DNA from: Squalus acanthias
Taxonomy: Eukaryota
Reading direction: 5' to 3'
Length of the DNA stretch: 64,000 bases
Assembly: GCA_030390025.1 (NCBI GenBank)
Contig: CM059431.1
Location: forward strand, 119,910,001-119,974,000
Part shown: in pieces, positions 1 to 64,000 of the stretch
Numbering within the stretch: the stretch's first letter is position 1
How the letters are laid out: every line of letters begins with the position of its first letter
Notes under the pieces: model-generated
What the model saw: only the letters and a program-made list of their open reading frames with translations
The model's database searches: none
Told to the model about the DNA's origin: nothing
Made by a program: the position numbers and the translations under genes

Positions 1-419
1 ATTTCAGTGTTTGTTCAATTTATTTTTTTTAAGTTTAATTTTGAAGCCAACCAATTAACTTACTTGTGTTTTTTTGGCACTTATCATAAATCATCACACT
101 CTTCTCTGCCACAAAGCTTCACATGCCTAGGCATTACTATTGTATTGGCAAGGACAGTAGCATTACAGGACTCTGGCAGGTGTTGACAGAGGAGCAGATG
201 GGCCTGAAAAAAATATGAATCTGAAAGAAATATTTGGATATTTATAAGTGCAATTATTTGAACTGCAAATTTATCTTTTTAGTAAAAATTTTAAGCAGTG
301 ATTATGTAGAGTATCCCAATAAATATTATGTTGAAACTGTCCTTATCTATGCTATGATAATATATTTGAATAATCCATTTAATAAATACTGTATATATTA
401 TAATGAACCTGCTTGATGA

Positions 420-640
420 TGATGTGCGTGGTCCCTTTAAGAAAACCGGCAGATGGCACGTCATCAAATGATGTCATCAGACCCGCTTCCTGTTAATTGG
501 CCGGCAAGCCCGCAGGATGGTCATAACAAGGTCAATCAAGGTAAAATCACGTCTGTGGAGCAGAGGCAGCTGGGGGCGGGACTGGAAGCCGGAAACCAGC
601 TGTCCCGCACCCATCCAACACCGATGACAAAATGGCAGCC
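420..640. mobile_element. Terminal fragment of the Harbinger-derived non-autonomous family
   Basis: Shares GTCCCTTTAAG.AAACCGGC...ACCCGCTTCCTGTTAATTGGCCGG with 2594-2670, 23487-23560 and 38960-39010. Confidence 0.55.
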
Positions 641-1003
641 ATCTTCTCTACATCTACCCTATCAAACGCCTTCAAAATTTTAAAGACCTCTATTAGGTCA
701 TGAATCTTTGATGCCATCAGATCCTTCCAAGCCAGCTTGGCCAGTATGTCATGCATACCTGAATCAAGGAACTGACTACCGTTATATTTTCCATGGGCAA
801 CACCTTCCTAATTTTTCTGATGGAAAAGTGACATCAGCTGGACAGGGCACATAGCTTGCACTGGATGACAGAAATCCCTCAAGTACAAAGAGTTACACAT
901 GGTAGACCTGTGAGCACTGGGGCTTTCAAGTATATTGCTATACCATGAAATGAAAGGGTTTGCACTTCATTAATGTGCAGGTGGTAACTAATCACAGAAA
1001 TAT

Positions 1004-2805
1004 CAGCCGGAATTTTACCAGCGCTCAGAGTGCGGGCTTGAGGGGGGTCTGCTGTCAAAATCACAAAGATTGACAGCGGGTCACTATCCCACTGTAAACC
1101 CGCCTCCTTGTCAGTTTCCCAAGTGTCGGGTCTGACATCCCTGAACAGACCCAACACCAAGCAGTGGGTCAGCCAATTTAGATACTTAAAAGCTTGTTAA
1201 AAGGTAGTTAAGAAGCATTTTCCCATGAACTTACCATTTTACCAGGTTTTTAACAAGGTTCCTGGAGAGCGGATATCACGCCAGGTATGTAGGTTGGGTG
1301 TTGTGTCGGCATGGAATGATTTACTAACCTGGCAGCTGCAAATGGTCTATGAAAGCTCCCATTTCATAGGCCTTCACTTTCCAAGATAAGAAGCTGTTGC
1401 TTACTGCATTTGAAAGACAGATTGAGCTTTATGCAGGTTGCAAGTGTTTGGAGCAAACACTCTATCCAGTGTCACCTCATTGGAACAATCTCTCTCACCA
1501 TTGACAGATCGCTTCTGTCATCTCATCTTCACCTGCCATCTATTACATCCGCATCGGTGCCCTTGAAAAAATCTCACCTTGGTCCTCAGAATCCCAACAT
1601 GATCAGCCCCAACATCAGCATCACCGGGCACACCAGCAACACCAACATCACCAACAACAATACCAACCTTCTCCGCAATCAACTGATGCTGCACAGGACA
1701 CAGGGTATCTTCACCCGAGAACATTGCTGTTCGGGACGCCAGGGATGGCCTCAACATGTCCAGATTTACTTCATTTAACACTGTACATCCTGGCTGCCAC
1801 ATGATGCACCAGGTTGGCATTACCCCAAGCATCCCTACAATGTCCAAGCCATTCCTTTCACACACATCACCAATGTGGGGGTTGGGGGGGGGGTGGGAGG
1901 GGGAACCGTTATGCCTCACCATTCACTGGAACTCACTAAGACACTTCCAAAGGTGCACACAAATCTGTCCAAGAAGGCAAAGTTTTAAAAATAAAGATTT
2001 CAATGCTTTACAACAAATTAACAGAAACTTTACACAAACATTGACTAAAGCACACGAGTGCCTACCCATGTGTGCTGTTAGTTTGAATGATTGGACAAGG
2101 ATGTGGGTGAGTGTGAGGGGTGGCTAGTGAGATGGGGAAGTGATAACATCGATAGAGTGGAATGGGTGGAGGTGTAACGTAAGTTGGTGTGAGTAAGGAT
2201 GTGCAGGAGTAGAGTAGGGAAGGCAGAGTGATGGGGATGTGATGAGTGGCACAGCAGGATGAGGTTGAGTGTGACTTTGCAGTAACTTTTCGTGATCTAC
2301 TGAGATCATTGAAAGGTTTGCGCCACTGCAGCCTGGTCCTCCTGATAACATCCCTGCTTGTACATTCTGTGTAACGTGCAACCAGGCTGCGTTGGTGTCC
2401 TGGGGAGTTATCTTTGCCCGTAGGAAGGGAAGAGAACCTCTCTGTGTGCTGTGACTCCCTCCATAAGCATATGGAGGGAGTCATGGGAGAGCCTGGGTGC
2501 AGCCGTGCACCTTTGTGCAGTGCTTGTCAGTGTTTGCAGCACCTCAATGCTGCAGAACACTGACAGCACAACTGTCAAAATGCTTGTGGACATGGTCCCT
2601 TTAAGGAAACCGGCTGAGGACGCGTCATCAAGTGACGTCACCAGACCCGCTTCCTGTTAATTGGCCGGGAACCTCGCAGGGCAGGTTTAACAAGCCCCAT
2701 CAACGGAAACTCTTGTTGGATGCCGGGATCTAGACAGATGCGGGGTCCCCATATGCAGTAGACGTCGCCCGCCATGGACCCGCCGAGGTTGGAAAAATCC
2801 AGCCC
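1004..2805. mobile_element. Degenerate PIF/Harbinger element with a Myb/SANT-like ORF remnant on the minus strand
   Basis: TIR-like ends CAGCCGGAATTTT and AAAATCCAGCCC. Minus-strand remnants APRLSHDSL..L..V..HREVLFP and RTRLQWRKPFNDL. Colinear with 17702-23699. Confidence 0.7.
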
Positions 2806-3534
2806 ATCATCATGCATGCCTGTGGCTGTTATACAAGAAGCAGCTATGATGCATTATTTGTAAGAGGAGAAACACTGAGTGGTTGGCTCTTAGGAGCACA
2901 GGGCTTTAATCTACAACCATGGCAGCTGATATCACTGAGCAAAAAAGCAAAACAGCCCAGGGCCACCACAGCATGGGTACCTCAACCTCAGCATTTGTTT
3001 TGGTGATCCTTGGCTGCTCTCTCCAACTTCAAGTTAAGTCTGTCATGCAGCTTAGGCAGGATGAAAGGATGTGCAAATGAGTAATGGCTATGTGCAATAC
3101 TTCATGTGACAGCTCTCAAAGAGTGCAGCAGTTCCCAACTTAGGCTAGAGCCACGGCTGATGTGGTCCACAAGAAAGGTGAGCAAAATGGAGGAATACAA
3201 CTACGTTGCTTACTCCTGATAGCTAGACACGTTTTTTTTATTTGCAGCTAGCTACAAGAGATCTGAACAACTGTGTGGATGCAGTCAGTGACCACTCTAT
3301 GTTGCTCAATTTGGCACAGCCCACTCCTTAAGCTGTGGGGGTAGGTGTGTCCGCACTTTGAGCCTGCAAAGCACATTTTGGCTAGAAGTTACTTTTTTTT
3401 AACGTTATTGATGTAAGAGAGAGTACTGCAAAAATCTACAACAGAGCAGTAACAGATATAGAGCCAATTCTGTAGCCTGGCTACAGAATGGCCCATGCTT
3501 CCAGACACTCCATGGGGGGGTCCCCCTTGGAATT

Positions 3535-6108
3535 GGGAGCTGTAGCATAGTGGTTATGTTACTGGACTAGTAATTCAGAGGCCTGGACTAATAATCCGGA
3601 GACTGTGAGTTCAAATCCCACCATGACAGCTGTGGAGTTCAAATTTGGTCAATTAAGTAAATCTGGAATAAAAAGCTAGTATCAGTAATGGTGACCATAA
3701 AACTACTTGTCGTAAAAAAACATCTGGTTCACAAATGTCCTTTAGGGAAGGAAATCTGCCATCCTTACCTGGCCTATAGGTGACTCCAGACACACAGCAA
3801 TGTGGTTGACTCTTAACTGCCCTCTGAAATGGTCCAGCAAGCGACTCAGTTGTAACTAACCACTACAAGAACTAATAATAAGGCAGCATTTGACCACACA
3901 GTCCTTGTGGAGACGAAGTCCCATCTTTACACTGAGCTCCATCGTGTTGTGTGGCATTACCACCGTGCTAAATAGGATAGATTCAGAACAGATCTAGCAG
4001 CTCAAAGCTGGCCATCCATGAGGCGCTGTGGGCCATCAGCAGCAGCAGAATTGTATTCCACCACAATCTGTAAACTCATGGCCTGACATATCCCTCACTC
4101 TACCATTAACATCAAGCCAGGCGACCAACCCTGACTCAATGAGGAGTGTAGAAGAGCATGCCAGGATAAGCACCAAGCTTACCTAAAAATGAGGTGCCAA
4201 ACTGGGGAAGGACTACATGCATGCTAAACAACGGAAGCAGCATGCTATAGACAGAGCTAAGCAATCCCACAACCAACGGATCACATCAAAGCTCTGCAGT
4301 CCTGCCACATCCAGTCGTGAATGGTGGTGAACCATTAAACAACTGACGGGAGGAGGAGGCTCCATGAACATCCCCATCCTCAATGATGGCGGAGCCCAGC
4401 ACACGAGTGCAAAAGACAAGGCTGAAGCATTTGCAGCCAGAAGTGCCGAGTGGATGATCCATCTCAGCCACCTCCTAAGGTCCCCACCATCACAGAAGCC
4501 AATCATTAGCCAATGCGATTCACTCCACATAATATAAAGACATGGCTGAGCACACTGGATACGGCAAAGGCAATGGGCCCTGAAAATATCACGGCTGTCA
4601 TGCTGAAGAATTGTGCTCCAGAACTAGCTGCACCTCTACCCAAGCTGTTCCAGTACAGCTGCAACACTGGCATCTACCCGACAATGTGGAAAACAGCCCA
4701 GGTATGTCCTGTCCACTAAAAACAGGACAAATCCAATCCAGCCAATTGCTGCCCCATCAGTATACTCTCAAACATTAGCAAAGTGATGGAAGGTGTTGTC
4801 GACAGTGCTTTCAAGTGGCACTTACTCACCAATAACCTGCTCACCAATGGCTCAGTTTGGGTTCCGCCAGGACTACTCGGTTCCAGACCTCATTACAGCC
4901 TTGGTCACAACATGGACAAAATAGCTGAATTCCAGAGGTGAGGTGAGAGTGACTGCCCTTGACATCAAGGCAGCATTTGACCGAGTGTGGCATCAAGGAG
5001 TCCTAGTAAAATTGAAGTTAATGGGAATCAGGGGAAAGACTCTCCACTGGCTGGAGTCATACCTAGCACAAAGGAAGATGGTTGTGGTTGTTGGAGGCCA
5101 ATCATCTCAGCCTCAGGACATCGCTGCAGGAGTTCCTGGGCCTAACTTTCTTCAGCTGCTTCATTAATGACCTTCCCTCCAACATCAGGCCAGAAGTGGG
5201 GATGTTCGCTGATGATTGCATAGTGTTCAGTTCCGTTTCCAACTCCTCAGGTAATGAAGCAGTTAATGCCCGCATGCAGCAAGACCTGGACAACATTCAG
5301 GCTTGGGCTGATAAGGGGCAAGTAACATTCGCGCCACACAAGTGCCAGGCAATGACTATCTCCAATAAGAGAGCATCTAACCACTGCCCCTTGACATTCA
5401 ATGGCATTAACATCGCCGAATCCCCCAACATCAACATCCTGGGGGTCACCATTGACAAGAAACTTAACTGGACCAGCCACATAAATACTGTGGCTAAAAG
5501 AGCAGGTCAGAGGCTAGGTATTCTGTGGTGAGTGTCTCACCTCCTGACTCCCCAAAGCCTTTCCACCATCTACAAGGCACAAGTCAGCAGTGTGATGAAA
5601 TACTCTCCACTTGCCTGAATGAATGCAGCTCCAACAACACTTAAGAAGCCCGATACCATCCAAGACAAAGCAGCCCATTTGATTGGCACCCTTCCACCAC
5701 CTTAAACATTCACTCCCTCCACGACCGGCGTACCGTGGCTGCATTGTGTACCATCTACAAGATGCACTGCAGCAACTCACCAAGGCCTCTTCGGCAGCAC
5801 CTCCCAAACCCTTGACCTCTACCACCTAGAAGGACAAGGGCAGCAGGCGCATGGGAACACCATCACCTGCAAGTTCCCCTCCAAGTCACACACCATCCTG
5901 ACTTGGAAATATATCGCCATTCCTTCATTGTCGCTGGGTCAAAATCCTGAACTCCCTCCCTAACAGCACTATGGGAGTACCTTCACCACGCGGACTGCAG
6001 CGGTTCAAGAAGGCGGCTCACCACCACCTTCTCAAGGGCAATTAGGGATGGGCAATAAATGCTTGCCTTGTCAACGATGCCCACTTCCCAAGAATGAATG
6101 AAAAAAAA
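3535..6108 (+). mobile_element. Non-LTR retrotransposon (CR1-like superclade), internally deleted, with a tRNA-like Pol III head
   Basis: A box TAGCATAGTGG (3543) and B box GTTCAAATCC (3609). Broken RT with KAMGPENI, ALDIKAAFDRVWH, FADD, ILGVTIDKKLNW. 3' end GGGCAATAAATGC...GAATGAATG plus A tail. Confidence 0.85.
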
Positions 6109-6849
6109 GTTGTGCTATTTGAGTGACAGCCTGACTCTGCTGCATTGCACATGGTCAGCTCAATTGCATAATTTTACTAAGATCCCTGCATGGTCTTCCT
6201 GTGCAGTTAGTGTTGAGTTATCTGGGGGATAGCACGGAATTGGTAGCACAGCACTTCTTGAAGGCTGCTGCAACTTTAAAGGGAAGCAGCAATTTTTTAA
6301 GTCTGGTAACATGAATAACGACTGGAGAAGCCTCCATAACTGACACATTCAGTGAAGAAAACCTTGAGGTTTTACTAAAGGCGGTGGCCTTAAGGACAAT
6401 GGCAAATTTTGGACAGAGAAAATTTCTCATAAAAGAACGAAAGTCCAATTTTTGTGGGTATAGTGTTCTTACTGGAGCCTACCCAAATACTAGTTATCTG
6501 CTTCCCTTGGACTGCACATAAACGTCCTGTCCTCATCTCAGAAGGCCCAGGCAGTGCAGCACCTGCAAGAGACACAGGTATTCAAATAAATAAATTTCGT
6601 CATTTTTAAGATGTCAGAATAACCTGCAACCCGAATCCATGTCCCAGCACTGGCCACAGGTCATGTACTATCTGCTCACATTAAAAAATGGCATTAGCAG
6701 GAGGTTTTTTCGCGCTCTTTGAGGCCTGAGTCAGCTAGAATTCTGAGGCACAGGAAGCTTAGTTACTGAGGAAACTTCATTGCTTTGTTGCTATTCTAGA
6801 ACTTAAAAGGGTAGTGTCTGCAAAATTTTGATTGTATGAGGAAAACTGT

Positions 6850-7450
6850 ATGATGGGGGTCCCCCTTGGTACTTGTGCTATTTGGGTGAGGAGGAGGATG
6901 AACAGGAAACTCTTTTGGATGCAAGAGCAATAAGGCAGCACCAAAAAAAGACACCACCAACTGGGAGATACCTTGCTGAGAAGGTTTATAGAGCCCAACA
7001 GACATTGCTGGATCTTTATGAGGAGCAATGCCTTTATCTTCAGCCAATCTACCATGCCAACCTTATATAAAGAAGGGCAAAGATTGAAGAACTGGCTGTT
7101 TGGACACCTTGGAAACCTACTCATACCATGGTCGATAACACTCCTGTAGGCTCCCTCTGATGAAGCATAATAGAGATATAATGCAGCACATGCTTCCACT
7201 AGAGTGATCAACGAGAACACAGTTGGTATTCTGAAGAAGAAGTTTTGAGGCCTGAATTATTCTGGTGTGGCCTGCAATACAATCTGCCAAAGGTATCCAG
7301 GAACATAATAGCCTGCTGTGCGCTCCACAATCTAGCCATTGACAGAGTCATCCACCTGGAGAAGCAAAATGTGGAACAGGTAGAGGAGAAGCAGAAGGAT
7401 TGGGTAGGTGAGGAAGACAAGGCTCCAGACAGACCACAGGGTGGTTAGGC
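6850..7450 (+). pseudogene. Decayed Harbinger (HARBI1-like DDE) transposase fragment
   Basis: Motifs YNAAHASTR..E.TVGILK and LQY...VSRNIIACCALHNLAI with an acidic tail; many stops. Confidence 0.65.
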
Positions 7451-7489
7451 TGCTATTGGCCAAAGCATCCAGAGAAATCTACTCCTGTA

Positions 7490-8280
7490 AACCAGGAAAC
7501 ACGGATGTGTGAGGTCATCCACTTTGGACCTAAGAAAATAGTTCAGAGTATTTTCTAAAAGGTGAGAAGCTAGGATCTATGGAGGAATAGAGAGATTTAG
7601 GGGTCCATGTACAGAAATCATGAAACAATAATGGACAGGTACAAAAATAATTAAAAGGCTAATGCAATGTTGGCCTTTATCTCAAGGGGGCTGGAATACA
7701 AAAGTGGTAGAAGTTATGCTACAGTTGTATAAAGCTCTGGTTAGACCTTATCTGGAATATGGCATTCAGTTCTGGACACAGCACCTCAGGAAGGATATAC
7801 TGGCCTTGGTGGGGGTGCAGCGCAGATTCACCAGAATGATACTGGGGCTAAAAGGGTAAATTATGAGGACAGGTTGCATAGAAAAGCTTTGTATTCCTTT
7901 GAGTATAGAAGATTAAGGGGTGATCTAATTGAGGTTTTTAAGATGGTTAAAGGATTTGATAGGATATATCGAGAAAACTATTTCCTCTGGTGGGGTAGTC
8001 CAGAACAAAATTAGAGCTAGGCTGTTCAGGCATGATGTCAGGAAGCACTTCTGTACACAAATTGTAGTGGAAATCTGGAACTATCTCACCCAAAAAACTG
8101 TTGAGTGTTGGTCAATTGAAAATGTTAAAACTGAGATTGATAGATTTTTATTAGGTAAGGGTATTAAATGATATGGAACCAAGCTGGGCAAATAGAGTTA
8201 AGATACAGATCAGCTGTGATCTAATTGAATGGAAATCTCTCGGGGCTGAATGGCCTACTCCTCTTCCTATGTACCTATGT
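7490..8280 (+). mobile_element. 5'-truncated CR1 LINE, 3' part of ORF2
   Basis: LQLYKALVRPYLEYGIQFW and VRKHFCTQIVV motifs; CR1-type tail CCTATGTACCTATGT. Confidence 0.85.
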
Positions 8281-11200
8281 CTGACCCCTACATTCCATCC
8301 TTCCCTCTTGAACATCCTTTGCAATAAAGATATCACTGAAAAAAATAATCTGAAACCAGCCACAGTCCCTCTCACCATCAGCCTACAACAAATGCTTAAC
8401 AGCTGGTAACATCAAAAGAGTTTTGCACAAAGCATAATGTACAACCAACACATTTATTGCATAGACATCTAATTGTGACTGCCAACTTAATTCTTTTCAC
8501 CATAGTTCTTCTCTTTTCTATCAGTGGCTATCTGTTGTGCACGATTAACTAGTCTGATGATTCATCTATGTGGTTTGCCTAAGGCAGGAACAGGGCAGGG
8601 GGCTGGCAGCTATGTGCCAGTGCCAAGCTCCATGACCTGAGATGGCTCTTAATCTCTGTGTTTCTGCAAGGCCTGAGATGTCTAATCGACCTCAAAAAAG
8701 TGGAGCTGGACAAGGGTTAGCAAGTAGTGGCAAGGGTAAGCAATTACAGATTAGTGGCAGTGCAGCGCACCACCAGGTTGTCATGTAGAATGTGTGAGTA
8801 ATAGAGTTAAGTAGAAATAACAAAGGAAGGGATGTTACCCAAACATTCTGGCCATCAGCATTGCTGCGTCCCCTCTCTCTGCCAAAGTTGTTGATGGCAG
8901 TCTCTTCCATTAGTGTCAGTGATGTAAGAAAACTACTAGGCACTTGGTCTAAGCATTAAACAAAGCTTTAATCAACTGTTTTTCAACATGGAGATCTAGT
9001 TGTGTCCTTTACTAGTTCCTGTTGAGGAATGTCCTAAGCAAGCTGGGCCCATGCCCGAGTATTTATACTCTCCCTGGACAGCGCCACCAGCAGGCCGCCC
9101 AATATTACTTCATACATGAGTGACAAGATTCATGTCAGTCAGCATGTGTATGGAGGTGGGACCTCCTCCTGTTCTTATATTTTTGCTTCTGTTGTGTTCC
9201 AGCTCCTCCAGCAAGAAGAGAGGAAGTAGGTTAGGCTGTACACTGTTGAAAGCTTTTAAAGATGTCTGAGGCAGCCTAGCCTAGTGTGCATGGTGAGAGG
9301 AAGAAACAAGAAGGGAGGCGAATAGGGGGAAGTAGTTGTGAGGGCAGTAGCAGGGCTTGAGTGTGCGAGGAATCTTCAGAACACTGTGGAACGTGGAACA
9401 ACATCAGGGCCCCTTGCATGAGAGTCCCCATAGATAGAAAGCCTGATTCAGTTTTGCTCACCAACACTGTGTTTATTCCTGCTGAAATGTTGGGTTCCAA
9501 TTTACAGGAGGTTCTCAATTCTGGGTACAAAGTCTAGGACATTATCTATTCCCCACCACAGAATAAAAATCCCCTCTTTCTCTGACCATGTACCTGCTGC
9601 ATTTTACCTGGAATAAAAACAGAGACCTCAGAGTCAAACCAGCACCATCCTCCTATTCCTGCACCATCATTCTTCATACCCACACTTGTTTTCTCTATTC
9701 CTTCATCTGCTACTTGGCACAATGGTGTCGCCCTCTTACCACTCTCTCCAAGTCTGATGCTTGTGGTTCTGCTGCCATCTCAGCCATGGCACAGGAGCAG
9801 GAGCCCATTCACAGGGGACAAAACCTTTAATTAAATGTAAAGACCACAGACATGTAAATCAGCTTCTGACATGCATACATTAATTACAAAGGTTACCATA
9901 AGTTATCCGAAGGTGTCCAGATAAAAATCCAAACCCTTTTTCGACAAAAATACAAAGATCTGGCTGCCCATGTACCTACCCCTTCAACTGTACCTACTCC
10001 TGTAATGTTGCTTCTGCTTTAAGTCTGGACAACCATTCTGGGATTTCCATGTTTGTTCCTATTTTATCTTCCTTTATTCCTACTGCTTGTTCTGAGCTTG
10101 TTTCTGTATGTATAAGGTGGCAATATGACAGAGTACAGCCAGACACAGCAATAAAAGACAGATGTCTCCCAAAATTAGAGACTTCATACTGTTGTACCTA
10201 TTGACAATGAGGCTAAATTTCCTTGGCAGTTCTACTGCACTCTTTGGTATCTCTAACGCAAGTCCAACAGAACTGCCCGTAATAAGGATAGGACCCGGAC
10301 ATCTAATAGTTGCTTTAGACCAAAACTAAACCCTCTAATAACTATTGTATCTCAGTCATTGTTCTGTAATTAATTAACAAAATGGCAGCTTTTGGCTTCT
10401 AGTTTTACCATATTGTAGAAGACACAGAACACAATTTCCTTGTGCTGGAGAGGGCAGAAAGCTTGATTTCCGCCTGGGGTAACCCTGGACTTTGAGGTGG
10501 AACCTGGTTACACCAGGATTCCACCCAATTTACCCTGGCCTTTAAATTTCTTTATGCAGGATTGTGGGTAGATCTTCTGGCTGCTGGCCCCTCCCCAACC
10601 CGTCAAGGGGCCATACTGAGAGGGGAATTCCCAGGCTTTCTCAGTAAATTACACCCTTGAAAAGCCTCAGCATAGATCTGGTGTGAGTCCCTTTGAGGCC
10701 CTCTGAAGGCTTCATACCTTAAGCAGACTAGAGTAATCAATCCCAAAGGGGATTGGTTACCTTGTCTGGAGGAAGAATGGCTGAATTTAGAGCCAAAAAC
10801 TGAAGAAATAAGATTTTTTCTTTCAGCCCTGCTCTGCTCCACTTTACTAGGGTGAATTGGGCTAGCTTGAGATGACCACTGCTCATGCATCGTTGCAGGT
10901 GTACATGGCTCATCCAAGCCATGCAAATGACCCTATCCTGAGATTTAGGATGGGCCTCTATTTTGGGGCTAGGGTGGGCAGGGTTCAGCTCCACTGCACT
11001 TGCACTGATGGAACGGACTCCCAGGAATTTCAGGGCTCGTACACTGTTCCAGAGATTATTTCCAACCTGGAGGTACTGGCTTCCAAATTTTATTTTTCAC
11101 ATTCTGTCAAGTTCCTGCCAAGCTGTAATATAATAACATGCTTTCACAAATAAATGAGGCATGAAGAAGCTTTATTCACTTTACAACTCGCAGATGAACA

Positions 11201-11403
11201 AAGCTCAATATAATCAATTTGAGCACATGCCCTTTGGGCAAGTATTCAATAAATTTTTACATGCTCACTTGACTGCTTTACTTTCCCTAATTAATGAGTG
11301 GCTGACGTTATGTATTGTCTTAAATGGCACAAACTTGTACCCATAAACCTTGTTCATGTCTATTCATTTCTGTACTTTCATTCAGTTTTGAATTATTCTG
11401 CAG

Positions 11404-11520
11404 GACAGTTTTGATGATCAGGAACTAACTTATAATTTTGAATGCTTTCCTGTTGGCTCGGGAACCAATGTCCTATACATACTCTTCCCTCTTACTCGTC
11501 AGTACATCGATTGCACTGAG
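11404..11520 (+). other. Candidate host coding exon (117 bp, phase 0-0)
   Basis: TTCTGCAG acceptor, open frame DSFDDQELTYNFECFPVGSGTNVLYILFPLTRQYIDCTE and GAG|GTAAAA donor in non-repeat DNA. Protein not recognised. Confidence 0.3.
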
Positions 11521-12596
11521 GTAAAAATAGCAATGATGGTGACAAACAATTGTTATAATATGTTAAAAAAAATCTGCAGGATGATCATCATGATAATTGT
11601 ATGATTTTACAAGTGCACAAAATCTTGACATGCAGATCTAGGGAGCCAGTTATAAGTCGATAGCAAACATGTTGACACTGTGAAAATGCCAATGGGATGA
11701 TTGCAGGTCTTCCTTCTTCATCTCAGCTCCACAACAGTTTTGCCTACAGAATATTATGTGAATTATCATGTTCCAACAAAATTTGGATCAATAGTAACTA
11801 TTTTTTTTTAATCAAGTACTATGGAGGAATAACCTGACAATCTGCAAAAAGCAATTGAGTCTGAACTGGGTCTCTCTCAACCTGTCATCCCAATTCACTG
11901 CCTACCTACTTTTAATGTATGCCCAGCATTCTAAGAAAACTGTTTTCATCCTGATAGCAGATGTTTTACAATTTTTTTTAAATGAGGATAAACAATCGGT
12001 CTTATTCCTCTGAAAACTAAAAAGAAACGATTGGTCATCATTGGTCAATTTGTATTTTTTTATGTAAGATTTGGGGATTTTGTACATTACTGTTAACAAT
12101 ATTGGCATAAAAACTATTAGTATGTTCATATTCTAATATGTGAAACAATACTTTCTAGGCTCAAATAATGATTGTGATAGAGGACCAAGCAATACTATTT
12201 TGATATAAAAGCTGAAATGAGATGATGGACCTAGTTGTCCTTGTCCCCTATGAGTCTATTCTAGCCACCATCAGCTGCAACCAAAGCTGGTAATGATGAA
12301 GGGACTATGCCAACTGATCTTGAGTACATCTGATCTCAGATTGAAGCTCTAATTATATCAAATATTTAGGTCAAGCAGTGTAAAGGCCTTAAAGCCTTTA
12401 CCTGAAAAGACTTCAGCAAAAAGTAGCTCCGAGATTTGGAAAATTAACAAATGAATCAGGGACAGAAGTTAAACTTTAATTTTGTGATCACTTTCGAAAT
12501 TTTAAAATGATACCCTGGTCTTTGTATTAGGGGAAAACTGAGAAGATAACAGGCTAGCAGAAAACATTAATGTAGGCCAATTGGAAGAGGTCAATA

Positions 12597-12782
12597 TTCT
12601 TCTTCTTCTTAGGCAGACCCTCGGAACCGAGGATGACTTGATTCCACATTAAAAATGAGTTCTCAGGTGACTGATGAGTCCAATGCGGGACCTACAGTCT
12701 CTGTCACAGGTGGGGCAGACGGTGGTTGAAGGGGCGGGTGGGTGGGGTGCTTGGGTTGACGTGCACTCCTTGTGCTGCCTGC
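12597..12782 (-). mobile_element. 3' end of an RTE-type LINE or SINE with a (GAA)n tail
   Basis: TTCTTCTTCTTCTTAGGCAG..CCTCGG...CGAGGATGACTTG tail structure. Confidence 0.5.
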
Positions 12783-12902
12783 ATTATCAATATTATCAAT
12801 ATTATATACAATATTATCAATATTAGCAATATTATATACAATATTATCAATATTAGCAATATTATATACAATATTATCAATATTAGCAATATTATATACA
12901 AT
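12783..12902. repeat. AT-rich 30-bp minisatellite, about 4 copies
   Basis: ATATTATCAATATTAGCAATATTATATACA is exact at 12811, 12841 and 12871, with one variant unit before. Confidence 0.95.
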
Positions 12903-13469
12903 AAGAACGGCCTCAGTGCATGACATCAATCAATGTATTTCAACCAAAATAGTTATCCTTCCAATTAATGCTAGCTGGGTCTCCCTCCAGTGAATATGAG
13001 CTTTTACATTTTAAACCTGCTCGCATGACTAATTAAAATAGTAATAGTTACCTCTGAATTGAGAAATACTTCATTAAAATTATTTGACAATTATTTTATT
13101 ATGCTATTTTCAACAAACAATTTAGCTAATCATCTGTTAAGGACTATACAGGAAATACTGGCATCAAAATTGTGTGACCATTCTGGTGAATCCTGCCCTA
13201 AGTCCAGTGGGAAGCCACCAGAATGGCTGCAACCTCAGTTGAGACTAGGTCCTGGCCTTAACTGCGAGTTTCCAGTATGTCCTTCTCGGGGACAGATTCT
13301 ACATCTGACCCTACAAAGCCATTGATGTAAGGTGAAGCAGGGCTGGGGTGGGTTCTCCCTAAATGGAAATTCCTGTGCTCTAGCCCTCGGTTAGTACCTG
13401 GCATACGATTCCCGCAGGTACACCAGGTTTCAACTGGTCAGGTGGATGTAGAAATCCCAAGTTTTGCAG

Positions 13470-13670
13470 AAGGGTAGGGAGTTCTCCCAGTGTCCTGACC
13501 AACCTTCATCCCTCAAGGAACACCACCAAAACAGATTAACTGGTCATTCATTTCATTGCTGTTTGTAGGACCTTGCGGTTTGTCTACAGTTCAGAAAGCA
13601 GTTCATTGGCTGTGAAGCACTTTGCCATGTGATAGGAGTGATAGTATCAATGCAAATCTTTACAAGTCTT
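13470..13670 (+). mobile_element. DeuSINE-like (SacSINE1/AmnSINE-type) central domain and L2-like tail
   Basis: AAAACAGATTAACTGGTCATT..TTGCTGTTTGT.GGA.CTTGC and TTCATTGGCTGTGAAGCACTTT motifs, recalled from DeuSINEs. Confidence 0.55.
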
Positions 13671-13688
13671 TTATCTGCACCAAATAAT

Positions 13689-14453
13689 GGGCCAGAAATT
13701 CGGCTCCCTGGCATCCCGCGGCTGCAAGGATCGCGCGCGCACCTACCTACCGCGCCTGCCGTTGACCTCTGGGCCCACGGGGACTTCAGCTCCTGGGCCT
13801 CCTGCAGCTGCCGGCGCGCAGTGCTTGTGTATCCCAGGGGCATAGTTAGTGCGATGCGTCCCCTGGGATCACGTGGGCCATGGAGAGCCAATGGCAGCAG
13901 ACCATCTTTCATTCATAGATTTGACAGGAAGACCTGTCAAATCTATGAATACAGATCGGCCCCAAAACGTCCCTAAAACTACAAATAATTTTTATTTTAA
14001 ATGACATTTTTGAAATAACTATAAATTACATTAATTAACTATTTTAAAACAAAAATTAAAATTTTTGAAAAAATTATTTACATTTTTTAATGGGGCTAAA
14101 ACTAAACTTACCTTTCTTTAAAGTAATTAAAAAAGATAAATCTGTGAAAAAAATGTTTCAATTTTAATAAATTCAACACTTACCTTGTTAAAAGAAGGCC
14201 TTGCGCTTCTTTTTTAAAAATGTATCTTCTCCGTGCTTACCTTCACGGAGGAACCTGTAAAAAAAAACAAAGTGCGAGGCGAACGCGCTGGCCCTCCGTC
14301 GTGTGCGTTCGACCTCTGAACCCCTTTCCTCAGGGGAACGGAAGTGCCGGTTTCCCGCGCATGCGCAGTGCATGCAAGAAACCGGCACTTACGTTCCGTC
14401 CACGGGTGAGTACACAGTGCGTACTCACCCGACAACAGCCGAATTTCTGCCCC
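13689..14453. mobile_element. Harbinger-type MITE (765 bp)
   Basis: TIRs GGGCCAGAAATTCGG / CCGAATTTCTGCCCC (14/15 match); 3-bp TSD AAT at 13686-13688 and 14454-14456. Confidence 0.85.
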
Positions 14454-14999
14454 AATATAACTTAACCTCCACTATGCTGATAGCACTCAATGGGGGAATA
14501 ATGGAGAGGCCGACCCCGTTCTGGACAGCAATGGTAAGGTGATCACCTTTTTCTCCTCTCTCCTTCCACTTGTCCCTCACAACACCAGTCTTTGACACTT
14601 TCAATCCAACTTACTAAATCGCTGCACTCATTCCTCCCTTACTGCCCCCCTGTCCTCACGCTAAAGCCACTCTTGTACCTCCCTGCTTTCAGATGGTGAT
14701 TCACCAGCTGAGGAGACGGGCCCTCAAGCTGCCAGTGGGAGTGAAGCTGCAGGCGAGGAGGAAGATGAAGGTGGAGCATCAGCGCCACCCTCTCCCGAGG
14801 AAGCCCATGCCCACACTGGGAACAAGCCTTCCCTGGAGGGAGCAGGGGGGAAGGGTCTGATGAGGGTGAAGCTCCAGGACCCAGCGGGCTGCAGCAACGC
14901 CATGGGGGTAGGGAAGCTCGGGGGCCTTCTCTCCGGAGGGAGAGTAGGCCAGCTAGTCCTGCTGCACTGGACGCAGAGGAGGAGTGGCTCATCGCTGAA

Positions 15000-15668
15000 A
15001 TGAACACCCAGGTGGTGGACATGTACACTCAGCTCATGGGTGCAGTGGGAAGGGTGCCCGAATGCATTGATGCACTGGCAAGGAGTGTGGAGCACTTCGC
15101 TGTAGCACAGGCGGATGCCATGCTAAAGCTTAGTGCTGCAATTCAGTCACTGACTGACATGACCCCATCTCAGACTGCTCTCATGCAGACTCAGATTGAG
15201 GTCACGCAAGCACTGACTGCTGCCATTGTCGCTGGTTTGGACACATTTCCCCAGGGCTCTCACCACGCTGCAGCAGGCCAGCAATCTGTGCTCCAGCAGA
15301 TTGCTCCGGATGCTGAAGTGCTGCCCCGTGGGAGTGCCAGTGTGTCGGTCGAGCAGGGAGTTGCTGTCCTCTCTCAAGATGACAGCATTCCTGCTGCCAC
15401 CACTGTCACTTCTCCATTGCACTTGCCACTGTCTGTAGGCCAGACTGCTGTCGCCCATGCAGAGTTGGTGCAGTCTGCAGCCGGGCCCTCCAGGTCCAGA
15501 GCTGGTCAATCCCGTCCTTCAAGGGCATCTGCAGTCTCAGGTTCTGACAATCAGCAGCCTCCCACCGGCCTTGCTGCAGCCATTGGGGCCCCATTACGGA
15601 GGAGCAGTAGGGTGGGAAGGGAGGAAGTGCGCAAGGGAAGGAGATCACCCTCGAAGGGCAAAAAGTAG
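15000..15668 (+). pseudogene. C-terminal part of the Harbinger Myb/SANT partner protein
   Basis: 222-aa ORF homologous to 35380-35879 (QQSVLQQI..AE.LPRGS.S.SVE...LSQDDSIP); convergent with the transposase. Confidence 0.65.
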
Positions 15669-15979
15669 GAGGTGTGACAAAATGTTGGTCAATTTTTTAT
15701 TGAAGGCCGAGGTTCGTGGTCAAACTTTTGTTTAGTGTTTTGGACATTATCTCCAGGTTGTGAGAACCAGTTATGTTAATGACTGTTTTTTTGTGTTTCT
15801 TTCTATTAGTTTGTCATGAAGAAATGACACACACAGAGTTTGTAAAATAAATAATTTTTTGTATTCAAAATGTACATGTTTGGTCTTTGGAATCATTGTT
15901 GCCTTGGCCGGCTTTGGGGTTGCGGGTTGGTTTCATTCATGTTGTTCTCAATGGCAGAAGCCATTTCCTCAGCAGGGGC

Positions 15980-17044
15980 CTAGAAGCGGCTTGCTATCAG
16001 CCATTGATGGACGGCCCTTCCGATTTCAAGATTGTGGGCCTCCCTCCCGCCCTGGTGCTGCTGCTGATCATCCTCCTCCTCTTCCTCCTCCTCTTCCTCC
16101 TCCTCCTCCAGTGGTGCTCCAAGGCCTGGTGGCATTGGCTGGGTCCTGAGGATTGCCAGGTTATGCAGCATGCAGCACACAACTATGAAGAGGGAGACTC
16201 ATTCAGGCGAGTACTGCAGGGCTCCTCCTGAGTGGTCCAGACAGCGGAACCGTTGCTTGAGCACGCCGATTGTGTGCTCAACGACGTTCCTGGTGGTGAG
16301 ATGGCTCTCGTTGTACCGCAGCTCAGCAGGGGTGTTGGGGGAACGGAGCGGTGTCATCAGCCAGGTGCACAGTGGATAATCCTTGTCCCTGAGAAGCCAA
16401 CCACTTGGGTGATGCGGTGCCTGGAAAAGGTCTGCCACAGTAGTCTGACGTAGGATGAATGCATCGTGGCTGCTGCCAGGATAGCGGGCATTGACAGTGA
16501 GTATCAGCTGTCTGTGGTCACAGACCAACTGGACGTTTAGGGAGTGGAATCCCTTTCGGTTGCGGAAATCCTCTGCATTCTCATGCGGTGCATGCAATGC
16601 CACATGCGTGCAGTCAATGGCACCCTGCACCATGGGGAAGCCCGCTATCCTCGCAAAGCCCAATGCGCGTTCATGCTGTTTGGCCCAGGTCATCCTTTTC
16701 TAGAGGGCATTTGTGACCTGACGGATGCAGTGATGGACAGCGACCTGGGAGATATTGGCGATGTCCCCAGTAGCTGCTTGAAAGGAGCCGGTGGCATAAA
16801 AGTTCAGAGCCACTGTGATCTTCACTGCCACCGACAGAGACGTCCTGGACCTCAGTAGAGGCTGCAGATCTGGCTGCAGCAGATAGCAGAGCTCAGTGAC
16901 CACCTCCTTGCTGAAGCGCAGCCTTCTCAAACACTGCTCCTCAGACATATTAATGTAGGAGAATTGTTGGCGAAATACCCTGGGAGGGTAAGGTCTCCTG
17001 TACAGAGGCCTGTTGGCCCTCCTCCGTCTGGCCATGATTGCCAC
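15980..17044 (-). pseudogene. Harbinger (HARBI1-like, DDE_Tnp_4) transposase, disrupted
   Basis: ALNFYATGSFQ, GFPMVQGAIDCTHV, NRKGFHSLNVQLVCD, YPGSSHDAFI, VEHTIGVLKQRFRCLD and CCMLHNLA split over three ORFs. Confidence 0.9.
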
Positions 17045-18523
17045 TCTCTCTCTGCGTCTCTGTGGCCTCTGAATCTGCCGGCGCAGGACAACGCCCCAAA
17101 TCAGTGCAGCCCCCTAAGTCTCTTGGCAATCAAAGTAATGAAGGTCAAAAACAAAAGTACCTGCAAAGTGATGCTCAGTAGCCAAAACTACTTCACACAG
17201 CGTTGACTCTATGTAGAAGTCTCTCCTTCTCTCTCTCAGAATCTCTCTCTCTTGTCAGAACGAGTGGTGCAAAAATGTCTACCACAGAAAAAGCCAGGAA
17301 GAGGCTGCGTTTAAATAGCGCCCCCCCAGCCCCACAGCGACTGGGAAACGTTCCAGTCTACCTGTCGCTGCTTGTGCCAGGCGGAAAGGAGGGGAGCGCC
17401 ACTCAATATCCACTCCGGGGTGCCACAAGGGCGTTGCACGCTCGAATGATGTCAAGATCTGCGTGCGCAGGAGATCGGGGCGGTATTGTTTAGCGCCACC
17501 GCAAAATGTCTGGTCAATTTTGCGAGCGGCGCAAATATCGCCGCGCCCGGGTGCTAGTTGCTTTGCGCCCCATTAGCGCCCTCTTAAGGCGCTAACGGAA
17601 GGCGCAAACCAACTGAATTTTTCCCCCAATGTGCCTTCATTTGATGCTATTCTACTAAGTAGAATGATACAGCCTGGACAAATTGTTCTTTGGGAAACAA
17701 AGGGCTGAATTTTGCCGGCGCTCATAGGGCGGGTTTGGAGGCAGGTCTGCTGTCAAAATTGAAAGGATTGACAGCCGGCCGTTATCCCGCTCTGAACCCG
17801 CCTCCTTGTCAGTTTCCCAAGTGCCGATTCTGCCTGCGCTTTGCAGACACGGCACTAAGCGGCGGGACATTCAATTGTGCTTGTTAGGAGGGCGTTTAAA
17901 GTAATTAAATCTCCATTTTCCCAGTTCCAAAGCATTTTGCTAAGTTTTCCACGAGGTTCCCATCACTCGGGGATCTCGCCAGGTAAGTATGTCGGGTTCT
18001 GAACAACTCTACATTTCTTTCAATTGGTGACAGCTGCAAAAGCGGCTTCAAACCTACCATTTTACAGCTGGTCAGTTTCCAATCTCAGAAGCTTCAGCCT
18101 TCAGTAAATAGAACCCACTTTTGAGCTTTATTCACTTTTGAAGTGCTTGGAGTAATCTCTCTATCCACTGTCACCTCCTTGAAACAACCTATATCAATTA
18201 CTTCTGTCATCTCAACCTCACCTGCCATCTATTCTATCTGCATTGGTGCCCTTCAAAAAATCTCACCTTGGTCCTCAGAATCCCAAAACGATCAGCCCCA
18301 ACACCAACATCATGGGATACACCAGCAGCACCAACATCCACACCAACCTTTTCCACAATCAACTGAAGCTGCACTGGACACAGGGCATCATCACATAGAA
18401 ACATAGGACCATAGAAGATAGGAGCAGGAGTAGGCCATTCGGCCCCTCGAGCCTGCTCTGCCATTCGATGAGATCATGGCTGATCATCGAAACTCAGTAC
18501 CCTGTACCTGCCTTCTCCCCATA

Positions 18524-21310
18524 TCACTTGATACCTTTAGCTTTAAGAAATATATCTAACTCATTCTTGAATATATTTAATGACTTGGCCTCAACTACCT
18601 TCTGTGGTAGAGAATTCCACAGGTTCACCACTCTCTGGGTGAAGAAATTCTTCCTAATTTCTGTCCGAAATGGCTTACCCCTTATCCTTAGATTATGACT
18701 CCTGGTTCTGGACTCTCCGACCATCAGGAACATTCTTCCTGCATCTAGTTTGTCCAGACCTGTCAGAATTTTATATGTTTCGATGAGATACCCTCTCATT
18801 CTTCTATACTCCAACGAGTATAAGCCCAATCGACCCAATCTCTCCTCGTATGTCATTCCTGCCATCCCAGGTATCAGCCTTGTGAATCTTCGCTGAACTC
18901 CTTCCATGGCAAGAACATCCTTCCTCAGATAAGGTGACCAAAACTGCACACAGTACTCAAGGTGTGGTCTCACCAAGGCCCTGTACAACTGCAGCAGGAC
19001 ATCCCTGTTCCTATACTCAAACCCTTTCGCTATGAAGGCCAACATACCATTTGCCTTCTTCACCGCCTGCTGCACCTGCATGCTTACCTTCAGCGACTGG
19101 TGCACAAGGACACCCAGGTCTCGTTGCACTTCCCCTTCTCCCAATCTATTGCCATTCAGATAATAGTCTGCCTTTCTGTTTTTGACACCAAAGTGGATAA
19201 CCTCGTATTTATCCACGTTATATTGCATCTGTCATGCTTCTGCCCACTCACCCAACCTGTCCAAATCATCCTGGAGTTTCTCGGTATCCTCCTCGCAGCA
19301 CACACGCCCACCCAGCTTTGTGTCATCTGCAAACTTGGAGATATTACGTTTAGTTCCCTTATCTAGATCATTAATGTATATTGTGAATAGCTGGGGTCCA
19401 AGGACCGATCCCAGCGGTACCCCGCTAGTCACTGCCTGCCACTCGGAAAAAGACCCATTAATTCCTACTCTCTGCTTTCTGTCCGCCAACCAGTTCTCTA
19501 TCCACGTCAATACCTTGCCCCCAATCCCATGTGCCTCAACTTTACACGCTAATCTCTTATGCGAGACAATATCGAAAGCCTTTTGAAAGTCCAAATACAC
19601 CACATCTACTGGTTCTCCCATATCTATTTTCCCAGTTACATCCTCAAAAAATTCCAGTAGATTAGTCAAGCACGATTTACCTTTTGTAAATCCATATTGA
19701 CTTTGTCCGATGCTGTCACTGTTTTTCAAGTGCTCAGCTATTACATCCTTTATAATGGACTCTAGCATTTTCCCCACTACCGATGTCAGGCTTACTGGTC
19801 TGTAATTCCCCGCTTTCTCTCTACCACCCTTTTTGAATAGTGGGGTAACATTAGCTACCCTCCAATCCATGGGTACAGTTCCAGATTCCATCGAATGTTG
19901 GAAGATGATCAGCAATGCATCTATTATTTCTAGGGCCACGTCCTTAAGTACCCTAGGATGTAGATTATCAGGCCCTGGGGATTTATCGGCCTTCAATCCC
20001 GTCAATTTCCCTAACACCATTTCCCTGCAAATACTGATTTCTTTCAGTTCCTCCCTTTCATCAGACCTTATGTTCTCCAACATCTCTGGGAAGTTATTTG
20101 TGTCCTCCTTTGTGAAGACAGAACCAAAATATGCATTTAATTGGTCTGCCATTTCTTTGTTCCCCATTATAACTTCCTCCGCTTCTGACTGCAAGGGACC
20201 TAAACTTGATTTCACTATTTTTTTTCTCTTCACATATCTATAAAAGCTCTTACAGTCAGTTTTTATGTTCCTGCAAGCTTACTTTCATATTCTATTTTCC
20301 CCGTCTTAATTAATCCCTTTGTCCTCCTTTGTTGAATCCTAAACTGCTCCCAATCCTCAGGGTTACCGCTTTTTTTGGTCAATTTATATGCCCTCTCCTT
20401 GGATCTTATGCTATCCCTAATTTCCCTTGTTAGCCACGGTTGAGTCACCCTTTTTGTTTTATTCCTATGCCACACTGGGATGAACAAATTCTGTAGTTCA
20501 TCCATGCAGTCTTTGAATGTTTGCCATTGCCTATCCACCGTCAACCCTTTGAGTGACATTCCCCAATCGATCCTACCCAATTCGCACCTCATACCATCGT
20601 AGTTTCCTTTATTTAAATTCAGGACCCCAGTCTCTGATTCAACTACTTCACTCTCCATCCTAATGAAGAATTCTATCATATTATGATCACTCTGACCCAA
20701 GGGGCCTCGTACAACAAGTTTGCTAATTAATCCTTTCTCGTTACATAATACCCAGTCTAAGATGGCCTGATCTCTGATTGGTTCCTCGACATATTGTTCC
20801 AGAAAACCATCCCGTAAACATTCTAGGAATTCCTCCTCCACAGTATTTTTACTAATTTGGTTAGCCCAATCTGTATGTAAATTAAAGTCACCCATGATGA
20901 CTGCTGTGCCCTTACTGCATGCTTCTCTAATTTCCCTTTTAATGCCATCCCCAACCTCCGTATTACTGTTTGTGGTCTATATACCACTCCCACTAACGTT
21001 TTCTGCCCCTTGTTATTTCTCAGTTCTACCCCTACAGATTCCGCATCATCAGAGCTAATATCCTTCTTTTCAATTGTGTTAATCCCCTCTTTAATCAGCA
21101 ATGCTACCCCACCTCCCTTTCTTTTTTGCCTATCTTTCCTAAATATTGAATACCCCATGATGTTGAGTTCCCAGCCTTGGCCACCCTAGAGCCATGTCTC
21201 TGTAATCCCAATCAAATCGTATTCATTTACCTCTATTTGCGCAGTTAATTCATCTACCTTGTTCCGAATGCTCCTTGCATTAAGACACAAAGCCTTCAGG
21301 CTTGTTTTTT
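18524..21310 (-). pseudogene. CR1 ORF2: APE endonuclease plus reverse transcriptase
   Basis: [50 protein letters not shown]; several stops and frameshifts. Confidence 0.95.
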
Positions 21311-21475
21311 TAATGCTCTCAGACCTATATGAATTATTATTTACTGTGACCATGTTTGATTTAAACCGTTGAGTTCTTTGCCTTCTACTTTTGTTTTTCT
21401 CCTTCCTGTCTTTTGCTTTTATCCTTGTTTCCCTTTCCTCTGTCTCCCTGCTCAGGTTCCCAACCCCCTGCTACT

Positions 21476-22423
21476 TTAGTTTAAACCTTCCCCAACAGCA
21501 CTAACAAACACTCCCCCTAGGACATCGGTCCCGGCCCTGCCCAGGTGCAGACCGTCCCGTTTGTACTGGTCCCACCTCCCCCAGAACCGGTTCCAATTGT
21601 CAAGGAATTTGAATCCCTCCCCCTTGCACCATTCTCTAGCCACGTATTCATTTGAAATATCCTCTATTTCTACTCTGACATGCACGTGGCACTGGTAGCA
21701 ATCCTGAGATTACTACCTTTGAGGTCCTATTTTTTAATTTACCTCCTAACTCCCTATATTCTGCTTTTAGGACCTCATCCCGTTTTTTACCTATATCATT
21801 GATGCCTATGTGCACCACGACAACTGGCTGTTCGCCCTCCCCCTCCAAAATGTTCTGTAGCCGCTCCGAGACGTCCTTGATCCTTGCACCAGGGAAGCAA
21901 CACACCATCCTGGACTCTCGTTTGCGGCCACAGAAACGCCTATCTATTCCCCTTACAATTGAGTCCCCTAGCACTATAGCTCTTCCACACTTTTTCCTCC
22001 CAGCCTGTGCAGCAGAGCCACCCATGGTGCCAGGAAGTTGGCTGCTGCTGCCTTCCCCTGATAAGTCATCCCCCCAACAGTATCCAAAGTGGGATATCTG
22101 TTTGAGAGGGGGATGGCCACAGGGGACCCTTGCACTACCTGCCTGCACCTCTTACTCTGCCTGGTGGTCACCCATTCACTTCCTGCCTGTACACCCTTTA
22201 CCTGCAGTGTGACCAACTCACTAAACGTGCTATCCACGACGTTCTCAGCGTCGCAAATGCTCCAATATGCATCCATCCGCAGCTCCAGCATCGCAATGCG
22301 GTCTATCAGTAGCTGCAGCTGGATACACTTCCCACACACATGGTCGTCAGGGACACAGGAAGCGTCCCTGATTTCTCACATATAGCAGGAGGAGCATATC
22401 ACGGGGCGGAGCTCTCCTGCCAT
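21476..22423 (-). pseudogene. CR1 ORF1: Cys-rich zinc finger/leucine zipper plus SGNH esterase
   Basis: CxxC...CGKC motif; esterase blocks IVLGDSIVR, VVVHIGINDI and DGLHL; frameshifted. Confidence 0.85.
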
Positions 22424-25092
22424 GACTTACCCTTTAATTAATTAATTTAAATTAAATTAAATGAATCCCACCAATTTCACTTCAATTAAATGATATATTC
22501 AAGGGCCCTTTCCCGACACTGGCCTCTGTAAAAAGCCCACAAAAGTGAGTTTAAATACTCACTGTGCTGCTGCTCTCTCCGCTCCCGACACTGGCCTCTG
22601 TAAAAAAGCCCGCGAAAGTTAGTTTAACTACCCATGCACATCGCTGCCCGGGATGCCAGTGATTCACTCACCATGTCCAGATTAGCTTCACTTAACACTG
22701 TACACCCTGGCTGCCACATGATGTACCAGGTTGGCACCACCCCACACCAGGTCCACAAAGCATCCCTACAATGCTCAAGCCATTCCTTTCACACTCATCA
22801 CCATTGGGGGGGCGGGGGGACATTATGTTTCACCATTCACTGCAACTCACTAAATCTGTCCAAGAATGCAAAGTGTTGAAAATAAAGATTTCAATGTTTG
22901 ACAGCACATTACCAGAAACTTCACATGAACATTGGCTAAAACACCCAAGTGCCTTCCCTTGTGTGTTGTTAGTTGGTATGTTTGCAGTAGGATGAGGGTG
23001 AGTGTGAGGGGCGGCTAGTGAGATGGGGAAGTGATAATGTAGATAGAGAGGGATGGGTGGAGGTGCAAGGTAAGTTGGTGTGAGTAAGGATGTGCAGGAA
23101 TAGGGTAGGGAAGGCAGAGTGATGGGGTTGTGATGAGTGGCACAGCAGGATGAGGTTGAGTGTAGAATGGCAGTAACAATTCATGATCTACTGAGATCAT
23201 TGAAATGTTTGCTCCACTGCAGCCTGGTCCTCCTGACGACATCCCTGCTTGTGTCCTCCTGTGCAACGTGCAACCAGGCTGCGTTGATCTCCTGGGGAGG
23301 TCTCTTCCGCCCATTGGAAGGGAAGAGGACTTCCCTGCGTGTTGTGACTCCTCCATAAGCAGATGGAGGGAGTAATGGGAGAGCCTGGGTGCAGCCGTGC
23401 ACCTTTGTGCAGTGGTTTTCTGTTTTTGCAGCACCTCAATGCTGCAAAACCCTGACAGCAGAACTGTCAAAATAAATTTGGACATTGCCCCTTTAAGGAA
23501 ACCGGCTGATGACGCGTCATCAAATGATAGCATCAGACCCGCTTCCTATTAATTGGCCGGGAACCTCGCAGGGCGGGCTTAACAAGCCCAATCAGGGCAC
23601 AATCACTTGGAGGAGGCGGGATGAGGACGGGTGCGGAGTTTGTGGTCGCTGTCTGCTCCGGCCGCACCGGACTTGCCACGGCTGGCGAAATCGCGGCCCA
23701 TGATACTGCCCAGACCTCTGAATAATGATCACCTTGAGACATTCAAGATCAAGAGCAGGAACCTAATATAATGAGGGACATGCATCCGATGGGACACTTG
23801 TGGAACATTTTATCAGCAGCCAAGAAAACTAACATGCCAGGCTCTCATTGACAGTACTCCAATCCGGTCCTGAGGAATGTGCATCAGGACTAGTAAAGCA
23901 CCCTTTATCAGACTATCTTCAATACCAAAGACTACTTTACATTGTTCACACTGTTTTAAATGTATAGACAAAACATTTGAAAATCCTCTTTAATACATTA
24001 ATTTGGGTTTTATTGTCGTTCGACTATCTTCTATTTTGCAGAAACTCACATTCAGAACCCAACAACAGGAAATAAATGGTGTATTCCTGGAGGTTCTCAA
24101 ACCCCTAGTTGATGTTTGTCTGTCAGCATGCATATTTATAAAGTGATAAGCAGAAGCACTAAATCACCTCTCGTAATATTGTAATGGAGATTCACTCTTC
24201 ACAGAACACATCTTCAATACACCCTTTGCTTCAAAATCCCTTTCCTTAGCAGGTTCAAGTGATGTGCAAGACATATTTGGTAGCACAAACTAAAACAATT
24301 TATTTAAACTTGTGGAAATCAATTGGTTTCGCACAGTGCGTCAAGTAGCTGTCTTCCCTTTTGCCTCATCATTTTTTCTTTCACATTCTCACCATTTTTT
24401 TATTTATATAAATGCTACAGTTTTCTTGCATGATTGACCTTTCTATTCAAATTTCTCAAAAAATTACTTACAACTTATTTACCTTGCTTACCAGTTGGTC
24501 CTCACTGTCAATTTTAGAGGTGAGAACAACATTAAAACAAAATGGTTTTCACTGGGTACAATCTTAGGCATGAGAAATAAAATCTGAATATTTTTCATCT
24601 AAACTGAGAGTAAATATTGCAAACTAAAGCATTTAGTACTTTATTTTACATAACGGTCACCTCAACTGGTGGTTGATATGTGGGCAAAGAAGGAACCCAA
24701 AAACTCCCATTGTTTTTTTGCACCATTTTGAGAAATCTGGACTCTGGATTCTATCCCATCATCAGCATAACAGTGGAACTGCTGAAAAACAAAGATACTG
24801 GATATTTGAATGGAGTAGCCTGTGAAAGTTTGCTTGGCTAACTGGCTCAAGGCTCTGTGCATCTGTTTTCCGGCAATATGATGACTTTGCAACCAAAATT
24901 TTGTATACTTTTTGTAGAATGGTAGTCATTTGATTCAAACTGCCTTCTATAATTGTGTTTGGAATGAAGCATGCTTAAAAGACATAGTTATCCACCCGAC
25001 TGCAATTGGATGTGGGAGATTGATGCAATTTTCACCTAATTGGTCAATTGAGTTGCAGCATGTGGGAACCCATGAACCAATTAGTCTTTTCA

Positions 25093-25201
25093 GTCTGAAA
25101 GTCACCTCTGATGATGTCATCATTGCTGCTGCATTGAAGGTCTTCAGAGACTGCCTGGCCTTTGCTGTGAGTGGACCTGGATGCAAAATGAGCAGCAGCT
25201 C

Positions 25202-25236
<35 letters not shown>

Positions 25237-25361
25237 GAGAGACAAAGAGAGAAACAGAGAGAGAGAGAGAGAATTTTTTTTCCATCCAGGTCCTCTCACA
25301 GCAAAGGCCAGGCAGTCTCTGAAGACATTCAATGCAGCAGCATCAGAGGCGACTTTCAGAC
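25093..25361. repeat. Foldback: inverted arms of about 85-95 bp around a (GA)n microsatellite
   Basis: TGCTGCTGCATTGAAGGTCTTCAGAGACTGCCTGGCCTTTGCTGTGAG pairs with CTCACAGCAAAGGCCAGGCAGTCTCTGAAGACATTCAATGCAGCAGCA. Confidence 0.9.
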
Positions 25362-27693
25362 CTAATACTACTACTACCTTCATCACATCTCCGTTGTAAT
25401 AGTGGACCTGCAGCTGATAGTCAGCTATCCACTTGTGCTCCCACCAGGTTTCACTGCCGTGTTTCACATCAGGCATGCTTCACATCGGAAAAGGGTTAAA
25501 CTAGCTAAAATGTTTCAAAATGGCATTACAGAGCCAATTTAGGGCTTGTTAAGGGCTTTAATGGCCTCTCCCGGCGGGACGGAGTCGGGAACACCACATA
25601 CGATTTTATCAAAATTGCGTGGAGGTGGAATGGAGGCGGGATCAGGTCCGCCCGGCACTTTTCACAATTTTAACCCCCAACACGCCTCCAAACCTGCCTC
25701 CACGGCCCTATGAAAATCCAGCCCATAATTATGTTTATTGTCAAGATTGCCTCCAGCGTTGCCTATCCTACTGCCTTCCAACACAGCATGTGGCCTGTCT
25801 GTACTGATTGATAGCTTGATTTTCTGTGTCTTAATAAACCACTTTTGATTTATCCAACAGGGCCTGATGTCCAGCTCAAGTTGGTGACAAAATGGGGATC
25901 ATGACATTGCCTGGAGAGATAAAAGTACAGGACTGAAATGACAATTGCTGCCTTTGTGCACATGGATTGGAAGCAGAAATGATTACAATTGATATTTTTT
26001 CTTACTCTTTCTTCAAATAAAGTCAATGCACAGATTTTGAGAAAGTCTTCTTCCTTAATAAATCGTAATAATTTGACAAGCTTCGATACAGTTCAACTAT
26101 AGGCTATTATTTAAAATGTGTATGGAACCAAGAATACAAAGACTAGTCTGCAGTTGGCGGCCAGAGAGAAAGCAAGAAGAAGGAACTAACATAAAGGCCA
26201 GGGTAAAGACCTGAAAAATGTAGGAGAACTACTGGTTAAAAAGATGTTCAATAAATGTGAAAATTGAGGACAAATACTATCCAAATATCTGAAGTGGCAG
26301 ACAAATAACAATCCTATATTCATGTTTTTATAGATATTTCATATAAATTTATAATATATTTCAGTAAGTTTTTTTTCTTCCTTAATTCCCCTCTCTCCAT
26401 ACCACTTACAATCCTGTTCTAAGTGCCTAGCCTTTAGTTAGCCTCTCCCAGAACAATATGTTTCAGGTCAAAACGTTCCTACATTGGGAGTCAAGTTCTA
26501 TTGTACCATGGTGCCTTTATATCCAGAAACAACAATAATCCTTCAAACTGTTGTAAATTAAGGTGATTCTTGAAATAGTGGTAGGGTTAGCCCACTAACC
26601 ATCAGGTGTGTGCTGATAACATACAGCCTGACAACACCAGACAAAATTCAGGGCTGGTGTGCATTGGGTAGATTAAATTGCTAATTTGTCTCCTCTGTTG
26701 CAGGTCTTTCACCCAATATTCCACTGTAGAGGTGGCCATAATTGTTTTTCATGAGGTACAGAAATAATAGTCCAAGGCATTCTTTGAAGTTAACATTTGA
26801 GAATCTGGAAAAATCCTCAGATTTGTTTTCTTAAATCCATGAATTTTTATTTAATTGAAGAGCCAGGTGATCTTTGAAGTATTGTTTCTCTTTAGAACGG
26901 CCAGTGGAAGTGAATGGACCATCCTTGAAGACATGAATTGCATAAATTAAATGTTAACCATTAATGGGCTAAAATTGGATAGCCCCCGAAAACGGGTGCG
27001 GTGATCGCGATGTGTGATTAACCCGTGCCCGTTCCATGTAATGCAGGCAGCATGCAAACTTGGTGCTGCCTGGTAATTATAATGATAGTGGCGTACAGCC
27101 CAGCACTAAACGTGCTGCTGAGTGGCTGCACGCTCAGCAGGGGGCCCATGTTCGTGTGAGGCTCGCACCAATTAAAGCTAGCCTCCACTTCTTCAAACCA
27201 GCTAGAACCTCTTCAATGGAAGGTGCATTCTGGCTGCAGCAGGTGCTGGAAGTCGTTGTAGAGGAGTGTGTGACCTACAGGAAGAGTCAGGATGGCAGAG
27301 AGAAGGCTCCCAGATTTTCGGGTGCAGCACTCGAGGCTCTGGTGCGGGAGCTGGACAGGAGGGGAGATGTCCTGTATCCATAGGGAGCTAGGAGGCCCTC
27401 CAGACAGACGCTGAGAAGGGAATGGGAGCAGATATCGATCGCTTTCAATGCAAGCAGTGTAGCCCTGAGGACCTGGATGCAGTGCTGGAAGAAGTTTAAT
27501 GACTTCACACGAGTGTTCATGGTCAGTGAATTCATCTTCAAATGCCATATCCCACAAACTACACCACTAACCTCACACACTGCTCAATTCACCACACCCC
27601 CATCACTCACCTACCAACAATCTCTATCAATTATGACTCATACCTCACATTCATATGCTCCATCTCACCCGCACACACTTACCACTGCTACAA

Positions 27694-28649
27694 TGTGGTG
27701 CGGTGTACAAACTTGTTTTATCAATTTCCGCGAAATCGAATTCGTAAAATTGTCTGAACATCTTGGTCAACAGGACCTGATACAACTGTTCCGTCTTTTT
27801 GGGGCACCACTCTGGTAACCGCACCTCGGTGAGATTTAAAATCACCGAGGCCACCGCGTAATGTACCCCCTGAAATAGTATCTGGTCTGTGGGGACCAGT
27901 ACCAAACCATTCCCGGGTCCCTTACTAGTTTTAGGGCACCCTTCCTCTTCAGCTAGAACCACCGGAATCGTGGGCGGGGCTTTGCGTGGGCGCGTAATGA
28001 GTTCAGTGGCATTTACCGGGATCGAAGAGTATGGGGCTCCGCACCCACTGGTGCTCGCATCCCACCTCATCCCCTGTCCGTTATCCTGCCATTGATTAAT
28101 GAAAAATATGGAGATGCCTTTGGGGCAAGCGTACTTTGACCCCCACATGCATACATAAATTCCCTCATCCGGTTCCCACCATTTGTCCCAACAGACTCTC
28201 ACTTGTCCGTTTGTCCCCGTAATTGTCCGATGGGTATTATTACCCAGTCGTTCCCACTCGACCGAAGAGTTCCTCATGTTTTTGCTCAGCTTTCACAGCC
28301 ACCACCATCGGCTCAATGGGACATTCCCACTACAAGTCAAACAAATCCGTTTGCCGACGGTGACGCTGATCCTGGGTGCGATGATCCTTACTTTGGGGCA
28401 CATTAAAGAAGTCTCTTGGTAGGCAAACCCCGATGTGCTGGAATACTCCGTCGAGTTCGTTCCCAGCCATCCTGGCCACCTTCCCTTGTGGAAATAGGTG
28501 GTGGTCTCCTCAGCCTCCCGCCTTCCGGTCCCATCCACCGCGATGGGGGCCGTGTCCCCGGAGCATCCAAACACCACGACATCCTTGGTGCGGCCTCGAT
28601 AGGCCAATCCACATCCGATTGCCGCGAGCAATACTAGAATTCGTTCCAT
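27694..28649 (-). pseudogene. env: 5' part of env (signal peptide, Ig-like domain), cut before the furin site
   Basis: Nearly identical to the env at 54381-55336; CGA>TGA nonsense at 28293-28295. Confidence 0.9.
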
Positions 28650-28724
28650 CCTTCCTTGGTTCCTGTGATCAGATAGAATGAGGTAGCCAGCCTCGCAAGA
28701 GTCTCTGGCTTTTGTGAAGGGTGA

Positions 28725-31700
28725 CCTGGGGCTGACCATTCGCGCTGGGGAAAGAGCCATAGATAAGGCTAGGAGGGAGTCGGTGCAAGAGTTACCGATT
28801 CCTAACAACATAAGGGGTGTGAGGTCCTTCTTGGGACTGACCGGTTACTGCAGGGATTTTATCGAAGACTATGCGGCCACAGCGGCGCCGCTCCTCCGAC
28901 TCCTCCATAAGGGAGTGGAGTGGTCTTGGGACGAGGGCTGCCAAGCAGCCTTCGAGAAGTTAAAGAGGGATCTGCAGACCGCGCCAGCCTTAGGGGCCAT
29001 AGATGGGGGGAAGGAGTTTTTCCTGGAGGTAGCTGCCAGCGGGGATAGCTTGAGCGCTGTGCTGCTCCAAGAGCGTCACGGCAAGCTGAGGCTGGTTGTC
29101 TATTCGTCCAGGGTGTTAACAGATGTGGAGAGGAGTTTCTCCAATTGCGAAAGGCACCTTTTAGCCACGCATTGGGCTGTGAAAAGATCAGCGATCTTCA
29201 CAGGGCTCTCTCCCATCACTCTCCTCACCCATCATACACCAACTAAGATGCTTCCAGATGGGAGGATCAAAGATGGGACCGTAAGCAGCGTGCGTATTGC
29301 GCGCTGGACCCTTCTTCTTTCCCAGATGGATCTTAGAGTTAAAGGTCTTTGCGAGCCCAGGCTTGCGGCCAATTTGGTATACCCCGGTACAGCCCACCGA
29401 TGTTCGGTGGAAGGGGTGTGGGACGTCAACATAGGTTTGCGGGCCGGGATACATCCCACTGGGCGCGAGATTTATGTTGATGGTTCTAGCACAGTATCTG
29501 CTGGCGAACGACTCACAGGGTGTGGAGTTTATGACCCTGCGGCAAACCTTGCCCTGGCGATCAAGCTCCCTAGCACCATGAGCGCGCAGCAGGCTGAGCT
29601 GTCTGCCGTGGTGTACGTTGTTACCCACCCAGACATTTTCCTAACCCCATACACGATTTGCTCGGACAGTATGTTCACATGCAATTCGTGTACGGAATAC
29701 CTGGCCATTTGGTCCCGCTGTGGATACACCTCCGTGGACGGGCGACCTTTAACGGTGAAGCCCTTGCTGGAAAAGATCCTAGCAGCAGTAGGGGAGGAAG
29801 GGGAGATTTTCATCCATAAGGTGAAGGCTCACTCCTCCACAGAGCCCAGTGGGGAGGGCAACCAACAGGCGGATGCGCTAACCAGGGAAGGTGCCCGCAA
29901 CGGCATTTTCTGGGACCCCTATGGGACCAGACCCATGGCAGCGATCCAAGGCAGGGACGGGAATCCCGGGAACACCAGGGTAGCATTGCCCCTAGACCTT
30001 AAGACCGTCCAGAACCAGGATCCCGCCCTAAAAGCAGTCCTAAAAACCATTGCTGAGGGGAAGCAGGTAGAGGGTCCGTACAGTACGGCAACCCTCTCAG
30101 TTAAGGAAGGCATGCTGTTCCGCGAGGAGCAGTGGGTTGTGCCGCAGCAGCACAGGAGGGAATTCCTCCAGTTGGCTCACGAGGGACCAGGGGCAGGGCA
30201 CCCCGGGCCCGAGGTTACCTGGCAACGGGTAGAGCAAGCGGGATGGTGGCCGGGGCTCAGGGAACAGGTCCGCGAGTTCTGTGCAAACTGTCTCGTGTGC
30301 GCTGCAAACAACCCAGACCCCCAGAAAAGGAAAGTGCCCATGGGGCACGTAAGAAGGTTAGAGGGACCATGGCAGTCGATACAGATCGACTATATAGGAC
30401 CCCTGCCCACCACCCAGGGAGGCTATAAATACTGCCTCGTCTTGGTGGATGTGTTTTCCAAATGGGTGGAAGCCTTCCCCTGTCGAACAGCTACGGCACT
30501 GGGTACTGCAAAAATCTTGGTCAGGGAAGTGTTCTCGCGGTGGGGACTTCCCCGTTTTGTGGAGTCAGACCAAGGGAGTCATTTCACCGGCCAGGTGATG
30601 CAGAACACCCTCATGCTTTTGGGCATTGAAGGGAAGTGGCACGTAGCACACAATCCCCAGTCATCCGGGATTGTTGAACGCATGAACCGGACCCTGAAGG
30701 AGAAATTGAGGAAAGAGACTAGGAACTCGCCCCAAAAATGGGCGGAAGTTCTGCCTTTAGTCCTCATGGGGGTCCGGGCCAGTCAGTCAAAAAGTACGGG
30801 GTACTCCCCGCACGAGGTGATGACTGGGAGGCTCATGCGAACCCCCACCCATGTGCTAGCGCCGGTGCTCACTGAGGGTCAGCTCCAAGAGATAAGCAGG
30901 GACAAGTTCGCCCAGACCCTCTTGGAGCGCCTGAAGCAGGTTTATGAGCAGGCGGCTGGGAACATGGGAAGGCAGCATCAGGGCAATCGCCTGTTGCTGG
31001 AACCCCGCAAAACGCGGGAGTGGGAAGTAGGAGACCAGGTTATGGTCAGAAACTACGCAAGAGTAGGGAGTCTGGAACCACTGTATATGGGACCCTACAA
31101 TATTGTAGATAAGGCGAGTCCCATGGTATACGCCGTAAAGGTACCTCGGCGCACTAAGTGGTTCCACGTAAACCAGTGCAAATTGTACAAGCCAGGTGCA
31201 CAAGGGAAAACCACAGGGGCAAAACCTGCGAGTGGGGACTCGCAGCCCCAGGTAGGACCACAGGGCACACAGGCAGGCAAAGCAGCTTGCATCAGGGAAG
31301 GGGACATCCTGGAAAATTGTGAAACATTTTTGTGGGGTTGGGAGTCAGATGAGGGAGAGTTCCCGGAACTCGAGTCAGATGAGGATAGTGATGAGGACGA
31401 GTGGGAATCGGGGAACGCAAGGGTCGCCCCCGATTCAGGTATAGGGAGGACAGGGGCTGCAGATAGAGATCCACACAGGGTGGACACCGAGGCTGCAGGT
31501 CCCGAACACAGGAGGGAGGAGCTAGGGGAGGCGGAGCCAGCCGCTGTGAGACCACAGGGCGTGACGGCGGAAATCTCAGAGCCCGAGCCGCCCGCCTTGA
31601 ACGTCCTGCCCTCGAGGGAGGTAGGGATTGCAAGTGAAGGGCCGCCGGCTGGGCCGAGCAGGGCGGTGCCACAAGCTGCAAGTCCCGAGGTCAGGGAGGC

Positions 31701-32046
31701 GGAGTCAGGGGAGGCGGAGCCAGCGACTGTGGTGGGACCACAGGTCGTCCCGGCGAAAGTCTCGAAACCCGGTCCGTCGGTCCTGGGATTCCTGCCCCCG
31801 ACAACTCCTCGTAGGTCAGGTCGAGCACCCTAGCCCAGGAAGATGTGGTCATGTCCCCAGACTGCCCCAAGGCGCAGGTTTAAGGTTAAGGCAGCCCAGG
31901 TAGGGCCCAGTCCCATCGCAGCAGCAACAGGCTGCGGCAGATCAAAGGAAGGGGTCAGTGCAGCAACAGGCTGCGGCGGATCAAAGGAAGGGGTCAGTGC
32001 CCTCCCACCGTCGGGAAGAGCTCGCAGCAGCCTTCTCAGAATTTAA
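28725..32046 (+). pseudogene. pol: Inverted pol fragment: RT thumb, tether, RNase H, integrase and acidic tail
   Basis: VRSFLGLTGYCR, IYVDGSS, AQQAEL, HHCC, IQIDYIGP, SDQGSHF, GIVERMN; premature TAG at 31831-31833. Confidence 0.95.
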
Positions 32047-32278
32047 AGGGGCCGCCCTGAGAACGGGCGGCGCTGTACAGTTATAGTTTAAGTTTTAAGT
32101 TCATAGTTTAAGTTTAAGTTTCTAAGTTTAAGGTTAAGAATAAGGTTATAAGTTTATGGTTTTAAAATCGGGTTAAGTTTGTAGTTTAATTTTAACAGAA
32201 AATGGAAAAATGATGGGAGCTTTAGATAGGTCTAGTTAAAGTTTATTTAGTGAACATTGAAGTTTACGTGAGGCGAGG

Positions 32279-33565
32279 TCAGGGGACCCGCTCACCCTTC
32301 CTGGGGCTGCGCTGATATACTGGCCACAGCCTGTCGGCAAAAACCTTCGGGGGTTCTCCCTCCATCTGCACTGTCTGTCCCACTCTAACAAACGGACCTT
32401 CATCGTCCGTCCCCAACACTTCTAGGACCTCATTTTTTAATGCCTCATATGTCTTGGTTCCCCTCTTGCTCTCGTCCGAGAGACACTGAAGGATTGAACT
32501 GCCTAACGAAAATAACAGCATTTTTGCTGTTTCCCCATCATCGCAGCCGTTAATGGCTGCGGTTTGCTCAACTTCTCTGAAATGTACGGAAGGGTCGTCT
32601 GACTCGGTCAGCTTCCGTACGTGATTTATCATAACTCTCAGCTGGTGTGAGCTGTGAGGCAACACAAGCTGGTTGAGGAGATCCCCTGATTCCCCACCGT
32701 TCCCGTTTGGGCCCCTTTTTATACCCGTAACTGGATACAACGGTCCCTTTTCCACTTCTCCCTCAGTGGGCTCTTTCGTTTCTTCTACTACTTCCTCCCT
32801 TACCCAGGTTTCCGAATAGCTGGGTGGCGCGGAGGGCGTAGTGGCTAATACTTCCTTTGCTTTACTTGGTGGGAATTTCTGAGACTCCTCATCTACTAGT
32901 GGCTGGTGTGCTGACGGACTGATAAGGCACACCATGCCGTGCGCTTTGTTCACGGCCCTTTTAAGGTGTTCTATCTCCTTTTGGCAGACGCTATGATCGG
33001 CCCCCTGAAATTTATCCTCAAGGGCCATCTTATATGCCGCCCTAACCCCCGTTAAGCTATCTTCCTGGGCTCTTATTTGGGCAGCTTGGCGGGCACATCG
33101 TTCCTTTAGTCTGCCCTCACTTAACTTTGCCTCAGTGACCTGACACTCGAGGTAATCTATTTTTGCTTTGTGGTGACTGGTGATTTCCTGGCGTTCTCGG
33201 TGTAGCGCACTTAAATTCCTGATGAGCAACTCCCCTCCAGAGACTTTCTCATCCATTTCCTCCTCTAAATGCCTGATCCGAGCTGTTTGCGCTGTAATGA
33301 CCTGGTTTGAAATCTGGACCTGCCTTTTGTAACACATTAACCAGACTGCTTTCTCGACTGTCTTTTTATGTTCCTTACTATCTGTCCACCTCTCGGCTGC
33401 CTCTAGTGGACTCTTATCCGCTAACAGGTCACTTATCCATTTCTTAGTTAGATTTACCTTTCCGAACACATAATCTGCTATCTTTTCCTGCATAACATTT
33501 CGTACATTCACACCAAAGTCTAACACACTACCCTCTCGCTGCCAGTGTCCTGCCACGGTCGCCAT
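32279..33565 (-). CDS. gag: Truncated Gag (428 aa, open; lacks the NC zinc knuckle)
   Basis: About 90% identical by eye to residues 1-420 of the 602-aa Gag; ends in a junction-derived tail. Confidence 0.85.
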   Translation of the reverse strand: MATVAGHWQREGSVLDFGVNVRNVMQEKIADYVFGKVNLTKKWISDLLADKSPLEAAERWTDSKEHKKTVEKAVWLMCYKRQVQISNQVITAQTARIRHLEEEMDEKVSGGELLIRNLSALHRERQEITSHHKAKIDYLECQVTEAKLSEGRLKERCARQAAQIRAQEDSLTGVRAAYKMALEDKFQGADHSVCQKEIEHLKRAVNKAHGMVCLISPSAHQPLVDEESQKFPPSKAKEVLATTPSAPPSYSETWVREEVVEETKEPTEGEVEKGPLYPVTGIKRGPNGNGGESGDLLNQLVLPHSSHQLRVMINHVRKLTESDDPSVHFREVEQTAAINGCDDGETAKMLLFSLGSSILQCLSDESKRGTKTYEALKNEVLEVLGTDDEGPFVRVGQTVQMEGEPPKVFADRLWPVYQRSPRKGERVP

Positions 33566-33569
33566 TTTC

Positions 33570-35152
33570 TGTAAGGGTTTTTTTGTCTCTCAGCCTGTGA
33601 GATTCGTGTGGCTCTGTGCAGCCCGGGTGCTAGTGCGGGTTTAGGCCTTGTTGCCTGTTCTGGTCTCCAGCCAGTCTGGGAGCACTAGACACACTTGTGA
33701 GTCGTTCGACCCACTCGCCCTTACGGTTCTAGACACTGGACTTAGATGCGAGAGCAGTAATGGAGATGAAACTCAGGTAGACTCGGTTGAATGGTACGAA
33801 ATGGAAAATCTTTATTGCATATTACTTAAGATTACGAAATACATGTCATAAGCACAGATTAATGACAGTACAATCTTACACGCAGTTATGTAACTAATTT
33901 CGGGGAAACGAGGAACGAACGACACATCGTAAATGGGGGCACACATTACAATTATCCTTAATACTTAAAACCCTCCCCTATCAATATCTGTCCTAAGCTA
34001 GATTCGTAGGATTCGAGACTCATGCTCACCACTCGTGATAACTCGGAGAATTCCGAAAACTCTGATCGGATGTTTTTCACCGCAGCGCCCACGTGTCGAT
34101 CAGGGGGTCTCCTGGCCCCACTTGTTTACTCGTTTCTGCTCCGGCTAGCAGGCTGGAACGTCTGCTGTCATGAAGATCGGTGTTGACCTTGGATTCCCGA
34201 TCAAAACCTACAAAGTTCACTTATTTCGGGCGCGGTCGGGGTTTACTGACCGTGACGAGATGTATTGTCGTCTTCTCTTCTCATCTCATCTCATCTCATC
34301 TCATCTCGGGCCTTCGGTTCCAACACCGTTTACCGACTCCTCGGGATGGTGCGCCCGTTTCAAGGCTTCACAGCCCAGTTCTACACAGGTCTTCGCGACA
34401 CGACACGAGGTAGATCCGAGCGGATCGTAAAGTTCAACAGTCTTTTTTGAAAAGAGACACGAGGCAAGCAGGAACAAGACGGCGAGTCAAGAGCACAGGA
34501 GCAGCCACGAGGATAAGAGAGAGATGGACGGTTTGGAGCTTGCAATTATAGTGCAAAATCTTCCGTTTCCCGCCCAACCTTAATGTCTTTTCTTTTGTTA
34601 GGGTTTGGCGCTCAAATGTCTTGTATAGGGTGATCTTCGTTTTAATGGGTTTCGGGGCTACTCGTAAATGTCTGAGTACCTGTTAATATTTCTCCCATTG
34701 TTTAATCGGTCGGTGTTCTCCCTGGAGGGGTTTTGGGGCTTCCAAATGTTTTCTGTAACTACCCGCTAACGGCTCTCTCATCGTAGAGTCGTTGGGATTT
34801 TACATATTAATGTCTTTGGATGGGTTCTTGATTACTTGGTACAATAGCTTTTATTCGTACCTGGGAGACCGATTTCAGTATTTATGTGTATACTGTAAAC
34901 CCATGATGTCTCGTGTATTATCTTCAATGTGCTGAGTCTTAATCGATCTTGCACAAATGTTTACTGGAACGCCATCTTGTCTGCCTGTTGAAAAGTCTAG
35001 AATGTTCTGCCACGAGGTGCGGCGGCCATTTTACAAGCTGCTTGTGTCCACTTTGAAAACCTGACAGCATTCTGCTGAAATAAAAACTGTTTGAACGAAA
35101 CTCTGTGTTTTTCTCCTTATTAATAAAATCGCGATATATTGCGAATTCTACA
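33570..35152 (-). repeat. 5' LTR of the rearranged ERV (1583 bp), with PBS at 33547-33564
   Basis: TGTAAGGG...TTCTACA ends; homologous to the 1637-bp LTRs with indels; PBS TGGCGACCGTGGCAGGAC. Confidence 0.95.
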
Positions 35153-37606
35153 CCGGGCATGAGTGGGCTGCAGTCAGGGCAGAGGAAAAGGGTAACGCAG
35201 GTGCCAGCTTCCTGGAGGGTGAGGTCGCTCACGAGTTCTGCTTCACAGGACTCAGATGAGGACTTCGATGGGGCGGCCTACTGGAGAATACTGATGGGTA
35301 TGTACAGTGAAATCCTTGGTGCATTGGCAGGCCTGCCAGAAAGCCTGAATGCAATGTCACCCAAGGTCTGAGTGCTGCAATGGAAGCTCAGACTGAAATC
35401 TTGCAAGCTCAGCTTGCTGCCATGCAAGCACGGACTGCTGCCATCACGGCTGGGGTTACTAGTGTTGAACGGGGCTTGCACGGTGTCACAGCAGTCCAGC
35501 AATCTGTCCTCCAGCAGATTACTAGGATTGCTGAGGCGCTGCCCCGGGGAAGTGGCAGTGGCTCCGTGGAAGATGAACCTGCTCTCCTCTCTCAGGATGA
35601 CAGCATTCCTGTTCCCACCACTGCCACTACACCAGTGCCCTTGCTGCTGCCTGTCAGCCAGCCAGCCTAGACTGCTGCCGCCCATGCCGAGGTGTGCAGT
35701 CCGAACCTGGGCCTACTAGGACCAGAGCTGCTCAAGGTCATCCTGCAGTCTCCTCCACTGAAAGTCAGCAGCCTTCCACCAGCCATGCTGCAGCCACTGG
35801 GGTAGCACTGCGTAGGAGCACTAGGACAGGTAAAGGCACACTGAAAACAGGCACTAAGGAAATGCACAAGGGTGATTAGTTGACTTTTGAATTAAATATT
35901 GTAATGGTTTGATTCATAAAATTGGTTTGGAATGTTTGTTTTGTGGTGGCTTTTATTATAACACTGTGATGGTCAGTAACAGAGGGAAGATAAGGTGTGG
36001 AACTAATGTTGAATGGAGAATTTGGGCTGCGTTCACTGGTACCACAGTCAGATGATTGGACCACGAACAGCCCGGACAGACAGTGACTGTCTGGGTTGCC
36101 TCCTCCCTTCCACTTCCTCCTCCTCCTCCTCCTCCTCCTCAGCTGGTCACTGTATGCCTGGTGGCAAGGGCTGCACCCTCATGATGGCGAGGTTGTGGAG
36201 CATGCAGCAGACCACGGCGCATCTTGAGACAGGCTCTGGTGAGTACTGCAGGGCTCCTCCAGAGTGGTCCAGGCATCGGAAGCGTTGTTTAAGAATGCCA
36301 ATGGACTGTTCTATAAGATTCTGTGCGGCAGCATGACTTTCATTTTATGCATGCTGCCCACGTGTGCGTGGTTTGCACAACGGAGTCATGAAAAATGTTG
36401 TCAGCGGATAGCCCTTGTCACCCAGTAGCCACCCTCTGGTTTCTCATGGTGGCTCAAATGCGGATGGTACTGCTGACTGACGCAGATTGAAGGCATCCTG
36501 GCTGCTGCCAGGATACATGCATGATGCGCTGAGCTTGATCACACACCAGCTGGACACCGAGGGAGTGGAATCTCTTCTGGTTGCTGTACATCTCCAACTT
36601 GAGATGCAACACCCACAAAGCGACTTGTGTGCAGTGAATGGCACCCTGCACCATGGGGAAGCCTGCTATCCTGGCAAAGCCATGTGCTCGCTCTGCCTGT
36701 TTCTCTCTGCCAAGAGAAGATTAAATGTATTCAGCTCTCTTTGCATATAGAGCCTCACTCAATTCCCTTATACAGGAGTGGACGGCAAACTGGGAGATGT
36801 TACAGATGTCTCCTGCTCTAGCCTGGAAGGAGCCCGACGCGAAGAAGTTCAAGGCCACGTTCACCTTTACAGCCACTGGCAATGCTGTCCTCGCCCTGGA
36901 CTGAGGCTGCAGTTCTGCCTGCAGCAGGTGGCAGATTTCAATGAGTATAACGGCGACGTCGCACACACTGTTCCTCACTGAGTTTGAGATTGGAGAATTG
37001 CTCCCTGAAGACCCTGGGTGGATATGGCCTCCTGTTGAGAGCCCTTCGCCCCGCCCCTGCCCCCATCCCCCACTTCTCCTGCCTCTTCTAGCAGCTTGTC
37101 CTGCTCTGTGTCACCTCTGCTCATTTTCCCTGTCATGGAGCAGGCCAAGGGGGATACAAACCACTGCACCCATGTCTGGGAGTAACTGGTCTGAGCGGAC
37201 CCCTTGCAACTCAGGACCAAGTCCTTGAGCACATGCCACTCCACTCCTTGTTTAGGAAAATTTAAAGAAGTCTAGAAAGCACCAAACACTTCTACAAACC
37301 CAGCAACACCTAGTAGAAATCAATCAACAACTAACCTGTAAGTAGGTGATGCTCCCTTTAAATAGTACTGGTGTGTGCTCCTTCCTGCTGCTGAAAGCAT
37401 ATTCAGCTGTGCGAGGTTAAGAGAGGGCATTAGTTCCAGCGTTGAGGTTGAAAATGGCAGCGCTGACGTCAAATCAGCGTTACACACTAATTGATGTCAC
37501 AATCTGCCTACTCTGCATACTTACAGCGCACGCTCCTAACGCCAACGCGAATGCTCGCACCAAAATGGTGTGAGCTGGTGATAGAGATATTATGAGGGGT
37601 GACTAT

Positions 37607-38255
37607 GGGCTAAAAATTGAGTAGCGCCCCAAACTTCGCCGGAGTGCTACTTTTAGCGCCCCGGAAAAATTAGCGCCTCCGTGCCAGAAATTGAATGGTT
37701 GCACCCCAAGAGGGAAGCAGGGCGCTACTGGAAGTGCCCCACATCCCTCTTGGAGCGCTGCGAGTCAATATTGCGGCGCTGTGGCACGTCACACCGCGGT
37801 ATTGCAGGCCTCCCTCCCCTTCTTAAAGGGAAGAGGTCTTGCGCAGCATGTCCCGAGGCCCAGCTGGGCCCCCCGGGGATCGGATGTGCTGGCAAATGAG
37901 CCCGGCACCCAAGAGAAATGCCGGACTCCTGGAGCGCAGCCAGCACTCCGCGCGGAGGGGGGGGCGGTTCAGGAGGCCGGGGACAGCAGCGCAGGCAGGT
38001 GCTGACAGGCGACCAGCAACAAAAATGGCTGACCCGCACTGCGCCTTTAAATAGCGCCTCCCTGGCCGCAGGTAGGCCCCCCTGACCCCATCGGACATAG
38101 AGTCCGGCGGTAAGTCAGGGGGCGCTCCTGAAGATCGCGGCCGGGGCGCGAGCGGGGCGCTGTGCATGGTGATGACATCATCGCCGGCGGCGCAGCGCTG
38201 CGGGGCACTATTTAGGGCGCTAACGGGAGGTGCAAAGCAACCTAATTTTTCCCCC
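37607..38255. mobile_element. GC/CpG-rich Harbinger-type MITE
   Basis: Ends GGGCTAAAAATT and AATTTTTCCCCC; right end resembles 17570-17627. Confidence 0.7.
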
Positions 38256-38275
38256 ATATCTCAGTCAAAGATGTA

Positions 38276-39119
38276 GGGGGGAATTTTGCCAGCCCTGGGG
38301 AGGCGGGTATGGAGGCGGGAATGCCGGGAAAATGGCAGAAACTGGGAGCAGGTACCTAACTCGCTCCCAACCCGCCTCCGTGCCATCTTCCCGGAAGGTG
38401 GGTCCCCGACTCGAGTAGCGACCCGTCTCCTCGAGGCGGGAATGGATTACATCCAATTAACTGCCTGTGAACAGGTAGTTAACAGGCAGTTAAGTAGCTT
38501 ATCCCCATTTTACCCCTGCATGTGTGGGCTTCCCGACGGCTGCGAACCTCACCAGGGTCAGTGACGTGAGCAGTGGGTCTGCGGGGGTGAGAGGGATAAA
38601 AAAGTCCGCTGTGGAGGTGAGTGATGGGTGCAAGTGTGGAGAGGTAAGTATGGGAGGTGAGTGTAAAGTGTTAGAAAAAGTTTACTTACCTTTGCTTCTT
38701 CCTGCAGGCTTCAACCCTTGGGGATCCGGAGGTGCCTCATCTCAATGGCAGAGATGACAGAATGGCTGCTGCATTCTCAGATGCAGCAGCCATCTGATTT
38801 CTGCTGAGGAAAGAGGTTTGGTGAGCCTTCAGTACAAGGGCTCACATTAGAACAGAGATTGTCAATGTTTGACAGCTTCTCAAAGCTGTCAAACGCTAAC
38901 AATTCATCTGTCAAAAATTTTTGACAGATGAAACGTCATATGCTGACGTCTTCTGTCACCGGCTTTCCCTTAATTGGCCGGCTAAGCCCGCAGGGCGGGC
39001 TTAACAAGGTCAATCAAAGGAAAATAGCGTGAGTTGGCCGGACGTCATTGGGGGCGGGACTGAAACCCAACAACCAGCAGTCCCGCCCCCAACGCGCCCC
39101 CATTGACAAAATCCAGCCC
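38276..39119. mobile_element. Non-autonomous Harbinger-type element
   Basis: Ends GGGGGGAATTTTGCC and GACAAAATCCAGCCC; subterminal similarity to 420-640 and 2640-2805. Confidence 0.65.
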
Positions 39120-41075
39120 GCAGGTTTTAAGAAGAATCTTAAAGAAAGAGCCGGAGCTTGAGAGGCGGAGAGGTTTAAGGAGAGAACTCAAGAATGTAGG
39201 GCATAAACGGCTGAAGGCGCGGCCTCCAATGGTTCAGGCAAAGGGATGGCAGGTGCACTAAATGTTCAAGTCAGAAGAATGGATTTATAAATTGGGGTAT
39301 TGAATATAAAAGCAAAGAGTTAATGATAAATCTATATAAAACATTTCCTATAAGACCCTCCTTACAACCGTCCTCTTTGGTGAAGCTTTGATCACAACAA
39401 CAGCTTGCATTTATATAGCACCTTTAATATTGTAAAATGATCCAAGGTGAGTCACTGGAGCGTAATCAGACAAAAATTGACAACTAGCCAAAGAAGGAGA
39501 CATTAGGACAGGTGACCAAAAAGATGGTCAGCGAGGTAGATTTTAAGGAGTGTTTTAGAGGAGAAAGAGAGGTGGCGAGGTGGAAAGGTTTAGGTAGGGA
39601 ATTCCCGAGCTTAGGAACTAGATGGCTGAAGACACGGCCATCAATGGTATAGTGAAGGAAGTGAGGGATGCACAAGAGCAAGAGACCAGAGTTGGAGTGA
39701 AGCAGATCACCCCTCCTAATATAAACTTCTTTGCCTCGACATCCATTTATTTCTGATTATGCCTTTGTTAAAATACCTTGATACATGTTTTCTATATTAA
39801 AGGCGGCATATAAATGCAAGTTGCTGCTATTGTTCTTGTTGTGTCTGCCGACTTTTTGTTACTGATTTTTTTCTTTCTGTCCTGTGCTGCTTTCTTCTCT
39901 CCTCTTCTGATTCTCTTTAATTCAGATACACACATTTTAAAATGTGAGAGGATAAGTTGATAAAGCTGTGGAAAAAAAAGCAAAAGCGATCCAGGGTTCC
40001 ATAAATAGGGCCAAGGAATACAAAAATAAAGAGGCAATGGAAACCTATACAAACATTGGTTAGGTCACAGTTAGAAGATTTTGCCACTTTTGGACACTTA
40101 CTTTAGGAACGATATCAAGGCCATATTGCAGGTGCAGAAGAGATTCGCTAAGATCATACAACAACAACAACTTGTATTTATATAGCACCTTCAACGTAGT
40201 AAAACATTCCAAGGCGCTGCACAGGAGTATTATAAGACAAAAAATTTGATACCGAGCCACCTAAGGAGAAATTAGGCATGTAAGGAGATGTGGCAGGATT
40301 GTATGAAATAATATTTTTCTTTAAAAATCATAAGCCTACGAGGCTGGCGAAAACCCTAAAGCTATGCAAACAGTCTGGCCTAATTGAACTTTGTGGACAC
40401 AGCAAACAAGGCTGTTACTCAAGGAACCAGAACACAATGTGAGGTGACCTAAGGGTTTGCTAACCAAATCATCTCTGAGCAGATCAGTGAGTGATCATGC
40501 ACACAGAGACCCTCTAAAAAGTAATGAATTCTGAACTCTGGACACAGATGGGAAACACAGCCAAGAGGAAGACAGGACCCTGCCGGGTGAATCAGACCCA
40601 TTGACCTACAACCAACTTGGATTGATCAACTGGGGTGATTGTATGTATTGGCCAAATGCATGTAAGTTCATAGATATTGTATGTACGGACATAGATATTG
40701 TATGTAAGTGCATCGATATTGCAAGTAAGTACATAGATATTGCAAAATAATCCATAGTTAAGTGCATAGTTACTGCAAATATTATTGATTGAATTCAATA
40801 AAGTACCATTTGATCGGATCTTGTTTGACCTTGTAGTATTTCAATAAGTCTCGGGGTCTGAACACAAAAGTGAAGTCTTACAGGCAGGTGACCAAAAGCT
40901 TGGTCAAAGAGATAGGTTTTAAGGCGTGTCTTAAAGGAGGAAAGAGAGGTAGAGAAGCGGAGTGGTTTAGGGAGGGAATTCCAGAGCTTAGGGCCGAGGC
41001 AACAGAAGGTATGGCCACCAATGGTTGAGTGATTATAATCAGGGATGCTCAAGAGGGCAGAATTAGAGGAGTGAG
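39120..41075 (-). mobile_element. Cluster of L2-type 3' fragments, with a CR1 scrap at about 40000-40155
   Basis: (CAA)n-CTTGCATTTATATAGCACCTT tails at about 39395 and 40158; LWNSLPKPLR..TSLSSFKTRLKTYLF. Confidence 0.75.
40279..40882 (+). mobile_element. Solo LTR (604 bp) of a different family
   Basis: TGTAAG...CTTACA ends; 4-bp TSD GGCA; splits an L2 in register; AATAAA at about 40797; internal 21-bp tandem repeat. Confidence 0.85.
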
Positions 41076-41099
41076 AGGTTGTGAGGAGAGACGAGAGAA

Positions 41100-41500
41100 A
41101 CTGGTGCTCTTTTCATTAAAGTAGAGAAGGTTAAGATTTTATCTCATGGAAGTGTTAAAAATTATGAAGAAGTACTAATAATGTATATGGGGATAAACTG
41201 GTTGGTAATTCTGTAACTAGAGGGCAAGAATTTGAGATCACCCCTGAAAGAATAACGAGAAAGGTGAGAACAAACTTCTGCTGCAGAGGATCATTAGGTC
41301 ATGGAATACCTACCCAGAAGCAGTGGTGGAAGGAGAATCCTGAATAGCATTTAAAAAGAAAGCGGGTTAATGGAAATGAAAAAAAAATAAAGGGCATGGG
41401 GAAAGGGCACAAGAATGGGTCTGAGTGGGTTGTTCTTTGGGAGAGCTGGCATAAGCATGATGGTCCAAATGGTTGTCTTCTATGCTGTAAGATTCTATGG
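41100..41500 (+). mobile_element. Old CR1 3' fragment
   Basis: Degenerate similarity to the CR1 3' region; ends TATGCTGTAAGATTCTATG. Confidence 0.5.
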
Positions 41501-43211
41501 GCATGATATTATCTTTTATTGCCGGTCAAAAAAATGGTTGATAACGAATCAGCCCACCCATTTTATGGCCGATAACGAATCAGCCATCCATTTTATGGCC
41601 CACACTATTTTCATTTTTATTGAACTGGTCGGAAAGGAAAATCGGGCTGGGTGTAAAATGGGCTGCCGCTTTGCTATCATCTGTTTTTTGCTCAGTGATT
41701 AATGTTTAAAAAAAAACCTGTATGATTCTTTATCTTTTTCTCTTTCTCTCTGTCTTATCTGATTCCCGCTCTGTCCTCTTTTCTGTTTCTCTTCTGTCTT
41801 TTCAGGTAAGAGAGGAGTGCGTATCATGGTGTGGTGGGGAAGAGATCCACCAATGTCTGACATACAGTGCTTCATGAAGAATAGTGCAGAAACACTTTGA
41901 CCTCTATCTGAACAAAACAATTGATTTTAAGGGGCCAACAGCTACCAAAATGTTGTCCAAATTTTGGTTAAATCGCTATCTTTGCAAAACTTGGACCACC
42001 TAAGGTTTGCATTTGGCTCCAAATTCGACCATAAATGATGGCACAGTTCAAGCAGATATTAATTGAAAAATGTAGTTTTAAATTCATTAAATATTGCTAC
42101 ATCACTCACCCAATATTTTCTGTGTACAGTACAGCACATTTGTAAGTTATTATAATTTCCATAGATCTTTGGACTGGAGGCATTATTTCAGGCTCGGCAA
42201 GGAAAAGCCCCTGATATAGTACTAGGAACGATCATTTTAGTAAAGAATATAATAAATATTTATTTAGGAACGGGATTTAAGTTTACAGATTTTCAAAAAT
42301 TCAATGTAATATAATGGGGTAGAATTGGTCATTGTTGTGCCCATTTTCTCAATGGATTACGGGGGGGCAAAAATAACCAATTTTGCAGGTCTATGCTCTG
42401 CTGCTCAAGGATGCCTGAAAAACATCTGATGCCATATTGGCCTCAGATGGTTTTTCAGGTGTCCGAGGCAGCCACCTAAAACAGGAGTTAGGCTGCTTGC
42501 ATATGATAATGAGGGTCCTAAGGCCTGCACTAGGACACCTGAGGAAATTGGGCTGTCCTGAGCGAAGCACCCGTTGGGCCTACTCCTACGTTCAGGTTTC
42601 CCAGGCATGGATGCAGCCGAGCCAGCAGCTGCCACCAAAAAAGTAAATGTAAGTTTTTTTTTAATTCATGTGCAGCCAGGAGGTGCTCCTCGTGGGTCCG
42701 CAACACGTCTGCCGGCCAATGATAGTTGCAATAGGCCCCCTTTCTGCTGTCCTTTCCCCGCCCCCTTCTCAGCACTAAACTGAAGGCCTCTGTCGGTGAG
42801 GCAAGCGGTCCAAAGTTTGTTTTCTGAAATGGGCAAGCTGCCTGTGGAGGCGCGACTGATGCCATTACCCTACCAAACTTATTGAAATTAAACCTGAGGC
42901 CCATTCTCGGGCTGGCCTCGGGCCTCCTGTTTGGGGCGCGAGCTGCCAACCCAGTGCCGATTCTGGGCCAAGCAAATTTCCACAATGTTCTTGTACTGCT
43001 GGGACCAAGAAAATACCAAGCCCGCGATGTGATGGGAATAAGTAGGTGTCTGCTATGGCAATTTATTCAGGTGCTGGTCATTTGAAGACTTCACCGTGGG
43101 AAAGTTCTGTATGAGCAACAACTTGAGCAAGAATCACAAATCTACTGTGGAAGTAAGGAGGCAACATATCTGAGAAGAAGAAGGAAGGTTTTGAGGAGGG
43201 AAAAATAAACA

Positions 43212-44856
43212 GAGGCCCAACCGGTCCCCTTCCACCACCACCCTCCTTCACCTGGCTGAACTTGTTTTCACATTGAACAACTTCTCCTTTGACTCCAGTC
43301 ACTTCCTCCAAATTAAAGGTGTTGCTATGGGAACCTGCATGGGTCCTAGCTATGCCTGCCTTTTCGTAGGATATGTGGAACATTCTTTTTTCCAGTCCTA
43401 CTCAGGTCCCCTACTTCCCCTCTTTTTCCAGTACATTGATGACTGTATCGGTGTTGTTTCCTGCTCTCGCCCTGAACTAGAAAATTTCATTCACATTCCC
43501 TCACCTTCACATGGTTCATCTCCGACACTTCCCTTCCCTTCCTCGACTTCTCTGTCTCCATCTCTGGGGATAGGCTATTGACAAACATTCACTATAAGCC
43601 CACTGACTCCCACAGCTACCTGGACTACACTTCCTCCTAACCTGCTTCCTGTAAGGACTGTATTCCATTCTCCCAGTTTCTCCGTCTCCGCCGCATCTGC
43701 TCTGACGATGCCACCTTCCATACTAGTGCTTCCAACATGTCTTCCTTTTTCCTCAACCGAGGATTCCCCTCTACCGTGGTTGACACGGCCCTTGACCGTG
43801 TCCGTTCTATTTCCTGCACCTCTGCTCTCACCCCTTCCCCTCCCTCCCGGAACCACGACAGGGTTCCCCTTGTCCCTTTCACCCCACCAGCCTCCACTAT
43901 CAACGAATCATCCCCTGCCAGTTCCGCCACCTCCAGCGTGATCCCACCACCAAACACATCTTCCCCTCACCTCCCCTTTCAGCATTCCGAAGGGACCACT
44001 CCCTCCGCGACACCCTGGTCCACTCCTCTATCACCCCCAACACCCCTTGCCCTTCGCCCGGCACCTTCCCGTGCAAGCGCAGGAGATGTAACACCTGCCC
44101 TTTTACCTCCTCCCTTCCCACTGTCCAGGGCCCCAAACACTCCTTCCAGGTGAAACAGTGATTTACTTGTACAGTACTTCTTGCAACTCAGTATACTGTA
44201 TTCGCTGTTCACGATGCGGTCTCCTCTACATTGGGGAGACCAAACACAGATTGGGCGACCGCTTTGTGGAACACCTCCATTCAGTCCGTAAGGGTGACCC
44301 CGAGCTTCTGGTCGCCTGTCAGTTTAATTCTCCGCTCACTCCCACTCTGATCTCTCTGTCCTCCGCCTCTTACACTGTTCCAACGAAGCTCAACATAAGC
44401 TCGAGGAACAGCACCTCATCTTTCGATTAGGCACTTTACAGCCTTCTGGACTCAACACTGAGTTCAACAATTTCAGACTATAACCTCTGCCCCTATATTT
44501 TTCTTTCACATGACAACTGTTGATGATTCTGTCAGTGCCATTTACACCTCATCTAGACTCATCTTTTGTTTCTTAACTTGTCCCATTACCATCTCCTTTT
44601 GCCTTGCACCATCATCCCTTTTGTCTCTTAATCTCTCCTGCCTTCCATCCTATCACAGACCTTCCCTTTTGTACTTTCCTCTCCTCCCCCTTTCTCTGCC
44701 TCTGTACTTGCTTAAAAACCTTTTACATCTCCAACTTTTACCAGTTCTGACAGTAACTCTGTTTCTCTCTCCATAGATGCTGCCTGAACTGCTGAGTATT
44801 TCCAGCATTTCCTGTTTTTATTTCAGATTCCCAGCATCCACAGTATTTTGCTTTTG
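43212..44856 (+). mobile_element. 5'-truncated Penelope-like element (RT plus GIY-YIG endonuclease)
   Basis: QIKGVAMGTCMGPSYA, YIDD, YKPTDSHSYL and VYCIRCSRCGLLYIGET.HRLGDRFVEH; pLTR-like 3' end. Confidence 0.9.
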
Positions 44857-45877
44857 TAATTAAATAAAGGATGTGCATGCAAAACAAATACTGTAATTCT
44901 ACGATGGGAATTATAGCAAATCTTTGTAGGCTCTTAAAGGCAGCAGCTGCTGTTTAAAGGGGCAAATTAATTGGATGGGAATGATTGCAGGAAGGAGAAG
45001 ATCTACTCCATTCTCAGATGCATGTTTGGTGGTCCTCTTAGAAGAAGTGTAGCAAAGAAGAGTTGCCTTCTCTCTTATCCCCAGGCACCCTACTCTCAGA
45101 AGAAACGCGAAGGCTGCTTGGCAGAAGGTAGCTGTCAGTATAAATGTAGTCTCCGACAATCAGAGGCCCTGAAGGCAAATGAGGAAATTATTTACAGCCT
45201 CATGCCAAAGTAAGGTTAAGCCAACATCAAGTAGATGAACAAATTGTAAAGGCAACTGACAGTTTCCTATCCTGTTATACCATGACTGAGGTGATATGCT
45301 AAATCCTCAGAAAACAGCTCTTTTCAAACTTTACATCCATGCACATACTGCAGCCAGGAGTACTTTATTACTACAACTGAAAACTGCACTATTGTCACTT
45401 AACTATTTGGAAAGGTGATCTCATATGCAAAGCTTATGATGCATGTTCATTTATTCATGCACACGCTACTATCCAGGGTGGTCACTTCATTCCCACTTGT
45501 CTATTGTGCACATTTTGGGGCACCTCATTATAGGAGGGATATAAAGCAATAGATTAGGTACAGTGTAGGTTAAGATGACATAAATTACAGCACAGAAACA
45601 AGTTGCTTTGTGCAATCAGTCAGTGTTGGTGTTTATCCTCCACACGAGCAGTAGGACTAATCCCACGTGCCTGCCCTGTTCCAGTGGGGTTCATTTTAAC
45701 TTTGTCACTATTATAAATGGGGAAAAGGCAATGGAAACGAAAATAGGGAGAGGTGTATAATGGACAGCCAACCCGATAACGCCCCATTTACACTATTGCC
45801 AAAAGTTACATTTATGCCCAATATCACTTAATTCCCCTTTTCCTTCAATCACCTGTCTAACCTAATTATAAATATCG

Positions 45878-47190
45878 AATGGTCAATCGTCTCAGCCCCA
45901 GGACATCACTGCAAAAGTTCCCCAGGGCAGTGTCATATGTCTAATTATCTTCAGCTGCTTCATCAATGACCTTCCCTTCACCATAAGGTCAGAAGTGAGA
46001 CGGCACGCTAATGATTGCAGTGTTCAGCTCCATTCGCAATTCCTCAGATAATGAATGCCCGCATGCAGCAGCATGACTTGGACAACAGCCAGGCTTGGCT
46101 TGATAAGGAGCAAGTAACATTCATGCTACACAAGTGCCAGGCAATGACCATCTCCAACAAGAGAGACAAAAGCAAAGTACAGTAAACTCTCGTTTAAACG
46201 GCACCTAATCAACCGGAATTCTTTAATAACCGGCAAAATAGATAGCCGGGAATCTTGCCGAATCCACCATTTTTCGTTTTTCCGAGTCCGAGTTTCTCGC
46301 GGTGGCCGAGTTAGTCACTGGTTTTTATTTTTTTGTGTTAAAAATTGCCTACCTCTCTGTCATCCGTAATTTTTAATCAACTGGCACCATCCCGGTCCCG
46401 TCGGTGCCGGATACGAAAGAGTTTACTGTACTGCGGATGCTGGAAATCTGCAATAAAAACAGAAAATGCTGGAAATACTCAGCAGGTCAGGCAGCATCTG
46501 TGGAGAGAGAAACAGAGTTAACATTTCAGGTCGATGACCGTATGTCAGAATGGATTCTGACGTAAGGTCATCGACCTGAAGCTTTTTAAAAAAATTGTTT
46601 ATGGGATGTGGGCGTCGCTGGCAAGGCCAGCATTTATTGCCCATCCCTAATTGCCCTTGAGAAGGTGGTGGTGAGCCGCCTTTTTGAACCGCTGCAGTCA
46701 TTGTGGTGAAGGTACTCCAACAGTGCTGTTAGGGAGGAAGTTCCAGGATTTTGACCCAGCGACGATGAAGGATCGGCGATATACTTCCAATTCAGGATAA
46801 TGTGTAACTTGGAGGGGAACTTGCAGGTGATGGTGTTCCCATGCGCCTGCTGCCTTTGTCCTTCTAGGTGGTAGAGGTCGCGGGTTTGGGAGATGCTGCC
46901 GAAGAAGCCTTGGCAAGTTGCTGCAGTGAATCTTGTAGATGCTACACACTGCAGCCACGGTGCGCCGGTGGTGGAGGGAGTGAATGTTTAAGGTGGTGGA
47001 TGGGGTGCCAATGAAGTGGGCTGCTTTGTCCCGGATGGTGTCGAGCTTCTTGAGTGTTGTTGGAGCTTTACTCATCCAGGCAAGTGGAGAGTATTCCATC
47101 ACACTCCTGACTTGTACCTTGTAGATGGTGGAAAGGCTTTGGGGAGTTGACCAGGAACTCAACTGGACCAACCATATAAATGCTGTGACT
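45878..47190. mobile_element. Rearranged fragments of the 3535-6108 LINE family, with a nested Penelope pLTR piece (46166-46582)
   Basis: 45878-46165 and 47150-47190 match the LINE on +; 46585-47150 is its 3' end on -. Confidence 0.8.
46180..46428. mobile_element. Tc1/mariner (Tigger/pogo-like) MITE
   Basis: TIRs CAGTAAACTCT / AGAGTTTACTG with TA duplication; interrupts AAAAGCAAAGTA|CTGCGGATGCTGG. Confidence 0.85.
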
Positions 47191-47767
47191 ACTTTAATCG
47201 AAATTAAAAATCTGGAGATGTAAACCAGGCTGCCAATTCGCTGTCACATCCATTTTACACTATTGCACAAAGTCAAGCTCTATCCCATTGTGTGAGGAAT
47301 GAGTGAGTGCGAGTGTGAGTGCAGTTTGAGGAGAGGTTTGTCTATTATATGTGGGGAAACATTACTTCTGTTTGCCACCTTCTGACAGAATAGAAAGATT
47401 TAGAACTAGTTGTAAGGAGAATCATAGATTCATTGGAGTACCTATATGCTGCATATTTGTTTTAGTTTTCCCCCTTTCCCTTTGGTCCATTCTCCTTTGT
47501 GTCTCATACTGTGTTTTCTTAGTATCTTTTTCTGTTTTCTATCTTCACTCTCCATTCCTTTCTTTCTTCCCCCCGAACTTTGTGTTTTCTTCTCCCTTTC
47601 TTCTCTGAACACACATCGACACAAGTCCCAAATCCTGGGGTCAACAATGAATCATGTTTGTACCAGCCAGATTGTGTTGCCTACATTCAAAGGGCCACTG
47701 CTTTCCTCCTAGAAGTCAGACCGCCACTGTATGTGTACCATGACACCCAAAAGATTTTGAGGTGTTG

Positions 47768-47930
47768 AGATATTTCTTAAAGCTAAAGGGATCAAGGGAT
47801 ATGGGGAGAAGGCAGGGACAGGGTACTGAATTTGGATGATCAGCCATGATCTCATTGAATGGCGGAGCAGGCTCGAGGGGCTGAATGGCCTACTTCTGCT
47901 CCTATTTTCTATGTTTCTATGTTTCTATGT
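47768..47930 (+). mobile_element. CR1 3' terminus
   Basis: Matches the 3' end of the 18394 CR1; (TTTCTATG)3 tail. Confidence 0.85.
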
Positions 47931-48050
47931 TGTGTCACCTCGGAATGTTAGACTGGAGCAACATAATTCAAATCCACTGGATGATCTGTGGAACATCTGT
48001 CGGACCATTCAAAAATCTCCATTACTGTTTTAGTTTTCCCCCTTTTCCTT

Positions 48051-48245
48051 CGAGGCCCAGGAACGAGGTCGGGACCCAGGAGCGAGGACGGGGCCCAGGA
48101 GTGAGGACAGGACCCAGGAGCGAGGTCGAGGCCCAGGAGCGAGGTCGGGATGCAGGAGTGAGGTCGGGACCCAGGAGCGAGGACGAGGCCCAGGAGCGAG
48201 GACGAGCCCAGCAGCGAGGTCGAGGCCCAGGAGTGGCGCAGCGTG
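48051..48245 (+). repeat. 19-bp GC-rich tandem repeat at the RTE 5' end
   Basis: About 10 degenerate CGAGGCCCAGGAGCGAGGT units with no spacers. Confidence 0.85.
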
Positions 48246-50896
48246 GACCAGCAGTGGGGTCGGGAGGACCAGACTGCAGCCTATGAAACCCAGGCAGAGA
48301 GGATCTGTGGGAAGGAGGGAGGAGGACAGTAGGAGTATGTTTGTGTGTGTGTGCTAGGCCACTGTAGCAGAGCCTGGTCTCCAATCGTCTTGGATCCCCT
48401 TGCCATTGGACCAAGACCTTGCTCTGTCATGCCCATGTGTTAGCTGGTGTGCAACGGCCACCCCACGTTAAACGAATTCACGCACAGGCATCTTCCACCC
48501 TTTAAAATGAAGTTCGGGACCTGGAACGTCAGGACCCTCATGGACAACCCCAACAGCGACAGACCGGAACGCCGTACTGCTATCATTGCCCGGAGCTCAG
48601 ACGTTTCGACATAGACATCGACGTCCTAAGCGAGACCCGGCGGGCAGGGGAAGGCCAGCTCAAGGAGCAAGGCGGTGGTTACACCTTGCTCTGGAAAGGC
48701 AAACCTGAAGAATACCGCCTCCATGAGGTAGGCTTCACCATAAAAAATGAGCTAGTTGAACGACTCAGAGACTCCCCTTGTGGAATGAACGAACGCCTCA
48801 TGACTCTACGGCTCATCCTAGCTCGGAACCAGTGCGCTACGGTCATCAGTGCGTACACCCCAACATTGGAAGCCACAGACGAGACCAAAGAGGAATTCTA
48901 CTCCAGCCTCGAACAATCCCTGTCCCGAGTCCCAACGGGCGACAAGCTGATCCTCCTTGGCAAATTCAACGCCAGAGTTGGAAAGGACACAGACCTCTGG
49001 TGTGTTCGGGAGAGACGGATTAGGGAAAGCCAACTCCAACGGTACCCTCCTCCTGACAAAATGCTTAGAACACGGCCTTGTCATAACCAACACCTTGTTC
49101 CGTCAGAGAGACAAGTACAAAGCTTCATGGCAACACCCTCGCTGCAAGCACTGGCATCTGCTGGACTACGTCATCATCCGAGCGAGGGACTGCAAGGACG
49201 TCCGCATCACCCACGCCATGAAAGGAGCTGATGACTGCTGGACAAACCACCGCCTAATCCGTTCTGTCATCTCCATCAACGTAGCCCCAAAACAGCGGTG
49301 GCAACAGAAGCAATGCCGCAGGAAAATCAACACTGGAGCACTCAAAGACCCTGCTAAGAAAGCCCTATTCAGCCTGCGCCTCACAAACAACCTGACGACT
49401 CCCAGTGATTGAGAGACACAGAATGTCCACAGCGCCTGGTCTGCACTCAAGGCCTCCATAATCAGCACCTGTGAAGAGACGCTCAGTCACTCGACCAGGA
49501 AACACCAAGACTGGTTCGACGAGAATGACCAGGAGATCTAGGTGCTAATAATCTGCAAGCGCAAGGCATTCCTGATCTGGAAACAGCAACAGAACTCGAG
49601 AGCAAGAAAGCAGCTCTACAGACGCCTGAAGGCTGAGGTCCAACAAAAAACTTGCGACCTAAAGAACAGATGGCGGGTGGAGAAAGCGCAGGAGATCCAG
49701 CAGCTAGCCGACAACCGAGAATTGCGTGGAGTCTTTTGTGCAGTCAAGACCACCTACGGCCCAAGCACCCAAGGTCCTACCCCACTGTGGGCCAAGAACG
49801 GAGAGGTACTCATCAAGGACAGAGAGGCAGTCAGTGCCCGCTGGAAGGAGCACTTCGAAGATCTCCTTAACCGAGACTCTGTCTTCTATGCGAGTGTCCT
49901 CAACTCCATCCCGCAGCATACTACCCGCCACCACCTCAGCACAACCCCAGCACGGCATGAGGTTGAAAAGGCCATCAGACAACTGAAGAACAACAAGGCC
50001 TCAGGAGCAGATGGAATCCCCACCGAGGTGCTAAAACATGGCGGAGAAGCACTATTGGCGCGAATACATTAACTCATTTTTCTTATTTGGAAGGAGGAGA
50101 GCATGCTAGGGGATCTCAGAGATGCCGTAATCGTGTCCGATTGTGGTAATTACAGAAGAGTCTCCCTACTGTCTGCCACAGGGAAAGTCATCGCAAGAAT
50201 CCTCCTCAATCGCCTTCTCCCAGTGGCTGAAGGGCTCCTCCCAGAATCGCAATGCTGATTCTGCCCACTACGGGGCACAATGGACATGATCTTCACCGCG
50301 TGTCAACTACAAGAGAAATGCAGGGAACAGTACCAACCGCTGTACATGGCCTTCTTTGACCTCACAAAGGCCTTCGACACCGTCAACCGTGAGGGATTAT
50401 GAAGTGTCCTCCTCAAATTCGGCTGCCCTCAAAAGTTTGTCACCATTCTCCGCCTGCTTCATGATGATATGCAAGCCGTGATCCTGACCAACGGATACAC
50501 CACATACCCAATTCACGTACGGACCGGGGTCAAGCAAGGCTGTGTCATCGCACCAATGCTCTTCTCGCTCTTCCTGGCTGCAATGCTCCATCTCACCCTC
50601 AGTAAGCTCCCCGCTGGAGTGGAGCTAATCTACAGAAAAAAAAGGAAAGCTGTTCAACCTCCGTCACCTCCAGTCAAGATCCAAGGTCGTCCCATCCTCT
50701 CATCGAATTACAGTATGCAGACGACGCTTGTGTCTGCACACACTCTGAGGCCGAACTCCAAACCATCGCTAACACCTTCACAGAAGCGTACGAGAGCATG
50801 GGCCTTACACTAAACATCCCTAAGACAAAGGTCCTCTACCAACCTGCCCCCGGCACACAGTACTGCTCCCCGATTATCAAAATCCATGATGAGGCC
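48051..50896 (+). mobile_element. RTE-clade LINE, 5' part (EN plus RT, disrupted)
   Basis: MKFGTWNVRTL at 48508, VISAYTPT, WQHPRCKHWHLLDY, KASGADGIP, GVKQGCVIAP, YADD. Confidence 0.92.
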
Positions 50897-52533
50897 TGTA
50901 AGGGATTCTGACCCTGCGTGTCTCGCAGCCTGTGAGATTCACGCGGCTCTGTGCAGCCTGTATGTCAGTGCGGGTTTAGGCCTTGTTGCCTGTTCTGGTC
51001 TCCAGCCAGTCTGGGAGCACTAGACACACCTGTGAGTGGTTCGAATCACTCGCCCTTACGGTTCTAGACACTGGACTTAGATGCGAGAGCAGTAATGGAG
51101 ATGAAACTCATGTAGACTCGGTTGAATGGTACGAAATGGAAAATCTTTATTGCATGATATTTAAGATTACGAAATACATGTCATAAGCACAGATTAATGA
51201 CAGTACAATCTTACAAGCAGTTATATAGCTGATCCTAGGGAAACGAGGAACGAACGACACACCGTAAATAGGGGCACACATTACAAGTATCCTTAATACT
51301 TAAACCCTCCCCTATCAATATCTGTCCTAGCTAGATTCGTAGGATTTCGAGACTCATGCTCACCACTCGTGATAACTCGGAGAAATTCCGAATAGCTGAT
51401 CGGATGTTTTTCACCGCAGCAACCACGTGTCGATCAGGAGGTCTCCTGGTCCCACTTGTTTACTTGCTTCTGCTCCGGCTAGCAGGCTGGACCGTCTGCT
51501 GTGATGAAGATCTGTGTTGGTTGGTTTAACAGGTACTTTCCGAATACAGCCCAGTCAATATCATCTTTGACGATCCGTTCTTGCAAGTTCAAAGAAGTCT
51601 TCCTGGCAAGGAAAACTTGGCTGTTCGACCTACAGGCACGGTCGGGATTTACTGACCGTGGCGATGAGTATGGTCTTCCTCTCTTCTCCTCTCATCTCAT
51701 CTCATCTCATCTCGGGCCTTTGGTTCCGATGCCAGTTACCAACATAGGTCTTCGTTACGCGACACGAGGTAGATCCGAACGGATCAGAAAGTTCAACAGT
51801 CTTTTTCAAAGAGGCACCAGGCAAGCAGGAACAAGACTACGAGTCAAAAACACAGGAGCAGCCAAGAGGTTACGAGTCGATCGGATAAGAGAATAAGAGA
51901 AAGATGGACGGTTGGAGCTTGTAATTATAGTACAAAATCTTCCGTTTCCCGCCCAACCTTAATGTCCTTTCTTTTGTTTGAGTTTGGCGCTCAAATGTCT
52001 TGTATGGGTGATCTCCGTTCTTAATGGGTTTCGGGGCTACTCGTAACTGTCTGAGTACCTGTTAATATTTCTCCCATTGTTAAATCGGTCGGTGTTCTCC
52101 CTGGAGGGGTTTTGGGGCTTCCAAGTGTTTTGTATAACTACCTGCTAACGGCTCTCTCATCGTAGAGTCGTTGGGATTTTACATATTAATGTCTTTTGGA
52201 TGGGCCCTTGATTACTCGGTACAATAGCTTTCATTCGTACCTGGGAGACCGATTTCAGTATTTATGTGTATACTGCAAACCCATAATGTCTCGTGTATTA
52301 TCTTCACTGTGCTGAATCTTAATCGATCTTGCACAAATGTTTATTGGAACGCCATCTTGTCTGCCTGTCGAAAAGTCTAGAATGTTCTGTCACGAGGTGC
52401 GGCGGCCATTTTACAGGTTGCTTGTGTCCACTTTGAGAAACCTGACAGCATTCTGCTGAAATAAAAGCTGTTTGAACGAAACTCTGTGTTTTCTCCTTAT
52501 TAATAAAAATCGCGATATATTGCGAATTCTACA
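50897..52533 (-). repeat. 3' LTR
   Basis: TG...CA ends; direct repeat of 61957-63593; minus-strand AATAAA at 51146-51151. Confidence 0.97.
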
Positions 52534-52546
52534 GTCCCTCCTGTTG
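52534..52546 (-). other. Polypurine tract
   Basis: CAACAGGAGGGAC immediately before the 3' LTR TG. Confidence 0.75.
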
Positions 52547-52984
52547 ATGCGAATAACTCCGCTTATCGTATCAAAAATCATAGTGGTGAGCAATATTATC
52601 TCGATTTCTCTCCGAATCCAGCAAATTAATCCCATAACTTTAACCTAATTAGGGTCTCTGTGTCGTCCTTATTTCCCAAGAAAATTACATTTTATATCAC
52701 CGTGGGCCTTTATTTGCCCTTAAACTTACACCACTTGTTTTCCTTCCCGGCGTAACCAGGCCGATGCCTCTCGTATTACCTGTATATTCATCTTTTATTC
52801 AGGGAAAGGAAAAACAACACCCAAAACGAAACAATCATTTTTAACTGTAACACCATCACCCAAAAATAATCAACACCAACTCTTAACATGTCGAGTTCCA
52901 AACGTATTTACAGTCTTTGAAAATCATGATCGAGTACAAACTTCCGCGGCGCACGTGGCGAGCGGGAATTACGCCATTTTCCGG

Positions 52985-55336
52985 TTACACGGTACTTTCA
53001 TCGTGCACGCGCACGTAACGTTCTCGCCACTCTCCCGTGTTTTCATGCTTGGTGAGGCGTTTGTCTCTTTTACAATGTACGACCAATAGGTACACTACAA
53101 TAAACACTTGACATACGACTAAAATGTGGGAGGCTATTCTGATCCATGAAGGCACTTCAATATTGGTGAACAGATTCCACCACGGTGGAACTACTATATC
53201 CAGAATGTCTGTTCCTATTTCGACAGTTTTCTGTTCTAATGTGTAAAAATGTTTCTGTGACACCGCGACGGCTTTTAAAAGCTTGGTGAGGTGTTCAGGG
53301 AGAGGGGGAATGAGGTATCCGAAATGCGCGACGAATCGTTGCAAGTCGGTGAAATTCTCTTTTACTGTGAGATGAACAGTGGATGGTTCAGGGATTGGGA
53401 TAATTCGCTGTTGTGCTACTTGAACTTCCGCCCTGGGTTTAAAACAGAAACTGCTGTCACTCACCGGACACCGGCTACGGTTTCCATGCTGGTAGTGTTG
53501 CGCTGCAGTGGTAACACAATATGTTCCACCCCCGATATATGCTACCTGCGGAGGCACATGATCTTGTGCCATTGCCTCCATGGTACAATTCATGGACTTG
53601 GCGCCAGTCGTTCTGAACCCTCACTGTGGTGTTAAAAAGGCATTCAAGTGCTGGGGGCACAGTATTATGTGTGCTCCCCTGCCACGACAACCAGAGAGAT
53701 CTGTACCTGTCATCGTTTGCTCCCAGCGGATGACGTAAGGTGGAACCGCTGCATAACGAATGTGGGCTTCCCCCTGAATGACACCAATGTTCTCTACCCG
53801 ATACACCGGGGCGGGCTTTGCTGTGTCGCCCAAAACCGGCATGCGTAAAACTATACCCATAATGGTATGGTTTGATCGTCCGCAGTCCACGGGGACTGGG
53901 TATGCTTCTGAAGCTAGCCTGAGCTGGCACGGGCTCAGTGCGTTCTGAAAAGGGTGGAGCGCCCGCAGGTGTTTGTTACTTATCCAGGACGGGACCAAAC
54001 CTTGTTTTAAATCCTCCAAATTACTGCGGCCTTCGCCCAGTAACCACGCCCCGTAAAGCACGCACACCTCGTTCTGCGCAGCTTGATCGGATGCATTCCG
54101 ATCTTCCCTAATCAGGGCATTTACCGTCTTTGCATGTTTCTCCAACTCTGCTATAATTTCCTTTAAATGGAGACTCATGGCTTGGTCCTCGTGTAGACCC
54201 GACCCTACCACTTTATTCTCATCTGTTAGAATGTCTTTTAATTGTGTCTTTAAACCATTAATCTGGGTCTGCAGCTCCACACTGTCTAGAGCGTTGACCA
54301 CAGATGTACCCGTGTTAAAAGCAGTGAACGCATCGTTCACCAAACCCCTTCTTTGCCTCCCTACTTGATCCAAAACTTCCTGTGGTGCGGTGTACAAACT
54401 TGTTTTATCAATTTCCGCGAAATCGAATTCGTAAAATTGTCTGAACATCTTGGTCAACAGGACCTGATACAACTGTTCCGTCTTTTTGGGGCACCACTCT
54501 GGTAACCGCACCTCGGTGAGATTTAAAATCACCGAGGCCACCGCGTAATTTACTCCCTGAAATAGTATCTGGTCTGTGGGGACCAGTACCAAACCATTCC
54601 CGGGTCCCTTACTAGTTTTAGGGCACCCTTCTTCCTCAGCTAGAACCACCGGAATCGTGGGCGGGGCTTTGCGTGGGCGCGTAATGAGCTCAGTGGCATT
54701 TACCGGGATCGAAGAGTATGGGGCTCCGCACCCCCTGGTGCTCGCATCCCACCTCATCCCCTGTCCGTTATCCTGCCACTGATTAATGAAAAATATGGAT
54801 ATGCCTTTGGGGCAAGGGTATTTTGACCCCCACATGCATACATAAATTCCCTCGTCCGGTTCCCACCATTTGTCCCAACAGACTTTCACTTGTCCGTTTG
54901 TCCCCGTAATTGTCCGATGGGTATTATTACCCAGTCGTTCCCACTCGACCGAAGAGTTCCTCATAGTTTTGCTCAGATTTCGCAGCCACCACCATCGGCT
55001 CAATGGGACATTCCCACTACAAGTCAAACAAATCCGTTTGCCGACGGTGACGCTGATCCTGGGTGCGATGATCCTTACTTTGGGGCACATTAAAGAAGTC
55101 TCTTTGTAGGCAAACCCCGATGTGCTAGAATACTCCGTTGAGTTCGTTCCCAGCCATCCTGGCCACCTTCCCTTGTGGAAATAGGTGCTGGTCTCCTCTG
55201 CCTCCCGTCTTCCGGTCCCATCCACCGCGATGGGGGCCGTGTCCCCGGAACATCCAAACACCACGACATCCTTGGTGCGGCCTCGATAGGCCAATCCACA
55301 TCCGATTGCCGCGAGCAATACTAGAATTCGTTCCAT
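52985..55336 (-). CDS. env: Envelope glycoprotein (783 codons, one in-frame TGA at 53621-53623): signal peptide, Ig-like domain, furin site, F-like fusion subunit, TM anchor
   Basis: MERILVLLAAIGCGLA signal; RQRR|GLV at 54347-54358; heptad repeat; TM IASHILVVCQVFIVVYLLVV. The 632-aa and 202-aa ORFs are in one frame. Confidence 0.9.
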
Positions 55337-55349
55337 CCTTCCTTGGTTC

Positions 55350-55372
55350 CTGTGATCAGATAGAATGAGGTA
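55350..55372 (-). promoter_or_regulatory. Candidate env splice acceptor
   Basis: CCTCATTCTATCTGATCACAG|G, 13 nt before the env ATG; identical in the second copy. Confidence 0.55.
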
Positions 55373-55622
55373 GCCAGCCTCGCAAGAGTCTCTGGCTTTT
55401 GTGAAGGGTGAGCGGGTCCCCTGACCTCGCCTCACGTAAACTTCAACGTTCGCTGAATAAACTTTAACTAAACCTATCTTTAAAGCTCCCATCATTTTAT
55501 CGTTTTCTGTTAAAAACACTACAATCTTAACCTTATTAAAACTATAAACTTAACCTTGAACTATGAACTTAAAACTTAAAACTTATTACTATACAGTGCC
55601 GCCCGTTCTCAGGGCGGCCCCT

Positions 55623-58600
55623 TTAAATTCTGAGAAGGCTGCTGCGAGCTCTTCCCGACGGTGGGAGGGCACTGACCCTTCCCTTTGATCTGCCGCAGCC
55701 TGTTGCTGCACTGATTCCTTCCTCTGATCTGCCGCAGCCTGTTGCTGCTGCGATGGGGCCGGGCTGTATCTGGGTTGCCTTAACCTTAAGTCTACGCCTT
55801 GGGGCAGTCTGGGGACATGACCACATCCTCCTGGGCTGGGGTTCTCTACTTGACCTACGGGGAGTTGCCATGGGCGGGGGTTCCGTGACTGACGGACCGG
55901 GTTCCGAGACTTCCATCGGGACGACCTGGGGTTCCACCACAGTCGCTGGCTCCGCCTCCGCTGACTCCGCCTCCCTAACCTCGGGGCTCGCAGTTTGTGG
56001 CTCCGCCCTGCTCGGCCCAGCAGGCGGCCCTTCACTCGCGATCTCTGCCTCCCCCGAGGGCGGGACGTTCAAAGCGGGCGGCTCTGTCTCTGGGGTCCTC
56101 ACCGTCACTCCCTGTGCTCCCACAGCGGCTGGCCCCGCCTCCCCTAGCTCCTCCCTCCTGTCTTCGGGACCTGCAGCTTGTGTGTCCACCCTGTGTGGAT
56201 CTCTATCTGCAGCCCGTATCCTCCCTATACCTAAAATGGGACCGTTCCCCAAAAACCACTCGTCTTCATCACTATCCTCATCTGACTCGAGTTCCCGGAA
56301 TTCTCCCTCATCTGACTCCCAACCCCACAAAAAGGCTTCATGATCTTCCAGGATGTCCCCTCCCCTGATGCAAGCTGCTATGCCTGCCTGTGTGCCTTGT
56401 GGTCCTACCTGGGGCTGTGCTTCCCCACTGGCGGGGTTTACCGCTGTGGTTTTCCCTTGCGCACCTGGCTTGTACAGTTTGCATTGGTTTACGTGGAACC
56501 ACTTAGTGCGCCGAGGTACTTTTACGGCGTATACCATGGGACTCGCCTTGTCTACAATGTTGTAGGGTCCCATATACAGTGGTTCCAGACTCCCTACTCT
56601 GGCATAGTTTCTGACCATGACCTGGTCTCCTACTTCCCACTCCCGCGTTTTGCGGGGTTCCAGCAGCAGGCGATTGCCCTGATGCTGCCTTCCCATGTTC
56701 CCAGCCGCCTGCTCATAAACCTGCTTCAGGCGCTCCAAGAGAGTCTGGGCGAACTTGTCCCTGCTTATCTCTTGGAGCTGACCCTCAGTGAGCACCGGCG
56801 CTAGCACATGGGTGGGGGTTCGCATGAGCCTCCCAGTCATCACCTCGTGCGGGGAGTACCCCGTACTTTTTGACTGGCTGGCCCGGACCCCCATGAGGAC
56901 TAAAGGCAGAACTTCCGCCCATTTTTGGGGCGAGTTCCTAGTCTCCTTCCTCAATTTCTCATTCAGGGTCCGGTTCATGCGTTCAACAATCCCGGATGAC
57001 TGGGGATTGTGTGCTACGTGCCACTTCCCTTCAATGCCCAAAAGCATGAGGATGTTCTGCATCACCTGGCCGGTGAAATGACTCCCTTGGTCTGACTCCA
57101 CAAAACGGGGAAGTCCCCACCGCGAGAACACTTCCCGGACCGAGATTTTTGCTGTACCCATTGCCGTAGCTGTTCGACAGGGGAAGGCTTCCACCCACTT
57201 GGAAAACACATCCACCAAGACGAGGCAGTATTTATAACCTCCCTGGGTGGTGGGCAGGGGTCCTATATAGTCGATCTGTATTGACTGCCATGGTCCCTCT
57301 ACCCTTCTTACGTGTCCCATGGGCACCTTCCTTTTCTGGGGGTCTGGGTTGTTTGCAGCGCACACAAGACAGTTTGCACAGAACTCGCGGACTTGTTCCC
57401 TGAGCCCTGGCCATCATCCCGCTTGCTCTACCCGTTGCCAGGTAACCTCGGGCCCGGGGTGCCCTGCCCCCGGTCCCTCGTGAGCCAACTGGAGGAATTC
57501 CCTCCTGTGCTGCTGCGGCACAACCCACTGCTCCTCGCGGAACAGCATGCCTTCCTTAACCGAGAGGGTTGCCGTACTGTACGGACCTTCTACCTGCCTC
57601 CCCTCAGAAATGGTTTTTAGGACTGCTTTTAGGGCGGGATCCTGGGCTTGGACGGTCTTAAGGTCTAGGGGCAATGCTACCCTGGTGTTCCCGGGATTCC
57701 CGTCCCTGCCTTGGATCGCTGCTATGGGTCTGGTCCCATAGGGGTCCCAGAAAATGCCGTTGCGGGCACCTTCCCTGGCTAGCGCATCCGCCTGCTGGTT
57801 GCCCTCCCCACGGGGCTCTGTGGAGGAGTGAGCTTTCACCTTATGGATGAAAATCTCTCCTTCCTCCCCTACTGCTGCTGCTAAGATCTTTTCCAGCAAG
57901 GGCTTCACCGTTAAAGGTCGCCCGTCCGCGGAGGTGTATCCACGGTGGGACCAAATGGCCAGGTATTCCGTACACGAATTGCAGGTGAACATACTGTCCG
58001 AGCAAATCGTGTATGGGGTTGGGAAAATGTCTGGGTGGGTAACAACGTACACCACGGCAGACAGCTCAGCCTGCTGCGCGCTCATGGTGCTAGGGAGCTT
58101 GATCGCCAGGGCAAGGTCTGCCACAGGGTCATAAACTCCACACCCTGTGAGTCGCTCGCCAGCAGATACTGTGCTAGACCCATCAACATAAATCTCGCGC
58201 CCAGTGGGATGTATCCCGGCCCGTAAACCTATGTTGACGTCCCACACCCCTTCCACCGAACATCGGTGGGCTGTACCGGGGTATACCAAATTGGCCGCAA
58301 GCCTGGGCTCGCAAAGACCTTTTACTCTAAGATCCAACTGGGAGAGAAGAAGGGTCCAACGCGCAATGCGCACGCTGCTTACGGTCCCATCTTTAATCCT
58401 CCCATCCAGAAGCATCTTAGTTGGTGTGTGATGTGTGAGGAGAGTGATGGGAGAGAGCCCTGTGAAGATCGCTGATCTTTTCACAGCCCAATGCGTGGCT
58501 AAAAGGTGCCTTTCGCAATTGGAGAAACTTCTCTCCACATCCGTTAATACCCTGGATGAATAGACAACCGGCCTCAGCTTGCCGTGACGCTCTTGGAGCA

Positions 58601-60143
58601 GCACAGCGCTCAAGCTGTCTCCGTTGGCAGCTACCTCCAGGAAAAACTCCTTCCCCCCATCTATGGCCCCTAAGGCTGGCGCGGTCTGCAGATCCCTTTT
58701 TAACTTCTCGAAGGCTGCTTGGCAGCCCTCGTCCCAAGACCACTCCACCCCCTTATGGAGGAGTTGGAGGAGCGGCGCTGCTGTGGCCGCATAGTCTTCG
58801 ATAAAGTCCCTGCAGTAACCGGTCAGTCCCAAGAAGGACCTCACACCCCTTATGTTGTTGGGAATCGGTAATTCTTGCACCGACTCCCTCCTCGCTTTGT
58901 CTATGGCTCTTTCCCCAGCGCGTATGGTCAGTCCCAGGAATTTTACTTCCCGCTGACCGATACGAGCTTTCTTAGGATTTATTTTAAAACCCTTTCTCGC
59001 TAGCAGCTCCAATAACTCGTCCAGTAGTGGTCCATGCTCCTCCCTTGAGTCCGTAAATAGGAGCAAATCATCCACGTACTGCACTATCTGATTGGGCTGA
59101 CTAAACTCCTTTAAACTTCCTGCCATACACTGATGGAAAATACTGGGGCTATTGTGGAAACCCTGTGGCAGACAGTTCCATGTGTACTGTTGTCCTTTGA
59201 AAGTAAAGGCAAACTTGTACTGGTCCTCTCGCCTCAGCGGGATGGACCAAAAACCGTTCGAGATATCCAGCACCGTGAACGTGGTCGCGGACGCTGGGAT
59301 GCTCCCTATTAGGTCAGCAACTGCTGCTACCGTGGGCGCGCAGGCGGGAATGTTACTGTTAAGGACTCTGTAGTCCACCGTGGCTCTCCACGAATTATCC
59401 GGCTTCCTAACCGGCCATAATGGGGAGTTCACGTGTGTGGCTATCGGCCTCAACACGCCCTGCTGCACCAAGGAGGACATTGCTGTCTCCATATCGGGTT
59501 CTGCTTCTTTGGGGAAGTTATACTGCTTTTGGGGTCGGGTCATGGGGTCCCCCTCTACGCTGACCTCAAACCCGATAACCCTCCCACAATCGTGCTTGTG
59601 GGTTGCAAACGCGTGCATATTATCTGACACGTACGTTTGCATGTCCGTTGGGACATCTGCGACCATAAGCCTGAGGTCGTAGCCTCCGGATGGCTGTACG
59701 GTACACAGGACCCCTGTTTCTTCCTCCCCCGGAATCACTACTACCTCGCCTTTTTCACCCTTAGCCCCCCAGAGACAGTGATTTCTGAGGTCCACGAGGA
59801 TCCCGTGTCCCGATAGAAGATCAGACCCGAGAATACCTCTTCCACCCCCCTCCTGCCATTCCATCAGTATACACTTCCACTTAAGGTGAAGTGCTCCCAA
59901 ACGAATGGATAGCGGAAGGGAGAACGCGCCAGCCTGTTCTTTTCCTGTGAACCCCGCTAACGTGAATGGGACCCTGGTAGATAGCGGCGAGTCAAAAGGG
60001 CTATCTGTATGGATTATGGTGCAAGAAGCTCCCGTGTCCAACAAATAACTACCCCTCTGTTTCTCTACCTCCATCTCCTCCAAAGGTCGCTTCCACGCAT
60101 CATAGCTAAGCGGACACAGGTAGACGGGCTGCGCGGGTTCTAG
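55623..60143 (-). CDS. pol: Pol: protease, RT, tether, RNase H, integrase, acidic tail; one nonsense at 57414-57416
   Basis: LLDTGA, LPQGFHNSP, YVDD, YVDGS..AEL..SDS..HS..NQQAD, HHCC and DDE motifs. The stop is TGG (GWWP) in the other copy, and the frame continues. Confidence 0.95.
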
Positions 60144-61952
60144 TCATGGGGTACTATTAGACGGTCCTGCGGCACTTACGGGGCCGGTTGCGACCGCCAC
60201 CTTTCCATGTGCACTCAATAGATTGCGCATGGCTCCTAACACTACTTCGAGGTCGTCGGGAGGGGTGGGTGCATTAGCTTCCCTAGCCGGGACAGGCGCC
60301 TGGGCTCGGACCGCGGGATTTTTATCCTTGGAATCTTTCCAAGGGTTCCTGCAATGCTTGCGCCAGTGCCCTGTCTTCCCACACCCGTAACAAGCATTAC
60401 TTGCCTGTGGGGCGCGATTACCCTCCTGATGCCGCTCTCTTTGATACGGGGCTGCGGGTCGTACCTCATGTACTTTTCCCTTAAGGGGACGTGTTGCCAT
60501 ACCCCTTATATTGCGATATCCTAACGTGAGTCGATTCAAGACCGACTCTTCCGTAATGTTGGGGTCATTGGGATCAAACCATGCTTTTGCCTGCTCTCTG
60601 ACGGCTGATAAACTGTTGGCTATTATGCACCTAAGCCAATGAGCTAAACCGGCGCCTTCCACATCTTCGCGCTCGGGCGCACCTAGACAGCTGCGCTCAT
60701 ATACTGGCCACAGCCTGTCGGCAAAAACCTTCGGGGGTTCTCCCTCCATCTGCACTGTCTGTCCCACTCTAGCAAACGGACCTTCATCGTCCGCCCCCAA
60801 CACTTCCAGGACCTCATTCTTTAATGCCTCATAAGTCTTGGTTCCCCTCTTGCTCTCGCCTGAGAGACACTGAAGGATTGTACTGCCTAACGAAAACAAC
60901 AGCATTTTTGCTGTTTCCCCATCATCGCAGCCGTTAATGGCTGCGGTTTGCTCAACTTCTCTGAAATGTACGGAAGGGTCGTCTGACTCGGTCAGCTTCC
61001 GTACGTGATTTATCATAACTCTCAGCTGGTGTGAGCTGTGAGGCAACACAAGCTGTCCGAGGAGATCCCCTGGTTCTTCCCCACCGTTTCTGTTTGGGCC
61101 CCTTTTAATACCCGTTACTGGATACAACGGTCCCTTTTCCACTTCTTTCTCAATGGGCTCTTTCGTTTCTTCCATTGCTTCCTCCCTAACCCAGGTTTCC
61201 GAATAGCTGGGTGGCGCGGAGGGCGCAGTGGCTACTACTTCCTCTGCTTTACTTGGTGGGGATTTCTTAAACTTCTCACTTACTAACGGCTGGTGTGCTG
61301 ACGGACTGATAAGGCACACCATGCCGTGCGCTTTGTTCACGGCCTTTTTGAGGTGCTCTATCTCTTTTTGGCAGGCGCTATGATCGGCTCCCTGAAACTT
61401 ATCCTCAAGGGCCAACTTATATGCCGCCCTAACCCCCGTTAAGCTCTCTTCCTGAGTTCTTATCTGGGCAGCTTGGCGGGCACATCGTTCCTCTAACCTG
61501 CTCTCATTTAACTTTGCCTCAGTGACCTGACACTCGAGGTAATCTATCCTTGTTTTATTGTGACTGGAGATTTCCTGGCGTTCTTGGTGCAACGCACTTA
61601 AATTCCTAATGAGCATTTCCCCTCCAGAAACCTTCTCATCCATTTCTCCCTCTAAATGACTGATTCGAGCTACTAGCGCTGTAATGGTCTGGTTTGAAAT
61701 CTGAACCTGCCTTTTGTAACACATAAGCCAGACTGCTTTCTCGAGTGTCTTTTTATGTTCTTTACTATCTGTCCACCTTTCGGCTGCCTCTAGTGGACTT
61801 TTATCCGCTAACAATTCACTTATCCATTTCTTAGTTAGATTAACCTTTCCGAACACATAATCTGCTATCTTTTCCTGCATAACATTTCGTACAGTCACAC
61901 CAAAGTCTAACACACTACCCTCTCGCTGCCAGTGTCCTGCCGCGGTCGCCAT
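60144..61952 (-). CDS. gag: Gag (602 aa, intact)
   Basis: Coiled-coil N-terminal region, PSAPPSY, MHR-like QMEGEPPKVFADRL and CCHC knuckle CYGCGKTGHWRKHC. Confidence 0.93.
   Translation of the reverse strand: MATAAGHWQREGSVLDFGVTVRNVMQEKIADYVFGKVNLTKKWISELLADKSPLEAAERWTDSKEHKKTLEKAVWLMCYKRQVQISNQTITALVARISHLEGEMDEKVSGGEMLIRNLSALHQERQEISSHNKTRIDYLECQVTEAKLNESRLEERCARQAAQIRTQEESLTGVRAAYKLALEDKFQGADHSACQKEIEHLKKAVNKAHGMVCLISPSAHQPLVSEKFKKSPPSKAEEVVATAPSAPPSYSETWVREEAMEETKEPIEKEVEKGPLYPVTGIKRGPNRNGGEEPGDLLGQLVLPHSSHQLRVMINHVRKLTESDDPSVHFREVEQTAAINGCDDGETAKMLLFSLGSTILQCLSGESKRGTKTYEALKNEVLEVLGADDEGPFARVGQTVQMEGEPPKVFADRLWPVYERSCLGAPEREDVEGAGLAHWLRCIIANSLSAVREQAKAWFDPNDPNITEESVLNRLTLGYRNIRGMATRPLKGKVHEVRPAAPYQRERHQEGNRAPQASNACYGCGKTGHWRKHCRNPWKDSKDKNPAVRAQAPVPAREANAPTPPDDLEVVLGAMRNLLSAHGKVAVATGPVSAAGPSNSTP
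61934..61951 (-). other. Primer-binding site, tRNA-Arg(UCG)
   Basis: TGGCGACCGCGGCAGGAC is complementary to the vertebrate tRNA-Arg-TCG 3' end GTCCTGCCGCGGTCG-CCA (recalled sequence). Confidence 0.85.
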
Positions 61953-61956
61953 TTTC

Positions 61957-63593
61957 TGTAAGGGATTCTGACCCTGCGTGTCTCGCAGCCTGTGAGATTC
62001 ACGCGGCTCTGTGCAGCCTGTATGTCAGTGCGGGTTTAGGCCTTGTTGCCTGTTCTGGTCTCCAGCCAGTCTGGGAGCACTAGACACACCTGTGAGTGGT
62101 TCGAATCACTCGCCCTTACGGTTCTACACACTGGACTTAGATGCGAGAGCAGTAATGGAGATGAAACTCATGTAGACTCGGTTGAATGGTACGAAATGGA
62201 AAATCTTTATTGCATGATATTTAAGATTACGAAATACATGTCATAAGCACAGATTAATGACAGTACAATCATACAAGCAGTTATATAGCTGATCCTAGGG
62301 AAACGAGGAACGAACGACACACCGTAAATAGGGGCACACATTACAAGTATCCTTAATACTTAAACCCTCCCCTATCAATATCTGTCCTAGCTAGATTCGT
62401 AGGATTTCGAGACTCATGCTCACCACTCGTGATAACTCGGAGAAATTCCGAATAGCTGATCGGATGTTTTTCACCGCAGCAACCACGTGTCGATCAGGAG
62501 GTCTCCTGGTCCCACTTGTTTACTTGCTTCTGCTCCGGCTAGCAGGCTGGACCGTCTGCTGTGATGAAGATCTGTGTTGGTTGGTTTAACAGGTACTTTC
62601 CGAATACAGCCCAGTCAATATCATCTTTGACGATCCGTTCTTGCAAGTTCAAAGAAGTCTTCCTGGCAAGGAAAACTTGGCTGTTCGACCTACAGGCACG
62701 GTCGGGATTTACTGACCGTGGCGATGAGTATGGTCTTCCTCTCTTCTCCTCTCATCTCATCTCATCTCATCTCGGGCCTTTGGTTCCGATGCCAGTTACC
62801 AACATAGGTCTTCGTTACGCGACACGAGGTAGATCCGAACGGATCAGAAAGTTCAACAGTCTTTTTCAAAGAGGCACCAGGCAAGCAGGAACAAGACTAC
62901 GAGTCAAAAACACAGGAGCAGCCACGAGGTTACGAGTCGATCGGATAAGAGAATAAGAGAAAGATGGACGGTTGGAGCTTGTAATTATAGTACAAAATCT
63001 TCCGTTTCCCGCCCAACCTTAATGTCCTTTCTTTTGTTTGAGTTTGGCGCTCAAATGTCTTGTATGGGTGATCTCCGTTCTTAATGGGTTTCGGGGCTAC
63101 TCGTAACTGTCTGAGTACCTGTTAATATTTCTCCCATTGTTAAATCGGTCGGTGTTCTCCCTGGAGGGGTTTTGGGGCTTCCAAGTGTTTTGTATAACTA
63201 CCTGCTAACGGCTCTCTCATCGTAGAGTCGTTGGGATTTTACATATTAATGTCTTTTGGATGGGCCCTTGATTACTCGGTACAATAGCTTTCATTCGTAC
63301 CTGGGAGACCGATTTCAGTATTTATGTGTATACTGCAAACCCATAATGTCTCGTGTATTATCTTCACTGTGCTGAATCTTAATCGATCTTGCACAAATGT
63401 TTATTGGAACGCCATCTTGTCTGCCTGTCGAAAAGTCTAGAATGTTCTGTCACGAGGTGCGGCGGCCATTTTACAGGCTGCTTGTGTCCACTTTGAGAAA
63501 CCTGACAGCATTCTGCTGAAATAAAAGCTGTTTGAACGAAACTCTGTGTTTTCTCCTTATTAATAAAAATCGCGATATATTGCGAATTCTACA
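61957..63593 (-). repeat. 5' LTR
   Basis: 1637 bp; only 4 mismatches to the 3' LTR found by eye. Confidence 0.97.
62984..63018 (-). promoter_or_regulatory. Candidate LTR core promoter
   Basis: GGGCGGGAAACGGAAG (GC box/E2F/ETS-like) followed by TATAAT; largely kept in all three LTRs. Confidence 0.5.
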
Positions 63594-64000
63594 GGCCTTG
63601 GACAATGTAGACCACTTTCCATACCTCGGGAGCCTACTGTCAACAAGGGCAGGCATCGATGATGAAGTCCAACACCGCCTGCAGTGTGCCAGTCCAGCCT
63701 TCGGTCGCCTGAGGAAGAGAGTGTTTGAAAACCAGGACCTCAAACCCAGCACCAAGCTCATGGTCTACAGAGTAGTAGTGATACCCGCCCTCCTGTATGC
63801 TTCAGAGACATGGACCATGTACAGCAGGCACCTCAAAGCACTGGAGAAGTACCACCAATGCTGCCTCCGCAAGATCCTGCAAATCCATTGGCAGGATAGG
63901 CGCACCAACGTCAGTGTTCTCGCTCAGGCCAACATCCCCAGCATCGAAGCTTTGACCACGCTCGATCAGCTCCGATGGACGGGCCACATCGCCCGCATGT
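63594..64000 (+). mobile_element. RTE LINE continuation after the ERV
   Basis: Removing the ERV and one GGCC restores the frame KIHDEALDNVDHFPYLGS. Confidence 0.92.

Follow-up and report, generated by a model that had tools for sequence, protein, structure and literature searches.

A candidate Ig-like receptor-binding module at the N-terminus of an F-type Env from a recently active family of endogenous retroviruses in a cartilaginous fish

In the stretch of Squalus acanthias DNA analysed here (64,000 nucleotides, referred to as the window), an endogenous provirus contains an env gene that probably specifies an F-type Env carrying an added Ig-like N-terminal module as its receptor-binding head. 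The provirus belongs to an endogenous retrovirus family that was recently active in this cartilaginous-fish genome. It is complete (LTR-gag-pol-env-LTR, with the genes standing in that order), as defined by the LTR pair, the TG..CA ends, a 4-bp duplication and Pfam matches on gag and pol, and the host sequence at the insertion point is a LINE-like element. The features of the provirus other than those of env, together with a second env copy, are as follows.

50897..63593, minus strand: complete LTR provirus, ~12.7 kb
61957..63593, minus strand: 5' LTR, 1637 bp
60147..61952, minus strand: gag frame, N-terminal part coiled-coil-rich, one weak CCHC knuckle
57417..60143, minus strand: pol, coding for protease, RT, the RNase H-like tether and RNase H, and for the beginning of the integrase zinc finger
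55626..57413, minus strand: integrase remainder, with core (Pfam rve, 7.7e-15), SH3-like C-terminal domain and long low-complexity tail
50897..52533, minus strand: 3' LTR, 1637 bp
50893..50896 and 63594-63597, unstranded: target-site duplication GGCC, read from the flanks
27693..28649, minus strand: second, partial env copy corresponding to residues 1-319, 96.9% identical (tblastn)

The two LTRs differ at 4 of 1637 bp (99.756% identity). The first ATG of gag overlaps the primer-binding region and the annotated start is approximate; the gag stop (60144-60146) is in frame with pol, which is itself broken by an in-frame stop at 57414-57416. Pfam matches in pol (RVT_1, 2.4e-36; RT_RNaseH_2, 1.8e-20; RNase_H, 9.1e-20) indicate a dual RNase H, and the nearest solved RTs are those of XMRV/MLV (8.1e-69), foamy virus (1.1e-64) and Ty3 (2.9e-41). 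The provirus lacks a gene for a separate attachment protein. Next to the partial env copy, in opposite orientation, stands a related fragment of pol (Pfam on 28687-31830), and a tandem-repeat scan of the 17-23 kb part of the window found nothing.

Copies of the family scored at 98-100% identity number 119; in 73 of them the frame stays open across the match for 840 aa or more, and env was a single open frame in six of ten own-family loci that were fetched. Because env lies inside an LTR provirus with >100 near-identical copies, a co-opted host gene was rejected. The provirus itself is defective, with stops in env and in the integrase, and a full-length Env cannot be made from it. Contigs of four runs were placed on 52535-63593, all parts of which were covered, and none of these contigs showed a splice joint from the leader to env. 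In two runs guessed to be RNA, and selected using env words, env and the LTR had greater depth than pol, a contig depth that cannot rank the genes.

The layout of env is listed below.

52988..55336, minus strand: env, 783 codons with a single in-frame TGA
53621-53623, minus strand: the in-frame TGA, env codon 572, at a conserved column of the family alignment
55286..55336, minus strand: putative signal peptide, residues 1-17, from hydrophobicity and position (model helix 2-11)
55085..55285, minus strand: N1 segment, residues 18-84, from alignments
54791..55084, minus strand: putative Ig-like domain, residues 85-182, with C103/C106, W115-117, R-T-I-T-G, C153, D161-x-G-x-Y-x-C167 and GISIFFI
54626..54790, minus strand: linker, residues 183-237, Pro-rich with a NATEL sequon
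54347..54625, minus strand: F2-equivalent, residues 238-330, from the family alignment (pLDDT 77-89)
52988..54346, minus strand: F1-equivalent, residues 331-783

The terminal stop of env is at 52985-52987. All of the elements on which the first-pass annotation was built are present on the minus strand, namely VTVGKRICLTC (residues 96-106, nt 55019-55051), RWWW (residues 114-117, nt 54986-54997), DEGIYVC (residues 161-167, nt 54836-54856), RQRR (residues 327-330, nt 54347-54358) with the sequence following it, the long predicted helices, the Cys region and the TM helix. The N1 segment is kept among elasmobranch relatives (WPGWLGxNST motif, C29 and C84) and the linker is the fastest-evolving part of Env. 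A CP..GP..GL motif common to the whole family marks the start of the F2-equivalent, and the furin-type site, RQRR, marks its end, immediately followed by GLVNDAFTAFNTG (residues 331-343); the cleavage motif is retained by most relatives. RPRK was considered as a further furin site separating the module from F2 and was rejected, as it is not conserved in relatives. Within the F1-equivalent lie the presumed fusion peptide (331-355), which is weakly hydrophobic, the HRA helices (352-444), a beta-rich DI/DII region (477-645), HRB (679-711), the TM helix (734-753, the hydrophobic peak of the protein) and a short tail, and the ectodomain past residue 424 includes 9 Cys. A regular-expression search of Env for CX6CC found no match, confirming what the annotation had stated, and a classical gamma-type Env was rejected on this ground. 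The window Env also has no match to the retroviral TM or SU Pfam families.

That the Env core is a class I fusogen predicted to have the F-type domain I/II/III fold is strongly supported, the link being one of structure and not of sequence. In a model of Env built with AlphaFold2 from a 65-row alignment, pLDDT was 60-90 at residues 241-310 and 420-650. When the model was compared to the PDB using Foldseek, there were 234 matches at E <= 0.001; the best was hPIV3 F (E 6.8e-11) and, among the matches listed to rank 48, every one was a paramyxo- or pneumovirus F. AlphaFold training included F structures, and a bias toward F in the Env model is possible. Matches in a library of predicted viral structures (BFVD) were to mononegavirus glycoproteins, baculovirus F and paramyxovirus F0, and also to Envs from two epsilonretroviruses of fish (E 3.7e-10 and 1.2e-5). 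The structural match starts at model residue 243-245, equivalent to F residue 23-38, the start of mature F, and distant full-length relatives can be aligned to the window Env only from about residue 221-235 onward. Env also has the order of F proteins, with the cleavage site before the fusion peptide, then HRA...HRB and TM. At the sequence level, the window Env does not match PF00523 (Fusion_gly) at E <= 1 and none of 20 relatives does at E <= 0.1, Baculo_F is matched weakly by one relative among 20, and a PDB search with a profile of 6 family sequences gave no F protein at E <= 10. The F-like fusogen proposed in the first-pass annotation is thus borne out by structural comparison but by no sequence method.

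Residues 85-182 are supported as an Ig-like domain by several sequence comparisons, all of them below threshold, and we infer the beta-sandwich fold itself. The B-strand Cys, C-strand Trp and D-x-G-x-Y-x-C of Ig domains are found as C106, W117 and D161..C167, at spacings within the Ig ranges (10-14 residues from Cys to Trp, about 55-75 from Cys to D-x-G-x-Y-x-C). Of the two Cys in CLTC, HMMER places the later one (C106) and not the earlier one (C103) at the canonical B-strand position. Further Ig pattern is seen in an A'-B stretch of the form V.V..G..h.L.C and in R-T-I-T-G at the D strand. Of 20,000 composition-preserving shuffles of the Env protein, 3 contained C-x(9,14)-W-x(30,60)-D-x-G-x-Y-x-C, and 24 contained DxGxYxC when this was tested by itself. 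Pfam Ig_3 matched all seven lineage representatives when the domain was scanned alone (E 9e-4 to 4.3e-3); for the window module (E 4.3e-3, profile positions 5-74 of 78) the score was 18 bits relative to a cut-off of 30, and all of the Ig sequence matches are below the curated thresholds. A 7-sequence module profile compared to the PDB placed the IgV domain of CRTAM first (E 0.009), covering the whole domain with the Cys, the Trp and DxGxYxC all in register. The protein-language-model clusters with a family label that lie nearest the module are all Ig V-set, I-set or ig (scores 0.91-0.94), and whole Env gave only weak phmmer matches in the PDB (JAM-A Ig, E 0.52). Membership of the PVR/nectin family by the FG-loop motif was rejected, as the motif is not conserved (judged by eye).

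Alternatively, the module could be a non-Ig Cys/Trp-rich beta domain, its Ig likeness convergent or coincidental, and such a domain could still bind a receptor. We regard this as unlikely, if far from negligible. Confidence was low in both structure predictions, with pLDDT 24-57 over residues 1-237 in the alignment-based model (34-57 at the predicted Ig strands) and pLDDT 31, below 50 throughout, in a single-sequence AlphaFold2 model of residues 1-339. As Ig domains are usually folded confidently by AlphaFold, this counts against a typical Ig domain. The failure of every Ig match to reach curated cut-offs, the unusual Trp runs, the two extra conserved Cys (C103 and C153) and the presence of non-Ig chains such as ArfGAP (E 0.041) among the weak PDB profile matches point the same way. 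Comparisons using hhalign were also not significant; the module against 20 host antigen-receptor V domains gave a probability of 1.3% over 17 columns near the B strand (query Neff 1.76), and against the Ig-like modules of distant Env lineages a probability of 0.2%, which does not support a common origin of the Env modules. However, three different methods ranked Ig families first, the alignments cover the entire domain with the canonical positions in register, the pattern is rare in the shuffles, and the strands predicted by the model (85-97, 102-107, 131-136, 139-146, 149-155 and 164-166) are at the places expected for Ig strands. The Ig domain recognized in the first-pass annotation has consistent but sub-threshold sequence support, and with pLDDT below 60 and a non-significant hhalign comparison to host V domains its fold is not confirmed.

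The first-pass annotation also described the Ig domain as captured. Recent capture from a host gene of the virus's own fish lineage is highly improbable, even though the Ig fold is overwhelmingly a host type and V-set exons abound in this host genome (150 scored at E <= 1e-10). In a search of 1.84 billion representatives, all 50 matches at E <= 0.001 carry Env-homologous sequence, some of them as chimeric gene models, and none is a host Ig protein; the search for the closest host Ig domain, which the annotation had recommended, therefore identified no donor, in line with the hhalign result for host V domains. The module is shared by several elasmobranch species, and also by Env lineages with saturated synonymous sites. 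In seven comparisons of the Ig part with other lineages, dN was 0.25-0.29, while dS was >2.5 in four and saturated beyond computing in three. The module is kept under purifying selection.

Ig-like heads are not confined to close relatives. As a profile, the N-terminal modules of four other Env lineages, including two from frogs and one from a shark, match IgV domains (TIGIT, E 4.6e-4; 89 matches at E <= 10, nearly all Ig V domains), and one such protein is labelled 'Ig-like domain-containing protein' in UniRef. Ig-like modules occur in both major clades of a quick tree of the Env core, which also argues against recent capture. Three head states were seen among relatives, namely Ig-like, another Cys-rich head and none, with 2 of the 11 relatives that have a readable N-terminus lacking any module. 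Two word-indexed protein searches (4 and 1 matches) added almost nothing.

In the reading that we prefer, an Ig-like receptor-binding head on an F-type Env, the window Env would have gained, behind its signal peptide and ahead of the F2-like piece, a module of ~220 residues with an Ig-like core at 85-182. After it would come, in order, F2-like 238-330, RQRR, the fusion peptide, HRA, domains I/II, HRB and the TM helix. Furin cleavage would be expected after R330, and in the cleaved Env the module would stay on F2 in the trimer. Because no separate attachment protein is encoded, the module is the candidate receptor-binding head; on binding a cell-surface molecule it would release F-type refolding, and the membranes would merge. 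Receptor binding and triggering by the module is a reasonable inference.

An Ig-like module could instead act mainly as an antibody shield, as a decoy that mimics a host ligand of adhesion or immune receptors, or as a prefusion clamp, with attachment elsewhere on Env. The best PDB matches are immune and adhesion IgV domains (CRTAM, TIGIT, JAM-A), the module holds 4 of the 11 N-glycosylation sequons of Env, and the module-free relatives indicate that the F core can exist without it. This seems quite unlikely, given that the provirus has no separate attachment gene and that the modules added to F scaffolds in published precedents are receptor-binding domains (PMC11468914). The strong purifying selection fits a binding surface as well as it fits the other roles, and none of the measurements made here favours the immune-decoy role that the first-pass annotation had raised.

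That annotation noted no earlier description of the architecture. Our literature search did not find an Ig-like N-terminal module on an F-type retroviral Env in print, but earlier papers describe F-type retroviral Envs in lokiretroviruses (PMC7947760) and in foamy viruses (PMC11468914), and the idea that F scaffolds can take on receptor modules is also in print (PMC11468914). Lokiretroviruses (Wang & Han 2020, PMC7947760) resemble the window provirus in being vertebrate endogenous retroviruses in which a dual RNase H goes together with an F-like Env, and the comparison made here is by these features. Their Env likewise has a signal peptide, an RxKR-type cleavage site, a fusion peptide, a coiled coil and a TM (PMC7947760), and by eye its core resembles the window family at the beginning (..PGP..G[IL]V..) and in several later motifs. 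However, in 11 of 12 published consensus Envs, from a total of 23, the F2-like core follows directly after the leader with no module or Ig motif, the twelfth being a C-terminal fragment (PMC7947760), whereas in the window Env 220 residues separate the signal peptide from the F2-like core. Lokiretrovirus Env also matches PF00523 (E 2.2e-7, PMC7947760), unlike the window family. Of six short Env motifs compared to the part of the lokiretrovirus supplement available, five were absent from it and ESIG occurred twice, outside Env. In the available part of that study, the screen found no lokiretrovirus in Chondrichthyes (PMC7947760).

Paramyxo- and pneumovirus F proteins share the domain I/II/III fold, the furin site, HRA/HRB and the C-terminal TM with the window Env, but have no N-terminal module, work with a separate attachment protein and show no detectable sequence similarity to it, and the fusion peptide of the window Env is much less hydrophobic than theirs. 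The gag-pol organisation of foamy viruses differs from that of the window provirus. The foamy virus Env described by Fernandez et al. (2024, PMC11468914) is likewise retroviral with a paramyxo-/pneumovirus F scaffold and, as a separate attachment protein does not exist, itself carries the receptor-binding domain. That domain lies within the F2-equivalent, between N-SU and C-SU, whereas the window module is ahead of the whole F2-equivalent, and the foamy Env leader peptide has a second membrane span that the window Env lacks (PMC11468914). Coronavirus spike also has receptor-binding modules N-terminal to an F-related fusion core (PMC11468914 Fig. 5). This is an architectural analogy only, as S1 is far larger, multi-domain and unrelated in sequence.

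The epsilonretrovirus Envs found by structural match (E 3.7e-10 and 1.2e-5) are those of walleye epidermal hyperplasia virus 1 and walleye dermal sarcoma virus; at 1159-1317 aa they have no sequence match to the window Env, and our literature search found no paper calling an epsilonretrovirus Env F-like. Epsilonretrovirus gag and pol are in one frame with one stop between, as in the window provirus, whose nearest solved RT is gammaretroviral. The receptor-binding domain of gammaretroviral SU is described as having an Ig-like beta-sandwich core at the Env N-terminus, but it sits on a classical gamma-type TM with CX6CC and the immunosuppressive domain, which the window Env does not have, and it lacks the canonical Ig sequence signature. 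The errantivirus/baculovirus F-type Env is another F-type fusogen on a retroelement, in this case invertebrate Ty3/gypsy elements (PMC13524379). In the part of that account available, homologous intact elements are not reported in vertebrates, and an Ig-like or receptor-binding module is not mentioned (PMC13524379).

A broader reading, which we consider rather unlikely, is that the vertebrate retroviruses contain an old modular family of F-type Envs whose IgV-like head, of the nectin/PVR kind (best matches CRTAM, TIGIT and JAM-A), has been repeatedly gained, lost or exchanged. Such viruses would enter cells by imitating an Ig adhesion molecule of the host and attaching to the Ig protein that is its natural partner, and the window family, with dozens of open env frames at 98-100% identity, may still be infectious.

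To find the cell, F-type fusogens normally depend on a second protein. In foamy viruses and coronaviruses the solution is a receptor module added to the F scaffold, and the window Env would be a third and much simpler solution, namely a single Ig-like domain at the very N-terminus, carried by a retrovirus group without a report from cartilaginous fishes. The module is a compact and testable candidate for receptor discovery, and the relatives with an Ig-like head, another Cys-rich head or no head would form a natural series for the acquisition of receptor modules by class I fusogens. As the family is very young and abundant with many open env frames, the finding bears on viruses that may still be circulating in elasmobranchs.

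The env frame considered here belongs to a complete LTR provirus. At 27693-35152 there is also a rearranged relative of this provirus, in three pieces. The elements of both are listed below (positions in the window).

50897-63593, minus strand: complete LTR provirus, with an LTR pair, TG...CA ends and a 4-bp GGCC duplication on both flanks
60147-61952, minus strand: gag frame of the provirus
55336-52988, minus strand: env frame of the provirus, 783 codons
27693-28649, minus strand: env N-terminal piece of the relative (residues 1-319, 96.9 % identical)
28687-31833, plus strand: pol fragment of the relative (tether, RNase H and integrase), directly adjoining the env piece
33584-34185 and 34375-35152: LTR-like stretches of the relative, 91-93 % identical to the LTR

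The two 1637-bp LTRs, which start with TG and end with CA, differ by 4 mismatches (99.756 % identity). Examined by eye, the surrounding host sequence is LINE-like, and a LINE-like reverse-transcriptase frame is split by the provirus (49542-50911, resuming at 63520-63999); Pfam searches of the two flanking frames gave no match at E <= 0.001. The stop that closes gag shares its reading frame with pol, which comprises a protease, a reverse transcriptase (Pfam RVT_1, 2.4e-36), an RNase H-like tether (RT_RNaseH_2, 1.8e-20), a further RNase H (9.1e-20) and an integrase. Among solved polymerases, gammaretroviral RT (8.1e-69) is closest, followed by foamy virus PR-RT (1.1e-64) and Ty3 (2.9e-41). This copy is defective in both pol and env. 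An in-frame stop at 57414-57416 interrupts pol within the integrase zinc finger, and the zinc-binding domain is divided over two frames, while env contains one TGA (codon 572, 53621-53623) at a conserved position of the family alignment.

Only about 5 nt separate the 5' LTR from the first ATG of gag's long frame. This ATG overlaps the presumed primer-binding site (TGGCGACCGCGGCAGG..., 61915-61960), and gag probably starts further downstream. The N-terminal third of gag is rich in predicted coiled-coil-type sequence, and for the frame Pfam returned only two weak matches, LXG (E 0.4) and a single CCHC knuckle (E 0.29). An SMC-like gene is present in some published lokiretroviruses (PMC7947760), and the coiled-coil-rich part of gag may be linked to it. 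Elsewhere in the window, three adjoining minus-strand frames at 18524-20976, including an RVT_1 reverse transcriptase (2.8e-27), are probably another retroelement; they lie within a stretch of strong negative GC skew (-0.30 to -0.38), around which a tandem repeat scan found none.

The family to which the window's Env (the product of the env frame) belongs is abundant and young. From 7608 first-look candidates, 119 copies of the N-terminal part were scored at 98-100 % identity, 73 of them with the match covered by an open frame of 840 aa or more, and env was a single frame in 6 of 10 fetched loci. The LTR divergence would correspond to roughly a million years at a neutral rate of 1e-9 per site per year, which is assumed, not measured.

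The Env motifs listed in the first-pass annotation are all present where it placed them, and CX6CC, which it reported missing, is absent from the window's Env. Its assignment of the fusion part to the F type, i.e. that of the paramyxovirus and baculovirus fusion proteins (F), is well supported by structure but not by any sequence method. Pfam on the window's Env gave a weak Ig_3 match and a DUF but no F family, none of 20 relatives matched PF00523 at E <= 0.1, and PDB yielded no F protein to a 6-sequence profile of the family at E <= 10; Baculo_F was matched by one relative (E 0.0011). An exhaustive HMMER search of 1.84 billion representatives yielded 50 matches at E <= 0.001. These, together with unaltered env frames from further lineages of the same genome, made up a 65-row alignment, with which the window's Env was folded, its stop bridged by X. 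Mean pLDDT of the model was 57, with residues 241-310 and 420-650 at 60-90. Foldseek returned 234 PDB matches at E <= 0.001, of which every one listed among the top 48 is a paramyxo- or pneumovirus F (best, hPIV3 F, 6.8e-11). Matches in the viral predicted-structure library BFVD were glycoproteins of arthropod mononegaviruses, baculovirus F, paramyxovirus F0 and the Env polyproteins of two epsilonretroviruses of fish. The F-type assignment is thus one by predicted model, made by a folding program that was trained on F structures.

The two epsilonretroviruses are the exogenous WEHV-1 and WDSV (E 3.7e-10 and 1.2e-5, respectively), and our literature search found no paper describing an epsilonretrovirus Env as F-like. 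One alloherpesvirus and one malacoherpesvirus protein were also among the BFVD matches.

The F2-equivalent (residues 238-330) terminates in RQRR, immediately before the presumed fusion peptide. The structural match to F begins at residue 243-245, opposite F residue 23-38, the start of mature F, and the alignable part of distant full-length relatives starts only at residue 221-235, where a conserved CP..GP..GL motif lies. Residues 18-237 (the module) have therefore been added after the signal peptide and ahead of the F2-equivalent. As no conserved second cleavage site was found between module and F2 in the alignment of relatives, the module should stay within the SU-like subunit.

Within the module, residues 85-182 carry a complete Ig signature, namely an A'-B pattern V.V..G..h.L.C, a Trp 11 residues past C106 and D161-x-G-x-Y-x-C167, together with a D-strand R-T-I-T-G and an E strand with alternating hydrophobics. 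A reduced form of the pattern arose in 3 of 20,000 shuffles. Scanned alone, the domain matched Pfam Ig_3 in all 7 lineage representatives (E 9e-4 to 4.3e-3, profile positions 5-74 of 78) and no other family in 6 of them; earlier scans on longer pieces gave 3 matches in 6, and E 0.094 for the window's Env. A 7-sequence profile placed the CRTAM IgV domain first in PDB (E 0.009, aligned over the whole domain), and its list included DIP-eta and neurotrimin but also the non-Ig ArfGAP1 (0.041). In a protein-language-model atlas, the 10 best matches with a family were all Ig families (scores 0.91-0.94), though a uniform list is possible for a third of shuffled proteins too. Against this, all Ig sequence scores fall under curated cut-offs, hhalign of the module with 20 host V-set exons gave a probability of 1.3 %, and pLDDT of the region is <50 in one structure prediction and 34-57 in the other, despite which strands are predicted at the Ig positions. 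On balance, residues 85-182 probably have an Ig-like fold, a reading that is structurally unconfirmed. Recent capture of the domain from the host is not supported.

The module is well conserved in matches from skate and shark genomes, and several lineages of the same genome, with 47-72 % identity to the window's Env, keep it too. Seven pairwise comparisons with these lineages indicate purifying selection on it; for the Ig part dN is 0.25-0.29, with dS >2.5 in 4 comparisons and saturated beyond calculation in the remaining 3. N-termini vary among more distant Envs, and their states were compared in 11 Envs with a readable N-terminus. An Ig-like module is present in six Envs (the window's Env, two Rhinoraja matches of its group, Chiloscyllium P0013, and P0019 and P0050 from frogs). 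That of P0034 is V-set-like, three shark Envs have a different, Cys-rich module, and in P0047 (coelacanth) and P0039 the signal peptide is followed directly by the core. In UniRef, P0013 already bears the name 'Ig-like domain-containing protein'. With the four distant Ig-like modules as a profile, PDB gave 89 matches at E <= 10, nearly all Ig V domains (TIGIT, 4.6e-4; JAM-A, 0.019). hhalign did not connect these modules to that of the window's Env (probability 0.2 %), so a single origin is unproven.

In a quick maximum-likelihood tree built on the F core (23 rows, midpoint-rooted, SH-aLRT support; rows with <280 core residues omitted unless the N-terminal state was known), Ig-like modules occur in both major clades, each with support 99, and V-set-like P0034 is sister to module-less P0039 (support 97). 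This distribution fits repeated gain, loss or exchange of the module, but the tree has several long branches.

A CxxC (CLTC, residues 103-106, presumed B strand) is conserved in the Ig-like group, and the Cys-rich modules have a similar motif (CFTC, CVQC) and also end in ..LYVCF. Judged by these shared motifs, the Cys-rich module may be the same domain in a derived form. Among the related database proteins, P0003, P0008, P0011 and P0038 are chimeric public gene models in which Env pieces are joined to host genes (Niban-like, C2H2 zinc-finger protein, cadherin and F-box protein), likely annotation artefacts from ERV insertions.

The first-pass annotation knew of no description of this architecture. 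F-like Env is described in lokiretroviruses of five vertebrate classes, with Chondrichthyes genomes negative in the supplement (PMC7947760), and cryo-EM showed the foamy virus Env to be an F scaffold into which a receptor-binding domain is inserted (PMC11468914). This type of fusogen and the concept of add-on receptor modules are therefore already known. Unlike in the window's Env, the core directly follows the leader in 11 of the 12 lokiretrovirus consensus Env proteins compared, out of 23 in the supplement, the twelfth being a C-terminal fragment (PMC7947760). The word 'immunoglobulin' is absent from the main text of that paper and of its follow-up, the available part of an errantivirus study (PMC13524379) does not mention an Ig-like module, and a literature search with most subscription journals outside its scope found no Ig-like domain on an F-type retroviral Env. 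Both the N-terminal Ig-like module and the presence of this type of Env in cartilaginous fishes thus appear to be new. By analogy with the published precedents, the most likely role of the module would be receptor binding.

Follow-up and report, generated by a model that had tools for sequence, protein, structure and literature searches.

A UGA-CUAG gag–pol junction in a Squalus acanthias endogenous retrovirus as a probable site of programmed readthrough

The question raised by this locus of Squalus acanthias is how a retrovirus whose gag ends in UGA could make its Pol; namely, whether the stop codon is a programmed leaky signal or damage to one inserted copy. We analysed a window of 64,000 nucleotides (64 kb), on the minus strand of which gag closes with CCA (60149–60147) and TGA (60146–60144), followed by CTA GAA down to 60138. 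Past the TGA the same frame reads LEPAQPVYLCPLSYDAWKRPL..., reaches the protease DTG, the catalytic Asp of which is residue 36 (60038–60036), and stays open for 909 codons, whereas upstream the gag frame is open for 602 amino acids from an ATG at 61952. The original prediction, which had described CCA TGA CTA GAA and an open frame into the protease, is correct in sequence and coordinates. The junction (60140–60149, minus strand) places UGA in the type II leaky context, in which CUA or CGG comes directly after UGA and a coding frame continues in phase beyond the stop; here the stop is followed by CUA, extended to CUAG, and the −1 codon, CCA, encodes proline. This context is rare. On both strands of the window, 2 of 2256 TGA triplets belong to TGACTAG and 13 of 2256 to TGACTA, a chance of 0.1–0.6% that a leaky context follows a TGA, and within the element TGACTAG accounts for 1 of 113, the junction itself.

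The junction lies in a 12.7-kb endogenous retrovirus (50897–63593, minus strand), recognized by paired TG...CA LTRs with a target-site duplication and by the order gag, PR-RT-tether-RNase H-IN and then env with a furin site and a membrane anchor. The 5′ LTR (61957–63593; 1637 nt, TG...CA), with a TATA-like box at LTR position 1307 and AATAAA at 1383, differs from the 3′ LTR (50897–52533) at 4 of 1637 positions. A 4-bp duplication, GGCC (50893–50896 and 63594–63597), flanks the provirus, which sits within a single LINE reverse-transcriptase frame and splits it. Because the LTRs are near-identical, the insertion is recent, roughly 2–3 million years old at the rate of 0.5 × 10−9 per site per year assumed for sharks in PMC10699275. 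Among the many LINE fragments elsewhere in the window is a frame (16199–16699, minus strand) that we take to be Harbinger-transposase-like, with a neighbouring ORF on the opposite strand (14769–15668, plus strand).

The gag gene (60144–61952) encodes 602 residues, with a coiled-coil N-terminal half, a capsid-like middle and one CCHC knuckle before the terminal TGA. In the same frame, pro-pol (55623–60143) encodes protease, reverse transcriptase (RT, with YVDD), tether, RNase H and an integrase with a long C-terminal tail; Pfam finds all of these domains, the protease below the cut-off. The integrase tail (55623–56450, minus strand) comprises about 270 residues, is acidic and proline-rich with short repeats near its end, and is far longer than in the closest relatives. 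The env frame (52985–55549) has a weak Ig-like domain (Pfam Ig_3, E = 0.075), an RQRR furin-type site, a putatively F-like ectodomain and a membrane anchor; language-model features place Env at 0.94 to a Fusion_gly cluster, and Pfam gives no fusion-protein match. The features of the ectodomain resemble those of paramyxovirus F and gypsy/baculovirus F (0.93–0.95), though the RT is not of lokiretroviral type, and by eye the Env of snakehead retrovirus (SnRV) also opens with a similar-looking Ig-like stretch. A purine-rich tract (52534–52545), the putative PPT, precedes the 3′ LTR. At the other end, a primer-binding-site-like stretch (61934–61951) starts with TGGCG and is presumably tRNA-Ser-like; the 64-kb window holds no tRNA gene for comparison. 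The first gag AUG overlaps this stretch, right after the 5′ LTR (61934–61956, minus strand), with no leader after U5. The same gag N-terminus is annotated in a skate relative, and a Met 24 residues later is common to all three Gags compared.

Two further in-frame TGA codons break this copy, one in the integrase (57414–57416) and one in env (53621–53623), both in non-leaky contexts. The junction TGA taken alone could therefore be a lesion as well, so that relatives had to be compared. The second family copy in the window (27694–35152), rearranged and 86–98% identical in blocks, contains part of env, an inverted pol segment, the 5′ part of gag and one LTR, and is without the gag–pol junction. 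In alignments, the Gag homologues P0061, from skate (53% identity), and P0062 (45%) both end one residue past the last Gag residue of the element, with ...PQ. Within the skate cluster, three of four members share this end, the fourth being shortened to 334 amino acids, so that four Gag relatives in all share the stop position; as these were compared as proteins, they give the position of the stop and not its codon or context. Judged from these alignments, the Gag end is a conserved feature, which argues that the junction stop is not a lesion. The relatives end in ...PQ and the element in Pro, and the element copy may thus be atypical. No DNA of a close relative came to light in contigs from viruses, metagenomes and prokaryotes, and the viral ones yielded reference retroviruses only. 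As a counter-point, the coelacanth gene model P0088 runs from gag into pol without a stop, and it belongs to the same RT clade as the element; this fusion may be an open copy or an artefact of the gene model. In P0088, residues 225–270 cover the passage from Gag to protease, and Gln stands there roughly where the element has its stop.

A sign that translation crosses the junction comes from the stretch of 23 codons that separates the stop from the first Met of pol (60075–60143, minus strand), in which residues 10–20 carry the retropepsin N-terminal motif. That Met, at residue 24, precedes the catalytic Asp by twelve residues, and the RP of the motif stands 17 residues ahead of the Asp, a spacing shared by 6 of 11 relatives. 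Scored against these 11 relatives, residues 10–20 reach 22.9 and rank top among the 81,043 11-mers of the window, in a set in which the block of P0054 is mis-anchored and most relatives were found with a query containing the scored segment. An independent but weaker control, restricted to the 4 relatives identified through their RT, gives 15.2 (5th of 379 RP-ending 11-mers). The family profile aligns the stretch with residues 5–10 of HIV-1 protease, and the Pfam RVP match, below the cut-off, begins at residue 17; a single-sequence structure model of the protease is unusable (pLDDT 35). The N-terminal region of retropepsins contributes to the dimer interface. As the conserved protease N-terminus precedes the first Met, the codons between stop and Met must be translated. 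Comparison of the two pol copies in the window (52 synonymous and 23 non-synonymous codon differences over 776 codons) indicates that pol was under purifying selection and functional in the family.

Routes around the stop other than decoding it are few. No slippery heptamer was found near the junction, both non-pol frames hit stops at most 15 codons away, and a search of the element found no SECIS or other relevant Rfam family, only four weak unrelated matches; together these make readthrough the simplest route. We consider programmed readthrough of the UGA the best explanation, with a probability of about 0.75. The proposal that Pol is made in this way is thus supported in part: it is favoured by the conserved Gag end, the protease N-terminus ahead of the first Met, purifying selection on pol, the rare context, its recurrence in other fish and frog retroviruses and the lack of a slippery heptamer, and is weakened where the strength of the signal is concerned, by the proline at −1 and the want of a detectable stimulator. 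In the proposed mechanism, full-length RNA would be translated from the gag AUG and most ribosomes would terminate at UGA, releasing Gag, while a small share, probably a low single-digit percentage, would decode UGA with a near-cognate tRNA, CUAG after the stop presumably weakening termination. In-frame continuation would give Gag-Pro-Pol, to be cleaved by the protease, and the outcome would be a high Gag:Pol ratio. Gamma-, epsilon- and snakehead retroviruses reach such a ratio too, but here the type II context of alphaviruses and cellular genes would take the place of UAG-G and a pseudoknot.

How strong this signal might be was approached by folding single sequences and comparing them with shuffles, in 8 windows and a sliding scan. 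The fold of the roughly 150 nt downstream, which the original prediction had proposed as a search for a stimulatory structure, brought out none that is significant: from the stop, 157 nt gave z = −1.33, six other windows, none beginning upstream of the stop, gave z from −1.5 to +0.75, and the lowest value among the 10 windows of the scan was −2.3, at +60 to +160. A candidate H-type pseudoknot (60071–60134, minus strand) starts at +13 with 6 + 6 bp, and its 12 bp equal those of two MLV-like controls; it is not above background, its score being reached at 21 of 150 sites drawn at random from the element. A 2026 review (PMC13517186) describes UGACUA as needing downstream structure only conditionally and puts readthrough at UGACUAG in human genes at about 1.3% or more. 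In a deep-mutational scan of three human UGA-CUAG genes (preprint 10.64898/2026.07.14.738498), all four proline codons at −1 lowered readthrough to the level of the negative control, and by analogy the CCA of the element speaks against this copy being read through efficiently. The objection is softened by SnRV, in which CCA likewise precedes the UAG. A further warning comes from Tca2, the UGA junction of which did not by itself allow readthrough in yeast (PMC2194720), suggesting that such a junction need not suffice.

These points feed an alternative that is possible but rather doubtful, in which the family reads through and this copy carries a weak or dead signal, its UGA-CUAG being a relic or a partial signal; working rates would then require another codon at −1, or else a stimulator that is remote or acts in trans. 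The loss of readthrough with −1 proline in human reporters points this way (10.64898/2026.07.14.738498), as do the ...PQ ends of the relatives, the two other stops in this copy and the five lokiretroviral UGA-CUA junctions considered below, 0 of 5 of which have Pro at −1. However, the human data need not apply to fish ribosomes, SnRV replicates with CCA-UAG, and the near-identical LTRs bespeak a recent insertion. We regard as unlikely a separate Pol in the foamy style, for which an RNA beginning at Met24 would arise by splicing or internal initiation, or the AG of CTAG would serve as a splice acceptor. P0001, whose Pol is closest to that of the element, likewise has a Met at the equivalent place, fold and sequence searches both place foamy Pol structures high in their rankings, Tca2 has a promoter at its junction (PMC2194720), and some 20 nt before CTAG a CTAAT resembles, by eye, a weak branch point with an acceptor. 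Yet a start at Met24 would forfeit the conserved protease N-terminus with its RP motif, no clear polypyrimidine tract is seen, and the element neither groups with foamy viruses nor shares the arrangement of the foamy reference loci, in which gag is out of frame with pol.

That gag–pol was originally one open frame, broken after insertion by a nonsense mutation whose leaky context arose by chance, is very improbable, even though two further TGA lesions mark this copy and both P0088 and 10 of 24 lokiretrovirus consensuses, annotated as fused gag-pol, appear to lack the stop. The Gag end position shared by homologues at several skate loci and by P0062 largely refutes a lesion, and the 0.1–0.6% chance of the context counts against it as well; when the protease region was used to look for longer relatives with gag and pol fused, only P0001 came up, and it starts past the junction, a weak point in the same direction. 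Frameshifting is the commonest retroviral route to Pol. At this junction, however, a bypass of the UGA by frameshifting or its recoding as selenocysteine has the slightest probability of all the explanations weighed here: pol is in the gag frame, the other frames close within 15 codons, and the slippery heptamer and the SECIS are both missing from the searches described above. Programmed readthrough accordingly remains our preferred reading.

To place the element, we compared its RT with 64 reference loci that have an RT frame, and the locus labelled L001 scored best (225 bits, against at most 185.5 bits for the other 63, whose group labels we assumed from length and junction). L001 is SnRV, as its length of 10,688 (PMC12193657) and its UAGGGC junction (PMC13517186) indicate. 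In a careful 52-row tree, which omits mostly near-duplicates and bird gamma-like sequences from a 135-row tree that was built by a quick method only, the element and P0001 fall in a clade (support 90/92) with frog, coelacanth and further endogenous retroviruses (ERVs). This clade lies outside the gamma, epsilon and foamy references, the last being mammalian only with fish foamy-like ERVs left out, and away from the loki-like P0157, a stand-in picked by eye; the backbone is without resolution. Foldseek comparison of the RT model made the classification no sharper. Gammaretrovirus and Epsilonretrovirus were rejected, as the RT is outside both groups and the junction is not UAG-G. A foamy or spumaretroviral assignment was set aside on the position of the RT relative to the mammalian foamy references, the location of pol in the gag frame and the CCHC of Gag. 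A lokiretrovirus, the initial guess, was abandoned because the protease comparison differs and the RT lies away from P0157. The element is accordingly filed, on sequence comparison, as an unclassified SnRV-like, class III-grade ERV without a named genus.

Retroviral readthrough is usually taught as UAG with a pseudoknot. Neither readthrough as a strategy nor UGA at gag–pol junctions is new, and the contrast implied by the original prediction, that retroviruses use UAG and a UGA would be novel, was overstated: SSSV, ZFERV and RMERV have UGA junctions (UGAAGA, UGACGA and UGAAGU, respectively; PMC13517186), as does XtERV-S (UGA-CAG in the supplement of PMC8278194). The accessible text of the 2026 review counts three aquatic retroviruses with UGA, none of type II, does not list UGA-CUA(G) for retroviruses, and calls the signals of fish retroviruses unclear (PMC13517186). 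We found no description of UGA-CUAG readthrough in retroviruses or lokiretroviruses in a literature search that most subscription journals and Repbase lay outside, and nothing on a retroviral UGA-CUA(G) in the accessible parts of PMC8310308, PMC5210030, PMC5512871, PMC10435555, PMC3835772, 10.1101/2021.11.23.469661 and PMC9040795. The type II context in retroviruses thus seems uncatalogued, yet published sequences from two further lineages contain it as well. Whether pseudoknot-independent type II readthrough is a recurrent Gag-Pol route of aquatic-vertebrate retroviruses, arisen or kept independently in at least three lineages (that of this element, a subclade of teleost lokiretroviruses and the class III ERVs of frogs that resemble ERV-L), is to our mind evenly balanced. 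If it is, such viruses would use the host's own leaky-stop code, and confirmation would reveal a context-driven readthrough route common to retroviruses, alphaviruses and host genes. For annotation, proviruses with a UGA junction may be wrongly discarded as broken, and a Pol called from a downstream Met loses the N-terminus of its protease.

Among known systems, SnRV resembles the element in its in-frame gag-stop-pol arrangement, Pro at −1, RP-to-Asp spacing and CCHC Gag, and has 32 codons from stop to DTG where the element has 36. It differs in its UAG-GGC junction and in its LTRs, those of the element being 1.6 kb long; the tree gives no supported grouping of SnRV with the clade of the element, and comparison of SnRV Gag and Env with those of the element gave no significant sequence match. 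MoMLV and WDSV, representing the gamma- and epsilonretroviruses, likewise have an in-frame Gag-Pol with the stop between nucleocapsid knuckle and DTG. Gammaretroviruses need a pseudoknot for readthrough. The use of UAG claimed for both groups was borne out by UAG-G in 12 of 12 reference loci with a long in-frame upstream gag, SnRV included, out of the 64. SSSV, ZFERV and RMERV share the UGA junction but are epsilon-related.

XtERV-S is ERV-L-related, with YIDD, a dUTPase and a gamma-type Env, in contrast to the element, with YVDD, no dUTPase match and a putatively F-like Env. In the supplement of PMC8278194 a bullfrog relative of XtERV-S, a class III ERV, carries UGA-CUAG at the corresponding site, and the accessible text of that paper makes no remark on the CUAG. 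Lokiretroviruses have an F-like Env, which that of the element may resemble, and share with the element the RXRR site and a dual RNase H, but differ in the protease region, P0157 groups with Ty3-like rows, and none was reported from six chondrichthyan genomes (PMC7947760). Four of the 17 TGACTAG matches listed from the supplement of that paper are at gag ends (Ofa, Cne, Pyo and Sau), and Loki-Bsp has UGA-CUAA at its gag end, with a frame shift later. By eye, gag therefore closes with UGA-CUA and the protease follows in the same frame in at least 5 of 24 consensuses (4 CUAG and 1 CUAA), 10 others being annotated as fused and the junctions of the remaining 9 lying outside the count. The flanks of the five junctions differ widely, and the words readthrough, suppression and stop codon do not occur in the main text of PMC7947760.

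Alphaviruses often add a 3′ stem-loop to UGA-CUA, and the element is without a significant one. The nsP3–nsP4 junction of alphaviruses (UGACUA) and human AQP4, MDH1, LDHB and OPRL1 (UGA-CUAG) belong to genes unrelated to the element. The leaky context that had been claimed for alphaviruses, LDHB, MDH1 and AQP4 agrees with the available text of PMC13517186 and 10.64898/2026.07.14.738498, and the stop codon and positions +4 to +7 of these sites are identical to those of the element.
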